NCBI GenBank assembly: GCA_028826165.1
Contig: JAPDFW010000054.1
Location: 372,001-436,000 of the forward strand
Reading direction: 5' to 3'
DNA length: 64,000 nt
From: Anaeramoeba ignava BMAN
Taxonomy: Eukaryota > Protista > Anaeramoebae
The notes beneath the pieces are model-generated. The model was not told where the DNA came from. It ran no database searches and worked only from the letters and a program-made list of their open reading frames with translations. The translations under genes were made by a program, and so were the position numbers. This document shows, piece after piece, positions 1 through 64,000 of the stretch. Each line of letters starts with the position of its first letter. The stretch's first letter is position 1.

Positions 1-1
1 A

Positions 2-3000
2 GAAAATTCAAGAAACAATAAGTTGTTGGAAAATTGGAATAATTTTTCAAATCAAATACAAGCTCAAAAAATTTACAATGAAATTTATTCATGTAGAAAT
101 ATTGATGATGAAAAATTCAAAATTCCTCTTGAATCCCATGATTTTTCATCTCTTCCCATTTCTAATACCAACCAAAACAATCTTCCACAAAATCAGTTGT
201 TAGAAATCAACTCTCCATTATATTTCGTTTCACGCTATTCTTGGTTTCAACAATGGTCCCAATCTACTCAACAAAGAATTTCTTTGGAATTTGACCACAT
301 TTCCAATAATACCTCTATATTCCATAATTTTATACAGCAAAATTCACATCTAGAAACCCTTCTTTCAGACAAAATCCGTTATTTTATCAGCCGCTTTGAT
401 TTCATATCACTATCTCATTTAATCAAAATTCATCAAAAAGAAATCGTTTCCGATAAGAAAACCGCACTTAAATTGTTTTCAAACTCACTTAGTTATTGTT
501 CAAATTTTTTGAGAACCAAAATTGAAAATTATTTAATCCAAAATTCAATTCTTTCCTTCAAGAATTTTTCCAACTCAAAAGATTTTCTTTTCCATCTTTT
601 TTACTCTTCACACTTTTTCCATCAAGAAATTTACGAAATTGTCAATAATAAAAATAACCTACTTCAAAATATTCAAATAAAATCAAATATTCATTCTGTT
701 AATCAAATCTTAGAGCAGTTTATTATTTTTTGTGCTGAGAATTCTCTTTTCAATGTTCTTAATTTAATCATTTATCATTTCAACTTTCCTCTTGAAAATT
801 TACTACAAAAAGAAAAACCATCTCAAATATTATCTTGGCTCAAGATTTTTGAGATTATTCAAAACGAATCAAATATTTTGCATTCTAATAATGAAAAAAT
901 ATATGATCTTTCTCTTCTAAATTTTCAAGCAATTTCCAATATTGAAATTTCTTCAGATTATCCCTTGATTTGGATTAGTTCAATGATTTATTCTGATCGC
1001 TTTCCTTCTTTATTTCAAATCAATGAAAAAAATCAATCAAATGAAATCCATTCTTTTTTCAACAAATATTCAAAACTATACTCTTTTACATTTCCCCAAA
1101 AATTCCTTAATCAATTCGAGAAGTTTTCCAAAGAAAATGAGAATTGGAATAATCAACTCAATTATTTTTCTTCAAGATTTGATTGCTCGATTTTCCAATT
1201 AATTTGTGAAGAAAGAAAAATGAAAAATATCAAGTCTTATATATTACAAACAATTACAAAACCACTCTCAAATTTATTTTATGTTGCAAATCCAAATTAC
1301 CAAGAATCATTTGATATTGTATTCCATTTAATTTTTCAAGGATCCTTTTCAGGTTTTTATTTTTGGAATAAAACATTACACAATAAAATCAAGATAGATT
1401 TGCAACAAAATGATTATCTGAATACTTTGCATGATTTAGTTATGATTATCGCAATAGAAAATTTTCTCAATAACTCACATGTTGCCTCTTCTTTTGTTTT
1501 CCTTGAATTAATGGGAATTTCTACACAAAAAATGGTTTTGTTTTGTTTTATTTCCAAAATTCTCCATTTTTATTACCAAATTAATCAGCATCAATCACCA
1601 TTTTTTTATCAACAAAATGAAGACGAAAAAGAGCTTCAATCTTTGTGGGATTTCAAGATTATCAATTTCCAAAAAATGTTCAAAAATATTACGTTTTCTC
1701 CAAATATAAATCAAAAAGTGAAAAATCAGTTATTTTCTTTAATTATCCCAAATAAATCAGAAAATGTAGAAGCTATTTATCAACAACTACTTGAAGTTTT
1801 TAATTTTTTTCGAAAAAGAGTTCGGCAAAGATATTCTGTTAATAACTTTATTATAACATTTTGGATTTTCAAATCAATTCAATTATTTTCTACTTTTTAT
1901 TCGATTGATTTTAGCAACTCTTTAATATCAATATTTCTTGAAGATGGTGATTGGATTCATCTTCTTGATTTGTTTTCCAACTGTGAATTAAAATCTGAGC
2001 AAATAATTTTAATGAATCAAGAAGAATTCAATTACAATGAATTATATCATATTCCATTGATTTTCCGCAATTTATTATCATCAAAACCTTTATTAAGTTC
2101 TAAACTATCTCTTTCCAAACAAAAAATAATCGATTTCAATATTCTAGAATATGTAATTATGATCCAACATCAGTATTTGCATGTTTCTAATTTGATTGAA
2201 AAGGGAATTGTTTCAAAGCAACCTATTTATATTACAACTGCAGATAATATTTCAAATAACATTGGATTAATTCCATTAATGATTGCATATTTTTGCGCAC
2301 AAAATATCGCATGCAAAGATATTGTGCAAATTCTTTTTCAATTCCCAGAATTCCAATCTGAAAATCAAGAAGAAATTTTAAATCAAGAAGAATTGTCACA
2401 AAAAAAGCTTATTGAATTAATTACCCAAAACAGTATAAAAATGAACCATTTTAACAAAATTATTCTTCATTTAGTTGAAAAAAAAGAAAATTATTTAGTT
2501 ATGAAAGCTTTTGAAATATTTGATAACGGAAACTTGATTCAATATTTCCTCAAATTCATCCGTTTTTTCCAAATGAATGCATTTACCAAATGTAAATTGA
2601 TTTTGGAAAGTTTTCCTGAAAATTTTTCTTTGGAAACTAAACAAAGAATTGGTGATCATAATTGGGTGTTTTTTGTATCAAAGGAGTTATTTAAAATGAA
2701 ATTTGACAATCAGTTTAATTCATTTCAACAGAAAATATTTATTCGAATTCTCTCAAAATGGAAATTACTTGCACTTGTTTTTCCTTCTCTTTATAAAATG
2801 GTTAAATTTTGTACAAAAATCCAAAATTCAAATATTATCATCAATATTTTTCATGATCATGAATCAAATATTCAAAAACTCACACAGAATTCAATGACGA
2901 AAGAAGCTAGAATATATTCGAATGAATTTGGATTATCTTGTGATTTAATAGCATTATTTCATGTAGGAAAATATTTGGCTCCAAAAATTAAATTGGGATT

Positions 3001-5206
3001 CAAAATACATAATTCAAGGAAACTTCTTATTGAAAAATGCAACAAAATTTTCAAGAAATGGAGAATTGAACAAAAAGAAATTGTTGCTGAGTTTTTCCTT
3101 TTACAAATCGATTTAATGGGAAGTTTTCAGGAAATTATCACACCTCAAGAATACATATTCATATTAGAAATATCACTTGAATGGTTAGAAAGCCATTCCA
3201 AAAGAAATTTATTTGAAGATTACATAAACACACTTAAACTTATGATTAAATTCTTTTCCGTTATTATTGAATTAGGGAAATGGAATAAAATTGGATCATT
3301 TGTTCGATTTCTTCCAAATCCGAATTCCCATATCTCATTCAATGAAAATCAATTTAAAAATGAATTTGAAAATGATGAATATTTAGGTTTTACTTTGCAA
3401 AAATTACTTGAGTTTCAATCAAATATTGATTTTTGGAATAATTACCTTCTTTCCAAATTTGAAAAAAGAATGAATTCTTACAAAAATAGAATTTTACAAA
3501 AAATCACTTTTACACAACAAGAAATTGAAGTATTTGATTTGATAATTGCAGAAATGTTAAGAAAAAGAATGGTGAATGAAGCAATTAAACTTTATGAAGA
3601 ATTTGGATTCCAAACAAAATTAGATCTTCACATTTTCGAATCAAGTTGCATTCTTGCAGAAAGTCAAAAATTGGATCATCCAGAAAAACTCATTCCACAA
3701 GAACTAAAAAGAAAATTTGGGAAAGAAAAACAGATTGCATCTAAATTGGATGTAATTTTATTTTTAATGAAAAATTCACGAAAATATAAACATCATGTAA
3801 ATAGAGTTTATATTGATCTTAAAATATCTTCTGAAATCAACATTTCTTATCAAGAAATCCAAAAAGAACCATTTAAAATTGTGGAAATACTACTTAATCA
3901 AGAACTGTGTGGAAGCTCAATATTCTTTAAATTTGTGAAAGAACACCAACTTTTGAGTCCTTTTTTAGATGGTTTACTTGTTGAAAAGTGTTTTAATTGC
4001 ATCCTTCAACATGAAAATGATCAAATTGAAGATGAAACAAATTTCGGATATTTTGGAGATCACAAGCATTTGGAAACACAAAGTATTGATGATTTTTTCT
4101 ATCAAAACAAGAATTTTTATCATTTACTTTCACTTATTGATCAACAAGAATTTTTTGCGCGAAGATTATTATTATTATTTGAAAAGAAAACCCAAAATAG
4201 CGCGATTAAAATCAAAACAAAAAGTAAAATATTCGTTCGAGCATTTCTTTGTTTTGAACATACAAGCTCATACAAATACAAAAATATGACTGAGAAAAGC
4301 ATTCTCAAATTGATTTTAGAATGCCAAGAACAAAAAAATACTGAGCTATTATCACATTTATTTGTTCAAATACACAACAATCAGCACTTGAAGTTAATTT
4401 TCAATTATTTGCAAAAACAAGAAAATGGAATCAATCTTCTTTTTAAAAGAAATCCAAATTTAAATAATATAACAAATTTAAGAACAGTGCTTCTAGAATT
4501 CTATTCACAAAAATTAATGAAAAATCGAGCACTCCTCTCGAAAGTATTTGAACATTTTGGATTGTGGACAGATCTTGGTAACGTTCTTTTGGAAAATAGT
4601 CATAAAAAGATTCAAAAAATCACATCCAAAAATTATATACCTTTAAAAATACACAATTTTAAAAAATTTCATTCCATCCAAAAAAATCTTGTTAAATCAT
4701 CACAATGCTTCTCAGAAGCCAAATTGGATCAGAAATTACTTAAATCAATTTCTTTGTTTTCTGAAATTTCAATTCAAATTGAATGCTCAGATATTCAACT
4801 TTTTGGAAATGTATCAAAACAAGAAATTTTAAAGCAAAAACTAACAAATTTCTATCATGCTTTAACTTTTGCTGAAATTCACAATTTGGATCATGAGGAA
4901 ATTTGGGCACAATGTTTGTTTCATCAAATCATTTATCAACAAAACATGAATTATACTTTTCTTTTTATAACAGTTTTTATTATCAAAAAAACACTTATTA
5001 AAAAATTAAGTCAAATTTATAAATTAGAAATTTCTCGAATTCAAAATCAATCAAGAAAAGAGGAAATTAAACAAAATATGGCATCTTTTTTATTAGAAAT
5101 TCTTCCTAGTTCTGATTATTTATGTATTTTTAAAGTTGCTAAAAAATTAGGATTTGAAAAAGAAGCACAATTTATAGATGAAAAAATACTTTCAAAACAA
5201 TATTAA
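2..5206 (+). CDS. SPG11: Spatacsin (SPG11)-like protein, 5'-truncated by the window edge
   Basis: Frame is open from position 2. C-terminus LTNFYHALTFAEIHNL..IWAQCLFHQII..NMNY..F..YK..NMASFL..DYLCIFKVAKKLGF resembles the spatacsin C-terminal domain (human LPRFYQASIVAEAY..WAEILYQQVI..YKLA). The rest is divergent helical sequence. Confidence 0.75.
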   Translation, partial: ENSRNNKLLENWNNFSNQIQAQKIYNEIYSCRNIDDEKFKIPLESHDFSSLPISNTNQNNLPQNQLLEINSPLYFVSRYSWFQQWSQSTQQRISLEFDHISNNTSIFHNFIQQNSHLETLLSDKIRYFISRFDFISLSHLIKIHQKEIVSDKKTALKLFSNSLSYCSNFLRTKIENYLIQNSILSFKNFSNSKDFLFHLFYSSHFFHQEIYEIVNNKNNLLQNIQIKSNIHSVNQILEQFIIFCAENSLFNVLNLIIYHFNFPLENLLQKEKPSQILSWLKIFEIIQNESNILHSNNEKIYDLSLLNFQAISNIEISSDYPLIWISSMIYSDRFPSLFQINEKNQSNEIHSFFNKYSKLYSFTFPQKFLNQFEKFSKENENWNNQLNYFSSRFDCSIFQLICEERKMKNIKSYILQTITKPLSNLFYVANPNYQESFDIVFHLIFQGSFSGFYFWNKTLHNKIKIDLQQNDYLNTLHDLVMIIAIENFLNNSHVASSFVFLELMGISTQKMVLFCFISKILHFYYQINQHQSPFFYQQNEDEKELQSLWDFKIINFQKMFKNITFSPNINQKVKNQLFSLIIPNKSENVEAIYQQLLEVFNFFRKRVRQRYSVNNFIITFWIFKSIQLFSTFYSIDFSNSLISIFLEDGDWIHLLDLFSNCELKSEQIILMNQEEFNYNELYHIPLIFRNLLSSKPLLSSKLSLSKQKIIDFNILEYVIMIQHQYLHVSNLIEKGIVSKQPIYITTADNISNNIGLIPLMIAYFCAQNIACKDIVQILFQFPEFQSENQEEILNQEELSQKKLIELITQNSIKMNHFNKIILHLVEKKENYLVMKAFEIFDNGNLIQYFLKFIRFFQMNAFTKCKLILESFPENFSLETKQRIGDHNWVFFVSKELFKMKFDNQFNSFQQKIFIRILSKWKLLALVFPSLYKMVKFCTKIQNSNIIINIFHDHESNIQKLTQNSMTKEARIYSNEFGLSCDLIALFHVGKYLAPKIKLGFKIHNSRKLLIEKCNKIFKKWRIEQKEIVAEFFLLQIDLMGSFQEIITPQEYIFILEISLEWLESHSKRNLFEDYINTLKLMIKFFSVIIELGKWNKIGSFVRFLPNPNSHISFNENQFKNEFENDEYLGFTLQKLLEFQSNIDFWNNYLLSKFEKRMNSYKNRILQKITFTQQEIEVFDLIIAEMLRKRMVNEAIKLYEEFGFQTKLDLHIFESSCILAESQKLDHPEKLIPQELKRKFGKEKQIASKLDVILFLMKNSRKYKHHVNRVYIDLKISSEINISYQEIQKEPFKIVEILLNQELCGSSIFFKFVKEHQLLSPFLDGLLVEKCFNCILQHENDQIEDETNFGYFGDHKHLETQSIDDFFYQNKNFYHLLSLIDQQEFFARRLLLLFEKKTQNSAIKIKTKSKIFVRAFLCFEHTSSYKYKNMTEKSILKLILECQEQKNTELLSHLFVQIHNNQHLKLIFNYLQKQENGINLLFKRNPNLNNITNLRTVLLEFYSQKLMKNRALLSKVFEHFGLWTDLGNVLLENSHKKIQKITSKNYIPLKIHNFKKFHSIQKNLVKSSQCFSEAKLDQKLLKSISLFSEISIQIECSDIQLFGNVSKQEILKQKLTNFYHALTFAEIHNLDHEEIWAQCLFHQIIYQQNMNYTFLFITVFIIKKTLIKKLSQIYKLEISRIQNQSRKEEIKQNMASFLLEILPSSDYLCIFKVAKKLGFEKEAQFIDEKILSKQY

Positions 5207-5330
5207 AATTTATATTCATTTTTTTTTTGATTAATGAAATATAAAAAATAAAAGGAATTTAATTAAATCAAAAAAAAAACACAAACAATTTATTCATTTT
5301 CAAATAATAATAATTAATTTTTAATTTAAA

Positions 5331-8300
5331 TTAATTTGAATTTGAATCTGAATCTGATAATAATTGAGGTTTAAAGTTTTCTGTAAATTCAACATTAATT
5401 TCATTATTTGAATCTGATTCCCAATTTGAATTTTCATTAGAATTTGAAATTGAATTTGCTTTTGAATTTGCTTTAGAATTTGTTTTTTGAATTTGTTTTT
5501 GAATTTGTTTTAGAATTTGCTTTAGAATTTGATTTTGAGTTTGCTTTAGAATTTGAATTTGAATTTGATTTAGAATTAGATTTAGAATTTGATTTTGAAT
5601 TTGATTTAGATTTAGAATTTGAATTTGAATTTGATTTAGATTTTGAATTTGATTTAGAATATGAATCTGATAATAATTGTGGTCGAAAAAAAATGGATAA
5701 AATTGAATCATCTTTTAATTCTTGTTTTAATTCTTGTTTTAATTCTTGTTTTAGTTCTTTTTTGAAATGCTCCTTTAAATTATTATTTGAATCTTGTTGT
5801 AAATTTTTTGAATCATTTTTTGAATCTTCCTTTAAATTATTTTTTAATTGTTCTTTTAGTTCTTGTTTTATTTCTTGTTTTAATTCTTCCTTCAAATTAT
5901 TATTTAAATCTTCTTGTAAATTATTTGAATCTTCGTTTAAATTATTTGAATCTTCTTTTAAATTATTTGAATCTTCTTGTAAATTATTTGAATTATTTTT
6001 TAATTGCTCTTTTAGTTCTTGTTTTAATTCTTGTTTTAATTCTTCCTTCAAATTATTATTTGAATTTTGTTGTAAATCTTGTTGTAAATCTTGTTGTAAA
6101 TTATTTTGAATCTTCGTTTAAATTTTCATCATTTACTTCTTCAACCATCTCACCAAATTGTAATTGTAATAATTCACTTTTTTCATAATTTCTTCTTCTA
6201 TTTTTTCCACTTATACTCATTTTAGTAAAATTACCGAAAGAAAAAGTGGAATCATCATCATGTTGATTAGGAATCGAAATATTATCTAAAGATTGGTTTA
6301 AATTTTTGGATAATAATTGAATTGAATTTGTACTTTCTTGATCTAATTGGAATTCATTTGAAGCAAGAGAGAAATCTTTTTTTTCATTTTCCAAAATTTG
6401 TGCGTGATATTTAGAGGCAAATTTTTGGGTTTTTGTTGGATGTAAATCGACAACAACAACGGAAATATTATCATTACTTCCTTTAGCATAAGCACGATTT
6501 TTAATTAAAATAGCAGAATAATAAGGATCTCTAATTAAATGAGCAATATCAACAGCTTCTTGGTCGGATAAAGCATCCCAAACACCATCACAAGCAAGAA
6601 TTAAATAACGGTCTTTTGGGCCAATTTCAAACGAGAAAATATAAGGTTCTGAATCAACAAAAGGTTTGAATTCAAAATCACCAATTGAACGAGAAACACC
6701 GATAATTCCGTTCACTCTTCCGTCTCTTGATACAATTCCTCCAAGTGAACGAATCCGTTTTATTTCGGATTTCACATCTGGTTTGTGATCAAATGTGAGT
6801 CGGAATGCCTTTTTTTCTCGGCTTAGAACAGCCCTTGAATCCCCAACATTTCCGACAAAACATTTGTTATCTACAATTAAGGCAAAAACTGCTGTTGATC
6901 CACTTTCTGTATTTGTTTTTTCAAGTTTTTTGTTGATGTTGTTGATTGTTTCCTGAAACGCCTTTTTGACTTGATTTCTTTTCTCTTCTTCTTCAATTGA
7001 TGATAATTTGAAATGCTGATCTGCTTGTAAAAATTTTTGAATGGAATAATTACTCATTAGATTTGATCTTAATTCCTGGATTTTTTTGGTTTTTGATTTT
7101 AATTCATTTTCCAAATCAAGATAAAAATCCATTTTTGCAATTTTTTGTTTTTCATCATTTGCAATATTTGAATAATCTGTATTTTTTTTTGATATTTTTT
7201 GGAGATGAGGAAATAATTTTTTCAATCTTTCTCCAATCATTTTGGGGAAAAGTAAAGCAGCAAAATCTGCAGTGAATCTACCCTTATGACCATCAAAAAC
7301 AGCGAAAAAATCGACATCTTGAAAATTATCAAAATTGCCGTGAATAGCAACACTATCTTCCATTGTTTTTCTTTTTCCGATTGTTTCTGAGTAACCGACT
7401 TTAAATCTTGAGCTTTTCCAATTTATTTCTCTTCCAAAAAAAATGTTGGTTGAAGGATCAACAAGTAATTCTTTAAGACAAGGGAATTTCAAAGAAGGTT
7501 GATTAATATTCATGTTATCGTTGTTGTTATTATTTATATTATTGGTTTTTGAGGAAGTGTTAATATTTTGCAAATTTTTTTGGATTTGATTTCTTTTTTG
7601 GTTGAAACGAATAAATATTTCTTCCTGTCTTTCGTGATTTTTGTTTGATTTTTGATTTGATTTCTGATTTGATTTCTCTGGTGATTTGCTCGATATTACC
7701 ATCAATAAATTTTGGAATTTTGAAGATAATGTGTTTCCTTCTAAATGCAAAAATTGAAGCTTAGGAAGTTGAGAAATTGAAGACAAATCCAAATCAATGC
7801 TGTGATTAAAAGATAGTTTCAAAATTTCCAATTCTTGAAAATTTTGGAAAATTTCAGAAGGAAAATTTGCAATTTGATTATGAGAAAGATCCAAATGCTT
7901 TATATTCTTTAGTTTTGACCATAACGGAGACATTTCTGATAATAAATTTGCTGAGAAATCAATTTTGATAAGTCCTTTTTTGGAAGTGGAGGCCAAATCA
8001 AAGAAAGAATCAGGAATTTCAGATACTTTGTTGTTACTCAAATTAATTTCTGATAAAGAACGCATTTTTCCAATTGAAGGAGAAATGAAGTGAATTTTAT
8101 TATCACTTAAGTTGAGTTCTTTCAAGAGCATTAACAAAATAAAGTGGCTTGGGACTATTCTGAGTTTGCAATTACTCATAAATAATTTTTGGAGTTTTGG
8201 CAAGGAAAAAATTTGGAGAGGAATTTTTTCGAAAAAATTAAAAGATAAATTTAAGGCGTTAAGACCCTTCATTTCACAAAAGGTTTCGGGTAAATTTTTC

Positions 8301-9646
8301 AAGCGATTTCTGTTGAGATCCAATTTATAAACAAGAGCCAATTTACCAATCTCATTTGGAATTTGAGAAATATTATTTCGAGACAAATCAAGTTCGTTGA
8401 GATTTTTCAAAAACCCAATATTAGGATGTAATTCTTCAAGCAAATTCGCAGATAAATTAAGAATCATTAGGCTTTCCAATGCGGATATTGAAGACGGAAG
8501 TTTGCGAATGTTATTGTTTGATAAATTCAATTTGGATAAAGATGGCAAATGTTGGAACGCGTTTTCAGAAAAGGATTCCAAATGATTAAAAGAAAGATCC
8601 AATTCGAAAATTTTTTTGTGGTTCAAATTAAAAGAGGAAACTTGGTTGTGTGACAAAATAAGAAGTTGCAATTGAGACAAATCAGAAATTATTTCGGGAA
8701 TGATTGTAAAATTGTTGTAGTTCAAATTCAATTCAAGAAGTGAAGAATCAAGCCTTGCGAAGGAATCAGGCAAAGCTTTCAAGTTGTTTTTTTCTAACGA
8801 TAAAAATGAAAGTTTTGTCAGTTTCCCAATTTCATTATGAATTATTGAAATATTGTTTGATTCGCCAATAAGGATTTGAAGATTTGATAAATGGGAGATT
8901 GATTTGGGGATTCCTTCAATCAAATTAAAAGAAAAATCAATGCGATAAAGAGAGCAACAATTCCGCAAAGTTTTCTCAATTTCGAATAACTTGATTTTGT
9001 TGTTTGAAATATCCAAAACTTTCAAATCCGTTAGAGAACTTAGATTTTGCGAGAATTCATGCAAAAAATTGCCGCTGATATTGAGTTCTCTTAAGTTGGA
9101 AAAGCTATGAAAAGAATGCGGAATTTTTTCAATAAAATTTCTTGACAGATCCAATTTTTTCAAGCGTTTTAAAAATCCAAAACTTGTTTCTGGAATTATT
9201 TGGATATTATTTTGATTCAGATTCAATTCTTCTAAATTTGACAATTTTTGGATCTTTTCTGGTATTTGCGTTAAATTATTCGAACTTAAATCCAAACAAA
9301 GCAGATTTTTCATTTCAAATAAATTTAATGGAATTTTTTTGAGATTATTTTTTCTCCAAATAAGATTGTTTATTGTTTCATTATTAATTAATGTTTTGGA
9401 AAGTTTTTGAATGTTATTGTTTGTTATATCAAGTGTTTTTAAAGTGTGGCAAAGTTTTATAATTTCTGGTATTTTGTTCAAATTCATTCCAACAAAATTT
9501 AAATTTTCTGTTGAAGAATTTGAATTTGAATTTGAATTTGATGAATCTAATAAAATTTTCAAAAACGAAAATTATTTTAATTTTAATTTTAATTAGAAAA
9601 TTTTCTTTTTTTGGTTTTTTAAATTACTTTGTAAAGGAATTGACAT
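5331..9646 (-). CDS. Leucine-rich-repeat + PP2C (PPM) phosphatase with low-complexity C-tail
   Basis: Exon 1 9646-9628 (MSIPLQ), GT-AG intron 9627-9547, then more than 20 LRRs (LxxLxLxxNxL) and PP2C motifs MED, VFDGHKG, NVGDSR, DHKP, SRSIGD, LACDGVWD, DNISV. The ORF-track stop at 6101 and another at 5473 look like single-base slips in repeats; the true stop is probably 5331. Confidence 0.85.
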
Positions 9647-10018
9647 TTAAAAATATTCAAAAAAAAAAAAAAATTACAGAAGAAAAAAAATAAAAATGAA
9701 AAATTTAATTGAAAAAAAAAATTTTTTTTATAATTGATTTAAAAGTAAAAATTTTTAATGGCAAATTAACTAAAAAAAAATAGGAAAAAATTAAGAAAAA
9801 GTAGAAAATTTCAAAATAAATTCAAAAATTAATAAAAGGAAAATTTAGGTTTGAGGACAATTTTTAATTTAAAATTTTAATCAAAAAAAAAAAAAAAAAT
9901 TTAATTAATTTAAAAATTTCGAAAAAAATTTTTTCATTTTTTTTCTCTTTTCATTTCTATTTTTTTATATCTTTTATTTTTGTTTGTTTTTTTTCTTTCT
10001 TTCGTTTAAATTTTTTTG

Positions 10019-12952
10019 ATGGTTTGTTATTTATTTTCTTTTTTTTTTAAAAAAATTAAAAAAAAAAATTTTTTCAATTAAAATTTAACTTAAAAAAAAA
10101 AATAAAAACAAAATAAAAACAAAAACAAAACAAAACAAAACAAAATAAAATAAAACAAATTTAGTCTGAAATTCACAGTTAGTTTTAATTCAATCAAAAA
10201 ATCAAAAAATCAAAAAATCAATAAAAAAATAAATAATAAATAATAAAATAATTTTTTATTATAAAAGAAATTGCTGTTGTTGGAGGAGGTGGAGTTGGTA
10301 AAAGTTGTTTAATTATTCGTTTTTTAAATGATGTTTTCTTTGAACAATATGACCCAACAACTGGTAATTGAAAAAAAAAAAAAAAAAAAAAATCGTTTTA
10401 TTTTATATTTTTTTTAATTTTTATTTATTTTTAAAAAAGAGGAAAGATATCGTAAAGATTTTATAATTGATGGAAAAGCAACTTCTCTTGATATTTTGGA
10501 TACTGCTGGTCAAGAAGAATTTAAGACATTAGGAGATCGAGTAAATTTAATTAATTATAAATAAAATTTAATTAATATAATTATAAATATAATTATAAAT
10601 TTAATTATAAATTTAATTATAAATATAATTATAAATTTAATTATAAATTTAATTATAAATTTAATTATAAATTTAATTATAAATTTAATTATAAATATAA
10701 TTATAAATTTAATTATAAATATAATTATAAATTTAATTATAAATATAATTTTAAAGTTCTATAAATTTAATAAATATAATTATAAATAATTATAAATTAT
10801 ATAAATTTAATTAAATTTAATTATAAATTTAATTATAAATTTAATTATAAATTTAAATTATAAATTTAATTATAAAAATTATAATTATAAATATAATTAT
10901 AAATTAATTATAAATATAATTATATAAATATAATTATAAATTTAATTATAAATATAATTATAAAATAATTAATAATATAATTATAAATATAATTATAAAT
11001 TAAAAATTTAATTATAAATTTAATTATAAATATAATTATAAATATAAATATAATTATAAATTTAATTATAAATTTAATTATAAATATAATTATAAATATA
11101 AATATAAATAAATAAATTATAAATTTAATTATAAATTTAATTATAAATTTAATTATAAATTTAATTATAAAAATTTAAATTATAAATTTATAAATTTAAT
11201 TATAAAATTTAATTATAAATTTAATTATAAATTTAAATAAATTTAATTATAAATTTAATTATAAAAATTTAATTATAAATATAAATTAATTATAAATTTA
11301 ATTATAAATTTAATTATAAATTTAATTATAAATTTAATTATAAATTATAAATAAAATAATTGCGAATTATAAATATAATAATTATATAATTATAATTATA
11401 AATAAATTATAAATTTAATTATAAATTTAATTAAATATAATTATAAATTTAATTATATTTAATTATAAATAAATTTAATTATAAAAATTATAATTATAAA
11501 TATAAATTTAATTATAAATTTAATTATAAATTTAATTTATAAATATAATTAATAAAATTTAAATAAATATAAATATAAATTTAATTATAATTATAAATAA
11601 ATATTATTATAAATTTAATTATAAATATAATTATAAATATAATTATAAATATAATTATAAATTTAATTATAAAAATTATAAATTTAATATATAAATTTAA
11701 ATATAATTATAAATATAATTATAAATTTAATTTAAATTTAATTATAAATTTAATTATAATTTATAATTATAAATTTAATTATAAATTTAATTTTATTAAA
11801 TTTATAATTTAATATAATTATAAATTTAATTATAAATAAATTAATTATTATTAAATTTAAATTATAAATTTAATTATAAATTAATAAATTTAATTATAAA
11901 TTTAATTATAAAATTTAATTATAAATTTAATTATAAATTTATTATAAATATAATTATTATAAATTATAAAATAAATTATAAATATAATTATATAAATAAA
12001 AATTAAATTAATATTAATTATAAAATAATAAATTATAATTATAAATTTAATTATAAATAAAAATTATAAATATAATTATAAATTTAATTATAAAATAATT
12101 ATAAATTTAATTATAAATTATAAATTTAATTGGTATAATTAAATTTAATTATAAATATAATTATAAATTTTTAATTTTACTTATAAATTTAATTATAAAT
12201 ATAATACAGATAAATTTAATTATAAATTTAATTATAAATTTAATTATAAAAATATAATTATAAATTTAAATATAAATAAATTTAATTATAAATTTAATTA
12301 ATTTAATTAAATTTAATTATAAATTTAATTAAATTTATAAATTTAATTATAAATATAAATTTAATTATAAATTTAATTATAAATTTAATTATAAATTTAA
12401 TTATAAATTTAATTATAAATTTAATTATAAATTTAATTATAAATATAATACAGATAAATTTAATTATAAATTTAATTATAAATTTAATTATAAATTTAAT
12501 TATAAATTTAATTATAAATTTAATTATAAATCTAAAATTAGAATTTCCAAAAAATGGAAGGGTTTCTATGTGTATTAAGTGTAGCATCAAAACCAACAAT
12601 TGGAGAAATACGAACAATAATACAACAAATCAAAAGAATCAAAGGAGACCAAATAGTTGGAGTTTTAGTAGCCAACAAATGTGATATAGCTGAAGAAGAT
12701 CGAGTAGTTTCACTTTCACAAGCAGAAGAATTAGCGCAAGAATTTGGAATGAAATTCTTTAGTTGCAGTGCAAAAACAGGATACAATGTTCAAGAAGCAT
12801 TTTTCCAGTGTGTTAGAGAAGTAATAAAAGATAAAAGAGATCAAGAACTCAATCCAAGAAAACTTACTCGAAATAAATCTTCTGTTAAACAACGGCAAAA
12901 AGCTCGCAAAAAAAGACAATCTGAAAGTTCTGGTTGCTGTATTTTGATTTGA
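10019..12952 (+). CDS. Divergent Ras-family GTPase (5 coding exons)
   Basis: Exons 10019-10021 (ATG), 10165-10177, 10268-10363, 10440-10540 and 12542-12952 splice in frame to [49 protein letters not shown] (CAAX). The first two micro-exons are less certain. Confidence 0.88.
10541..12541 (+). repeat. 2-kb intron consisting of a degenerate 12-mer array (ATAAATTTAATT)n
   Basis: GTAAAT donor at 10541, TTAG acceptor ending 12541; the repeat runs essentially from donor to acceptor. Confidence 0.95.
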
Positions 12953-13216
12953 AATACTTCCCTTTTATAACTCAAGTTAACTTTTTGTTTTTCGTTCATT
13001 TCTTTGTACCAAAATGGTTTGGTTGATTCTTTTCCAAAAAGAACAAACATCATTGTTTGATTTGAGATTTTCCTTGTTATATTTTTTTTTTCTATTGATC
13101 TTTCAATAAAACAAGGAAACTTTTAATTTTCCAAAAACCAAAAAATTTTTCCAAAAACAAGAAAGCAAAGAAAATAATTTATTAAAAAAATTAAAATTTA
13201 AAAAAAATTAATTTGA

Positions 13217-15044
13217 TTATCTAAAAGATAAAACAATACCAAGTAATCCTAAAATTCCTGTTATAATTAAAGGAGGAAAAAAAACAAATCCCCAATTTAA
13301 ACCTGATTCTCCTTCCAATTTTCCAAAAACAAGAAGATCAGAAACCAAAAAAAACAAAGAGAAAAACGTAAAAATAAAACAAGAAAAAATTGCTTCTGAT
13401 GAGAAAAAATTTCTGAAAAAAGGTCTTAAAATCAAAGAAACAATCAAAAGAACAACATAAAATCCATGAACAATAAAAAGTGGACTCAAAACAGATCCCC
13501 AAGACAAAGAAACTGAGTTGTCAATCTTTAGCGAAAGAAGAATGAAGAAAACGGAAAAACAAAGAGTAGCAAAACCAGGACTTGCATGAATGATAGTATC
13601 ATTGAAAAAAAACATAAAAGAAGAAATTCTTTTGATTTCAAGAACTGCCCAGATTATATAACAAGTTACAAAATGAACGCAAACAAGAAACAAAGGGATT
13701 GAAAGAACCAAAATGTTTGTTTTAATTTTTCCATCTCCACGAAGAGAAATCAAAATCAAAAAGAGGATGAAAGGGATTGAATTAATATAATAACCTTGGA
13801 GAAGAATATTTTCTGGGAATTCAACACTTTTCACTTCTTTTTCAACAAATCCAAGAAGGGCAATGTAAATAATAAATAATGAAAATGGAATAATAACAAC
13901 AATCCAAGAGCATTTGATTATTTCGCTTGAGCGAAGAGAAGCAAGAAGTAAAGGTAATGGGAAAATGCATAAAAAAGCGAAAGCCATTGCAAAATTTGAG
14001 AAAAGGAAAGTTTTCAATCTATCCGTTTTTGATGGATGATAAACAAATGGAGTATTTAGTATTTTGTAAGCAGTTTTCATTTTTTCCACTTGTTCAATAA
14101 TAATTGATTTTGGATTGTTTAGAATTTGCAAATCCAAGCTATTTTCCTCTTTATCATTAATTTTATTTTTATGATTAATTTCATTTTTATGATTGATTCC
14201 ATTTTTATGATTAATTTCATTTTTTTGATTAATTTCATTTTTATCATTGATTTCATTTTTATGATTAATTTCATTTTTTTGATTAATTTCATTTTTGATT
14301 AATTTCATTTTTTTGATTGATTTCATTTTTATCATTAATTTCATTTCTATCCTTAATTTCATTTTTTTGATTGATTTCATTTTTTTGATTAATTTCATTT
14401 TTTTCATTAATTTCATTTTTTTCATTGATTTCATTTTTATGATTGATTTCATTTCCATCTTCTAAATCATCTTTTTTTTTAAAATAATTAACTATTCCAG
14501 TTTTATATATTCCTTGAATTCTACAAGAAATAACCATTAGTGTAATGATATTTTCAAAATCAAGTAAATGTCGATATGATTTTATGATATTTCTCCAAAG
14601 TTCTGGATCATTTGAAATTCGGTAAAAAAGTTTATTTACTTCACTACACATAACAAGTATTGGAACTTTTTTAATGTGAGAAAATATTTCCCAAATTACT
14701 TTTTAATTGATTTGTGTTTTTTTTTTTTTGAATCGAAAATTAAATTTGGATAAGAATTAAATTTAGATAAAAATTATTTTACTTTCTTCAGGAAGAACTT
14801 GAAAAGATCCATTATTTTCATTATCACTTTCTTTATCACTTTCTTTATCATTTTCTTTATCAATTTCTTTATCAATTTCATTATCAATTTCTTTATCATT
14901 TCCAATTTCAATTTCTTTATCAATTTCAATATTATTTTTATTATCATTTCCAATTTCAATATTAATTGCATTTAAATTTCTTCTACTAATAAATAACGGA
15001 AGAACATAATCTATTTCAAAATATCTTATGTTATCGTTTTCCAT
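13217..15044 (-). CDS. F-box + (NEINQK)n repeat + multi-pass TMEM185/FAM11-like membrane protein
   Basis: Exon 15044-14783 and intron 14782-14699 give F-box SFQVLPEEIIWEIFSHI..MCSEVNKLFYRISNDPELW. One apparent slip near 14295 in the 18-nt repeat. Hydrophobic C-half has recurring L+.D..I..W..V+.PL motifs typical of TMEM185/TMEM60. Confidence 0.7.
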
Positions 15045-15130
15045 TTAATTTTAAAAATAAAAAAAAACGTTTTATTAAATCAATCAAAAAATAATAATAA
15101 AAAAAGAAATGAGAAGAAAAATGAAAAATT

Positions 15131-17195
15131 TATTTTTATTATAAAATTAATTTTGAAATAATTTATTAGTAAATTACTATTTAATCTTATTTAAAATTAT
15201 TAATAAAAAATTAATTAAAATTTGTTATTAATTTATTTATTTATTTTTAATTATATTTAATTAATATATTATTATATTTTTATTATAAAATTAATTTTGA
15301 AATAATTTATTAATAAATTGTTATTTAATCCTATTTAAAATTATTAATAAAAAATTAATTAAAATTTGTTATTATTTTATTTATTTATTTTTTAATTATA
15401 TTTAATTAATATATTATTATACTTTTATTTTAAAATTAATTTTGAAATAATTTATTAATAAATTGTTATTTAATATTATTTAAAATTATTAATAAAAAAA
15501 TTAATTAAAATTTGTTATTATTTTATTTATTTATTTTTAATTATATTTAATTAATATATTATTATATTTTTATTTTAAAATTAATTTTAAAATAATTTAT
15601 TAATAAATTGTTATTTAATACTATTTAAAATTATTAATAAAAAATTAATTAAAAATTTGTTATTATTTTATTTAATTATTTTTAACTATATTTAATTAAT
15701 GTATTATTATATTTTTATTATAAAATTAATTTTGAAATAATTTATTAATAAATTATTATTTAATATTATTTAAAATTATTAATAAAAATTAATTAAAATT
15801 TGTTATTAATTTATTTTATTATTTTTAATTATATTTAATTAATGCATTTTTATATTTTTATTATAAAATTAATTTTGAAATAATTTATTAGTAAATTACT
15901 ATTTAATATTATTTAAAATTATTAATAAAAATTAATTAAAATTTGTTATTATTTTATTTATTTATTTTTAATTATATTTAATTAATGTATTTTTATATTT
16001 TTATTATAAAATTAATTTCGAAATAATTTATTAATAAATTGTTATTTAATATTATTTAAAATTATTAATAAAAAATTGATTAAAATTTGTTATTAATTTA
16101 TTTAATTATTTTTAATTATATTTAATTAATATATTATTATATTTTTATTTTAAAATTAATTTTGAAATAATTTATTAATAAATTACTATTTAATCCTATT
16201 TAAAAATTATTAATAATAAAAATTAATTAAATTTTATTTTATTATTTTTATTATATTTATTTATTTTTAATTATATTTTATTATAAAATAATTTTGAAAT
16301 AATTTATTAATAAATTGTTATTTAATATTTAAAATTATTAATAAAAATTAATTAAAATTTGTTATTATTTTATTTATTTAATTATTATTTAAAAATTATT
16401 AATAAAAATTATTAAAATTTTTATTATTTTAATTATTTAAAATTTTAATAAAAATTTAAAATTTATTAATTTTATTTATTTATTTTTAATTATATTTAAT
16501 TAATGTATTTTTATATTTTTATTATAAAATTAATTTTAAAATAATTTATTAATAAATTATTATTTAATATTATTTAAAATTAATAAAAAATTAATTAAAA
16601 TTTGTTATTATTTTATTTAATTATTTTTAATTATATTTAATTAATGTATTTTTATATTTTTATTATAAAATTAATTTTGAAATAATTTATTAGTAAATTA
16701 CTATTTAATATTATTTAAAATTATTAATAAAAATTGATTAAAATTTCCTTTTAAATATTTAATTATTTTTAATTATATTTAATTAATATATTTTTATACT
16801 TTTATTTTAAAATTAATTTTTGAAATAATTTATTAGTAAATTACTATTTAATCTTATTTAAAATTATTAATAAAAAATTGATTAAAATTTGTTATTATTT
16901 TATTTATTTATTTTTAACTATATTTAATTATTGTATTATTATACTTTTATTTTAAAATTAATTTTGAAATAATTTATTAATAAATTATTATTTAATCTTA
17001 TTTAAAATTATTAATAAAAAATTAATTAAAATTTGTTATTAATTTATTTATTTATTTTTAATTATATTTAATTAATATATTTTATATTTTTATTATAAAA
17101 TTAATTTTGAAATAATTTATTAATAAATTGTTATTTAATCCTATTTAAAATTATTAATAAAAAATTGATTAAAATTTCCTTTTAAATATTTAATT
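15131..17195. repeat. ~144-bp tandem satellite, about 14 copies, intergenic
   Basis: Anchor TTTTGAAATAATTTATT (or a close variant) recurs at about 15151, 15295, 15440, 15585, 15730, 15873, 16016, 16160, 16292, 16534, 16675, 16818, 16962, 17105. Confidence 0.92.
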
Positions 17196-17357
17196 GAAAA
17201 TAAAAAAGAGATAAAACTCTATTTTAAAATAAATTAAATATATAAATAAAAAAATATAAAAGAGAAAAAAAAAATTTTTTTTTATTTTTCATTTTTTTTT
17301 CATTTTTAATTATTTTTTAAATTTAAAAATTTTTACAAAACAAAAACAAAAAAACAA

Positions 17358-17948
17358 ATGACAGAATATAAATTAGTAGTTGTAGGAGGAGGAGGAGTAG
17401 GAAAATCCGCATTAACAATTCAATTAGTACAATCACACTTTGTAGATGAATATGATCCAACAATAGAAGATTCCTATCGAAGACAAGTAGAAATAGATGA
17501 AGAAATCTGTTTATTAGACATATTAGACACCGCAGGACAAGAAGAATATTCAGCAATGCGAGATTCATACATGCGTTCAGGAGAAGGATTTCTAATTGTA
17601 TTTGCAATCAATTCAAGAAATTCATTCGATGAAGTTTCCGTTTTTAAAGAGCAAATTTGCAGAGTTAAAGATTCAGATCATGTTCCTATGATTATTGTTG
17701 GTAATAAATCTGATCTTGAAAATGAAAGACAAGTTTCTTCTGGTGAAGGTCAAGATCTCGCTAAAACTTTTGGTTGTCCTTATATTGAAACTTCTGCTAA
17801 AACTAGAATTAATGTTGAAGAGGCTTTCTTTGGTTTGGTTAGAGAAATTAGAAAAGTTAAATTCGGTAAAACTGATGAGAAAACTACTGGAAAAACTACT
17901 AAAACTAAGAAAAAGAGAAAATTGTTTGGAAAATGCTCTTTAATGTGA
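17358..17948 (+). CDS. ras: Canonical Ras GTPase, intronless
   Basis: [46 protein letters not shown], polybasic tail and CSLM CAAX. Confidence 0.97.
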
Positions 17949-18035
17949 TTTCCTTTTTCTTTTTCTTTTTCTTTTTTGAATTTCTCTTTTTTCTTCTTTG
18001 AATTTTTCTTTTTTCAATTGTTTTTCTTTTAATAA

Positions 18036-18313
18036 ATTTAATTTTAATTTTAATTTTAATTTTAATTTTAATTTTAATTTTGATTTTGATTTTAATTTTA
18101 ATTTTAATTTTAATTTTAATTTTAATTTTAATTTTAATTTTAATTTTAATTTTAATTTTTTTATTCAAATTATCAACATATTTTCAAAATAAAAACAAAT
18201 AATCTAAAATTTAATTCACAAATTCAAAACAAAACAAAAATTAAAAACAAAAATAATCAATAATCAATAATCAATAATCAATAATCAATAATCAATAATC
18301 AATAATCAATAAT
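18036..18313. repeat. (TTTTAA)n and (CAATAAT)n microsatellites between convergent 3' ends
   Basis: Seen directly at about 18036-18160 and 18255-18313. Confidence 0.9.
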
Positions 18314-18319
18314 CTTTTT

Positions 18320-18955
18320 TCATAATCCATCATCCAAATTTTTAAGCTTTTCAGCAACTTCCAAAATTGAAGGTCTTTTTTGACAATCCTTTTGCGAACA
18401 AAGTTCAGCAAATTCAAGAAAACCCAATTCAGCAAAAATAAGTCCCAAATAAAAAATATCATTATTAAAAGTAACATTTTCTTGTTCATCAGGAATTTGA
18501 GCCAATCCAAGATCACATAACTTAGCAGTAAAATCAGAAGAAATAAGGATATTATCCATTTTAAGATCCTGGATAACAAGACCTCTTTCATGAATAGCAA
18601 GAACACCGTTAACAATATCTTTCATAACTTGCAATCTCAATTTTCGTTTTTCCAAAAATTTTGAATTTTTTTGAACTAGCGAACTTAAACTTCCAAAAGG
18701 GCAAAATTCCATTAAATAACCTTGTATTTCTTGTGTTGAAATGTCTTTTATAAATCGTACAATGTTTGGATGATTTTGAAAGGATTGCATTGTTTCTATT
18801 TCTTGTTTATTGATTTTTTCATTTTTTCTGAAAACCTTTAACGCATAAACTTGTTTTGAATTTGAATGAACTATTTTGAAAACTTTTCCAAAACATCCAC
18901 CTCCTATTGAAGAAATAAATTGTAAATCAAGTTGTTTTTTAAGTTGTTTTTTCAT
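18320..18955 (-). CDS. Minimal/degenerate Ser/Thr protein kinase-like protein
   Basis: GGGCFGKV G-loop, YALK, IQDLKMDN catalytic loop, CDLG, NDIFYLG, KRPS; no APE/P+1 segment. Confidence 0.85.
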   Translation of the reverse strand: MKKQLKKQLDLQFISSIGGGCFGKVFKIVHSNSKQVYALKVFRKNEKINKQEIETMQSFQNHPNIVRFIKDISTQEIQGYLMEFCPFGSLSSLVQKNSKFLEKRKLRLQVMKDIVNGVLAIHERGLVIQDLKMDNILISSDFTAKLCDLGLAQIPDEQENVTFNNDIFYLGLIFAELGFLEFAELCSQKDCQKRPSILEVAEKLKNLDDGL

Positions 18956-19149
18956 TTATAAGACAAATAAAAATAAAAAAGAAAAAAGATAAAAAAAGTG
19001 AAAGTTGAAAAATAAAAGGAAAAAAAAATTTTATTTTATTTTATTTATTTTAACCACTTTCTCTTTTATTTTTTTATTTAAAACTTAAAATAAAGAGTTA
19101 ATCTTTCTTTTTTTTAAGATTTGCCTAACAATCCAAAAAAGAGAAAATT

Positions 19150-20535
19150 GAATTAAATTCTAAATAAAATTCAAATTAAAAATCTAATTAAAAATCTAAT
19201 TAAAATTCTAAATTAAAATCTAATTAAAATCTAATTAAAAATCTAATTAAAATCCAAATTAAAATCAAATTAAAAATCCAAATTAAAAATCTAATTAAAA
19301 TCTAATTAAAAATCTAATTAAAAATCTAATTAAAAATCCAATTAAAATCTAATAAAATTCTAAATTAAAATCTAATTTAAATTCTAAATTAAAATCTAAT
19401 TAAAATCTAATTAAAAATCTAAATAAAATCTAATTAAAATCTAAATAAAAATCAAATTAAAAATCTAATTAAAATTCCAATTAAAATCCAAATAAAATCT
19501 AAAATAAAATCCAATTAAAATCCAAATAAAATCCAATTAAAAATCTAAAATAAAATCCAATTAAAATTGAATTAAAAATCTAAATAAGAAATAAAAATTA
19601 AAAATTAAAAATTCAAAAATTCCAAATTAAAAATCTAATTAAAAAAATTAAAATCCAAATTAAAAATTCAATTAAAATCTAATTAAAAATCAATTAAAAC
19701 TAATTTAAAATTAAAATAAAATTAAAAAAATTAAAAATCCAATTAAAATCTAATTAAAAATCCAAATTAAATTCTAATAAAAAAAAATTAAAATTAAAAT
19801 CTAATTAAAAATCCAAAATAAAAATCCAATTAAAAATTCAAAATTAAAAAATCTAATTAAAAATCTAATTAAAAATCCAAATAAAATCAAATTAAAAATA
19901 ATTAAAAAAAAATTCAAATTAAAAATCTAATTAAAAATCTAATTAAAATTAAAAAATCTAAATTAAAAATCTAAATTAAAAATCCAAATAAAATCAAATT
20001 AAATTCTAAATTAAATTCTAAATTAAAATTCCAAATAAAATCAAATTAACAATCAAATTAAAATCCAAAATAAAAATCAAATTAAATTCCAATTAAAAAT
20101 CTAAATAAAATCAAATTAAATTCTAATTAAAAATCCAAATTAAAATCCAAATTAAAAATCAAATTAAAATCTAATTAAAATCCAAATTAAAATCAAATTA
20201 AAAATCTAAATTAAAAATCTAATTAAAAATCTAATTAAAAATCTAAATTAAAATCCAAATAAAATCTAATTAAAATCTAAAATAAAATCCAATTAAAATT
20301 GAATTAAAAATCTAAATAAAATCCAAATTAAAAATCTAATTAAAAATTCAATTTAAATTCCAAATTAAAATTCTAAATTAAATTCTAAATTAAAAATCTA
20401 ATTAAAATTCTAAATTAAAATCCAAATAAAAATGAAAATAAAATCTAAATAAAATCCAAATAAAATCTAATTAAAATCTAATTAAAAATCTAATTAAAAA
20501 TCAAATAAAATCTAATTTAAAATCTAATTAAAAAT
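19150..20535. repeat. Intergenic degenerate (AAAATCTAATT)n array
   Basis: 10-12 bp units with TCTAA/TCCAA/TCAAA cores fill the spacer between the kinase and the ERp29-like gene. Confidence 0.92.
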
Positions 20536-20557
20536 CATTTTTCATTTCATTTTTTAT

Positions 20558-22206
20558 TTATTCTTTGTTATTTGATTTAAATTTATTAAGAATATTTAAT
20601 TTAATTTCAAAATTCCTGCTTTGAGCAGGATGAACATCTGGAGAATCAATAAGTTTTTTTAATCTTTGAGCTTCATTTTCAATAAAATCAGGATCTTCAA
20701 GAAGATTTCGCATAATTTCTAAATAAAAATGACCTTTTGCATTTTGTATAACTAAATTACGAGTTTTTTCTGTAAGTTCTCTTCGAATTTTAGGATTTTC
20801 AATAAATATTTGTGCTAAATCATCGAGTTGTTTTATTGTTCCAAAAGATGTACCTAAAATTCCTTCTGGATTTCGATCTTTGAAACAGTATCTATTTACT
20901 TGTTCTACTAATTCTTCATATGTTTCTATTGAAATTTCCCATGGATTTTCTTTTGTTGTGTGTCCAAATATTAAATATGTTGGATATTTTTCAATTTTGT
21001 ATTTTTCACAAAGTTTTTGTGAATTTTTTTGATCGCAAAATACTGTTGCAAAAATCATATCTGTTTCTTTTTTAAATGTTTGAACTGCTTTTTCTAAATG
21101 TGGTTCAGCTAAATTTAAGATTAGATTAGATTTAGATTTAGATTTAGATTTAGATTTAGATTTAGATTTATATTTATATTTAGATTTATTTTATATTTAT
21201 ATTTATATTTATATTTATATTTATTATATTTATATTTATTATATTTATATTTATATTTATATTTATTATATTTATATTTATTATATTTATATTTATTATA
21301 TTTATATTTATTATATTTATATTTATTATATTTATATTTAATTATATTTATTATTTTATTTTTATTTTATTTATATTTTATATTTTATTTATATTTTATA
21401 TTTTATATTTTATATATTTATATATTTATATTTATATTTATATTTATATTTATGATTTTATATTTTATATTTTTATTTATATTTTTATATTTATATTTAT
21501 ATTTATATTTATATTTATATTTATATTTATATTTATATTTATATTTATATTTATATTTATATTTTTTATATTTTTTATTTTTATATTTTATATTTTATAT
21601 TTATATTTATATTTAGTATTTATATTTATATTTTATATTTTATATTTATATTTATATTTATATTTATATTTATTTTATATTTTATATTTTATATTTATAT
21701 TTATATTTATATTTATATTTTTATATTTTATTATATTTATATTTATATTTATATTTATATTTATATTTGTATTTATATTTATATTTATATTTATATTTAT
21801 ATTTATATTTTAGATTTAGATTTAATTTTAATTTTATATTTATATTTATATTTATATTTATATTTATATTTAGATTTATATTTATATTTATATTTATATT
21901 TATATTTATATTTATATTTATATTTATTTATATTTTGATTTATATTTATATTTAAATTTATATTTATATTTATATTTATTTTTATATTTGAAACGTTAAC
22001 CATTTTTCAATTAAAAAAAAAAAAGAAAAAAAAATTTTACTTTTGCTATCATTTTCAAGAAAAGCTACAACTGAACATGTATGAGGTCGAAGAAGAAATT
22101 GTTGATGAATATTCCAATCTACATTAATAACTCCATTTGATGTTAAAACAAGGACAAAAGCAACAATAAAAAAAACAAACAAACTAAAAATCTTTACTTC
22201 TTTCAT
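20558..22206 (-). CDS. ERp29/PDI-D-like protein (signal peptide, thioredoxin-like fold without CxxC, helical D domain)
   Basis: Exon 22206-22041 (signal peptide [20 protein letters not shown]), intron 22040-21109, exon 21108-20558 with [13 protein letters not shown] (cis-Pro loop) and [36 protein letters not shown] (ERp29 C-domain). Confidence 0.8.
21109..22040 (-). repeat. Intron filled with (TATATT)n on the + strand
   Basis: Hexamer array about 21120-21990 between GT-AG boundaries. Confidence 0.92.
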
Positions 22207-22293
22207 TTTAAAAAAAAAAAAATGAAATTGATCAAAAATAAAAAAAAATTTTTTTAATTTTTTTTTCATTTTTTTTTTAATTGAAAAATTAAA

Positions 22294-24858
22294 ATGAATA
22301 TTTGGGAAGCAATTAAAAAAAATGATATTAAATATTTAAAACAAATTAAAACACTTTCACAAAATGAATTAATAAAAGAAAAAGAAAATAAACCCATTTT
22401 ACATTTTGCAATAGAAAATAAAGTTTCCAAACAAATCATTCAAATTCTAATTTCAAAAGGAGCAAAACCAAATTCAAAAGATAATTTAGGAAGAAATTCA
22501 TTACATATTGCTTGTTTAAATATAAATATATCAATAGAAATTATTGAATATTTGATTCAAAAAGGTGTTGATATTAATTCAAAAACAAATCAAAATCAAA
22601 CTGCTTTACATTTTGTTTGTGAAAATTTAAATCCTTCATTTGAAATTATTAAGTATTTAATTGAAAACGGAATTGATATAAATGCAAAAACAAGATATTC
22701 TAATTTAACTGTTTTACATATTGCTTGTGAAAATCCAAATATTTCTTTTGAAATTATCAAATATTTGATTCAAAAAGGAGTTGATATTAATTCAAAAACA
22801 AAAGGAAATGAAACTGCTTTACATATTGCTTGTCAAAATCAAAATCCTTCATTTGAAATTATCAAGTATTTAATCGAAAACGGAATTGATATAAATGAAA
22901 AAACAAATAAAACTAGTGAAACAGCTTTACATTTTGCTTGTTTAAATCCAAATATTTCCTTTCCGATTATCAAATATTTAATCTCAAAAGGAATTGATAT
23001 AAATGCAAAAACAAAATATTCTGATTCAAATGCTTTACATATCATTTGCCAAAATGAAAATCCTTCATTTAAAATTACCAAATATCTAATTCAAAAAGGG
23101 ATTAATATTAATTCAAAAACAAATAATATAAATGATAGTGCTTTACATATTATTTGCAGAAACAAAAATCCTTCTTTTAAAATTGTTGAATATTTAATCG
23201 AAAAAGGAATTGATATAAATGCAAAAACAAATAAAACTAACGAAACTGCTTTACATATTGCTTGTCAAAATCCAAATCCAAATTCATCTCTTAAAATTAT
23301 CAAATATTTAATCTCAAAAGGAATTGATATAAATGCAAAAACAAATAAAACTAATGAAACAGCTTTACATTTTGCTTGCTCAAATCCAAAATTTTCATTT
23401 CAAATTATTGATTTATTAATTGAAAACGGTGTTGATATAAATGCAAAAACAAATCAAAACAAAACAGTTTTACATACTGCCTGTGAAATTCAAAATCCTT
23501 CTTTTAAACTTATCAAATATTTGATTGAAAAAGGTGTTGATATAAATGCAAAAACAAATCAAAATAAAACTGTTTTACATATTATTTGTGAAAATGAAAA
23601 TCCTTCTTTTGAAATTATCAAATATTTGATTGAAAAAGGTGTTGATATAAATACACAAACAAATTATCAAAATCAATCTGTTTTACATATTGCTTGCCAA
23701 AATCAAAATACAAATTCATATTTCAAAATTATCAAATATTTGATTGAAAAAGGAATTGATATAAATGCAAAAACAATTGAAAATCAAACGGCTTTACATA
23801 TTTCTTGCAAAAACCAAAATCCATCTCTTGAAATTATCAAATTATTGATTGAAAAAGGGATTGATATCAATGTAAAAACATCTTGGGGTAATCAAACAGC
23901 TTTATATATTGCTTGCAAAAATCAAAATTTAAAAATTGAAATTATCAAATATTTAATTTCAAAAGGAGTTGATATAAATACAGAATCAGAATATAATAAT
24001 CAAACAGCACTTTCAATATCAATTCATTATAAAAGAAAAGATTTAATTGAATTATTATTAATGAATGATGCAAATATTTTAAATTTATCAAAAAATAGAA
24101 TAACAAATCGATTTATTGAAATTTTTTTGAAAATTTATTCAATTAATCAAGATATGAATAACTTATTAAATTCAAATGAAAATTTTTCAGATTTAACAAT
24201 TCAATCAAATGATGAATTCAAATTTAATATTCATAAATTAATTTTATTAACAAGATTTGATAAAAACGAAACAATTTTACAAAAATTTATTGATATTTGT
24301 TTTCAAAAAACAAAAGAAGATATTCAAATTATCCTCAATTTCCTTTATACTGGATTTATTTATTTTCCACAAATTTATCAACAATTAAATCAAAAAGTAA
24401 ATATTAATTTTTTGCAAATAAAAAATGAACAAAAAGAAAAAGAAATTAAATTAATAGAATTTTTGAATGAAATTGGAATTGATTCAAAATGGATTGAAAT
24501 TAAAAAAGGAAGAAAAGGAATAATAAAAGATTTATCAAAATTATATGAAGAAAATGAAACAAAAGATTTTACAATAATTATTTCAAATGAAAAACAAATT
24601 AAAGTTCATAAATTAATATTATTTTTAAGAAGTGAATTATATAAAGGAATGTTTTTAAGTGTTCAAGATTCATCAAATAAAGTTCATGATTATTCAAGAA
24701 AAACATTCGAAACAATTCAACAATTAATTTATTTTCTTTATTTTGATAAATTTGAAAAAAAAGAAATTCCAAAAGAAATTAAAGAAGAATTTAAAGATTT
24801 AAAAGATTATTATCAATTAAATGAAAATTCAATAATTGATTTATTATTAAAATTTTAG
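22294..24858 (+). CDS. Ankyrin-repeat (~16) + tandem BTB/POZ protein, copy 1
   Basis: Repeated TALHIAC..IIKYLIEKGIDINAKT; C-terminal FSDLTI..FNIHKLILLTR and KDFTI..IKVHKLILFLRSELYKGMF BTB motifs; intronless. Confidence 0.93.
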   Translation: MNIWEAIKKNDIKYLKQIKTLSQNELIKEKENKPILHFAIENKVSKQIIQILISKGAKPNSKDNLGRNSLHIACLNINISIEIIEYLIQKGVDINSKTNQNQTALHFVCENLNPSFEIIKYLIENGIDINAKTRYSNLTVLHIACENPNISFEIIKYLIQKGVDINSKTKGNETALHIACQNQNPSFEIIKYLIENGIDINEKTNKTSETALHFACLNPNISFPIIKYLISKGIDINAKTKYSDSNALHIICQNENPSFKITKYLIQKGININSKTNNINDSALHIICRNKNPSFKIVEYLIEKGIDINAKTNKTNETALHIACQNPNPNSSLKIIKYLISKGIDINAKTNKTNETALHFACSNPKFSFQIIDLLIENGVDINAKTNQNKTVLHTACEIQNPSFKLIKYLIEKGVDINAKTNQNKTVLHIICENENPSFEIIKYLIEKGVDINTQTNYQNQSVLHIACQNQNTNSYFKIIKYLIEKGIDINAKTIENQTALHISCKNQNPSLEIIKLLIEKGIDINVKTSWGNQTALYIACKNQNLKIEIIKYLISKGVDINTESEYNNQTALSISIHYKRKDLIELLLMNDANILNLSKNRITNRFIEIFLKIYSINQDMNNLLNSNENFSDLTIQSNDEFKFNIHKLILLTRFDKNETILQKFIDICFQKTKEDIQIILNFLYTGFIYFPQIYQQLNQKVNINFLQIKNEQKEKEIKLIEFLNEIGIDSKWIEIKKGRKGIIKDLSKLYEENETKDFTIIISNEKQIKVHKLILFLRSELYKGMFLSVQDSSNKVHDYSRKTFETIQQLIYFLYFDKFEKKEIPKEIKEEFKDLKDYYQLNENSIIDLLLKF

Positions 24859-24923
24859 AAAACAAAAAATAAAAAAAAATTTTAATTTCATTTTTCATTT
24901 TTTTTTTTAATTGAAAAATTAAA

Positions 24924-27680
24924 ATGAATATTTGGGAAGCAATTAAAAAAAATGATATTAAATATTTAAAACAAATTAAAACACTTTCACAAAATGAATT
25001 AATAAAAGAAAAAGAAAATAAACCCATTTTACATTTTGCAATAGAAAATAAAGTTTCCAAACAAATAATTCAAATTCTAATTTCAAAAGGAGCAAAACCA
25101 AATTCAAAAGATAATTTAGGAAGAAATTCATTACATATTGCTTGTTTAAATACAAATATATCAATAGAAATTATTGAATATTTGATTGAAAAAGGTGTTG
25201 ATATTAATTCAAAAACAAATCAAAATCAAACTGCTTTACATATTATTTGTGAAAATCAAAATCCTTCATTTGAAATTATTAAGTATTTAATTGAAAACGG
25301 AGTTGATATAAATGCAAAAACAAGATATTCTAATTTAACAGCTTTACATATTGCTTGTGAAAATCGTAATTCATCAATTCAAGTTGTCAGATTATTAATC
25401 AAAAAAGGAATTAATATTAATTCAAAAACAAATCAAAATCAAACTGCTTTACATATTTCTTGTCAAAATCAAAATCCTTCATTTGAAATTATTAAGTATT
25501 TAATTGAAAACGGAATTGATATTAATTCAAAAACAAAAGATCAAAATAAAACTGTTTTACATATTATTTGTGAAAATCCAAATTCTTCATTTAAAATTAT
25601 TGAATATTTGATTCAAAAAGGAATTAATATTAATTCAAAAGCAAATCAAAATAAAACTGTTTTACATATTATTTGTGAAAACCAAAATCCTTCATTTGAA
25701 ATTATTAAGTATTTAATCTCAAAAGGAATTGATATAAATGCAAAAACATATGAAGATAAAAATGCTTTACATATTATTTGTGAAAATCAAAATCCTTCTT
25801 TTGAAATTATCAAATATTTAATCTCAAAAGGAATTGATATTAATGCAAAAACATATGAAGATAAAAATGCTTTACATATTATTTGTGAAAACCAAAATCC
25901 TTCTTTTGAACTTATAAAATTGTTAGTTTCTAATGAGATTGACATTAATGCAAAAACAAACCAAAACCAAACAGCTTTACATATTATTTGCAGAAAAAAA
26001 AATCCTTCTTTTGAAATTATTGAATATTTAATCGAAAAAGGAATTGATATAAATGCAAAAACAAATTATAACGAAACTGGTTTACATATTGCTTGCTTAA
26101 ATCCAAATTCATCTCTTGAAATTATCAAATATTTAATCTCAAAAGGAATTGATATAAATGAAAAAACAAATTATGATGAAGCTGCTTTACATTTTGCTTG
26201 CTTCAATCAAAATCTTTCATTTCAAATTATTGATTTATTAATTGAAAACGGTGTTGATATAAATACAAAAACAAATCAAAACAAAACAGTTTTACATACT
26301 GCCTGTGAAATTCAAAATCCTTCTTTTAAACTTATCAAATATTTAATCTCAAAAGGTGTTGATATAAATGCAAAAACAAATCAAAATCAAACTGTTTTAC
26401 ATATTATTTGTGAAAATGAAAATCCTTCTTTTGAAATTATCAAATATTTGATTGAAAAAGGGATTGATATAAATACACAAACAAATTATCAAAATCAATC
26501 TGTTTTACATATTGCTTGCCAAAATCAAAATACAAATTCATATTTCAAAATTATCAAATATTTGATTGAAAAAGGAATTGATATAAATGCAAAAACAAAT
26601 GAAAATCAAACGGCTTTGTATATTGCTTGCAAAAACCAAAATCCATCTCTTGAAATTATCAAATTATTGATTGAAAAAGGGATTGATATCAATGCAAAAA
26701 CATATTCGAAAGAGAAAACAGCTTTACATATTGCTTGCAAAAATGAAAATTTAAAAATTGAAATTATCAAATATTTAATTTCAAAAGGAGTTGATATAAA
26801 TGCAAAATCAGGATATAATAATCAAACAGCACTTTCAATATCAATTCATTATAAAAGAAAAGATTTAATTGAATTATTATTAATGAATGATGCAAATATT
26901 TTAAATTTATCAAAAAATAGAATAACAAATCGATTTATTAAAATTTTTTTGAAAATTTATTCAATTAATCAAGATATGAATAACTTATTAAATTCAAATG
27001 AAAATTTTTCAGATTTAACAATTCAATCAAATGATGAATTTAAATTTAATATTCATAAATTAATTTTATTAACAAGATTTGATAAAAATGAAACAATTTT
27101 ACAAAAATTTATTGATATTTGTTTTCAAAAAACAAAAGAAGATATTCAAATTATCCTCAATTTCCTTTATACTGGATTTATTTATTTTCCACAAATTTAT
27201 CAACAATTAAATCAAAAAGTAAATATTAATTTTTTGCAAATAAAAAATGAACAAAAAGAAAAAGAAATTAAATTAATAGAATTTTTGAATGAAATTGGAA
27301 TTGATTCAAAATGGATTGAAATTAAAAAAGGAAGAAAAGGAATAATAAAAGATTTATCAAAATTATATGAAGAAAATGAAACAAAAGATTTTACAATAAT
27401 TATTTCAAATGAAAAACAAATTAAAGTTCATAAATTAATATTATTTTTAAGAAGTGAATTATATAAAGGAATGTTTTTAAGTGTTCAAGATTCATCAAAT
27501 AAAGTTCATGATTATTCAAGAAAAACATTCGAAACAATTCAACAATTAATTTATTTTCTTTATTTTGATAAATTTGAAAAAAAAGAAATTCCAAAAGAAA
27601 TTAAAGAAGAATTTAAAGATTTAAAAGATTATTATCAATTAAATGAAAATTCAATAATTGATTTATTATTAAAATTTTAG
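24924..27680 (+). CDS. Ankyrin-repeat (~18) + tandem BTB/POZ protein, copy 2 (tandem paralog)
   Basis: Near-identical N- and C-termini to copy 1; two additional internal repeats. Confidence 0.93.
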   Translation: MNIWEAIKKNDIKYLKQIKTLSQNELIKEKENKPILHFAIENKVSKQIIQILISKGAKPNSKDNLGRNSLHIACLNTNISIEIIEYLIEKGVDINSKTNQNQTALHIICENQNPSFEIIKYLIENGVDINAKTRYSNLTALHIACENRNSSIQVVRLLIKKGININSKTNQNQTALHISCQNQNPSFEIIKYLIENGIDINSKTKDQNKTVLHIICENPNSSFKIIEYLIQKGININSKANQNKTVLHIICENQNPSFEIIKYLISKGIDINAKTYEDKNALHIICENQNPSFEIIKYLISKGIDINAKTYEDKNALHIICENQNPSFELIKLLVSNEIDINAKTNQNQTALHIICRKKNPSFEIIEYLIEKGIDINAKTNYNETGLHIACLNPNSSLEIIKYLISKGIDINEKTNYDEAALHFACFNQNLSFQIIDLLIENGVDINTKTNQNKTVLHTACEIQNPSFKLIKYLISKGVDINAKTNQNQTVLHIICENENPSFEIIKYLIEKGIDINTQTNYQNQSVLHIACQNQNTNSYFKIIKYLIEKGIDINAKTNENQTALYIACKNQNPSLEIIKLLIEKGIDINAKTYSKEKTALHIACKNENLKIEIIKYLISKGVDINAKSGYNNQTALSISIHYKRKDLIELLLMNDANILNLSKNRITNRFIKIFLKIYSINQDMNNLLNSNENFSDLTIQSNDEFKFNIHKLILLTRFDKNETILQKFIDICFQKTKEDIQIILNFLYTGFIYFPQIYQQLNQKVNINFLQIKNEQKEKEIKLIEFLNEIGIDSKWIEIKKGRKGIIKDLSKLYEENETKDFTIIISNEKQIKVHKLILFLRSELYKGMFLSVQDSSNKVHDYSRKTFETIQQLIYFLYFDKFEKKEIPKEIKEEFKDLKDYYQLNENSIIDLLLKF

Positions 27681-27712
27681 AAAACAAAAAAAGAAAATAA
27701 AAAATTTTAATT

Positions 27713-30679
27713 TCATTTTTGAATTGGAATTCTTCTATTTTGAAATTTAAAACTTAATGAAGAAGATATAGTTTCACCAATAAAAATAGGAATTGAAGTT
27801 GAATTTCCTGAAGCAACAAATAAGGAATTTTCAAAAGTGAAATTATGGATTGCAAATGAGAAAATAGAAGAAAGAGATTGAAATCTATTTGGATGAGAAA
27901 TGGATTTTATTTTTCCTTGCAAAGACCAATTATAAATATTTCTTTCATTTCCGACAGAAAAAATATCTGAAGAATTAAATTTAACATTTTGAGGACAACT
28001 GTAAGTTGGTAAAATTGAGGAAATTTTGCCTGATGTAATATTCCAAACCATTAAGCAATTTAATCCAGTTCCACAAACTAGCCATTTCTCAGATGAATCA
28101 GTATCCAAACATGAAACCCAAGCAGAGTTTGATTTGGTAAATCCAGTATAATTTTTATCATTTATAATTTCCCCTTTTGAAATATCTAAATTCATTGTTG
28201 GAGAGTTAGATCTCATATCCCAAAATGTAACAAATCCATCATCTGAACCACTTATAAGTAGATCAAAATTTGGTAAATATTTGATACAATGAATGTAATC
28301 TTTGTGATTTTCTAAATTTCGGATAATTTTTTGAGTTTCTAAATCCCAAACATCAATTATATTATTTCCAGTTGCTCCAAAAAGAATATTGTTTTTTGAA
28401 TCATATGCAATATCATTTACTTCAGGTATCTCAGATATTGATTCATTTGTTGAAATTGATTGTTTTGTTGTTTGTAGATGAATTAGTGGGTTGATGTTTT
28501 GAGAAAGTGAAATTTCTCCTGATTTTTCTCTCCATTTCCAAATTGATACTCCATTTTCTCCTCCAATAAAAAGTAATTCTTCTTGTGATGAAGTTTTTCC
28601 AAATTCTAAACAATATAAACATTTTGATTTTGAATTATCTGGTATTGTATATATTGAAAGAAATGGTTTTATTTGATAATCAAAATTGTTTGTTTGATTT
28701 ATTTGTTTTTTCCAAAATTTTTGGTTCTTTTTTTTTATAAATTTAAAAGATAATTTAATAAATAAATTTAAAAGATAATTTATAAATAAATTTAAAAGAA
28801 TAATTTATAAATAAATTTAAAATATAATTAATAAATAAATTTAAAAGATAATTTATAAATAAATTTAAAAGATATTTAATAAATAAATTTAAAATATAAT
28901 TTATAAATAAATTTAAAAGATAATTTATAAATAAATTTAAAATATAATTTATAAATAAATTTAAAATATAATTTATAAATAAATTTAAAAGATAATTAAT
29001 AAATAAATTTAAAAGATAATTTATAAATAAATTTAAAAATAAATAATTTAAAATATAATTAATAAATAAATTTAAAATATAATTTATAAATAAATTTAAA
29101 ATATAATTTATAAATAAATTTAAAATATAATTTATAAATAAATTTAAAATATAATTTATAAATAAATTTAAAAAAGATAATTAATAAATAAATTTAAAAA
29201 TATAATTAATAAATAATTTTAAAAATTAATTTATAAATAAATTTAAAAATATAATTTATAAATAAATTTAAAAGATAATTTATAAATAAATTTAAAAGAT
29301 AATTTATAAATAAATTTAAAAGATAATTTATAAATAAATTTAAAAGATAATTATAAATAAATTTAAAAGATAATTTTAAAAATTAAAAATTTAAAATAAA
29401 TAAATTTAAAATATAATTTATAAATAAATTTAAAAGATAATTTATAAATAAATTTAAAAATATAATTTATAAATAAATTTAAAATATAATTTATAAATAA
29501 ATTTAAAAATATAATTTATAAATAAATTTAAAAGATAATTAAATAAATTTATAAATAAAATTTAAAAAAGATAATTTATAAATAAATTTAAAATATAATT
29601 TATAAATAAATTTAAAAAGATAATTTATAAATAAATTTAAAAATATAATTTATAAAATAAATTTAAAATATAATTTATAAATAAATTTAAAATATATAAT
29701 TTATAAATAAATTTTAAAATATAATTTATAAATAAATTTTAAAATATAATTTATAAATAAATTTAAAAAAAAGATAATTTATTTAAAATAAATTTATAAA
29801 AAAAATTAAAAATAAATAAATTTAAAAAGATTGAAAAGAAGAATTTAAAATATAAATAAAAAACAAAAACAAATTTATAAATGAAATTTAAAAATAATTT
29901 ATAAAATAAATCCATGAAATTATTTAATTTATAAATAAAATTTTTCCATAATTTATAAATAAAGAAAAAATATATTATAAATTTAAAATATAATTTTATA
30001 ATTAAATTTTAAAATATTAAAATTTAAATTTTCTTTTTAAAAATGAAAAATGAAAAATGAAAAAGAATTTTTTCATTTAAAAAATTTTATTAAATAATTC
30101 TTCGTGCTTTTTCTTAAATAAATTTAAAAAAAATTTTTTATAAAAAAATTTAAAAATTGGTTTATAAAATAAATTTAAAATCAAAAATATAAATTTTAAA
30201 TTTAATTTAAATTTAAATTTAAAAATTTTATTTTTATTTTAAAATGAAAAATTTTTAAAAAATTTAAAAGATAATTAATAAATAAATTTAAAAGATAATT
30301 AATAAAAAAATTAAAATATAATTTAAAATAAGTTTAAAGTTTATAATCGATCAAATGGAAAAATTATTGTTGAAATAAATTTATGAAGAAAAAAATTAAA
30401 ATTTATAATTTATAAAAAAATTTAAAATATAATTAATAAATAAGTTTAAAAGATAATTTATAAATAAATTTATAAAGAAATTAAAATTAGTTTTGTTCAA
30501 TTTGAAAAGAAGAATATAAACAAATAAAAAACACAAACAAATGCTTCTGAAATTTGAAAAACATTAAGAAATCCATGATTATTTGCAGCAAATAAGTATT
30601 TTCCATCATTACTAAATAAAGAAGAATATATTGTAGTTGTAATATCTTTTCTAATTTCATTTTCAGTTAAAATTTCCAT
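27713..30679 (-). CDS. THOC6: THO complex subunit 6 (WD40)
   Basis: Exon 30679-30539 (TIYSSLFSNDGKYLFAANNHGFLNVFQISEAF resembles the THOC6 N-terminus), intron 30538-28727, exon 28726-27713 in frame with WD repeats (IPEVNDI, HKDYIHCI, SGSDDGFVTFWD, WLVCGTG). Confidence 0.85.
28727..30538 (-). repeat. 1.8-kb intron of a 24-mer array (ATAAATAAATTTAAAAGATAATTT)n on +
   Basis: Clean array about 28735-29760, degraded beyond (see ghost-copy finding). Confidence 0.88.
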
Positions 30680-30757
30680 TTTCTTTTTTTTAAAAATGAA
30701 AAAAATGAAAAAAATGAAAAGAAGTTTTTTTTCATTTTTTTTTTAAATTTTTATTAA

Positions 30758-33700
30758 ATGATTCTTCGTGCTTTTTTTTCTTCAAAACCTAAAAACAAAT
30801 TTTCACTTCAAAGACTTGAGTAAAAATTGGTTTATTTCTAAAACAATCAAAAAATATCAATTTTATTATTTTTTTTTTCTATTTAAAATTTAATTTTTAA
30901 ATTTTTTTTTTTATTTGATGAAAAAAAAATTTTTTTTTCAAAATGATTAATTAAAAATTTAAAAAGATATTTACATAAAATTATTAAAAACAATAAAGTT
31001 TATAATCGATCAAATGGAAAAATTATTGTTGAAACTCTTCGTGAAATTTCAGAATTAATGATTTGGGGTGACCAAAATAATGAGAAAATTATTGAGTAAT
31101 TCAAATCAAATCAATTCAAATCAAATCAATTCAAATCAATTCAATTCAAATCAAATCAATTCAATTCAATTCAATTCAATTCAATTCAAATCAATTCAAA
31201 TCAAATCAATTCAAATCAAATCAAATCAAATCAATTCAAATCAAATCAAATCAAATCAATTCAATATTCAATTCAAATCCAATAAATCAATTCAAATCAA
31301 ATTCAAATCAAATTCAAATTCAATCAAATTCAAATCAATTCAATTCAATTCAAATTTCAAATCAAATCCAAATCAAATCAATTTCAAATTCAAATTCCAA
31401 ATCAATTTCAAATTTTCAATTACCAAATTCAATTTCAAATCAATTCCAATTCCAATCAAATCAAATTCCAAATACCTCAAATCAATTTCAATTCAATTCA
31501 ATTCAATTCGAATTCAATTACAATTCCAATTCAATTTCAATTCAATTCCAATTCAATATTCAATTCAATTCAATATTCAATTCAAATCAAATAAAATCAA
31601 ATCAAATCAAATTTAATATCAATTATTTATTCGTCAATTCAAATTCCAATTTCCAATATTCATTTCAAATTATTCAATTCCAAATTCAAATCAAATTCAA
31701 ATCAAATCAAATCAAAATCAATTCCAAATCAATCAAATTTTCAAAAATTCAAATTTTTCAAATCAATTCAAAACCCAAATCAATATTCAAATTCAAATCA
31801 AATCAAATCAAATCAAATCAATATTTTTAATATCCAATTCAATTCAATTTCAAATCAAATCAAATCAATATTCAATATCAATAATTCCAAATCAATTTCA
31901 ATTCCAAATCAAATTCAAAATCAATTCAAAATTCCAATTTCAAATCAAATCAATTTCCAAATCAAAATCAAATTCCAAATCAAAAAATTCCAATTCAAAT
32001 TCAATTCAATTCAAAATTCCAATTTCAAATCAAATTCAAATTCAAATCAAATCAATTTCAAATCATCCAATTCAAATTCCAAATCAATTTCAATTCACTC
32101 AAATTCAATTCCAATCAATTTCAATTCAATTCAAATTCAAATATTCAATATTCAAATCAATTTCAAAATTCAAATTCAATTCAATTCAAATTTCTCAAAT
32201 CATTCAAATTCAAATCAATTTCAAATCAAATCAAATCAAAAATCAAATCAAATCAATTTCAATCAATTCAATTTCCATTCAAATCAATATTTAATATTCC
32301 AATTCAAATCAAATCATTTCAAATCAAATCAATTCCAAATTTCAAATATTCAATTTCAATTCAATTCAAATTCAATTCCAATTCAATTCCAATTCAATTC
32401 AATTCAATTCCATTCAATTTAATATTCAAATCAATATTCAAATCAATTTCAATTCAATATTCAATTCAAATCAAATTCAAATCAATTCAAATCAAATCAA
32501 ATCAAATCAATATTTAATATCCAATTCAATTCAAATCAATTCAATTCAATTCAAATCAATTCAATTCAATTCAATTTTTAATATCCAATTCAATCCAATT
32601 CAATTTTAATTTTGAATTTAAATATTATTTTAAAATATATAAAGTTGGTTCTTTGAAAAGAATATTATGGCATTCTTTCTTAGTTTTTTAGATCAAAAAA
32701 CACCAGTTGAAATTAAAAAACAACTTTTACAAACAATATCAATAATGTTCGAAAATATCAAAACACAATCAGCAATTTATTATTTACTTTCAAACAATCA
32801 TATAAATTCAATAATTGAACATGAATTTGATTTTTCAGACGATGAAGTTTTAGCATATTATATTACATTACTAAAAGCTTTATCTCTTAAACTAAACAAA
32901 GATACAATTCAATTTTTTATTGATGAAGTAGATTATATTATTTTATATTATTTTTTCAAGAATTCTTTTATTATTAATATTTTATTATCCTTTATGTTCG
33001 TTTTGAATTTTAGAAAACTAAATCTTTTCCTTTATATACAGAATCTGTGAAATTTTTTAATCATAAAGATTTTATGGTTAGAGTTGCAGTTAGAACAATA
33101 ACTCTTAATGTATTTCGAAGTAAAGGAAATATCCAATTTAAAAATAAATATTCAATTAAATATTCAAATAAATATTAAAAATAAATATTAAATTAAATAT
33201 TCAATTAAATATTAAAATAAATATTCAATTAAATATTAAAATAAATATTAAAATAAATATTAAAAATAAATATTAAAATAATTTAAACAGTAAACTTGGA
33301 TATAATTAGAGAAATTGTTCTTTCAGAAGATATTGCTCCTTATTTTCTTAATCTTGCTTGTTTTATTTATCAAAATTGTGTTTCAATTCAAAATGTTTTA
33401 GATAAATCATCGTAAAAATCAAAATTAAAATCAAAATTAAAATCAAAATTAAAAAATTTGAAGAAAATACTTTAATCTAAATTTTAAATTTGTTACTACT
33501 GTTGTTTTTTTTTATATTTTAATGATAAAAGTTATACAAAATTGCAATGGGTTGATGATCAATTATTTGCTCAACTTGATAATTTATATTATTTATCTGA
33601 TATTTTCAGATTAAATATTCCTGAATTAAACAAAAGTCTTTCAGCAAATTTAATAAAAAATTTATTTATTCTTCTTGTTGAAGTTTTAAATTCAAATTCA

Positions 33701-36246
33701 AATCAAATTCAAAATGAAATTCAAAATCAAAATCAAAATGAAAATGAAAATGAAAATCAAATTCAAATTCAAATTCAAAATCAAAATCAAATTCAAAATC
33801 AAAATAATCAAAATAAAAATAACCAAAATGAAAATCAAAATCAAATTCAAAATCAAAATCAAAATCAAAATCAAAATGAAAATCAAAATCAAAATCAAAA
33901 TCAAAATAAAAATAATCAAAATGAAAATCAAAATAAAAATAATCAAAATAAAAATCAAAATAAAAATAATCAAAATAAAAATCAAATCAAAATCAAAATC
34001 AAAATGAAAATAAAAATAAAAATCAAAATCAAAATAAAAATCAAAATCAAAATAAAAATCAAAATAAAAATGAAAATCAAATTCAAAATCAAAATCAAAA
34101 TCAAAATCAAAATCAAAATCAAAATAAAAATCAAAATAAAAATAAAAATCAAAATCAAAATAAAAATCAAAATCAAAAATAAAATTAAAAATTCAAAATA
34201 TATTTAAAAATGAAAATCAAAATATATTTAAAAATCAAAATCAAAATACATGCCAAGATCAAAACCCTAAAGTAGATATAATTATTAATTAACAAAAAAA
34301 AAAAAACTTTTATAAAAAAAAAATTAAATACTTTTTTTTCTTTATAAAAAAATATCATTTACAGTATCAAATATCACCAGTTCTTTCTTTATGTTTATTA
34401 GCACAATCATTTCATGTAATTTCATGTGTTGATTTAGTTAATGAACTTGCTGAAGTTTTATTTGAATCGAAATTACCTAATATTGAAAAATATAATAAAA
34501 TAATTTCAACACCAACAAGAAAAGTTAAAAAACCAACAAGAAGTATTAGTTTTTCTTTATTTAGCGATGAATTTACAAAAAAGAAGGAATCTTTATTTAA
34601 TGAATCAAATTTATTTCCCAAAATGATTCGTTCAGTTTCAACAACATTTTCACAACATAATGATATGAATGATGATGATAATGATGATGATTTAGTAGTG
34701 AAAATTTTTGTATCAGATTTTGTTAGTCAAATTGTTGAAAATTCTTTAGAAAAAATGAAAAAGAAAAATATTAAATCTATCAGGAAAAAGCAAAAAAGAA
34801 GGAAAAAATCAAATTTATCAGGAAATTTTGCTAAAAACAAAATCATTTCATATCTTGAATCTCAAGATGAAAGATTTGTGTTATTTTCGATGTGTTTATT
34901 TTATTCAATTATCAAACACAAAAGTAATTTGTTTTTTTTTCAAAGAAGAACAAAAAAAAAAAGTAACTTGTGTTTTTAATTGTAAATTCTTATTGAAAAT
35001 ACAAACAAATTTAGCAATATCAAAGTATTTGTTGATTAAACATGATATCCTTCCAGCAAAATTTGTTAAAACTCAAAAAATTTTTCAATCTTTAACTCAT
35101 GAAAATGATTCAACTTCAGATTTTTCAAGATTTTCAAAAAAATCAGGAATTTTTCAACATTCTTTGAATGAGAATCAAAATTTACAAGAAGAAAAACAAT
35201 TTGATTATCCGATTTGGCTAATTGATAAGTTATTGAAAATATTTTTTAGAAGACCTTTTTGTTGTTATCCAATTTATCAAGTCTGCTTCAATTTAATTAT
35301 CCAATTAGTTTTTATAAGCAAACATTCTGGACCTTTTTTAAATTCAAAACATCAAGAATTATTCGATGTAAAAATTTAATCAAAATTTCATCAAAATTTA
35401 AAAATAAATTGAAAAACAAAATATTCATTTAGGATGCTTGTGATTTAATATCAAATGATTTAAATGAACATTTACTCAAAAATTCAATTTCTACAATTGA
35501 ATTCTTTGAAAATGAATTTTCTAGTTTTGAATCAAGAACTTTTAGTTTTGAAAAAATTCTTCGGAATCCAATTTTATTAAAACCATTTTTAAATGATAAT
35601 TTTTATGGAATTGGTAAAAAAAAACACAAGAAAAGAAATTTTTTTTTTGTTCCACTTTTTTTAATCAAACAAATTTTTTTTTTGTTTCAAATTAGATTTA
35701 TTTTTTAGACATGCATTTGGACCAAATGAACAAATTATAAAAACCTGTCAGTTATTTTTGATATTAAGAAAATTGAAGAATAAATTAGATTTAAAAACAG
35801 AAGAACTTCTTCCGTTAAAAGAAAAACCAGAACCTGAATGGATGAAAGAGGGAAAAGCTTTTGATTCACAATCAAAAGATATAATTCAATGTGAAAAAAT
35901 AATGGAAAATCCACAAAACAATAAAATTGTGAAAAATCACTTAGTTTTTATTGAAGGTTATATTGTTTTTCTTGATTTAATTTCTTCTGATTCTGGATTC
36001 CCTTCAACACTTATTAAATCCTTTATTCAAATTTCGAAAATTCAAATTAAACTGTTAGAAGAAGAAAGAATTTGGAAAATTTCTTCTTCTGTTGATTTTG
36101 ATTTGAATTTGAAACTCAGATTTGAAAATCAAACTTCTTATAAAACAGCAAAACAAGTTTTAGAACAAGAAAAATTATTTGTTAATCAATTTAAAATTAA
36201 TCAAATGGAAATTTTATTGAATGAAATGAAAAAGAAAAAGAAATGA
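30758..36246 (+). CDS. CLEC16A: CLEC16A/TT9/gop-1 (FPL domain) protein, about 10 exons
   Basis: Spliced N-terminus [96 protein letters not shown] is the FPL signature. Contains an N/Q tract (about 33690-34250) with apparent slips. Confidence 0.9.
31096..32644 (+). repeat. 1.55-kb intron of (CAAAT/CAATT)n pentamers
   Basis: GTAATT donor at 31096, AAAG acceptor ending 32644; flanking exons join in frame. Confidence 0.93.
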
Positions 36247-36394
36247 AAGAAAATTAAAAAAAAAAAAATTTTTTTTTAATTAAAAAAAGTGGAACAAAAA
36301 AAATTTTTTTTTTTTGATTTTGAAAGTCAAAAAAAAAAAGAAGAAGAAGAAGAATTTGGAAAATGAAATTTTTTGTTTGTTTTTTTTTTATCAT

Positions 36395-38204
36395 TTAGTT
36401 ATGTTTAATTGGAATTTTTGGAAATTGTTCAAATTTAATTTCCAAATCAATTTCAAAATTATAAGGAAGTTGTAAAATACGACCACTTGGATATTCTTTT
36501 AATTTTAAATTTTAAAAAATAAAACATTTTAATTTAAAAAAAGTAAAACATTTTTTAATTTAAAAAAAATTTTTTACTTTTTAAATCAATTTCAAATGAG
36601 TTTAATTCTTCTATTTCTTGTTGATCTTGTCTTGATTGTTTTTCTTCTTTTTCTTCAATATTTTTTGGATCATTTAAATTATTATTATTGTTATTGTTAT
36701 TATTATTGTTGTTATTATCAACTCCATTTTGTTCTTCATTTTCCATCTAAATTATTTATTTTGATTTTAATTTTAATTTTAATTTTAATTTTAATTTTGA
36801 TTTTAATTTTAATTTTAATTTTAATTTTAATTTTAATTTTAATTTTTATTTTGATTTTAATTTTAATTTTAATTTTATTTTAATTTTAATTTTAATTTTA
36901 ATTTTAATTTTAATTTTAATTTTGATTTTTATTTTGATTTTAATTTTAATTTTAATTTTAATTTTATATTTAATTTTAATTTTAATTTTAATTTTTGATT
37001 TTAATTTTTGATTTTAATTTTAATTTTTAATTTTAATTTTAATTTTGATTTTGATTTATATTTTTAATTTTTATTTTTAATTTTAATTTTAATTTTTAAT
37101 TTTTAATTTTTAATTTTTTTGATTTTGATTTTGATTTTAATTTTAATTTTAATTTTAATTTTAATTTTAATTTTTAATTTTAATTTTAATTTTAATTTTA
37201 ATTTTAATTTTAATTTTAATTTTAATTTTAATTTTAATTTTAATTTTAATTTTGATTTTAAATTTGATTTTGATTTTGATTTTAATTTTAATTTTTGATT
37301 TTAATTTTATTTTAATAAATACATCAATAGTTGCTTGATTAACAGGTTTACAAGCACGACGAACAAAAGGATCAAATTCTGAATTATTATTTTGTTGAGT
37401 TTTCTTATTCTGTTCGGATTCAAACAAAATTTTCTCATTAATCAATTGATTTCTTTCATTAATTTCAAGAATTTTTTGTTGACTATGAGTAAACTTTGCT
37501 CTTTTTTTCTCAATTTCTTCATTTAATTCCTTCATTTGATTTTTGATTTCAATTTCTTTTTTATAATCTTTAATTTGTTTTGCAGCCTCGAGTTGAAATT
37601 CAAGATCCTGAAGATGGACAGCCAAAGTGGGTTTATTTTTCTTATTTTTAGCGATCATTTGATCGATTTCTTTATGAGTATAAACATGATTTTTTGCGTC
37701 TGAAAGTTGTTTTCTTAAGGATTTAATATTTTCAGTTGTAGGAAGTGGAACGTTATAAGAAATCATTGTTTGTCGCCAATCCTCGAATTCCTTCTGCTGG
37801 ATCGAGCTATTCGACACATATTTCAAGCTAAATCTCTTTGATTCTTTTGCAATTTTTAAGATGAAATATTTTGACGTATTTTTTGATCCAAGATCATAAC
37901 TTGATCCTTCAATAACGTCACCTATTTGTGCTATTTTATAAACAGGTGTTCCCCCAAATCCCCCTAAATTCACCCTTACAAACATCCCCTTCATCACTTT
38001 GTTGAAGAATGGTTCGTGAAGCCAGTGCTCAATTAGCTTCCGTGTCATCCGAACACTCCGTATTTGCTCTATTGTTACCATACCATTTGTTTCCGTTGTG
38101 TTTGTGGTGTTCGTTTTAGTGCTTTCTTCCCCGCTTTCTTTGCTTGTTTGGCTAGGTTCTTGTCCTGCTTGTGTTTGTATCATGTGTTTTCTTCCGTGAT
38201 ACAT
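36395..38204 (-). CDS. RTF1: Rtf1-like Plus3-domain protein (Paf1 complex), 3 exons, short N-terminus
   Basis: IRSVRMTRKLIEHWLHEPFF..GMFVRVNLG..PVYKIAQI..FSLKYVSNS..EFEDW (Plus3), INERN, FDPFVRRACKP. Introns 37322-36747 and 36577-36496 give a C-terminus ending ..YNFEIDLEI..KHN-stop. Confidence 0.88.
36747..37322 (-). repeat. Intron of (AAAATT)n (sense)
   Basis: GTATTT donor, TTTAG acceptor; source of the spurious KIKIKI/ILILIL ORFs. Confidence 0.9.
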
Positions 38205-38212
38205 TTTTTTAG

Positions 38213-38300
38213 AAAATGAAAAATGAAAAATGAAAAATGAAAAATGAAAAATGAAAAATGAAAAATAAAAAATGAAAAATGAAAAATGAAAAATGAAAAA
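38213..38300 (-). promoter_or_regulatory. Tandem (TTTTTCA)n initiator-like array directly upstream of the Rtf1 ATG
   Basis: About 12 heptamer copies ending roughly 10 nt before the ATG; the same motif precedes most genes on their sense strand. Confidence 0.55.
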
Positions 38301-39572
38301 TTAAATTAAAAAATTAAATTAAATTAAATTAATTCAAATTAAATTAAATAAAATAAATTAAATCAAATTAAATTAAAATTAAATCAAATTAAATTAAATC
38401 AAATTAAAAAATTAAATAAATTAAATTAAATCAAATTAAAATTAAATTAAATTAAATCAAATTAAATTAAATCAAATTAAATTAAATTAAATTAAATCAA
38501 ATTAAATTAAATCAAATTAAATCAAATCAAATTAAATTAAATTAAATCAAATTAAATTAAATCAAATTAAATCAAATTAAATTAAATTAAATTAAATCAA
38601 ATTAAATTAAATTAAATTAAATTAAATTAAATTAAATTAAATCAAATTAAATAAAATCAAATTCAAATTAAAATAAATTAAATTAAATCAAATCAAATCA
38701 AATCAAATTAAATTAAATTCAAATTAAAATTAAATTAAATTAAATTAAATTAAATTAAATTAAATTAAATTTAAATCAAAAAATAAATCTAAATTAAAAA
38801 ATTAAATCAAATTAAATTAAATTAAATCAAATCAAATTAAATTAAATCAAATTAAATTAAATTAAATTAAATTAAATTAAATTAAATTAAATCTAAATCA
38901 AATTAAATAAATTCAAATCTAAATTAAATCAAATCAAATCAAATTAAATCAAATTAAATCAAATCAAATCAAATCAAATTAAATTAAATCAAATCAAATT
39001 AAATCAAATTAAATTAAATCAAATTAAATCAAATTAAATTAAATCAAATTAAATCAAATTAAATTAAATTAAATTAAATTAAATTAAATCAAATTAAATT
39101 AAAATTAAATTAAATCAAATTAAATTAAATCAAATTAAATTAAATTAAATTAAATCAAATTAAATCAAATCAAATTAAATCAAATTAAATCAAATTAAAT
39201 CAAATTAAATCAAATTAAATCAAATTAAATCAAATCAAATTAAATCAAATCAAATCAAATCTAAATTAAATCAAATTCAAATCAAATTAAATTAAATCAA
39301 ATTAAATCAAATCAAATATAAATAAATCAAATCAAAAAATTAAAAATCAAATCAAATTAAATAAATTAAATCAAATCAAATCTAATTCAATCAAATTAAA
39401 TTAAATTAAATTAAATTAAATCAAATTAAATTAAATTAAATTAAATTAAATTAAATTAAATTAAATTAAATTAAATTAAATTAAATTAAATTAAATCAAA
39501 TTAAATTAAATTAAATTAAATTAAAATTAAATTAAATTAAATTAAATTAAATTCAAATTAAATCAAAATCAA
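38300..39572. repeat. Intergenic (AAATT/AAATC)n pentamer array
   Basis: About 1.27 kb between the divergent Rtf1 and hydrolase genes. Confidence 0.95.
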
Positions 39573-39654
39573 ATATTATTATTTAAATTTGTTCCCAATT
39601 TTATTTAAATTTATTTTTGTTTTTTTTTTTCATTTTTTTTTTTCAAATTTGTGA

Positions 39655-41058
39655 ATGGATAACGAAAAAGAAAAACCTAAATTGCCATTTCTTCAAGCGA
39701 TCGAAAGCCAAGAAATCACACTCAAAAAAGCAAAAACAATAGAATCATTAAGTATCCTTGAGGGATTAAATTATCTAAACGAATCAATCAAAAGAGATAA
39801 ATTTCATTTAGGACTTTCTCAAATGAAATTAAATGAATCAAAAATCAAAATTTCGGAACTTCTTCAAATAATGGGAGAAACAATAAAAGAAAACGGAAGA
39901 GATGAATACATTGACATTTCGCAAAAGTTAGAACCTTATGAAAAAAGACCAAAAGTTGTTGAAAGTTTCCGAGAAGTAGTGAAAGATGTAAAAGAATTAT
40001 GGATTCAAAAATACGATTGGAAAGAAGATATAAGGGTGATCGAAGATAACTTGGTTGGAGCTAATATCATGGTCGTGATCCCCCGCGAATGGAACCATAA
40101 AGCTCTTCTTATGGCGCATGGATTTAGACCTGAAAATTTAGTCGAACAAAGATGCGATATTGACACAGAAGAATTATTCACCAAAAGACTCCTAAAAAAT
40201 GGATGGATTGTGGCAATGACATCCTATCGACGCAACGGGAGGGTTGTGAGAGAAGGCATTGAGGACATCAACAATTTACGGGGTTTCGTCGTAGAGAATT
40301 TTGGCGAAATTGAGGTATGCATTCTTCAGGGAAGATCAATGGGAGGTTGTGTAGTCACTCATATTGCCGAAATGCACCCTGATTTATATGACGGTTGTGT
40401 TGCAATAGGAGCTGCTTTGTATACCAAGGATGGCGAAAATCCGCTTGATTGGGAATACGAACCAAAAATTCCAATTATTTATTTAACTAACCAATCTGAA
40501 TTGGGTGTGATTCAAGATTATATCAAAAAATCAGGAGAGAAAAAAAAGAAGAACGTGATTATTCCTGCTATATGGGAAGTCTGGAGAGAGGGTCATGATC
40601 TCGTTTCTCAACAGGAGCGCTACATTGCGTTCAAATACTTGATGGATTGGATTCAATTCAAATCATGTGCAACTTATCGCAAAACAAACTTATTTATAAA
40701 TCATCAAAAGAAAAAAGTGGAAAGTCCTGTTTTTGATCAGAATGGTGCTCAAGGTGTTGTTGTAGATATGGATCTTGTTTATGGAAGTTTCTCCCTTAAT
40801 TTTTCTGCGGAAGATATGAAGAAGTTGAATATTGGTCTTGGAAAATGGTTTGATTTTTCTGTTGATGGTTCAAATACTAAGTTTCATGCTTATTATGGTT
40901 CTTATCCTTTTTTTGTTGAAAAGGGATCTTGGATTACTTATGATGATCCTGATGGTCTTCTTTGCTTTGAGATTTTGAATTATTATCAAGTTATTAGTGC
41001 TATTGAAACAGCTGGTGTTTCGATTGGAACAAAAGTTTTTATTTACAAGAACTTTTAA
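39655..41058 (+). CDS. Alpha/beta-hydrolase with WH2-like N-terminus and a C-terminal domain resembling SAM hydroxide adenosyltransferase (DUF62) C-domain
   Basis: LLMAHGF oxyanion motif, GRSMGG nucleophile elbow, EGH His; C-terminus G.VVDMD.VYGSFSLN..VEKGSWI..DGLL..SAIETAGVSIGTKVFI; intronless. Confidence 0.75.
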   Translation: MDNEKEKPKLPFLQAIESQEITLKKAKTIESLSILEGLNYLNESIKRDKFHLGLSQMKLNESKIKISELLQIMGETIKENGRDEYIDISQKLEPYEKRPKVVESFREVVKDVKELWIQKYDWKEDIRVIEDNLVGANIMVVIPREWNHKALLMAHGFRPENLVEQRCDIDTEELFTKRLLKNGWIVAMTSYRRNGRVVREGIEDINNLRGFVVENFGEIEVCILQGRSMGGCVVTHIAEMHPDLYDGCVAIGAALYTKDGENPLDWEYEPKIPIIYLTNQSELGVIQDYIKKSGEKKKKNVIIPAIWEVWREGHDLVSQQERYIAFKYLMDWIQFKSCATYRKTNLFINHQKKKVESPVFDQNGAQGVVVDMDLVYGSFSLNFSAEDMKKLNIGLGKWFDFSVDGSNTKFHAYYGSYPFFVEKGSWITYDDPDGLLCFEILNYYQVISAIETAGVSIGTKVFIYKNF

Positions 41059-41076
41059 GAATTTCATTTATAAAAT

Positions 41077-41240
41077 CAAAATTTAAAATTAAAATCAAAA
41101 TTAAAATTAAATTTAAAATTAAAATTAAAATTAAAATTAAAATTAAAATTAAAATTAAAATCAAAATTAAAATCAAAATCAAAATCAAAATATAAATTAA
41201 AATTAAAATTAAAATAAAAATTAAAATTAAAATTAAAATC
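41077..41240. repeat. (AAAATT)n spacer
   Basis: Hexamer array between the hydrolase stop and the TAF11 upstream region. Confidence 0.9.
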
Positions 41241-41249
41241 GGAAAAAAT

Positions 41250-41303
41250 TTTTTTCATTTTTCATTTTTCATTTTTCATTTTTCATTTTTCATTTTTCAT
41301 TTT
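41250..41303 (+). promoter_or_regulatory. Tandem (TTTTTCA)n initiator-like array upstream of TAF11
   Basis: 7 heptamer copies ending a few nt before the ATG at 41308. Confidence 0.55.
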
Positions 41304-41307
41304 AAAA

Positions 41308-42087
41308 ATGTCAAATCCTTCAAAAAAAAAAAAAAACAAAAGAAAAACTGACGAAAGTAACGAAGAAGAAGAAGAACAACACAAAATACGAATCCGACAA
41401 AGCGATCGAAAAAGACAAACACACATCAAATCAAAATCCCAACGAACAATATTAGAAGAAACAGGACCTAAGAGGAAAGGGAAGAAAAAAAAGAACGACA
41501 GCGATGACGAATACGTTGAAGAAAGCGAATCAACAACAGATTCAATAACAGATGAAGACGATGAAATTGAGCGAGAAATCAACGAATTGCAGGACTTGAA
41601 TTCTCATGATTCTGGTGATGAAACACCGCTCACAAACCCAACAACACCTATTATTTCTTGGAGATCAGAAAATCACACTGAAAAAGAAGAAAATTCAGAT
41701 GATGATTTTGAATATGATTCTTATCAAGCGGAAATTGACTCAAATACTCGTGAGTATTTGAAGACCTACAGAATCAAATTTCTGCAAGAGTTTGATCAAA
41801 CTCCTGTTAAGGATCGATATTGGAAACACCGCAAAGTTGAGTTGAATACTCATGAAGTCAAAAAAATACTTGGAAATATTCCAAATTTACCTTCAGCTGA
41901 TCTTATTAAAATTGTTAAAACTATTTCCCGTAATTTTCTCTCTCAAATTATCGCTGAAAGTAGGCTTGTTATGTCAGAAAATGATGAGTTTGGTTCCATT
42001 TTACCTTCTCATATTCGTGAGGCTTTTAGAAGAATGTCTGAAAAAGGTCAAATTCCTTGGTTGAAAAAGGAAAAGTTTTTGGATTGA
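41308..42087 (+). CDS. TAF11: TFIID subunit TAF11-like histone-fold protein
   Basis: Acidic/basic N-terminus then DRYWKHRK..VKKIL..ISRNFLSQIIAESRLVM..SILPSHIREAFRRM, matching the TAF11 fold (RYE.YRR..KVFVGEVVEEA..PL.PKH+REA.RRL). Confidence 0.82.
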   Translation: MSNPSKKKKNKRKTDESNEEEEEQHKIRIRQSDRKRQTHIKSKSQRTILEETGPKRKGKKKKNDSDDEYVEESESTTDSITDEDDEIEREINELQDLNSHDSGDETPLTNPTTPIISWRSENHTEKEENSDDDFEYDSYQAEIDSNTREYLKTYRIKFLQEFDQTPVKDRYWKHRKVELNTHEVKKILGNIPNLPSADLIKIVKTISRNFLSQIIAESRLVMSENDEFGSILPSHIREAFRRMSEKGQIPWLKKEKFLD

Positions 42088-42461
42088 TTTTAAATAAATA
42101 TTTAAATTAAAATAAAATAAATAAAATAAATATTTGAATTAAAATAAATAAAAATTTAAAATAAAATAAATTAAAATTTGAATTTAAAATCTTTTTTTCG
42201 TTTGTTTTTTTTTATTGTTGTGAAAATTTGTTGAAAAGAAAAGAAAAGAATAATTTCCATCCATTTAATTCTTTCCATTCAAAATCTTTGAAAATTTGTT
42301 CTTCTTCTTTCTTCTTCTTCTTGAATTTTTGAAAATGACAAAAAAAAAAAAAATGAAAAAAGTGAAAAAAAAAAAGATAATTGAAAATTAAATTGAAAAT
42401 TAAATTGAAAATTGAAAGAAAAAGCAAAATTACGAAGTTAGTTAGTTAGTTAGATAATTAA

Positions 42462-45400
42462 TTAGTTAATAATTCCACGAGTTTCTCTTGAAATTTTCTT
42501 CATTTCCTCATCAGTAGGAGGTTCAAAATGGAAAACAGGAACTTCATCCAAAGGAGCATAAGATTCAAGACAACCAAAAATGGAGTTATTCAAATTTTGA
42601 ACAATTTTTGCATTTTGAAGAAAAATTTTTTGTTCGGTTGAAACTGATTTATCATTAAGAACATTATTAACATAAATCAAGTGGTAACTGAAATCAAGAG
42701 CATCAAAAACTTCTCTTTGACCCAAAAAGTGTATAATTGTTGAGCCTGCCCAAGCAAATCCATCTCCAAATATTTCCTGTTTTGAAAATAATTGTTCTTG
42801 TGTTTGTGCGTTTGGATCTTTTTCGGGTGCTAAGCAAAACATGAATTGTAAACTACTCCATAATCTATAGAATTCGTTAGATCGATCAACGTTGAAAAGT
42901 CCAGGTTTTGAATCTCCTAACCATTTAGAACGTACTGGATCAAGCATCTTGTTAACGTGAAGAAGTGCTGCTTTAAATAGTGACATTTTCTTTGAAAGAG
43001 GTCGATAAATCTATTTATATTTTAATTTTATAAATGAATTTTAATTTTATAAATGAATTTTAATTTTAATTTTAATTTTATAAATGAATTTTAATTTAAT
43101 TTTAATTTTATAAATGAATTTTATATTTTAATTTTAATTTTAAATTTAATTTTAATTTTATAAATGAATTTTAATTTAATTTTAATTTTAAATTTAATTT
43201 TAATTTTATAAATGAATTTTATAAATGAATTTTAATTTTATAAATGAATTTTAATTTTAATTTTAATTTTATAATTTAATTTTATAAATGAATTTTAATT
43301 TAATTTTATAAATGAATTTTATAAATGAATTTTATAATTGAATTTTATAATTGAATTTTATTTACCTCCTCAGATTGCCTAGATAAAGAAACAAGAGAAT
43401 TCGAAATTTTGGTTGATTTCCCAAGAGAACTCTTTTGCAAATTAACAACAAGTTGTTCAACAGACTTACTAAGAGTAGAATAAATATTTGAATTCATATT
43501 AGAATCATCAATTAATCTTGGAGTTTCAGTAACATCAATCCATTCATCAGGTTCATTCTCATCAGGATTTTGATCATTTTCATTTTCCTTATTTTCAGAA
43601 TTTGGGAAAATAGCCAAAAATGGGGCAGAATTAATAAAAGTTCTAAAACGTAATTGCGGCATTGCTTGATCAAAAAGCCGCATAAGAAGAATAGTATTTC
43701 CAATTTCGCGGAAATTCTGGAATACATCAGTATCCAAAGCTTCATAATCGCGGATAACTTTCAGTGGGATATCAAAATATCCGAAGCAGCCTTGGATCCC
43801 GTAATCAAGTGATGGAAGATTTGTTTTTGTTGAGATTCCGCTAAGAAGTTCCTCCACATAAGGCGCAAGAACATTTTGGATTTTCAGTCCAACATTTGTC
43901 AAACATTCCTGTGCAATCAATGGAAGATTTTCTTCCCCAATGATTCTAAGCATGGACAAAATATGCGGGATCCCGAAAAATTCCCTTGTTAACGCATTAA
44001 ATTTATCGAATGTTTGATTCATGTCTTCAGATCCATAAAGAAATTCGGCAGGGATTTTCGGTGGGTTGTCCCGAAGAACTTTCTCAACATATGAGATTTG
44101 TGAGCGAATGAATCTTTGAGTCACTGAATTATACACAAAATTAGGGATTAAATCATCGATAAATTCAGAAATGCAATGAAGAATGATTCTTCCGTGTAAA
44201 GAAACAAGCGATGTTGTCTCATCAATTTCCTTGAGCATGCTTTCGAAGCTATCAATCTCGAGATATCCTGAAAGAAGTTGGTGAGTATAACGGATCCCTT
44301 CAAGCAGCTGTTCAAGCTCAACAATTCCTGTGATGTTTGTCGCCTCAAATCTTTGAATTGCGTTGTTAATATTCTCCCGAATCAAGTTGTTCATTTTTTG
44401 TGAGAGTAATTTGCTGATATTAATTGTTCTTCCTAAAAGTTTGAAATGTCTTTGTTTCAAAATAATATCATATCTCGATTTCGGCGGATTTAATTTTTCC
44501 TTCTTTGAAACCTTGGAAATTTCCGCGCGATAATCAGGATCTAAAAGAATTGTAGAGCTCCAATGTTTGTAATGTACAAATATGTGTTCCGCCATTTGAA
44601 AGATTAATTGATCAAAACAAAGATCCACTTCGGCTTGTATTTCCTCAAATAGGAATTGTTGTTTTAGTTTCGATAGTGTAAGTTCTGCTGCGTCGTTATA
44701 AATTGATAATGGGAAAAGCATCATTTCAGCAATGTGAGATGTTCTGAGTGAAAGTGAATGATATGCCAATATCCATGGTAAAGAATGTTCAACGGGAAAC
44801 TAGATAAATTTTTATATTTTAATATTTTAATATTTTAATATTTTTATATTTTAATATTTTAATATTTTAATATTTTTATATTTTAATATTTTTATATTTT
44901 AATATTTTAATATTTTTATATTTTAATATTTTAATATTTTTATATTTTTATATTTTAATATTTTAATATTTTAATATTTTTATATTTTTATATTTTAATA
45001 TTTTAATATTTTAATATTTTAATATTTTAATATTTTAATATTTTAATATTTTAATATTTTAATATTTTAATATTTTAATATTTTAATATTTTAATATTTT
45101 AATATTTTTAATATTTTTATATTTTAATATTTTTATATTTTTATATTTTTATATTTTTTTTTATATTTTTTAATATTTTAATATTTTTTATATTTTAATA
45201 TTTTTATATTTTTAATATTTTAATATTTTTAATATTTTTAATATTTTTAATATTTTTATATTTTTATATTTTAATATTTTTAATATTTTAATATTTTAAT
45301 ATTTTTATATTTTTATATTTTTATATTTTTATATTTTAATATTTTAATATTTTAATATTTTTAATATTTTAATATTTTTATATTTTTAATATTTTTATAT

Positions 45401-48400
45401 TTTAATATTTTTATATTTTTAATATTTTTATATTTTTAATATTTTTTATATTTTAATATTTTTTATATTTTAATATTTTTAATATTTTTATATTTTTAAT
45501 ATTTTTATATTTTTATATTTTAATTTTTATATTTTAATATTTTTATATTTTTATATTTTTTATATTTTTATATTTTTAATATTTTTATATTTTTTATATT
45601 TTTAATATTTTAATATTTTTATATTTTTAATATTTTAATATTTTTATATTTTTATATTTTTATATTTTTTATATTTTTTATATTTTTATATTTTTATATT
45701 TATTTTAATATTTTAATATTTTTATATTTTAATATTTTTATATTTTTATATTTTTATATTTTAATATTTTTATATTTTTATATTTTTATATTTTTATATT
45801 TTAATATTTTAATATTTTAATATTTTAATATTTTAATATTTTAATATTTTTATATTTTTATATTTTAATATTTTACTTGAATCTTATCAGAAAGTTGTAA
45901 ATGAAATTCTCTAAACCATAAAAATCCAAGATCACCACATTTATGAATTGTTTTACCAAGTTGTAAAATATAAGGGAAAATCCAAATTTTCTCTGAAAAC
46001 TCCCGAAGTTGATTAACATGAGCTGAAGAAAGTTGTTTTGTTTTCACAACTGCACCTTTCTTATCGAAAACAGAATGAACATTTTCAATAAGCATTAATA
46101 ATAAAGTAAATTGTGTAGATGTAATTCCAACTTGTTTAAGTCTGAAATTGAAAGGTTTCTTGTATTTCTTGCCAAGAACAGCAGGATCTAATGGAACTTT
46201 TTCATCAATCCAGTCTGCAAGAATTGTTCTAATAAACAATAATTTATTAAATGTTTCTTTCTTTTTTTTTGCTGTTTTTTGGATCATTGGATGGATTGTG
46301 TTTTGCACAAATTCTTGAATTTCTGTGTAAATATATGATCTGATTATATAAGCAAAAATACTTTCGTTTTTTTTAAGTAAATCGGAAAGTCCTTTAACCA
46401 TTGCAATATATTCAACGAATGAATTTAATTCTTTTGCAGTATAATTGTATCTTACGACCTATTAAATAAATTTTAATTTTAATTTTAATTTTAATTTTAG
46501 ATTTTAATTTTAATTTTAATTTTAATTTTAATTTTAATTATAATTTTGATTTTAGTTTTTATAAATTAGCTCACCTTTTCATAATCTGATGTTGATGTCG
46601 GACATTTAACAGTTGTTGGATGATGATATTTAAAAGCAGTTTGTTCCATAATAGCTGAAGTCCATTCAGATAATTGGCGTAATCCTCGAATAAGTAAATC
46701 AATAACTTTTGTTCTTTGTTGAGAAGTTAAATCTTCTTCATTAATAACTTGATTTTTGATTTCACCGATTGTGTGGCAAAATTCAGATATATATTTGTTA
46801 TTTTTTGTTCTTTCTTCTTCTATATGATTAACTAATAAATAATCTGTTGGTGTTTTTTTATCTTCAAGTGGACCCCAAATAGAAGATGTATAAAAAGGAA
46901 CTTGTGTAAGAAATTCATCAGTTTTTGTTGCCATATCTCCATAAAGTAACAAAAATGGAGTTTTCTATTATATTTAATAAAATATATAATAAAATTTATA
47001 TTTAATAAAATTTATATATTTTTAATCTCTTTTTTAATAAGAACTAACTTTCAAAATCTTTCCAATTCTTGAATTTGGAATATTCTTCATTTTGAATGGG
47101 TTTTTTTTCTCGTTTTTTTGATCTCCAACAAAAATTAAACAACTAATAATCATTCGAATTTGTCTATCCTTTTCACTTGGATAAAGATATAATTTGTTTT
47201 CACATTTATCTAAATAATAATTAAGTAGCATATCAAGAATTCCTTCATAACTATTATTTAAATTTTAATTTAATTTTTAATTTTAAATTTAAATTTATTT
47301 TTATTTTAATTTTATTTTGATTTTTAAATTTACCCATCAATTTTAGATATTTCTGTTTTCAAATGATGAATAAGTGAATATTTATTGGCAAGAAACAAAC
47401 TAATTGCATGCATTTCTTCAACAAGTTGAATAGATTCAATTTCTGTACTTGAAATAATTGAAAAAGCTCTGAAAAAGAAAATTTAATAAAATTTTTAATT
47501 TTAATTTTAATTTTAATTTTAATTTTAATTTTAATTTTAATTTTAAACTTTAATACCTTTTATAATGAGAAAAATCATTTGAAAAAGATGGTTTTTGATT
47601 TAAAATCAAATCAACTTGTATATATGAATCAATAAGTTTTCCTAAAGCATCAAGTAAACAATTTGAAATTACAACATCTTTTTTTGTAATCATTGATTTA
47701 ATAATCTAAAAAAATAATTAAAAAAAAATAATTAAAAATTTATTTAAAAATTTAATTTGTATAAAAATACTGAGCAAATATAAGCTGTTGTATCATCTCT
47801 GAATTTAATTAATTTTCTTGCGTTTTGAAGAAGTGGTTCAAGTAAATCTGATGTTAATTTATAAAATTCTTTTGTTACTTCTTCATTTGGAGGAGGATCT
47901 AGTTCATTTTTAGTCTATTTTTATATTTTGAATTTGATTTTAATTTGAATTTTGATTTTGATTTTGATTTTAAATTTGATTTTGATTTTGAATTTGATTT
48001 TAATTTTGAATTTGATTTTGAATTTAATTTTGATTTTGATTTTGAATTTGATTTTGAATTTATTTTTGAATTTAAATTTTAATTTTAATTTTGAATTTGA
48101 ATTTGAATTTGATTTTGAATTTGAATTTATTTTTGAATTTAAATTTTAATTTTAATTTTAATTTTGAATTTTGAATTTGAATTTGAATTTGAATTTTGAT
48201 TTTGAATTTGATTTTGAATTTGATTTTGATTTTGAATTTTGATTTTGAATTTGAATTTGAATTTGAATTTGAATTTGATTTTGATTTTGATTTTGATTTT
48301 GAATTTGAATTTGAATTTTGAATTTTGAATTTTGAATTTGAATTTGAATTTGAATTTGATTTTAAATACCTTTGTTATGGTATTTGTAATACTTCGATGT

Positions 48401-49221
48401 GTGTATAACATTGCCACTAATTCATGACCAGAACGAGTTGTTTGATTCTATTTCAAAAATAATAATAAATAAATTTAAATTAGAAATAAATTTGGAAATG
48501 TTTTTAAATGTTTTGTTTTTGAAATGTTTTGTTTTTAAATGTTTTGTTTTTAAATGTTTGTTTTTAAATGTTTTATTTTGAAATGCTTTATTTTTAAATG
48601 TTTTATTTTTAAATGTTTTGTTTTTAAATGTTTTATTTTTAAATGTTGTGAAATGTTTTATTTTTAAATGTTTTATTTTTAAATGCTTTGTTTTTAAATG
48701 TTGTTAAATATTTTATTATTAAATGTTTTGTTTTTAAATGTTTTATTATTAAATATTTTATTTTTAAATGTTTTGTTTTTAAATGTTTTATTATTAAATA
48801 TTTTATTTTTAAATATTTTGTTTTTAAATATTTTGTTTTGAAATGTTGTTAAATGTTTTATTATTAAATATTTTATGTTTAAATGTCGAAATTTTTTTTT
48901 CGGTTAATTTTTTATTTTAAAAAATTTATATATATTTTTTTTTTTCAATTATTTCTCAAAAAGATTTTTTTTTCTTTTGGTAAATTTAATAAAAAAAACA
49001 AAAACAAAAACAAAAAAAATAAAACTAACAAATTGATCGATTAATTCAATTTCTTTAGAAAGAGGAGAATCTTGAAAAGCAAGACGATCTCGAAATTGAA
49101 GAGAATCGTTGCCTTCATAACTCAAAACTGGAGACATTGCTTCTATATTTGGTGTGTCATCAATAAAATGTAATTGCATTAACTTATTAACCGGATTTTG
49201 AGGATTCATTGGTTGTGCCAT
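42462..49221 (-). CDS. CYFIP: CYFIP/Sra1/PIR121 (WAVE regulatory complex), 10 exons
   Basis: MLYTHRS, LYGDM, LGFLWFREF, QFPVEHSLPWIL, PLSIYNDAA, QQFLFEEIQAEVDLCFDQ, QRHFKLLGR, EFYRLWSSLQF, FGDGFAWAG; all 9 introns read GT-AG in frame. Confidence 0.96.
43011..43365 (-). repeat. CYFIP intron of (TTTTATAAATGAA)/(TTTTAA) units on +
   Basis: Seen directly. Confidence 0.85.
44800..45876 (-). repeat. CYFIP intron of (TATTTTAA)n-type 8-9-mers on +
   Basis: About 1.08 kb array between GT-AG boundaries. Confidence 0.92.
47915..48369 (-). repeat. CYFIP intron of (TTTGAA/TTTTGA)n on +
   Basis: Seen directly. Confidence 0.88.
48490..48885 (-). repeat. CYFIP intron-1 array of 15-mer (TTTTTAAATGTTTTR)n on +
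   Basis: Seen directly. Confidence 0.88.
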
Positions 49222-49399
49222 TCTTTTAATAAAATTATAAAAGAAAAAAAAAATGAAAAAGAAAAAAATGAAAGAAGAAAAAAATAAAAATGAAAAAAAA
49301 AAAAGAAAAAATTTTTTAACAAATCATTTTTTATCAAAATTACTCATAAAAAAAAAATTTAATTAAAGATTTTGTTATTTATTTTTTTTTTATTTAGAT

Positions 49400-51488
49400 T
49401 TAATAGTTTAAAAATCGAAAAGCTGTTTCTTTTTCTTCAATTAATTCTTTTGCACTTTCTTCCATTTTTTTCTTTGTAAATTCTTCAATTTTTAAATTTT
49501 TTATAATTTGCCATTCTGAATTAAAGCAAACAACAGGAAAAGAATAAACAATATCTCTTGGAATTCCATAAGATCCATCTGAAATTACACCAAAAGAAGT
49601 AATTGAATTTGACTAAGCAAAAAAATAAAATAAAAAGCAAAAAAGTGGAATTTTAACGGAAAAAAAAATTTTTTTTTTTCTTGTTTAAAATTTACAGGAG
49701 TTCCTTGAATCCAATCTCTCATATGATCACAAATAGCTTGAGCTGCTGAAGCTGCTGAAGATAAACCTCTTGCATTAATAACAGTTGTTCCTCTTTGTTG
49801 AATTAATTCGATAAAATCTTTTTGGATCCATGTTTTATCTTTAATAACTTCTTCAACTCGAATTTCTTCATCATTTTCATTATCGATTTCATCATCTTCA
49901 TTTATAAAATAAGCTTGAGATACATCAGGAAATTGTGTTGAACTATGATTTCCCCATATTATTACATTTCGAAGTGTTGAAACATTACGATTTGCTTTTA
50001 ATGCTATTTGATATTTGGCTCGATTAAGATCAAGTCTTGTCATTGCACAAAAGTTACTATTTCTAATTCTTGGTGCATTTTTCAAGCAAATTAAACAATT
50101 TCTATTAAAATTTCAATAAAAATTAAAATTCATTTTAAAATTAAAATTAAAATTAAAATTTAAAATTAAAATTAAAATTAAAATTAAAATTAAAATTAAA
50201 ATTTAAATTTAAAATTAAAATTAAAATTAAAATTAAAATTAAAATTAAAATTAAAATTAAAATTAAAATTAAAATTAAATTTAATATTAAAATTCAAATT
50301 TATAAAATTAAAATTAAAATTAAAATTAAAATTAAAATTAAAATTAAAAATAAAATTAAAAATCGGATAAAAATTAAAATTAAAATTAAAATTTAAAATT
50401 AAAATTAAAATTAAAATTAAAATTAAAATTAAAATTAAAATTAAAATTAAAATTAAAATTAAAATTAAAATTAAAATTAAAATTAAAATTCGGATAAAAA
50501 TTAAAATTGAAATTAAAATTAAAATTAAAATTAAAATTAAAATTAAAATTGAAAATCGGATAAAAATTAAAATTAAAATTAAAATTAAAATTAAAATTAA
50601 AATTTGAATTTATACGTGTTTGCTGGATTTCCAACAACTAAAACCTTAATTCTTCTATCTGCATATTCATTAATAGCTCTTCCTTGTTCTTCAAAAATTT
50701 TAGAATTTGCTTCTATTAAATCTTTTCTTTGCATATTTTTCCCTCTTGGTTTTGCACCAATAAGTATAGCGTATTGACATTTTTCAAAAGCAACTTTCAA
50801 ATCTGTTGTAATTGTAATAGATTTCAAAGAAGAAAATAAACATTCTTCTAATTCCATTTGAAGAGCTTTTTAAATTGAATTTAAAATTAAAATTAAAATT
50901 AAAATTAAAATTAAAATTAAAATTAAAATTAAAATTAAAATTAAAATTAAAATTAAAATTAAAATTAAAATTTAAAATTAAAATTAAAATTAAAATTAAA
51001 ATTAAAATTAAAATTAAAATTAAAATTAAAATTAAAATTAAAATTAAAATTAAAATTTAAAATTAAAATTAAAATTAATATCAAAATTAAAATTAAAATT
51101 AAAATTAAAATCAAAAATTAAAATTAAAATTAAAATTAAAATTAAAATTAAAATTAAAATTAAAATTAAAATTAAAATTAAAATTAAAATTAAAATTAAA
51201 ATTAAAATTTAAATTGAATTTAAAATTAAAATTAAAATTCAAAATTAAAATTAAAATTAAAATTAAAAATAAAATTAAAATTAAAATTAAAATTAAAATT
51301 AAAATTTAAATTTAAAATTTATTATTAAATGGTTTACCTTCAAGTAAAGGAAATGCAGGTTCAATATCAAGTAATGCTAAATTAATTAATTGACTTTTGC
51401 CAAATATTTCACCATTAGCAACTTTAAATGCAACAATTTGACCAATTTGACCAGCAGCACCTGTAATACAAACATGAAGAGGTTTCAT
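49400..51488 (-). CDS. MDH1: Cytosolic-type malate dehydrogenase, 4 exons
   Basis: ITGAAGQIG, GAKPRGKNMQRKDLIEAN (specificity Arg retained), VGNPANTNC, MTRLDLNRA, IWGNHSSTQFPD, RGLSSAASAA, SYGIP..YSFPV. Confidence 0.96.
50102..51337 (-). repeat. Two MDH introns of (AAAATT)n on + (about 50102-50615 and 50866-51337)
   Basis: Hexamer arrays flanking MDH exon 2. Confidence 0.9.
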
Positions 51489-51615
51489 TTTAAAGAATAA
51501 AGAAAGAGAAAAAAATGATTTTTATTTTTAATTTTTAATTTTTCATTTTTAATTTTTTAATTTTTTAATTTTTTCATTTTTTCATTTTTCATTTTTCATT
51601 TTTTCATTTTAACTG

Positions 51616-54600
51616 ATGACATTTTATCAAGAATTATGTTTAGATATTTTAGATTCATTTGGAAATGTAACAAAAACAATAGCAGAAACTTTACTTCGCC
51701 AAGGAGCATCACAAATAAGTGATATTTCAAAAGCAACATTACTTCCACCTCATGAAGTTAGAATTGGATTAGCAACTCTTTATACACATAATATTGTTAG
51801 CAAAACTAAAGAAGGTTATAAGATTTTTCCTCTTCATATTCTTTCAAGACTTAGATTTCCTCAGTTTATTCATCTTGTTAAAAAAAAATATAAGAAAAAA
51901 TCTCATCCTGTTATTGTTGAATATCTTCTTATTGTTGGTACTTCTTCTGCTGCAAAAATTATCGAGGATTTAACAACTCCAAATAATAAATATACAAAAG
52001 GTTGAAAATAATTCATTTCAAATTTAATTTATTTAATTTAATTTGATTTAATTTAATTTAATTTAATTTAATTTAATTTGATTTAATTTAATTTAATTTG
52101 ATTTAATTTAAATATTTAATTTAATTTAATTTAATTTAATTTAATTTGATTTGATTTAATTTAATTTAAATATTTGATTTAATTTGATTTAATTTAAATA
52201 TTTAATTTTAATTGATTTAATTTAATTTAATTTGATTTGATTTAATATAATTTAATTTAATTTAATTTAATTTAATTTAATTTGATTTAATTTAATTTAA
52301 TTTAATTTAATTTAATTTAATTTAATTTAATTTAATTTGATTTAATTTAATTTAATTTGATTTAATTTAAATATTTAATTTAATTTAATTTAATTTTATT
52401 TAATTTGATTTAATTTAAATATTTAATTTAATTTGATTTAATTTGATTTAATTTGATTTGATTTAATTTAATTTAATTTAATTTAATTTAATTTAATTTA
52501 AATATTTGATTTAATTTGATTTAATTTAAATATTTAATTTAATTTAATTTAATTTAATTTAATTTGATTTGATTTAATTTAATTTTATTTAATTTGATTT
52601 AATTTGATTTGATTTAATTTGATTTAATTTGATTTTAATTTGATTTAATTTAAATATTTAATTTAATTTAAATATTTGGTTTGGTTTAATTTAATTTAAT
52701 TTAATTTAATTTAATTTAATTTGATATTTAATTTGATTTAATTTAATTTAATTTAATTTAATTTGATTTAATTTAATTTAAATATTTGATTTAATTTGAT
52801 TTAATTTAATTTAAATATTTGATTTAATTTGATTTAATTTAATTTAATTTAATTTAATTTAATTTAATTTAAATATTTGATTTAATTTAAATAGAAATCT
52901 TCACTCAAATAGAAATTCAACAAGCAATTAATGAACTTATCCGTGATTTATTAATTATTGATCCAAGTTATAGTATTTTTACACAAATTCAAAATCCAGA
53001 TAACAAAAGATTTGCTGAAAAAAAAACAGAAGAAATTGAAGAAAAAGCAAAATCTAAAAAAAGAAAGAAAAAAGAAATAAATGAATATGAACCTATTAAA
53101 ATTGAAATTAACACAGAAACTGTTAGGAAATTTCATTCTTTAGATTTTGTAGATTTTTTATTATATTTTTTATTATATTTTTTATCCGATTTTTTTTCAT
53201 TTTCAAAATTACTTTTTGAATTTTTAAAATTAGGATGCAAAAAATTATTTAAATACTATCAATGAGGAAAATATAGAAACTAATGAAGAAATAACAAATT
53301 TAGACAATCAAAATGAAATGAAAGAAAATGTTGAAAAAAGCAAAAAGGAAAATAAAGAAGAAGATGAAAAAAATAAAGAAAATGAAGATGAAAAAAAGAA
53401 ATCAAGGAAATCAAAATCAAAAAAATCAAAACACAAACATGAACATAAACATAAGCATAAACATAAGCATTCAAAATCAAAAGAGAAATCCAAAAAGGAA
53501 AAATCCAAAAAGAAGAAAATTGATCAAATCAAATCAAAAATGGAAATTATTCAAGAAAATAAATCACAAGTTCATATTGATAATTCAGCAATTATTCTTC
53601 AAATAAATTTATCACATTTTATTACACTTTATAGGAATCATTTAATTACAAAATATATTTCAAATACTGTTAGAGAAGATATTGGTGAAGCAGCTTCAGC
53701 TATTTTAGATATTGTGAATTTTGCAGAAATGAATTATAAACTTACAAATATAAAAGGATTGGAAAAATATGAAAATTTACATTTTCAATGTAGTTATTAT
53801 TAAATAATAATAAATATTAAATAATAATAATAATAATAATATTAAATAATAAATAATATTAAATAATAATAAAATAATAAATAATAATAAATAATAATAT
53901 TAAATAATATTAAATAATAATATTAAATAATAAATAATATTAAATAATATTAAATAATATTAAATAATATTAAATAATATTAAATAATAAATAATAATAA
54001 TAATAAATAATATTATTAAATATTTTTTATTCACAATAGTCTCTTTTTCCAGAAAATGCCTTTTGAAAATCTTCCCAGAATCAAATTCACAAAGACCACA
54101 ACATAATAAAATAATTGATATTTTATGTGATGAAAGAATTCGGTTATTAAGAGACATCGAACTTGAATCACTTCTTCAATCTCACAAAAGCAAAAACAAT
54201 TCAAAAGTTTTTACATCAGAAATTCTTAAACAACGTTCTTCAAATTTAGTTTTTGATTTATCAACAATTTCTCAAAAAATGAAAGAAAGAATTTTAAGTG
54301 GAATTGTTTCTAAACGTTTTGGTTCAAAATCCTTTAGAATATTTAATTTATTACTTCGTAAAGGAATGTTAGAAGAAAAAATCATTGCAAATATGACTTT
54401 ATTTTCTCCTCAAGAAACAAAACAAGAATTATATCGACTTCTTCAAGAAAAAGTTGTTTTTCTTCAAGTAAATTAATTTTATTCCAAAAAATTTTTTTCC
54501 GATTTTGAAAAATTTTAATTTTTAAATTAAAATCAAAAGCCAATTCCTCGTTCAAGTGATAATTCTCATGCTAGAGCTCTTTATCTTTGGAAAGTTAATT

Positions 54601-54891
54601 TTGATTTATTTGCTCAACAAAATCTTGATAAAATTCATCAATCTGCTCATAATTTATTAATTAGAATGACTTATGAATTAATGAAAGGTAAAAATTAAAA
54701 TTAAAATTAAAATTAAAATTTAAAATTTATTTGATTTTTTTTTAGCTGAAAATTTAAATAAGAAAGAACTTCAAGGTCTTTTAACTGATGAAGATAAAAA
54801 TAATCTTTCAAATCTTGGAAATAAAGTTATGTGTCTTGAAAATGCAATTCTTCAACTTGATAAAGAAATGACTGTTTTAAGAGATCTTTAA
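51616..54891 (+). CDS. POLR3C: RNA polymerase III subunit RPC3 (C62/C82), 6 exons
   Basis: LCLDILDSFG..AETLLRQG..VRIGLATLYTHNIV..RLRFPQFI; IVSKRFGSKSFRIFNLLLRKGMLEEKII..KQELYRL..FLQPIPRSSD..LYLWKVN; 5 GT-AG introns in frame. Confidence 0.9.
52001..52894 (+). repeat. RPC3 intron of (AATTT/GATTT)n
   Basis: 894-nt intron; the motif is the reverse complement of the 38300-39572 array. Confidence 0.92.
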
Positions 54892-55252
54892 ATAATTTTT
54901 CATTTTAAAATTTAAAATTAGAAATTTGATTTCTTTACTTTTATTTTTCTGATTTTAATTAATTTAAATAATAAAAATCAATTATTTAAGAAATAAAGAT
55001 AAAAAGAAAAAGGAAAAAACAAAAGATTTTATTTCCTTATTTTTAAAATTTCAAATTAAATCAAATTAAATCAAATTGTTTTTTTCTTTCTTTTTTTTTT
55101 GAAGAAAAAAATTGAGGAACAAAATTCAAATGATTAAAAAAGATATTTTTGGATAAAATTATAAATTGGAATTAATTCATAAAATTTTTTTCTTCTTTTT
55201 TCTTCTTTTTTTTTTCTTTTTGAGTTGAAGAAATTTTTAAAAGATGTTCTAT

Positions 55253-58200
55253 TTAATTTTGTTTAGAAGAAAATTTTTCAGCAAAAAAACGAACATCTTC
55301 ATCTTTATCTTTTTTAAGTTCTTCAAAACAAGGATAAATTTTCTGTTCTAAAGTTTCTGTATCAAGAAAAGCTGAAATTTCTCCTAAAACTTGTGCTAAA
55401 CTAAATCTAACATTTGGAACTGAATCTTTTTGTGCTAAAAGGATATTTGGAATAATTTTTTGTTTTAAAATTTCTTTATTAAAAACTGGAGCAAGTAACT
55501 AATTTTCAAATAATTTTCAAATAATTTTCAAATAAATTTTAATTTTAATTTTCAAATAAATTTTAATTTTAATTTTCAAATAAATTTTCATTTTAATTTT
55601 CAAATAATTTTCAAATAAATTTTAATTTTCAAATAAATTTCAAATAAATTCTAATTTTCAAATAATTTTCAAATAATTTTCAAATAATTTTTAATTTTAA
55701 TTTTCAAATAAATTTTAATTTTCAAATAAATTTGAATTTTAATTTTCAAATAAATTTTAATTTTCATTTTCAAATCAATTTTAATTTTAATTTTAATTTT
55801 AATTTTCAAATAAATTTTAATTTTAATTTTCAAATAAATTTTTAATTTTAATTTTCAAATCAATTTTAATTTTAATTTTAATTTTAATTTTAATTTTAAT
55901 TTTAATTTTCATTTTAATTTTCAAATAATTTTTAATTTTCAAATAAATTTCAAATAAATTTTCATTTTAATTTTAATTTTCAAATGAATTTTAATTTTAA
56001 TTTTTATAATTACAGAAGTTGTTTTAAGTCCAGTTTCTCTAATTAAATAATTCGAATCAGAAATTAAAGATAAAATTTTTTCTAAAAGTTTTTGTTCAAC
56101 CCAATCTGAACCAAGAAATCCACATAATTTAAATAAATTTTGAGCAGCAACATCTCTAATAATTGAAACAGGATCTTTTAACCAATTAAAATATAAATCA
56201 GCAATTTTATCATCTATTAAAGTAATTCCCTATTAATTGAAATTGATTCAAAAAAAAATTTATTTTTAAATTGTTTTTTTTTTTAAATAAAATTATTTTC
56301 AATTTGAAAAAGGTTTTTTTTTACAATATTTTCTGAAGGTAAATTTGGAATAAATTCAATTATAGTTTTTCTAATTCTCCATTGTGGATCATCAGATAAT
56401 TTAATAATAGAAGGAAATATTTCTTTTGCAAGTGATTCTACTCCAATAACATTTGTAATTTCTTTTAATTTAGAAATAACTGCTAATCGTACTTGATATT
56501 TTTCTTCTGATAACATTTCTAAATATAAGGGTAATAAATATTTCATTGTTAAATCTTGTCCCAATATTGTTGATAAAGAAGAAATAGAAGAAGCAAATCC
56601 AGCTTTTTTGAATGAATTAAAAAAAGTAGAATATAAATTATTTTAAAAATTATTTTTTAAATTATTATATAAATTATTTTTTAAATTATTATATAAATTA
56701 TTTTTTAAATTATTTCATAAATTATTTTATAAATTATTATATAAATTATTATATAAATTATTTTTAAATTATTATATAAATTATTTTATAAATTATTTTA
56801 TAAATTATTTTATAAATTATTTCATGAATTATTTTTTAAATTATTTTATAAATACCTTTTGTGTTTGTGGACTTTTCATTTATCATTTCTGAACAAACTG
56901 GAATAATTTCATTCACTATAACATCTGGAAATTCATGAATATATGAACAAAATTCATCAATTTTATAAGAAGTTCTAGTTCTAACTTCCCCTTCATTATC
57001 AGAAATTAATTTCACAAATATTGGAACAATAATTTTAACAACAATTTGAGGTTCAATATTATGCTCAAGCTATTTAAAAAAAAGGAAAAATGTGTTTTTT
57101 TTTCAAAAATAAAAAGAAATTGTTTTGAATATCAAATAAACAACAAACTTCACAAATTTGTTCCGCTAATGAATAGCGTACTCGCCATGAACGATCTTCA
57201 ACAAGAGATTCCAATATAGGAAGAATAAATTGTGATATTTCATTCTCAGAATGAAAAAGTTTCAATAAAGAAATGCAAACATCAATAGATAACAAACGAA
57301 CACTATCCTCATCATCATTTGCAATTATTTTAACAAGAGGAAGTAGATGTTCTTGAACTATCTCAGAATCTGCAATTCTAACAATTTCCTAATGTTTTTA
57401 ATTAATGGATTAAAATTCTTTTTTTTTTCTTTTGGATTTCAATAAATTATAATTATGATCACAAACAGAAAGAGATTTTGCAGCTGCTCTACGAACCATT
57501 GTTGTTTCATTTTCAACTAAATCACTAAGAGCACTTAATTGTTAAATAAATTAAAAGTATTTTCAGGATATTTAAGCTGAATTATAATTCTTTTTTTTTT
57601 TTTTGATTTTGAAATTGAAATGTATTATTAAATACACAATTAATGTATCTTTTTTCTCCAGTGGAACTTTTGGATAAACAAGAGGCATTAGTTGTAAAGC
57701 AGAAATACGAGGAGAAAACCATTCTCCTGATTGTAGTTCATTAACAAGAGTAAATAAATGTGTTTCAATTTCTTTATCAGTTAATTTTTCTGCAATTCGA
57801 GAAATAGAATCAACACTCTTTCATTATTTATTTTTTAATTCATTTTTAATTTAAAAGAAGAGAAAAATTGTTTAATTTCTTACTTTTTCTCTCACAATAG
57901 ATTCCTCAACTGTAAGAAAATTCTTTAAAAGAGGAACTAAAACATAAACATATTTTTCTTCAATAAAATTAACTAATTTCCCAATTTCTTCAGCAAATGT
58001 TGAAAGTATTTCATCTTCATCAGAATCGTCAATAGATTCTATTAATTTATTAATAATTTATAAATAATTTATAACGATTTAATTTTTTTAAATAAATAAA
58101 TAACAAACCACTAAGTGTTGGAATTAGTTCTTCAAGTGTTTTTTTGGAACCAAGAATTTCTGCAATTTTTGTTGTTTTTTGTAATGCAGATAAACGAACA

Positions 58201-59154
58201 TTTCTATTTTCATTATGTAAATCCTCTGTAAAAGTTTCAAGAGGATTTATTGTTTCTTTTTCTTTTTCTTTTTCTTTTTCTATGTCTTTTTATTTATAAT
58301 TAATTTAATAATTTTATAAATAATTTTATAAATAATTTTATAATTAATTTTATAATTAATTTTATAATTAATTTAATAAATAATTTTATAAATAATTTTA
58401 TAATTAATTTTATAATTAATTTTATAATTAATTTTATAAATAATTTTATAAATAATTTAATAAATAATTTTATAAATAATTTTATAATTAATTTTATAAA
58501 TAATTTTAATAAATAATTTAATAAATAATTTTATAATTAATTTTATAATTAATTTTATAAATAATTTAATAAATAATTTTATAAATAATTTTATAATTAA
58601 TTTTATAAATAATTTTATAAATAATTTTATAAATAATTTTATAATTAATTTTATAAATAATTTTATAAATAATTTTATAAATAATTTTATAAATAATTTT
58701 ATAAATAATTTTATAAATAATTTAATAAATAATTTTATATTTAATTTTATAAATAATTTTATAATTAATTTTATAATTAATTTTATAATTAATTTTATAA
58801 ATAATTTTATAAATAATTTAATAATTAATTTTATAAATAATTTAATAAATAATTTTATAAATAATTTTATAAATAATTTTATAAATAATTTAATAAATAA
58901 TTTAATAAATAATTTTATAAATAATTTTATAATTAAATTTATAATTAATTTAATAATTAATTTAATAATTAATTTAATTTAAGATTAAATTTATAATTTT
59001 GATATTTTTTTAACGAATGTTTTTTTTTCTTTTTGTTTTTGGTTATTTTGTTTTTTATGTGTTGTTTTTTGTTGATATTTTGATATTTTGATATTTTGAT
59101 TGAAAAAAAAATTAATTAAAATTAAATTTTAAATTAATTACCCATTTTATTCAT
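55253..59154 (-). CDS. PPP2R1A: PP2A scaffold (A) subunit, HEAT repeats, 10 exons
   Basis: INPLETFTEDL..VRLSAL, EESIVREK, EWFSPRISA, TMVRRAAA, DEDSVRLL, DRSWRVRY, DPQWRIR, VPNVRF, DEDVRFFA; first exon ATGAATAAAATGG (59154-59142). Confidence 0.94.
55499..56013 (-). repeat. PP2A-A intron of (TTTTCAAATAA)/(TTTTAA) units on +
   Basis: Seen directly. Confidence 0.85.
58290..58980 (-). repeat. PP2A-A intron-1 array (ATAAATAATTTT)n on +
   Basis: 12-mer array; a related 12-mer fills about 56630-56853. Confidence 0.9.
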
Positions 59155-59401
59155 TAGTTTTAAAAAAAAAAAGAAAGTAAAAGAAGTGATAAAAAAAAAA
59201 TGAAAAAAATGAAAAAAAAAAATTTAATTTTTTTTAATTTTAAAAAACAAAAAAAAATGACTTTGAAAAGAAGAATAAATAATTAAAACAACAAAAATAA
59301 AAATAAAAATATTTTTTTTTCTCCTTTTTGTTTTTTTTAATTTTTTAATTTTTAATTTTTCATTTTTTTTTGTTTGATTGATTTTAAAAATTTTTGAAAC
59401 A

Positions 59402-62400
59402 ATGAATTTCATTTTCTTTTTTGTTTTTTTAATAATTTCTTTACATTTAATTCAAGCAACAGATTATCCAAATATGTTTGAGATATCAACAAGACCTTGG
59501 CTTTATTCTTTATCACAAAAATATGGACGTTCAATTACAAAACTCACGTATTTATTTTTATAATTAAATTTATAATTAAATTTTTATTTAATTTTATTAT
59601 TTAAATTTTTAATTAAATTTTTATTTAAATTTTTTAAGTGAAATTCCTGATGCTGAATTTGAAAACCTTGCAAATCAAGGAATTGATTTAGTTTGGATGA
59701 TGGGAGTTTGGCAATTAGGAGCTTATGGTAAATATTTTGAAATTATTAATTTTATAATTTTTATTTTTTTTTATTTTTTATTTAGGTCTTAATTATGATA
59801 GAACTGACCCAGACCTTTTGAATTATTATAGTCAAGTTTTACCTGGTTATACTCAAGATGATATTATTGGTTCTCCTTATGCTGTTGTTGATTATACTTG
59901 TAATTCTGAAATTGGAACAGATGATGATCTTAAATGGTTACATTCTAAATTAAATTCACTTGGAATGAAATTGATGCTTGATTTTGTAATTGATTTAATA
60001 TTTAATTTATTATTTAATATTTAATATTTATTTAATTTATTATTTAATATTTAAATTAATATTTAATTTAATATTTAATTGATTTAATATTTAATTTAAT
60101 ATTTAATTTAATATTTATTATTTAATATTTAATATTTAATTTAATATTTATTATTTAATATTTAATATTTAATATTTAATATTTGATTTAATATTTGATA
60201 TTTAATATTTTATTTATTTATTATTTAATATTTAATATTTAATATTTAATATTTATTATTTAATTTAATATTTAATTAATTTAATATTTTATTTAATATT
60301 TTATTTAATATTTAATTGATTTAATATTTAATTTAATATTTAATTGATTTAATATTTAATTTAATATTTAAATTAATATTTAATATTTAATTGATTTAAT
60401 ATTTAATTTAATATTTAAATTAATATTTAATATTTAATTGATTTAATATTTAATTTAATATTTAAATTAATATTTAATATTTAATTTTTATTATTTAATA
60501 TTTATTATTTAATATTTAATTTAATATTTATTATTTAATATTTAATTTAATATTTAATTGATTTAATATTTTATATTTAATATTTAATATTTAATTAATT
60601 TAATATTTTATTTAATATTTAATTGATTTAATATTTAATATTTAATATTTGATTTCAAAAGGTACCAAATCATTCTGCAGTAGATTGCCCTTGGACTTCA
60701 AGTAATATGGATTATTATATTCGAGCACCAAAAGGAACAGAACCACCTTATGATCCTTCAAAATATCTTTCAAATGGAATTGGTAATTAAAATTCATTAT
60801 ATTTTTTTATATATTTATTTTTATATATTATTTTCATTTTAATTAAAATTAGCGTATGGAGGTGATATGTATGATGGAAGTTGGAAAGATACAGCTCAAT
60901 TGTAATTTTAATCATAAATAATCAAGAATTCTTCTTTTTTTTTAATTTTACTTTTTATAATTTAATACAAAAATTTTTTGATAAAATAAAATAAAATAAA
61001 TAATCAATAAGGAATTATTGGAATATGGATTTAAAAGCACAAAGAATTGCACAAATGAAACACATTGCATCTTTATCAGTAAATAAATTATAAATTAATT
61101 ATAAATTATAAATTATAAATTTTTAATTCTAATTTTCATGTTAATTTAGGATGGAATGAGATGTGATATGGCAATGCTTGTAAAAAATCATTTTAAACAT
61201 TTAAATTTCAACACATAAAAAAAAGAAAATATTAAAAATATAAATTAAAAATAACAAGATATTAAATGATATCATTGAACAAGCTTGGGGAACACAATTA
61301 TCTTCATGGGGTTATTCTCGACCATCAACTGAATTCTGGGCAGATGCAATTAGTGAAGTTAAACAAAGTTATCCAAACACTATTTTCTTAGCTGAAGTTT
61401 ATTGGGGAAAAGAACCTGATTTAATTTCTATGGGTTTTGATTATGTTTATGATAAAACTCTTCTTGATAATCTTGCTTCTTATAATTTGGCAAATATTTG
61501 GGGTTATCTTCAAAATATGCCATATGATATTAGTCATGCAGCTAATTTTATTGAAAACCATGATGTAAATTAAAATTAAAATTATAATTAAAATTAAAAT
61601 TAAAATTAAAATTAAAATTAAAAATAAAATTAATATTAAAATTATAATTAAAATTAAAATTAAAATTAAAATTTAAAATTAAAATTAAAATTAAAATCAA
61701 AATCAAAATTAAAATACAAATTATAATTAATATTAAAATTAATATTAAAATTAAAATTAAAATTAAAATTAAAATTAAAATTAAAATTAAAATTAAAATT
61801 AAAATTAAAATTAAAATTAAAATTAAAATTAAAATTAAAATTAAAATTAAAATCAAAATTAAAATTAAAATTAAAATTAAAATTAAAATTAAAATCAAAA
61901 TTAAAATTAAAATTAAAATTAAAATTAAAATTAAAATTAAAATCAAAATTAAAATTAAAATTAAAATTAAAATTAAAATTAAAATTAAAATTAAAATTAA
62001 AATTAAAATTAAAATTAAAATTAAAATTATAATTAAAATTAAAATTAAAATTAAAATTAAAATTAAAATTAAAATTAAAATTAAAATTAAAATTAAAATT
62101 AAAATTATAATTAAAATTAAAATTAAAATTAAAATTAATATTAATATTAAAATTAAAATTAAAATTAAAATTAAAATTAAAATTAAAATTAAAAATTAAA
62201 ATTAAAATTAAAATTATAATTAAAATTAAAATTAAAATTAAAAATTAAAATTAAAATTATAATTAAAATTAAAATTATAATTAAAATTAAAATTAAAATC
62301 AAAATTATAATTAAAATTAAAATTAAAATCAAAATTAAAATTAAAATTAAAATTAAAATTATAAAATTAAAATTAAAATTAAAATTATAATTAAAATTAT

Positions 62401-62927
62401 AGGAACCAAGAGCAGTTGCAAGATTTGGTTCCTGGCAAAAAGCAGATGCAGCAGCATTAGTAGCATTAACACTTCCAGGAATGAAATTTAGTTTTATGGG
62501 ACAATGGGACGGATATCACAACAAATTAGATATTCATTTACGACGAGCTGAATCTGAATCTGCAGTAGCTGATGTTCAAAGTTTCTATTCAAAATTTATA
62601 CCAATGATTTCAGAAGATGTTTTTTTAAAAGGAACTTATAGTTTAATTACAGGATGTGATAATAAAAATCAGTTATTGACTTGGAAATATTATCATGAAA
62701 ACCAAGACGGAACTTATGATAAGAGATTGTGTGTTATTAACTTCACTGGTTCAACAGCTTATGGTCATGTTGTTGTTTCTGATGCTTATGGAAAAGATGG
62801 AAGTGATAATATTGATATTACTGAATTATTCACTGGAACTGTTTATCAAAGATCTGCTAGTCAAATGAGAAGTGAAGGATTAACTGTTATCATTGATCCT
62901 TGGTTTGCTCAAATTTTCTCTTATTAA
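59402..62927 (+). CDS. GH13 alpha-amylase-family glycosidase with signal peptide, 9 exons
   Basis: Signal peptide MNFIFFFVFLIISLHLIQA; FEISTRPWL, VWMMGVWQ, GSPYAVVDY, LMLDFVPNH, DGMRCDMAML (nucleophile D), FLAEVY (acid/base E), FIENHDEPR; 8 GT-AG introns in frame. Confidence 0.93.
59986..60661 (+). repeat. Amylase intron of (TTTAATA)n-type units
   Basis: Seen directly. Confidence 0.88.
61565..62402 (+). repeat. Amylase intron of (AAAATT)n
   Basis: 838-nt intron splitting NHD|EPR. Confidence 0.93.
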
Positions 62928-63072
62928 TCAAATAATTCTTTAAAACTAAAACGGAAATTTTTTTTTTGATTGATTTTTTTTTTGATTGATTGAATTTTTT
63001 TTCAAAACAAAAAATTTTCATTCCAAAAAAATTATTTTCATTTTCTCATTTTTGATTCTTTTTTTTTTTTAA

Positions 63073-64000
63073 ATGGAAAACAAAAAACAAATTACAGAAA
63101 TTCAAAAAATTTGTTTAATTGGAGAAAAGAATTGTGGAAAATCAACTTTGGTTCATAAATTTTTAACTGGAAAATTTGAAGAACTTAGAGCAACAATTGG
63201 AGGTAAAATAAAATTTAATTCAAAAACAAAAAACAAAAACAAAAACAAATTTTATTTAATTAATTAATTAATTAATTATTTATTTATTTATTTAAAAAGG
63301 TTTTGCTCAAAGAAAAATACCTTTTGGTTCAATTGAAGTAATTTAGAAAAAAATTCAAAATCAATTTAAAATTTTTTTCAATTTTATTTTATGAAAGGTT
63401 GAAATTCAAATTTGGGATACTTATGATCAAGAAAGATTTGGAAAATTAGCTCCAATGTATTATCGTGGTGCAAGAGCTATTTTAGTTGTTTTTGATATTA
63501 CAAAATATGTAAAATTTGGAATGATATTTTTAAATTTTTTCATTCCAAAAAAAAAAGTGGAATTGATTTGATTTAAATATTATTTTTTTATATTCAATAT
63601 TTGATTAAAAGGATACTTTTTTGAAAGCTGATCAATGGCTTAAAGATTCAATTGAAAATAATTCAAATCCACATATAATTTTGATTGGAAATAAATCTGA
63701 TTTAGAATTTGAAAGGAAAGTAGAAACAACCGAAGCTGAAGAATATGCCAAAAAAGTTAATGCAATTTATTTTGAAACTTCATCAAAAAATGGTCAAAAT
63801 GTTAAAGAAATTTTTATTGAAGCAGGTATAATGATTAATTTTAGAATTGAATTAAAGTTTTTGGATTGATATAAAATTGATATAAAATTAATATAAAATT
63901 GATATAAAATTGATTTAGAATTGAATTAAAGTTTTTGGATTGATATAAAATTAATTTAAAATTGATTTAAAATTGATATAAAATTAATATAAAATTGATT
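63073..64000 (+). CDS. Divergent Rab5/21/22-like GTPase, 3'-truncated by the window edge
   Basis: Spliced: [56 protein letters not shown]; a fourth intron starts at about 63826 and runs off the window. Confidence 0.88.

Follow-up and report, generated by a model that had tools for sequence, protein, structure and literature searches.

A single-exon Ras gene of Anaeramoeba ignava as an extreme case of an exon-scale strand-composition sawtooth

In nuclear genomes, strand asymmetry of base composition is usually weak and is visible only at scales of 10 kb to megabases. By the convention that holds for bacteria and humans the leading strand of replication is G/T-rich, and the coding strand of mammalian transcribed regions is G/T-rich as well; strand asymmetries coupled to transcription or splicing in eukaryotic genes were reportedly described by Green et al. 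in 2003 and Touchon et al. in 2004. Nucleosome-depleted regions of yeast carry poly(dA:dT) that is T-rich upstream and A-rich downstream and is read by RSC, and in fission yeast AT-rich islands serve as origins of replication. One further published study is said to deal with position-dependent codon usage in other organisms. At human meiotic break sites, C>N and A>N mutations fall on the strand that is single-stranded, which is the forward strand to the left of the break (PMC7615360). Anaeramoeba ignava, with a published composition of 80.65% A+T (PMC11550330) that the DNA examined here fits, presents an asymmetry of about 0.9 at silent sites, which reverses within 600 bp and does so once per exon. 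In the material described here, a Ras gene is the extreme case of this exon-scale sawtooth in strand composition.

All genome-wide statistics are drawn from about 264 kb, made up of 200 kb of contig C1 and the window (the whole stretch of DNA analysed, 64 kb in length, at 372001-436000 of contig C55), or about 0.6% of an assembly of 42.8 Mb in 147 contigs; 16 small loci were fetched in addition. Gene models are ORF pieces that were selected for coding-like composition and split wherever an ultra-AT tract occurs, and the features discussed are collected in Table 1. The translation of the Ras gene matches Pfam Ras (PF00071) over residues 5-165 (5.8e-60), carries the G1 (GxxxxGKS), G3 (DTAGQE), G4 (NKxD) and G5 (SAK) elements as well as the CaaX box CSLM, and has Anaeramoeba rasD-like proteins as its nearest named relatives; NCBI and EukProt list its paralogs under A. 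ignava. The motif TTTTCATTTT, present twice in the T-rich stretch before the gene, is found again upstream of other ATGs and may be an Inr-like or promoter-like element.

Table 1. Coordinates of the features discussed (positions of the window unless another sample is named)
Feature	Position	Strand	Description	Basis
Split Ras-like GTPase, upstream exon piece	10418..10561	+	Ras HMM 34-66; precedes an intron of ~2 kb with 0.7% GC	
Split Ras-like GTPase, downstream exon	12542..12949	+	Ras HMM 70-161; restarts A-rich (13 A, 3 T in first 150 nt), ends T-rich	
Ultra-AT tract upstream of Ras	15100..17285	.	~2.2 kb, GC 3-5%; up = 2214	
Promoter-like T-rich stretch upstream of Ras	17286..17318	+	two Inr-like TTTTCATTTT motifs	sequence
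A/C-rich leader of Ras gene	17325..17357	+	abuts the ATG; A-zone composition extends into non-coding sequence	sequence
Ras-family GTPase gene	17358..17948	+	single exon, 591 nt, 196 aa; TGA stop; CaaX box CSLM	ORF
A zone of Ras gene	17358..17633	+	fourfold 32 A, 2 T, 3 C; Ile ATA, Leu TTA; without AAG/GAG	
T zone of Ras gene	17634..17948	+	fourfold 35 T, 3 A, 2 C; Leu CTT, CTC, TTG; AAG and GAG present	
T/C-rich trailer of Ras gene	17949..18040	+	T-zone composition extends past the stop; ends near AATAAA	sequence
(AATTTT)n tract downstream of Ras	18041..18150	.	dn = 176	sequence
Rtf1-like gene (Plus-3 domain)	37167..38207	-	A-rich to T-rich in its own orientation	
Hydrolase-like gene	39655..41058	+	start A-rich, middle G/C-richer, end T-rich; weak Hydrolase_4 (Pfam)	
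TAF11-like gene	41308..42087	+	strong A-to-T pattern, delta 1.40; TAFII28 (Pfam)	
CYFIP, three consecutive exons	43345..46964	-	FragX_IP HMM 2-95, 95-292, 293-725	
Malate dehydrogenase (MDH), exons 1-3	49588..51489	-	AT tracts of 445 nt and 487 nt between the exons	
RPC82-like first exon	51616..52002	+	A-rich to T-rich; divergent from the MDH gene, with a shared promoter of ~125 nt	
Rho-like GTPase	73022-73600 of contig C1 sample	-	step as perfect as that of Ras	

The third positions of the eight fourfold codon families in Ras (77 sites) were recounted, and the counts given for the two zones in Table 1 agree exactly with those on which the initial annotation had based its claim of a near-total switch from A- to T-ending codons; the shift of Leu from TTA to CTT and TTG and the restriction of AAG and GAG to the later part of the gene, which it had also claimed, both hold. 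A change-point analysis places the switch at codon 92 (nt 17634), with a statistic of 62 where the maximum of 200,000 permutations is 40, and the A/T counts on the two sides of this position differ accordingly (Fisher 1.7e-14). Every fourfold family switches at the same time. Leu is encoded by TTA six times and by CTA, and then by CTT, CTC, TTG (twice) and TTA; the Ile codon ATA is confined to the codons before the switch, as AAG and GAG are to those after it. For Ras, a step is superior by 8 lnL to a gradient, whether linear-logit or two-exponential, and a sigmoid fitted to the switch comes out with a width of about 0 nt. In the Rho-like gene the advantage of a step over a gradient reaches 12.5 lnL, compared with at most 5.2 in simulated steep gradients. 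The position of the switch is not constant among genes and varies between 0.25 and 0.79 in relative terms.

The same Ras protein is encoded at four separate loci of the assembly (99-100% identity), each with the same switch, and six more paralogs at 60-83% identity switch as well, such that all 10 copies and paralogs use purine-ending codons early and pyrimidine-ending codons late. Homology among the four close copies is limited to the gene and about 100-150 nt on each side. As the flanks beyond are unshared, each copy stands at a place of its own in the assembly. A chimera of two paralogs, one of the two conditions under which the initial annotation would have abandoned its reading, is thereby excluded. 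An assembly chimera, or a recent recombination between two paralogs of different codon usage, has the sharpness of the switch as its sole support; against it stand the four independent loci with the six diverged paralogs, the switch in the Rho-like gene and a trend that runs across the 264 kb sampled, by which this reading is already contradicted, and its probability is next to nil. Among other duplicated genes, a truncated Ras duplicate at locus L004 is almost identical to its parent and therefore gives no signal as a neutral control, and the actin paralogs evolve in concert, which makes them unusable as independent replicates.

The other such condition was a skew that is flat along genes, with Ras as an isolated outlier. 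Instead, among the 95 ORF pieces that are 400 nt or longer, 84% have a higher fourfold AT skew at the 5' than at the 3' end. The mean difference (5' minus 3') over these pieces is 0.45, the largest being that of Ras (1.62). Fourfold A and T amount to 57% and 31% in the first 300 nt, 39% and 39% in the middle, and 35% and 55% in the last 300 nt (Fisher 4e-67). The drift that the initial annotation had described in the hydrolase, TAF11 and Rtf1 genes is indeed seen there, and the three names fit a weak Hydrolase_4 match and matches to the TAFII28 and Plus-3 families of Pfam. In long pieces the skew is limited to about the first 400 and the last 350 nt, and a logistic fit with two exponentials gives decay lengths of 313 nt from the 5' end and 248 nt from the 3' end (likelihood-ratio chi-square 264). 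An exon thus has an A-rich, G-poor zone in roughly its first 250-400 nt and a T-rich, C-poor zone in roughly its last 250-350 nt. A switch at mid-gene, as the initial annotation had described it for Ras, is not what long exons show; these have end zones of some 250-400 nt around a flat middle in which A equals T; in Ras the switch falls in the middle only because a single exon of 591 nt makes both end zones abut. Clear zones are present in only about half of the long ORFs, where they are box-like, with pA or pT of 0.8-1.0, and differences from gene to gene are strong. Zones span 100-630 nt, and a constant length, for example some multiple of the nucleosome, was therefore rejected; a patchwork of A and T runs as a general feature of gene middles was rejected on a lag-1 autocorrelation of 0.08. 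Between the amplitude of the skew and fourfold GC or gene length there is no useful correlation.

The drift goes beyond A to T and is one of A/C to G/T, or keto skew, shared by genes of both strands, as the initial annotation had suspected. Among twofold sites, which report transitions only, the G fraction of NNR codons is 0.10 at the 5' end, 0.20 in the middle and 0.16 at the 3' end, and the C fraction of NNY codons 0.20, 0.27 and 0.14 (0.201 at the 5' end versus 0.265 in the middle), while another count for the two ends gives 0.096 (5') and 0.149 (3') for G and 0.196 and 0.127 for C; the contrasts between 5' and 3' ends are significant for both (about 1e-5 to 1e-10). The G+T fraction of codon positions 1 and 2 likewise rises from 0.407 through 0.440 to 0.466 (5', middle, 3'; p = 7e-14). 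GC drops toward both ends of the exon, and the drop is greatest for G in the 5' zone and for C in the 3' zone. The former zone is A/C-rich and the latter G/T-rich; the strand that points away from an exon boundary is A/C-rich whichever strand it is, and genes of both orientations therefore look alike.

In genes with more than one exon the pattern starts anew. Split genes were confirmed by consecutive Pfam profile coordinates on adjacent ORF pieces, as classing neighbours across short gaps from ORFs was noisy and was replaced by such Pfam-confirmed junctions and by explicit prediction of GT..AG introns. The confirmed genes are CYFIP, cyclophilin (profile coordinates 1-53 and 53-158), NOG1, malate dehydrogenase, a GPN-loop GTPase (1-123 and 124-239), a Ras-like GTPase whose intron interrupts the gene after switch II, and Vps41. 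At seven long introns (347-1980 nt), fourfold sites in the closing 150 nt of the upstream exon hold 33 A and 70 T, against 69 A and 41 T in the opening 150 nt of the exon that follows (p = 1e-5). For instance, at the 1068-nt intron of CYFIP the preceding exon ends T-rich and the following exon starts A-rich. Short first exons are T-rich throughout, as is the 150-nt exon 1 of malate dehydrogenase (15 T, 4 A). Among the 28 introns predicted from GT..AG, exon ends are T-rich in every class of intron length (-0.17 to -0.56); at introns of at least 70 nt the next exon starts less T-rich or A-rich, and at 30-70 nt there is no jump. Of the four classes at or above 70 nt, three (70-130, 300-700 and 700+ nt) each give a significant jump, on small numbers, and it is largest at the two introns longer than 700 nt. 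The introns themselves are A-rich first and T-rich later. Several A-to-T cycles therefore lie within one mRNA, which excludes tRNA pools, translation ramps and any anchoring at the cap or poly(A) site only. The restart at long introns, the involvement of all codon positions and the identity of the pattern on either strand together mean that it is set in the DNA or the unspliced RNA and not in translation. The cause acts at that level, is strand-symmetric, is anchored at exon boundaries and reaches about 300 nt. The sub-kb, strand-polarised process proposed by the initial annotation was of the right kind, except that its polarity does not run along the gene or transcript; it belongs to each exon and restarts after long AT-rich introns.

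The surroundings of these exons are extremely AT-rich, with about 21% of 60-nt windows at or below 5% GC within the 64 kb. The longer the adjacent AT tract, the greater the skew of the flank (Spearman rho about 0.22 and p about 0.03 for either side), and skew at the 5' end is +0.17 without a tract versus +0.48 with tracts of at least 600 nt. Gene starts that have no long AT tract within 1 kb remain A-rich (+0.27, n = 17). Polar skew was sought inside the AT tracts and in average non-coding flanks, and none was found in either. The strongest genes have A/C-rich leaders and T/C-rich trailers, the latter turning A-rich soon past the stop. In this genome, with introns and spacers of nearly pure A+T, every landmark is a step from T-rich to A-rich sequence: from the promoter into the leader, from an exon into its 5' splice site, from the polypyrimidine tract into the next exon, and from the trailer into the sequence past the poly(A) site. 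The comparison with related species that the initial annotation had called for rests on 158 kb from two strains of the sister species A. flamelloides, fetched around the Ras orthologs. Spacers in this species have 20-28% GC, and 0.1% of 60-nt windows are at or below 5% GC. Its Ras orthologs (82-85% identical in protein) have mixed A and T at fourfold sites, and a gradient sought in 26 of its ORF pieces was not found (+0.11 at the 5' end, +0.04 at the 3' end, p = 0.25). One dictyostelid Ras has nothing similar either. Of the species sampled, A. ignava alone has the trait, and it is the one with ultra-AT tracts.

Several processes could be invoked to explain such a pattern. Translational selection, whether through the tRNA pool, a codon ramp, tRNA re-use or avoidance of mRNA structure, could appeal to position-dependent codon usage as known in other organisms (PMC6892556) and to the first half of the Ras mRNA, which folds less than its synonymous shuffles (-5.5 vs -7.8 kcal/mol per 60 nt). 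However, folding of the Ras coding sequence does not differ significantly from the shuffles, either at full length (z = 1.3) or in 60-nt windows (z = 1.25), and changes little when the codon order is reversed; structure avoidance was accordingly dropped as the main cause. The pattern also restarts past introns, which are absent from the mRNA, all fourfold families switch jointly and codon positions 1 and 2 shift too (0.407 to 0.466), so that the initial annotation was right to set tRNA-driven bias aside. In addition, the zones are at least 100 codons long and are present at 3' ends as well, where the trend published in PMC6892556 is toward A-rich codons and thus of opposite sign. Translational selection is contradicted by the restart at introns and is very improbable. 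Asymmetry associated with transcription, with sense transcripts joined by antisense transcripts that start in the downstream tracts, is improbable to a lesser degree. The G/T-rich coding strand of the 3' zones is what mammalian transcribed regions have, and AT tracts are plausible as promiscuous promoters. However, such an asymmetry would have one sign per transcription unit, and the sign reverses inside Ras and does so repeatedly in multi-exon genes, restarting with each exon; moreover, A/C-rich 5' zones would require transcripts that run toward the tracts and not away from them. Slightly less probable again is replication-fork polarity, in which AT tracts would be fixed origins or sites of fork convergence and mutation would be biased between leading and lagging strands. 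The skew is strand-symmetric and flips at AT tracts, a step-like change is expected from a fixed replication boundary, and the AT-rich islands of fission yeast offer a precedent for origins of this kind. However, replication skew would be of replicon scale and independent of exons, and the period found is that of one exon (0.2-3 kb), far under known replicon sizes, with a restart at introns. Near-saturated skew would need nearly every tract to be active in nearly every cycle, long exons are flat in the middle, at odds with a linear gradient of fork direction, and the convention of a G/T-rich leading strand would turn the tracts into termini and place origins inside exons.

We infer, tentatively, that the cause is strand-asymmetric mutation on single-stranded DNA beside AT tracts, the explanation we favour. 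This model proposes that the tracts are probably nucleosome-free and fragile, and that the strand running 5' to 3' toward the neighbouring tract would more often be single-stranded, for example as a 3' overhang after a resected break. Such an overhang would lose C and A through deamination, depurination and error-prone fill-in and become G/T-rich, and its complement, pointing away from the tract, would become A/C-rich. Deamination would be the source of the transition pattern, and depurination with insertion of A during fill-in would account for the A/T transversion bias. In composition, the strand that has lost C and A is the one running 5' to 3' toward the boundary or tract, which is the strand that resection of a break in the tract would leave as a 3' overhang. 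The sign agrees with that at human break sites (PMC7615360), as tracts have T-rich, C-poor exon ends on their left and A-rich, G-poor exon starts on their right, an agreement of composition and not of mutations. The drop in GC is stronger on one strand, as asymmetric GC-to-AT pressure predicts, and the dependence on tract length and the contrast with A. flamelloides also fit mutation on single-stranded DNA. With distance the average profile decays over 250-310 nt; however, Ras and the Rho-like gene are step-like, and this counts against mutation, since opposed stochastic gradients should blend. The half of long ORFs without clear zones, the range of zone length (100-630 nt), the lack of polar skew in the tracts and average flanks, the A-rich starts more than 1 kb from tracts (+0.27) and the partial restart at introns of 70-130 nt count against it as well. 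A close rival, placed second, is selection on the composition of the strand or pre-mRNA, in which a synonymous order of A first and T later would keep exons free of false T-to-A steps near the real landmarks; alternatively, the ends of exons may be A/C-rich and U/G-rich so as to be bound in exon definition or in the placement of nucleosomes. In favour of selection are the single, step-like switch at a variable position (0.25-0.79), the strong differences between genes and the box-like zones (pA or pT 0.8-1.0), the restart at exon boundaries, which is stronger at long introns as an exon-definition signal would require, the same A-rich to T-rich order in introns, the A/C-rich leaders and the T-rich trailers that turn A-rich shortly after the stop, A-rich gene starts even without nearby tracts, and the absence of the pattern from A. 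flamelloides with its spacers of 20-28% GC. However, avoidance of U in the 5' zone should raise the C of NNY codons, which falls instead (0.265 to 0.201), and the G of NNR codons likewise drops in the 3' zone. Long exons lack order in their middles (lag-1 autocorrelation 0.08), exon definition is superfluous in a gene that, like Ras, has no intron, and an exon with A first and T later resembles an A. ignava intron, so that cryptic splicing is not obviously suppressed; a single pattern would moreover need several separate selective reasons. That synonymous sites form a strand-composition code, with A(/C)-ending codons first and T(/G)-ending codons last in each exon, with T-to-A steps at true landmarks only that are read by the cell to find exons and with the step in Ras selected, we regard as possible and on the whole unlikely. 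As to enzymes, the UDG family is present twice in the genome, which is uninformative on mechanism, and the TP6A_N domain of Spo11 was searched for and not found, a weak and uninformative search given that the domain is short.

Should the sawtooth be mutational, A. ignava would offer a natural case of a neutral spectrum dominated by damage or repair of single-stranded DNA near AT tracts, and would show how far codon usage can be overridden by a local bias in mutation. Should it instead be selected, synonymous sites would hold a new layer of information that marks exons in an extremely AT-rich genome. In either case, models of codon usage, dN/dS and gene finding for A. ignava must be position-aware, and the sawtooth could help to predict exon boundaries in this genome.

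Among known systems, the human hotspots of Hinch et al. 2023 (PMC7615360) resemble the present case in that the sign flips at a point, with the strand whose 3' end faces it losing C and A, and in being strand-symmetric at a scale of sub-kb to kb; in A. ignava an AT tract has G/T-rich sequence on its left and A/C-rich sequence on its right. However, the hotspots show a weak excess of new mutations, and a near-saturated equilibrium composition is not known there, whereas the asymmetry of A. ignava has a shorter range (about 300 nt) and takes the form of a step in short genes. The poly(dA:dT) of yeast shares the order of T-rich before and A-rich after a presumably nucleosome-free AT region, on either strand, but lies within about 100 bp inside the depleted region, whereas the polarity of A. 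ignava extends 300-400 nt into coding sequence at synonymous sites. Replication skew, as in bacterial GC skew, human skew jumps and N-domains, likewise combines a sawtooth, abrupt jumps, and keto and AT skew together; however, its scale is 10 kb to megabases and not that of an exon, its sign is opposite if the tracts are origins, and it is unrelated to exon-intron structure. Asymmetry coupled to transcription or splicing has in common the excess of G+T on the coding strand and changes of composition near splice sites, but has one sign per unit, is weak and is found mainly in introns, whereas that of A. ignava reverses per exon and reaches about 0.9. In position-dependent codon usage, such as the 5' ramp or the AT-rich codons near stops, codon choice also varies with position in the gene; however, these effects span about 10-50 codons, are anchored at the start or stop, are modest, are A-rich at the 3' end and cannot restart at introns. 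A published description of an exon-scale sawtooth at silent sites was not found in the literature searched, which included the Anaeramoeba genome paper. In kind, the sawtooth of A. ignava is an asymmetry of strand composition, of which we take it to be a new and extreme form.

The Ras gene of the window is one of four dispersed loci in the assembly that encode a near-identical Ras protein (L001-L004), the copies being 95-99% identical across the gene and roughly 100-150 nt on either side. Beyond this distance the flanks are unrelated to one another, and this pattern suggests retroposition or gene conversion restricted to the transcribed unit. At L004, a partial duplicate almost identical to its parent lies approximately 225 nt downstream of the intact Ras gene. 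Actin is present at more than 100 loci spread over many contigs of the assembly (for example L031-L036), and some copies lying on separate contigs are distinguished by just 3 of their 151 fourfold sites, a similarity suggesting that these genes evolve in concert or have spread very recently. A separate Ras-like GTPase gene in the window is interrupted by an intron approximately 2 kb long, which follows directly on the DTAGQE motif and has a GC content of 0.7%.

Coordinates of features in the window and elsewhere in the assembly (C, contig; L, locus)
Feature	Location	Strand	Remarks
Ras copies L001-L004	C55:389358, C134:116538, C81:259854, C100:101198		
Partial Ras duplicate	L004:2317-2472		tandem; last 52 Ras codons and 3' UTR
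Split Ras-like GTPase gene	window 10418-12949		
Ankyrin-type genes	window 22285-24858, 24915-27680; C1 sample 122767-126401		duplicated in tandem
Vps41 gene start	L019 (piece of C1 sample):8011-8973 (C1 188011-188973)	-	
Divergent first exons, malate dehydrogenase and RPC82-like gene	window 51338-52002	-, +	
Inr-like TTTTCATTTT motif upstream of other ATGs	window, e.g. 17286-17318, 51540-51612		
AT-rich tandem repeats with spurious ORFs	window, e.g. 5331-6188, 21125-21938, 31062-32517, 58457-58982, 61548-62244		

The first four Vps41 exons measure about 150-200 nt each, and an A-to-T run tends to appear inside each of these small exons. The introns between them are 80-110 nt long and have GTAA...AG termini. 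Contrary to the general trend, by which fourfold sites are A-rich at the 5' end of an exon and T-rich at the 3' end, those of the tandem ankyrin-type genes finish in long A-rich runs, and A and T alternate with a short period within their repeat units. The AT-rich tandem repeats of the window generate long spurious ORFs (NFNF..., KIKI..., LILI...), open in several frames and on both strands, which do not represent genes. Many start codons are preceded by an Inr-like TTTTCATTTT motif, of which approximately eight tandem repeats, at window 41250-41307, stand ahead of the TAF11-like gene. Between the first exons of malate dehydrogenase and the RPC82-like gene lies a divergent promoter, some 125 nt long and common to both, and the whole 690-nt block between two AT tracts, read on the plus strand, carries one A-to-T cycle spanning both genes.

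Follow-up and report, generated by a model that had tools for sequence, protein, structure and literature searches.

Codon usage is usually attributed to a mutation bias across the whole gene, to the supply of tRNAs or to expression level. Strand skews caused by transcription or replication are kilobases long, amount to a few percent and follow the direction of transcription or of the fork, with jumps at transcription starts and origins. Codon skews caused by exonic splicing enhancers in mammals and Drosophila are stronger next to long introns, peak ∼30-70 nt from the splice sites and are purine-rich at both exon ends. In budding yeast promoters, poly-T and poly-A are distributed asymmetrically around nucleosome-free regions (de Boer and Hughes, 2014; PMC4212969). 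Dictyostelium genes carry poly-T upstream of the transcription start and poly-A downstream of the transcript end; an A/T halo within coding exons is not reported in that work (Chang et al., 2012; PMC3371697).

We analyzed a 64,000-nt stretch of DNA (the window) from Anaeramoeba ignava BMAN (assembly GCA_028826165.1, contig JAPDFW010000054.1, positions 372,001-436,000 of the forward strand) and a sample of 264 kb around it, taken from this one contig and containing 56 clean genes and 9,264 fourfold A/T sites. In this DNA the silent choice of A versus T is best predicted by the distance and direction to the nearest long AT tract, with a shift of 15-25 points of A fraction. Tracts of at least ∼300 nt of almost pure AT, whether intron or spacer, carry a halo of ∼300 bp on both sides in the adjoining exons. 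A full-text literature search found no prior description of tract-anchored A/T codon polarity.

The halo resembles the yeast promoter pattern in being T-rich to the left and A-rich to the right of an AT-rich region, in its reverse-complement symmetry and in being tied to a DNA or chromatin feature and not to the reading frame; the nucleosome depletion is that of yeast. In yeast, however, homopolymer runs lie inside the depleted promoter region and extend over ∼100 bp, whereas here single silent positions are affected over ∼300 bp of coding DNA outside the tract. Unlike in yeast promoters, the halo is also found around long introns, and homopolymer runs contribute little to it. With Dictyostelium this DNA shares an extremely AT-rich genome and a choice of A versus T strand that marks gene boundaries. 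The Dictyostelium tracts are outside the coding region and oriented by transcription, whereas the halo lies inside exons, has the opposite sign at the adjacent boundary and resets at long introns.

Like transcription and replication skews, the halo is a local excess of one base over its complement whose sign flips at a defined DNA element, but it spans ∼300 bp, and within genes each long AT tract flips it. Like enhancer-caused skews, it is a silent choice that depends on intron distance and intron length; unlike them, it is least evident in the first 30 nt, has opposite signs at the two exon ends and affects gene ends too.

Codon polarity along the amylase gene

The amylase gene was modeled independently of HMM prediction and checked by hand (Table 1). 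Its introns are 91, 58, 676, 70, 110, 71, 79 and 838 nt long with GT..AG borders throughout, and the product of 511 aa has no internal stops. By similarity to the catalytic domain, the gene probably belongs to the GH13 alpha-amylase family. The exon 3 translation matched Pfam PF00128 with E = 0.0021, a match that falls short of the curated cut-off, as expected of a 66-aa piece; further matches were to Taka-amylase chains and to the PDB entry 3dhu_A, an alpha-amylase (E = 2.8e-5). The translation of exon 9 has features like those of amylase C-terminal domains; exons 4, 8 and 9, queried one by one, gave no significant Pfam match. DFVPNH, GMRCDMA, AEVYW and ENHD, picked out by eye, are presumably the GH13 regions I, II, III and IV, respectively. 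ENHD closes exon 8. Intron 3 interrupts the DFVPNH motif, which indicates that it is a true intron.

Table 1. Position of the amylase gene, its coding blocks and long introns, and exons of two other genes (numbered from the first letter of the window; A/T, counts of A and T at fourfold sites)
Feature	Position	Strand	Observation
Amylase gene, 9 exons	59402-59547, 59639-59727, 59786-59985, 60662-60782, 60853-60901, 61012-61078, 61150-61179, 61259-61564, 62403-62927	+	HMM-independent, hand-checked model
Amylase block 1, exons 1-3, short introns 91 and 58 nt	59402..59985	+	Halves A/T 12/12 then 6/21: balanced, then strongly T-ending
Amylase long intron 3, polarity reset	59986..60661	+	676 nt, GC 2%, sense strand T-rich, AT skew −0.20
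Amylase block 2, exons 4-8, short introns 70-110 nt	60662..61564	+	Halves A/T 23/10 then 13/22
Amylase long intron 8, second reset	61565..62402	+	838 nt, GC 1%, (AAAATT)n-like repeat, A-rich, AT skew +0.31
Amylase block 3 (exon 9), long intron to stop codon	62403..62927	+	Halves A/T 24/10 then 7/23, full A-to-T polarity
Ras-like last exon after 2001-nt intron	12542..12952	+	12 A among first 13 fourfold sites; T-rich run at end; total 26 A / 16 T
CLEC16A-like exons 3-6, between 1549-nt and 682-nt introns	32645..33682	+	Fourfold A/T 16/8, 5/9, 3/9, 3/10: A-rich to T-rich

The numbers of fourfold sites ending in A and T were 9/6, 4/7 and 5/20 in exons 1, 2 and 3, respectively. After the 676-nt intron they were 14/6 in exon 4, 9/4 in exons 5-7 and 13/22 in exon 8, which has a T-rich end. 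In exon 9, following the 838-nt intron, the total was 31/33; the first 20 sites were nearly all A and the last 20 nearly all T. Both the gene model and these counts agree with the exons, long introns and polarity that an earlier note on this DNA had described from reading the sequence. Its further statement that one exon each of the Ras-like and CLEC16A-like genes restarts A-rich was likewise borne out (Table 1). Permutation of codons within each amino acid (synonymous shuffle) indicated that the A/T choice is clustered along the amylase gene (p = 0.00025 for the variance of a 10-site moving average; runs, p = 0.03; between-exon chi-square, p = 0.016). The tandem fraction of intron 8 is 0.83. 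Introns 3 and 8 have opposite AT skew and the same effect on flanking codons.

Long AT tracts and short introns in the 264-kb sample

Gene models other than that of amylase were HMM predictions from the DNA sequence alone. Introns of at least 300 nt were classed as long and those below 110 nt as short; a block was defined as a coding stretch between long introns, with exons joined across short introns. From the upstream to the downstream side of long introns the A fraction changed by +0.204, and 41 of 44 introns (93%) were positive (p = 9e-10). The change across short introns was −0.035 and not significant. The switch differed between the two classes (Mann-Whitney p = 5e-9), was correlated with log length (Spearman 0.42) and rose with tract length from 0 to 0.2, 0.3 and 0.49. 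Exons of the long-long class gave +0.159 in the 5' half and −0.172 in the 3' half, versus +0.012 and −0.014, i.e., no polarity, for the short-short class.

The block model gained 128 log-likelihood units, the any-exon-boundary model 72 and mRNA-position models 23-67. Relative mRNA position alone accounted for the gain of 23, and its coefficient was ∼0.05 once tract terms entered. Added to mRNA-position and short-intron terms, the long-intron terms gave chi2 = 126 (p = 4e-28), versus chi2 = 5 for the short-intron terms. An effect of mRNA position, or translation ramp, was rejected as redundant beside the tract terms. A reset at every exon boundary was also rejected on the basis of the short-short exons and the short-intron switch. 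The proposal of the earlier note that long AT tracts, and not short introns or mRNA position, organize the polarity is thus supported; the two accounts that it had named as fatal to this idea, mRNA position and any exon boundary, leave the long-intron residual in place.

The effect increased with tract length and decreased with tract GC, a behavior that AT DNA would be expected to show if it is fragile or nucleosome-free, and tandem-repeat content had no effect once length and GC were included (coefficient 0.056 ± 0.108). The switch was 0.28 in repeat-poor long introns (n = 9) versus 0.225 in repeat-rich ones (n = 13). Slippage-triggered error-prone repair, which the earlier note had offered as one cause, found no support in the tandem-fraction coefficient or in a domain search for Y-family polymerases: a six-frame, exon-by-exon search of the 42.8-Mb genome, which does not prove absence, returned no IMS or IMS_C matches.

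All five ∼50-kb pieces of the 264 kb showed the polarity, as did both strands, 45 of 53 genes and 71 of 89 blocks. A method based on ORFs only, without the HMM, repeated it (+0.080/−0.114). We sought AT-only in-frame tracts of at least 60 nt within exons as a natural control and found none in the 264-kb sample. These results confirmed that the tract-anchored A/T codon polarity is real and that it extends beyond the amylase gene.

Shape and base composition of the halo

Read on the coding strand, codons are A-ending after a long tract and T-ending before it. The halo is a plateau from ∼30 to 300 nt on both sides with a sharp fall near 300-310 nt, and it is weakest in the first 30 nt. It is not a boundary artefact, given this weak start, its presence at exactly placed stop codons and its repetition by the ORF-only method. 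Gene ends bordering long spacers behave like long introns, and their halo grows with spacer length; on the stop side it was −0.06 for spacers up to 300 nt and −0.23 to −0.27 for spacers of 300-1500 nt. Convergent gene pairs had a stronger stop-side halo (−0.21) than tandem ones (−0.05), both small samples, and this difference disfavors bidirectional promoter activity of the tracts. Beyond a short intron the 5' A-halo is mostly lost, including at sites that lie within 300 nt of the tract along the DNA (−0.04 ± 0.036 vs. +0.148); the 3' T-halo does pass across short introns. Cores of short introns had an AT skew of −0.13 in 3' zones and +0.11 in 5' zones (p = 0.045). Inside the long tracts themselves no polarity was detected, the A fraction being 0.52-0.60 at both ends. 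The region 10-75 nt upstream of ATG codons is T-rich (A fraction 0.33).

The shift follows a reverse-complement symmetric rule: on the strand that runs 5' to 3' outward from the tract, T, C and G give way to A. At fourfold sites in the 5' zone the increase in A comes out of C first, then T and then G; in the 3' zone it is T that increases. At twofold sites G was 0.062 in the 5' zone vs. 0.122 in the interior, and C was 0.102 in the 3' zone vs. 0.187. Fourfold GC was 6% near tracts vs. 16-22% far off. A simple cytosine-deamination (amino/keto) skew fits the twofold sites but not the fourfold sites, where the 5' zone keeps G better than C; a fuller description is therefore a change of every other base to A on the outward strand. 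The shift is seen in all eight fourfold families (e.g., ACA, 0.78 vs. 0.40), with a Cochran-Mantel-Haenszel z of 17.7 when stratified by family and next base. It is also present in every next-dinucleotide context. These stratified tests and the regression with tract terms indicate that the polarity does not arise from amino-acid content, the neighboring base or mRNA position.

Two further candidates were rejected. Spread of the tract's own A/T skew is contradicted by rho ∼0, T-rich and A-rich tracts giving the same halos. Avoidance of the poly(A)-signal-like AATAAA before tracts does not explain the shift, since AATAAA occurs at 1.13 per kb in the 3' zone vs. 1.28 in the interior and all contexts shift. 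AATAAA and its complement TTTATT trade abundance between the two zones. Homopolymer A runs differ modestly by zone (12.3 vs. 8.7 per kb).

Possible origins of the halo

Base composition gives the equilibrium state at the silent sites of one genome, in which mutation and selection are not separable. If the halo is mutational, a strand-polar DNA process of defined patch length would be recorded in the genome at base resolution, and intron length would shape exon evolution. If it is due to selection, each gene would carry chromatin or RNA-processing information at hundreds of silent sites. In both cases the halo bears on codon optimization, gene prediction and selection tests in AT-rich protists, and its amplitude is a simple assay, computed from sequence, that is comparable across species.

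We lean to a strand-asymmetric mutation or repair imprint anchored at the long AT tracts, and give it about an even chance of being correct. An imprint at the DNA level, as opposed to codon selection for translation, is suggested by the reverse-complement symmetry, a range that is equal and a size that is nearly equal on the two sides, the occurrence on both gene strands and at introns and spacers alike, and the indifference to tract skew. The skew of short-intron cores and the exchange of AATAAA and TTTATT between zones point the same way, as does a slight shift at codon positions 1 and 2 in the direction taken at silent sites (0.614 vs. 0.584, p = 0.053). Long AT tracts would exclude nucleosomes and be prone to breaks or gaps. 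The strand with its 3' end toward the tract could then become single-stranded time and again over ∼300 nt, a patch limited by chromatin, e.g., by short-range resection or in a gap, and would suffer cytosine deamination and base loss. Insertion of A opposite the damage on copying would produce G to A, C to A and T to A changes on the outward strand. Selection near splice sites and start and stop codons may damp the effect in the first ∼30 nt. The data establish that the halo exists and is anchored at the tracts; the mutational origin and the geometry of resection are what we infer. Several observations speak against the imprint, however. A purely mutational halo of this size needs a tract process that rivals the whole background mutation input. 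Stochastic resection should decay smoothly from a peak at the boundary, whereas the observed profile is flat, with a weak first 30 nt. The stronger stop-side halo of convergent gene pairs has no obvious place in the model. Polarity is absent inside the long tracts, and the stop of the 5' A-halo at a short intron conflicts with a model of pure DNA distance.

Break resection and a replication or chromatin boundary had been listed in the earlier note as alternatives to slippage; the direction of the base shift is compatible with them, but it does not discriminate between them. A Spo11 domain was not found in the genome search, and breaks, if they occur, would need another origin. In a stronger version of the mutation or repair imprint, which we regard as possible but doubtful, the halos would be the fossil of recurrent DNA opening: long AT tracts, also those within introns, would be preferred sites of Spo11-independent breaks, gaps or replication initiation, and a fixed patch of ∼300 nt (two nucleosomes) would rewrite silent sites strand-specifically and dominate codon usage. 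If so, the length of an intron would have a direct influence on codon usage in the neighboring exons and a slight one on their amino-acid content.

Selection for a chromatin code is an unlikely explanation. Here the long AT tracts would be nucleosome-free regions, and an A-rich outward strand over ∼300 bp (about two nucleosomes) would be selected, with remodelers reading A/T strand polarity to set the flanking nucleosomes, as the poly-T/poly-A of yeast brings to mind. The orientation is the same as in yeast promoters, T-rich to the left and A-rich to the right of the depleted region (PMC4212969), but the yeast asymmetry sits inside that region and not in nucleosome-covered coding DNA. The plateau ends near 300-310 nt, close to two nucleosomes, and paired nucleosomes with a 150-155 bp repeat are found in AT-rich Dictyostelium (PMC3371697). 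Reverse-complement symmetry and growth of the effect with tract length and AT purity also fit this explanation, and the weak first 30 nt could be a linker or a nucleosome edge. Selection would, however, have to act on hundreds of silent sites per tract. Moreover, the difference in homopolymer runs between the zones is only modest, and silent GC falls toward the tracts, which blurs the contrast between exon and tract.

We consider an RNA signal rather improbable. Exons facing long introns or transcript ends would need signals for exon definition or for elongation and 3'-end formation, purine-rich after the 3' splice site and U-rich before the 5' splice site or poly(A) region, with short introns relying on intron definition. 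The dependence on intron length, the lack of polarity in short-short exons and the confinement of the 5' A-halo to the exon touching the long tract are consistent with such signals. Purine-rich exonic enhancers, denser near long introns, are established in other eukaryotes. Enhancers act in the 30 nt next to the splice sites, however, and there the halo is weakest; its reach is 300 nt. Halos of the same size occur at the ATG and the stop codon and scale with the length of the spacer, which is outside the mRNA. The two halos mirror each other in range and size, something that two unrelated signals would do only by chance, and the 3' halo crosses short introns and marks their cores. AATAAA was not specifically avoided in the 3' zones. 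The exon zones on the two sides of a given long intron had no specific complementarity, and RNA pairing that bridges long introns is unsupported (−32.1 kcal/mol for true vs. −32.2 kcal/mol for mismatched exon pairs, p = 0.69).

That the tracts act as replication origins is quite improbable in our estimation. The first few hundred nucleotides of each outward strand would in that case be the product of a separate polymerase that inserts A and then hands over to the main replicase. The geometry fits, since the outward nascent strand gains A, as do the scaling with AT-tract length and purity and the fixed short range; fission yeast uses AT-rich islands as origins. However, the opposite sign would be expected from damage to the lagging-strand template exposed at origins, and with thousands of tracts each would fire rarely, so that so large a compositional effect is hard to reach.

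An absence of any tract effect, with the pattern due to chance, hand-picked codon runs, an mRNA gradient (translation ramp) or a gene-prediction artefact, is hardly credible: the earlier note did quote only short codon runs, gene models were predicted and mRNA position does gain 23 log-likelihood units, but the amylase shuffle, the 41 positive long introns of 44, z = 17.7, the redundancy of the mRNA-position terms and the repetition in five pieces, on both strands and by the ORF-only method all stand against it.

Codon polarity in the amylase gene and the gene sample

The earlier note had proposed that silent sites in the amylase gene pass from A-ending to T-ending codons and reset at long introns. 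Its gene model was correct: nine exons encode 511 aa with zero internal stops, and all introns are GT..AG. Six of these are short (58-110 nt). The other two are almost pure AT, one T-rich (676 nt, GC 2%) and one an A-rich (AAAATT)n-like repeat (838 nt, GC 1%). The predicted product is a GH13-type alpha-amylase; with exons searched singly, exon 3 matched Pfam PF00128 (E=0.002) and the PDB alpha-amylase 3dhu_A (E=3e-5), and the translation contains DFVPNH, GMRCDMA, AEVYW and ENHD motifs.

Fourfold A/T counts were 9/6, 4/7 and 5/20 in exons 1-3, which the 676-nt intron follows, 14/6, 3/2, 4/1, 2/1 and 13/22 in exons 4-8, which the 838-nt intron follows, and 31/33 in exon 9. For the three blocks (exon stretches between long introns), the 5' and 3' halves gave 12/12 and 6/21, 23/10 and 13/22, and 24/10 and 7/23, respectively. 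Measured against synonymous codons shuffled within each amino acid, the clustering is non-random (moving-average variance p=0.00025; runs p=0.03; between-exon heterogeneity p=0.016), which bears out the polarity. The A-rich restarts described for the Ras-like and CLEC16A-like exons also held on checking.

Since a single gene could not separate the rival explanations, we built an HMM gene finder (codon model, noncoding Markov model, splice-site matrices and a shadow state for antisense genes), trained iteratively on the window plus 200 kb upstream (contig positions 172001-436000). It reproduced the amylase model exactly, recovered the Ras and CLEC16A exons, and returned 73 genes with 250 introns (median 99 nt; 71 introns of at least 300 nt). 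Filtering left a clean set of 56 genes, 35,360 codons and 9,264 fourfold A/T sites; the main caveat for the 264-kb results is that these are predicted HMM gene models without RNA support from one contig. The CLEC16A-like gene was excluded because its model contains a 1-nt "intron", probably a frameshift (in the assembly or genuine) or a small intron modelled wrongly.

Features of the window
Feature	Position	Strand	Remark
Ras-like exon, start	12542
CLEC16A-like exon, start	32645
CLEC16A-like model, 1-nt "intron"	34963 (34962-34964)		model in frame only with this "intron"
Amylase gene	59402-62927	+
Small GTPase gene	63073-63869		four exons; Rab-like, GxxxxGKS motif

Dependence on long AT tracts

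Over all fourfold A/T sites of the 56 genes the A fraction was 0.500. It was ~0.60 from 30 to ~350 nt past long introns and 0.30-0.37 at 30 to 180 nt ahead of them, and similarly ~0.60 after the ATG and ~0.31 before stop codons. The per-intron switch (downstream minus upstream A fraction, family-adjusted) confirmed resets at long and not at short introns (long vs. short, p=5e-9). It grew with intron length (Spearman 0.42 against log length, p=2e-7), the pooled switch being 0 below 110 nt, 0.20 at 300-800 nt, 0.30 at 800-1500 nt and 0.49 above 1500 nt (n=4).

Silent-site polarity by intron and exon class, and nested logistic models
Measure	Class or model	Value	Remark
Per-intron switch	<110 nt, n=71	-0.035	44% positive, p=0.21
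Per-intron switch	110-299 nt, n=25	-0.003
Per-intron switch	>=300 nt, n=44	+0.204	93% positive, p=9e-10
Exon halves (5'; 3')	long-long	+0.159; -0.172
Exon halves (5'; 3')	long-short	+0.084; +0.042
Exon halves (5'; 3')	short-long	+0.016; -0.135
Exon halves (5'; 3')	short-short	+0.012; -0.014
Log-likelihood gain over null	relative mRNA position	23
Log-likelihood gain over null	ATG + stop kernels added to mRNA position	67
Log-likelihood gain over null	any exon boundary	72
Log-likelihood gain over null	two-parameter block model	128

Gene ends obey the same length rule: the stop-side halo was -0.06 for spacers of up to 300 nt and -0.23 to -0.27 for spacers of 300-1500 nt. The amylase 3' halo adjoins a short spacer, since the small GTPase gene starts only 146 nt downstream of the stop. 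Among the 56 genes the T-rich stop-side halo was -0.21 in convergent pairs vs. -0.05 in tandem pairs, a difference that spacer length may confound.

The note had named relative mRNA position or any exon boundary as sufficient alternatives, and neither was: long-intron terms added to a model of mRNA position and short introns gave chi2=126 (p=4e-28), whereas short-intron terms added to mRNA position and long introns gave chi2=5 (p=0.08). Site-level p-values are inflated by autocorrelation, which leaves the per-intron, per-block and per-gene tests unaffected. The shift appeared in all eight fourfold families (~0.2-0.4 each), likewise in Ile ATA/ATT, in each next-dinucleotide context and in a test stratified by family and next base (z=17.7). 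It was replicated in each of five ~50-kb pieces, for genes of either strand, in 45/53 genes and in 71/89 blocks, and an HMM-free check on long open reading frames only gave +0.080 / -0.114, with 0.003 in the interior. Boundary misprediction is ruled out as the cause, since the first 30 nt show the smallest effect and since it is also present at stop codons, which are placed exactly. A strong neighbour effect was also seen at fourfold sites of the 56 genes, ~80% being A-ending if the next codon begins with A and 15-50% if it begins with T, G or C.

Halo anatomy and candidate mechanisms

The halo forms a plateau from ~30 nt to ~300-310 nt and then falls to zero, with a best-fitting range of 300 nt. 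It strengthens with tract length and weakens with tract GC; no scaling with block length and no dependence on the tract's own A/T skew was seen. At fourfold sites, A rises in the 5' zone at the cost of C, then T, then G, and T rises in the 3' zone at the cost of A, G and C; the twofold sites of the 5' zone have half as much G, and those of the 3' zone little more than half as much C. Taken jointly, these shifts mean that the strand running 5' to 3' outward from the tract acquires A in place of each of the other three bases. A weak shift of the same kind is seen in short-intron cores (skew +0.11 vs. -0.13, p=0.045) and at codon positions 1 and 2 (p=0.053); 5' zones are richer in Lys, Glu and Thr, and 3' zones in Phe, Asp, Pro, Val and Trp.

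Read on the coding strand, the "A first, T last" rule equals its own reverse complement. On the plus strand, every long AT tract has a T-rich flank to its left and an A-rich one to its right, whatever the gene orientation and whether the tract is intron or spacer. The halos have equal range and nearly equal size on both sides, which fits a tract-centred process at the DNA level. From sequence composition in 264 kb of one contig, we infer two geometries that would give the observed sign. In one, the strand with its 3' end toward the tract would be exposed as single-stranded DNA, by resection that starts at breaks or gaps within the tract, or in a gap behind forks stalled there; in the other, an A-inserting polymerase would make the outward-growing new strand. 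Our weak preference is for a chromatin-limited imprint of ~300 nt linked to breaks or gaps. The note's view of long tracts as the organising centres is supported; its slippage option gains no support, since tandem-repeat content of the tract had no effect once tract length and GC were included.

Selection for a nucleosome-positioning code is an alternative: the orientation matches the poly-T/poly-A asymmetry of yeast (PMC4212969), and the sharp ~300-nt edge could be explained as a nucleosome pair (compare PMC3371697). An RNA-level, exon-definition signal retains some weight, since a short intron halts the 5' A-halo (-0.04 vs. +0.148) and lets the 3' halo pass; two separate RNA signals, however, would need coincidence to give equal range and near-equal size. 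Near short introns (60 nt) there is a weak reverse tendency, non-significant alone (A fraction 0.46 just after and 0.54 just before), which may mask the 5' halo beyond them. Lagging-strand template exposure at origins and non-template strand exposure in sense transcription would each miss the observed sign on one side or both, and translation-level explanations fail since mRNA contains no introns. Full-text searches yielded no prior description of silent-site A/T polarity resetting at long introns.

Genome setting and further asymmetries

The genome assembly comprises 42.8 Mb in 147 contigs; the window has ~19.6% GC and uses the standard genetic code, and its introns are GT-AG. An anaerobic protist is probable, given nine or more [FeFe]-hydrogenase loci and zero matches to fungal (CBM10) dockerins in the whole genome. 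In the repair-gene survey suggested by the note, MutS was found at six loci and uracil-DNA glycosylase (UDG) at two in the six-frame genome search. The Y-family polymerase domains IMS (PF00817) and IMS_C (PF11799) and the Spo11 domain (PF04406) were not found in the whole genome, absences that are only provisional because the searches were six-frame and exon by exon, so that split domains can be missed. Given such a search, the survey is suggestive of an anaerobic protist whose set of damage-tolerance and meiotic-break genes is reduced.

Fourfold GC climbed steadily away from long AT tracts and gene ends, from 6% (<100 nt from the nearest one) to 16% (500-1500 nt) and 22% (>1500 nt); in the 56 genes this GC depression forms a second halo, longer-ranged than the A/T polarity. 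No internal polarity was seen within long tracts. The sense strand of 53 long introns in the 264 kb is uniformly A-rich (A fraction 0.59, median AT skew +0.25), a transcription-oriented asymmetry separate from the exon halos. In the 56 genes no A-rich counterpart was seen past stop codons to a strongly T-rich sense strand 10-75 nt upstream of the ATG (A fraction 0.33); this T-rich zone resembles the poly-T tracts that precede Dictyostelium transcription starts.
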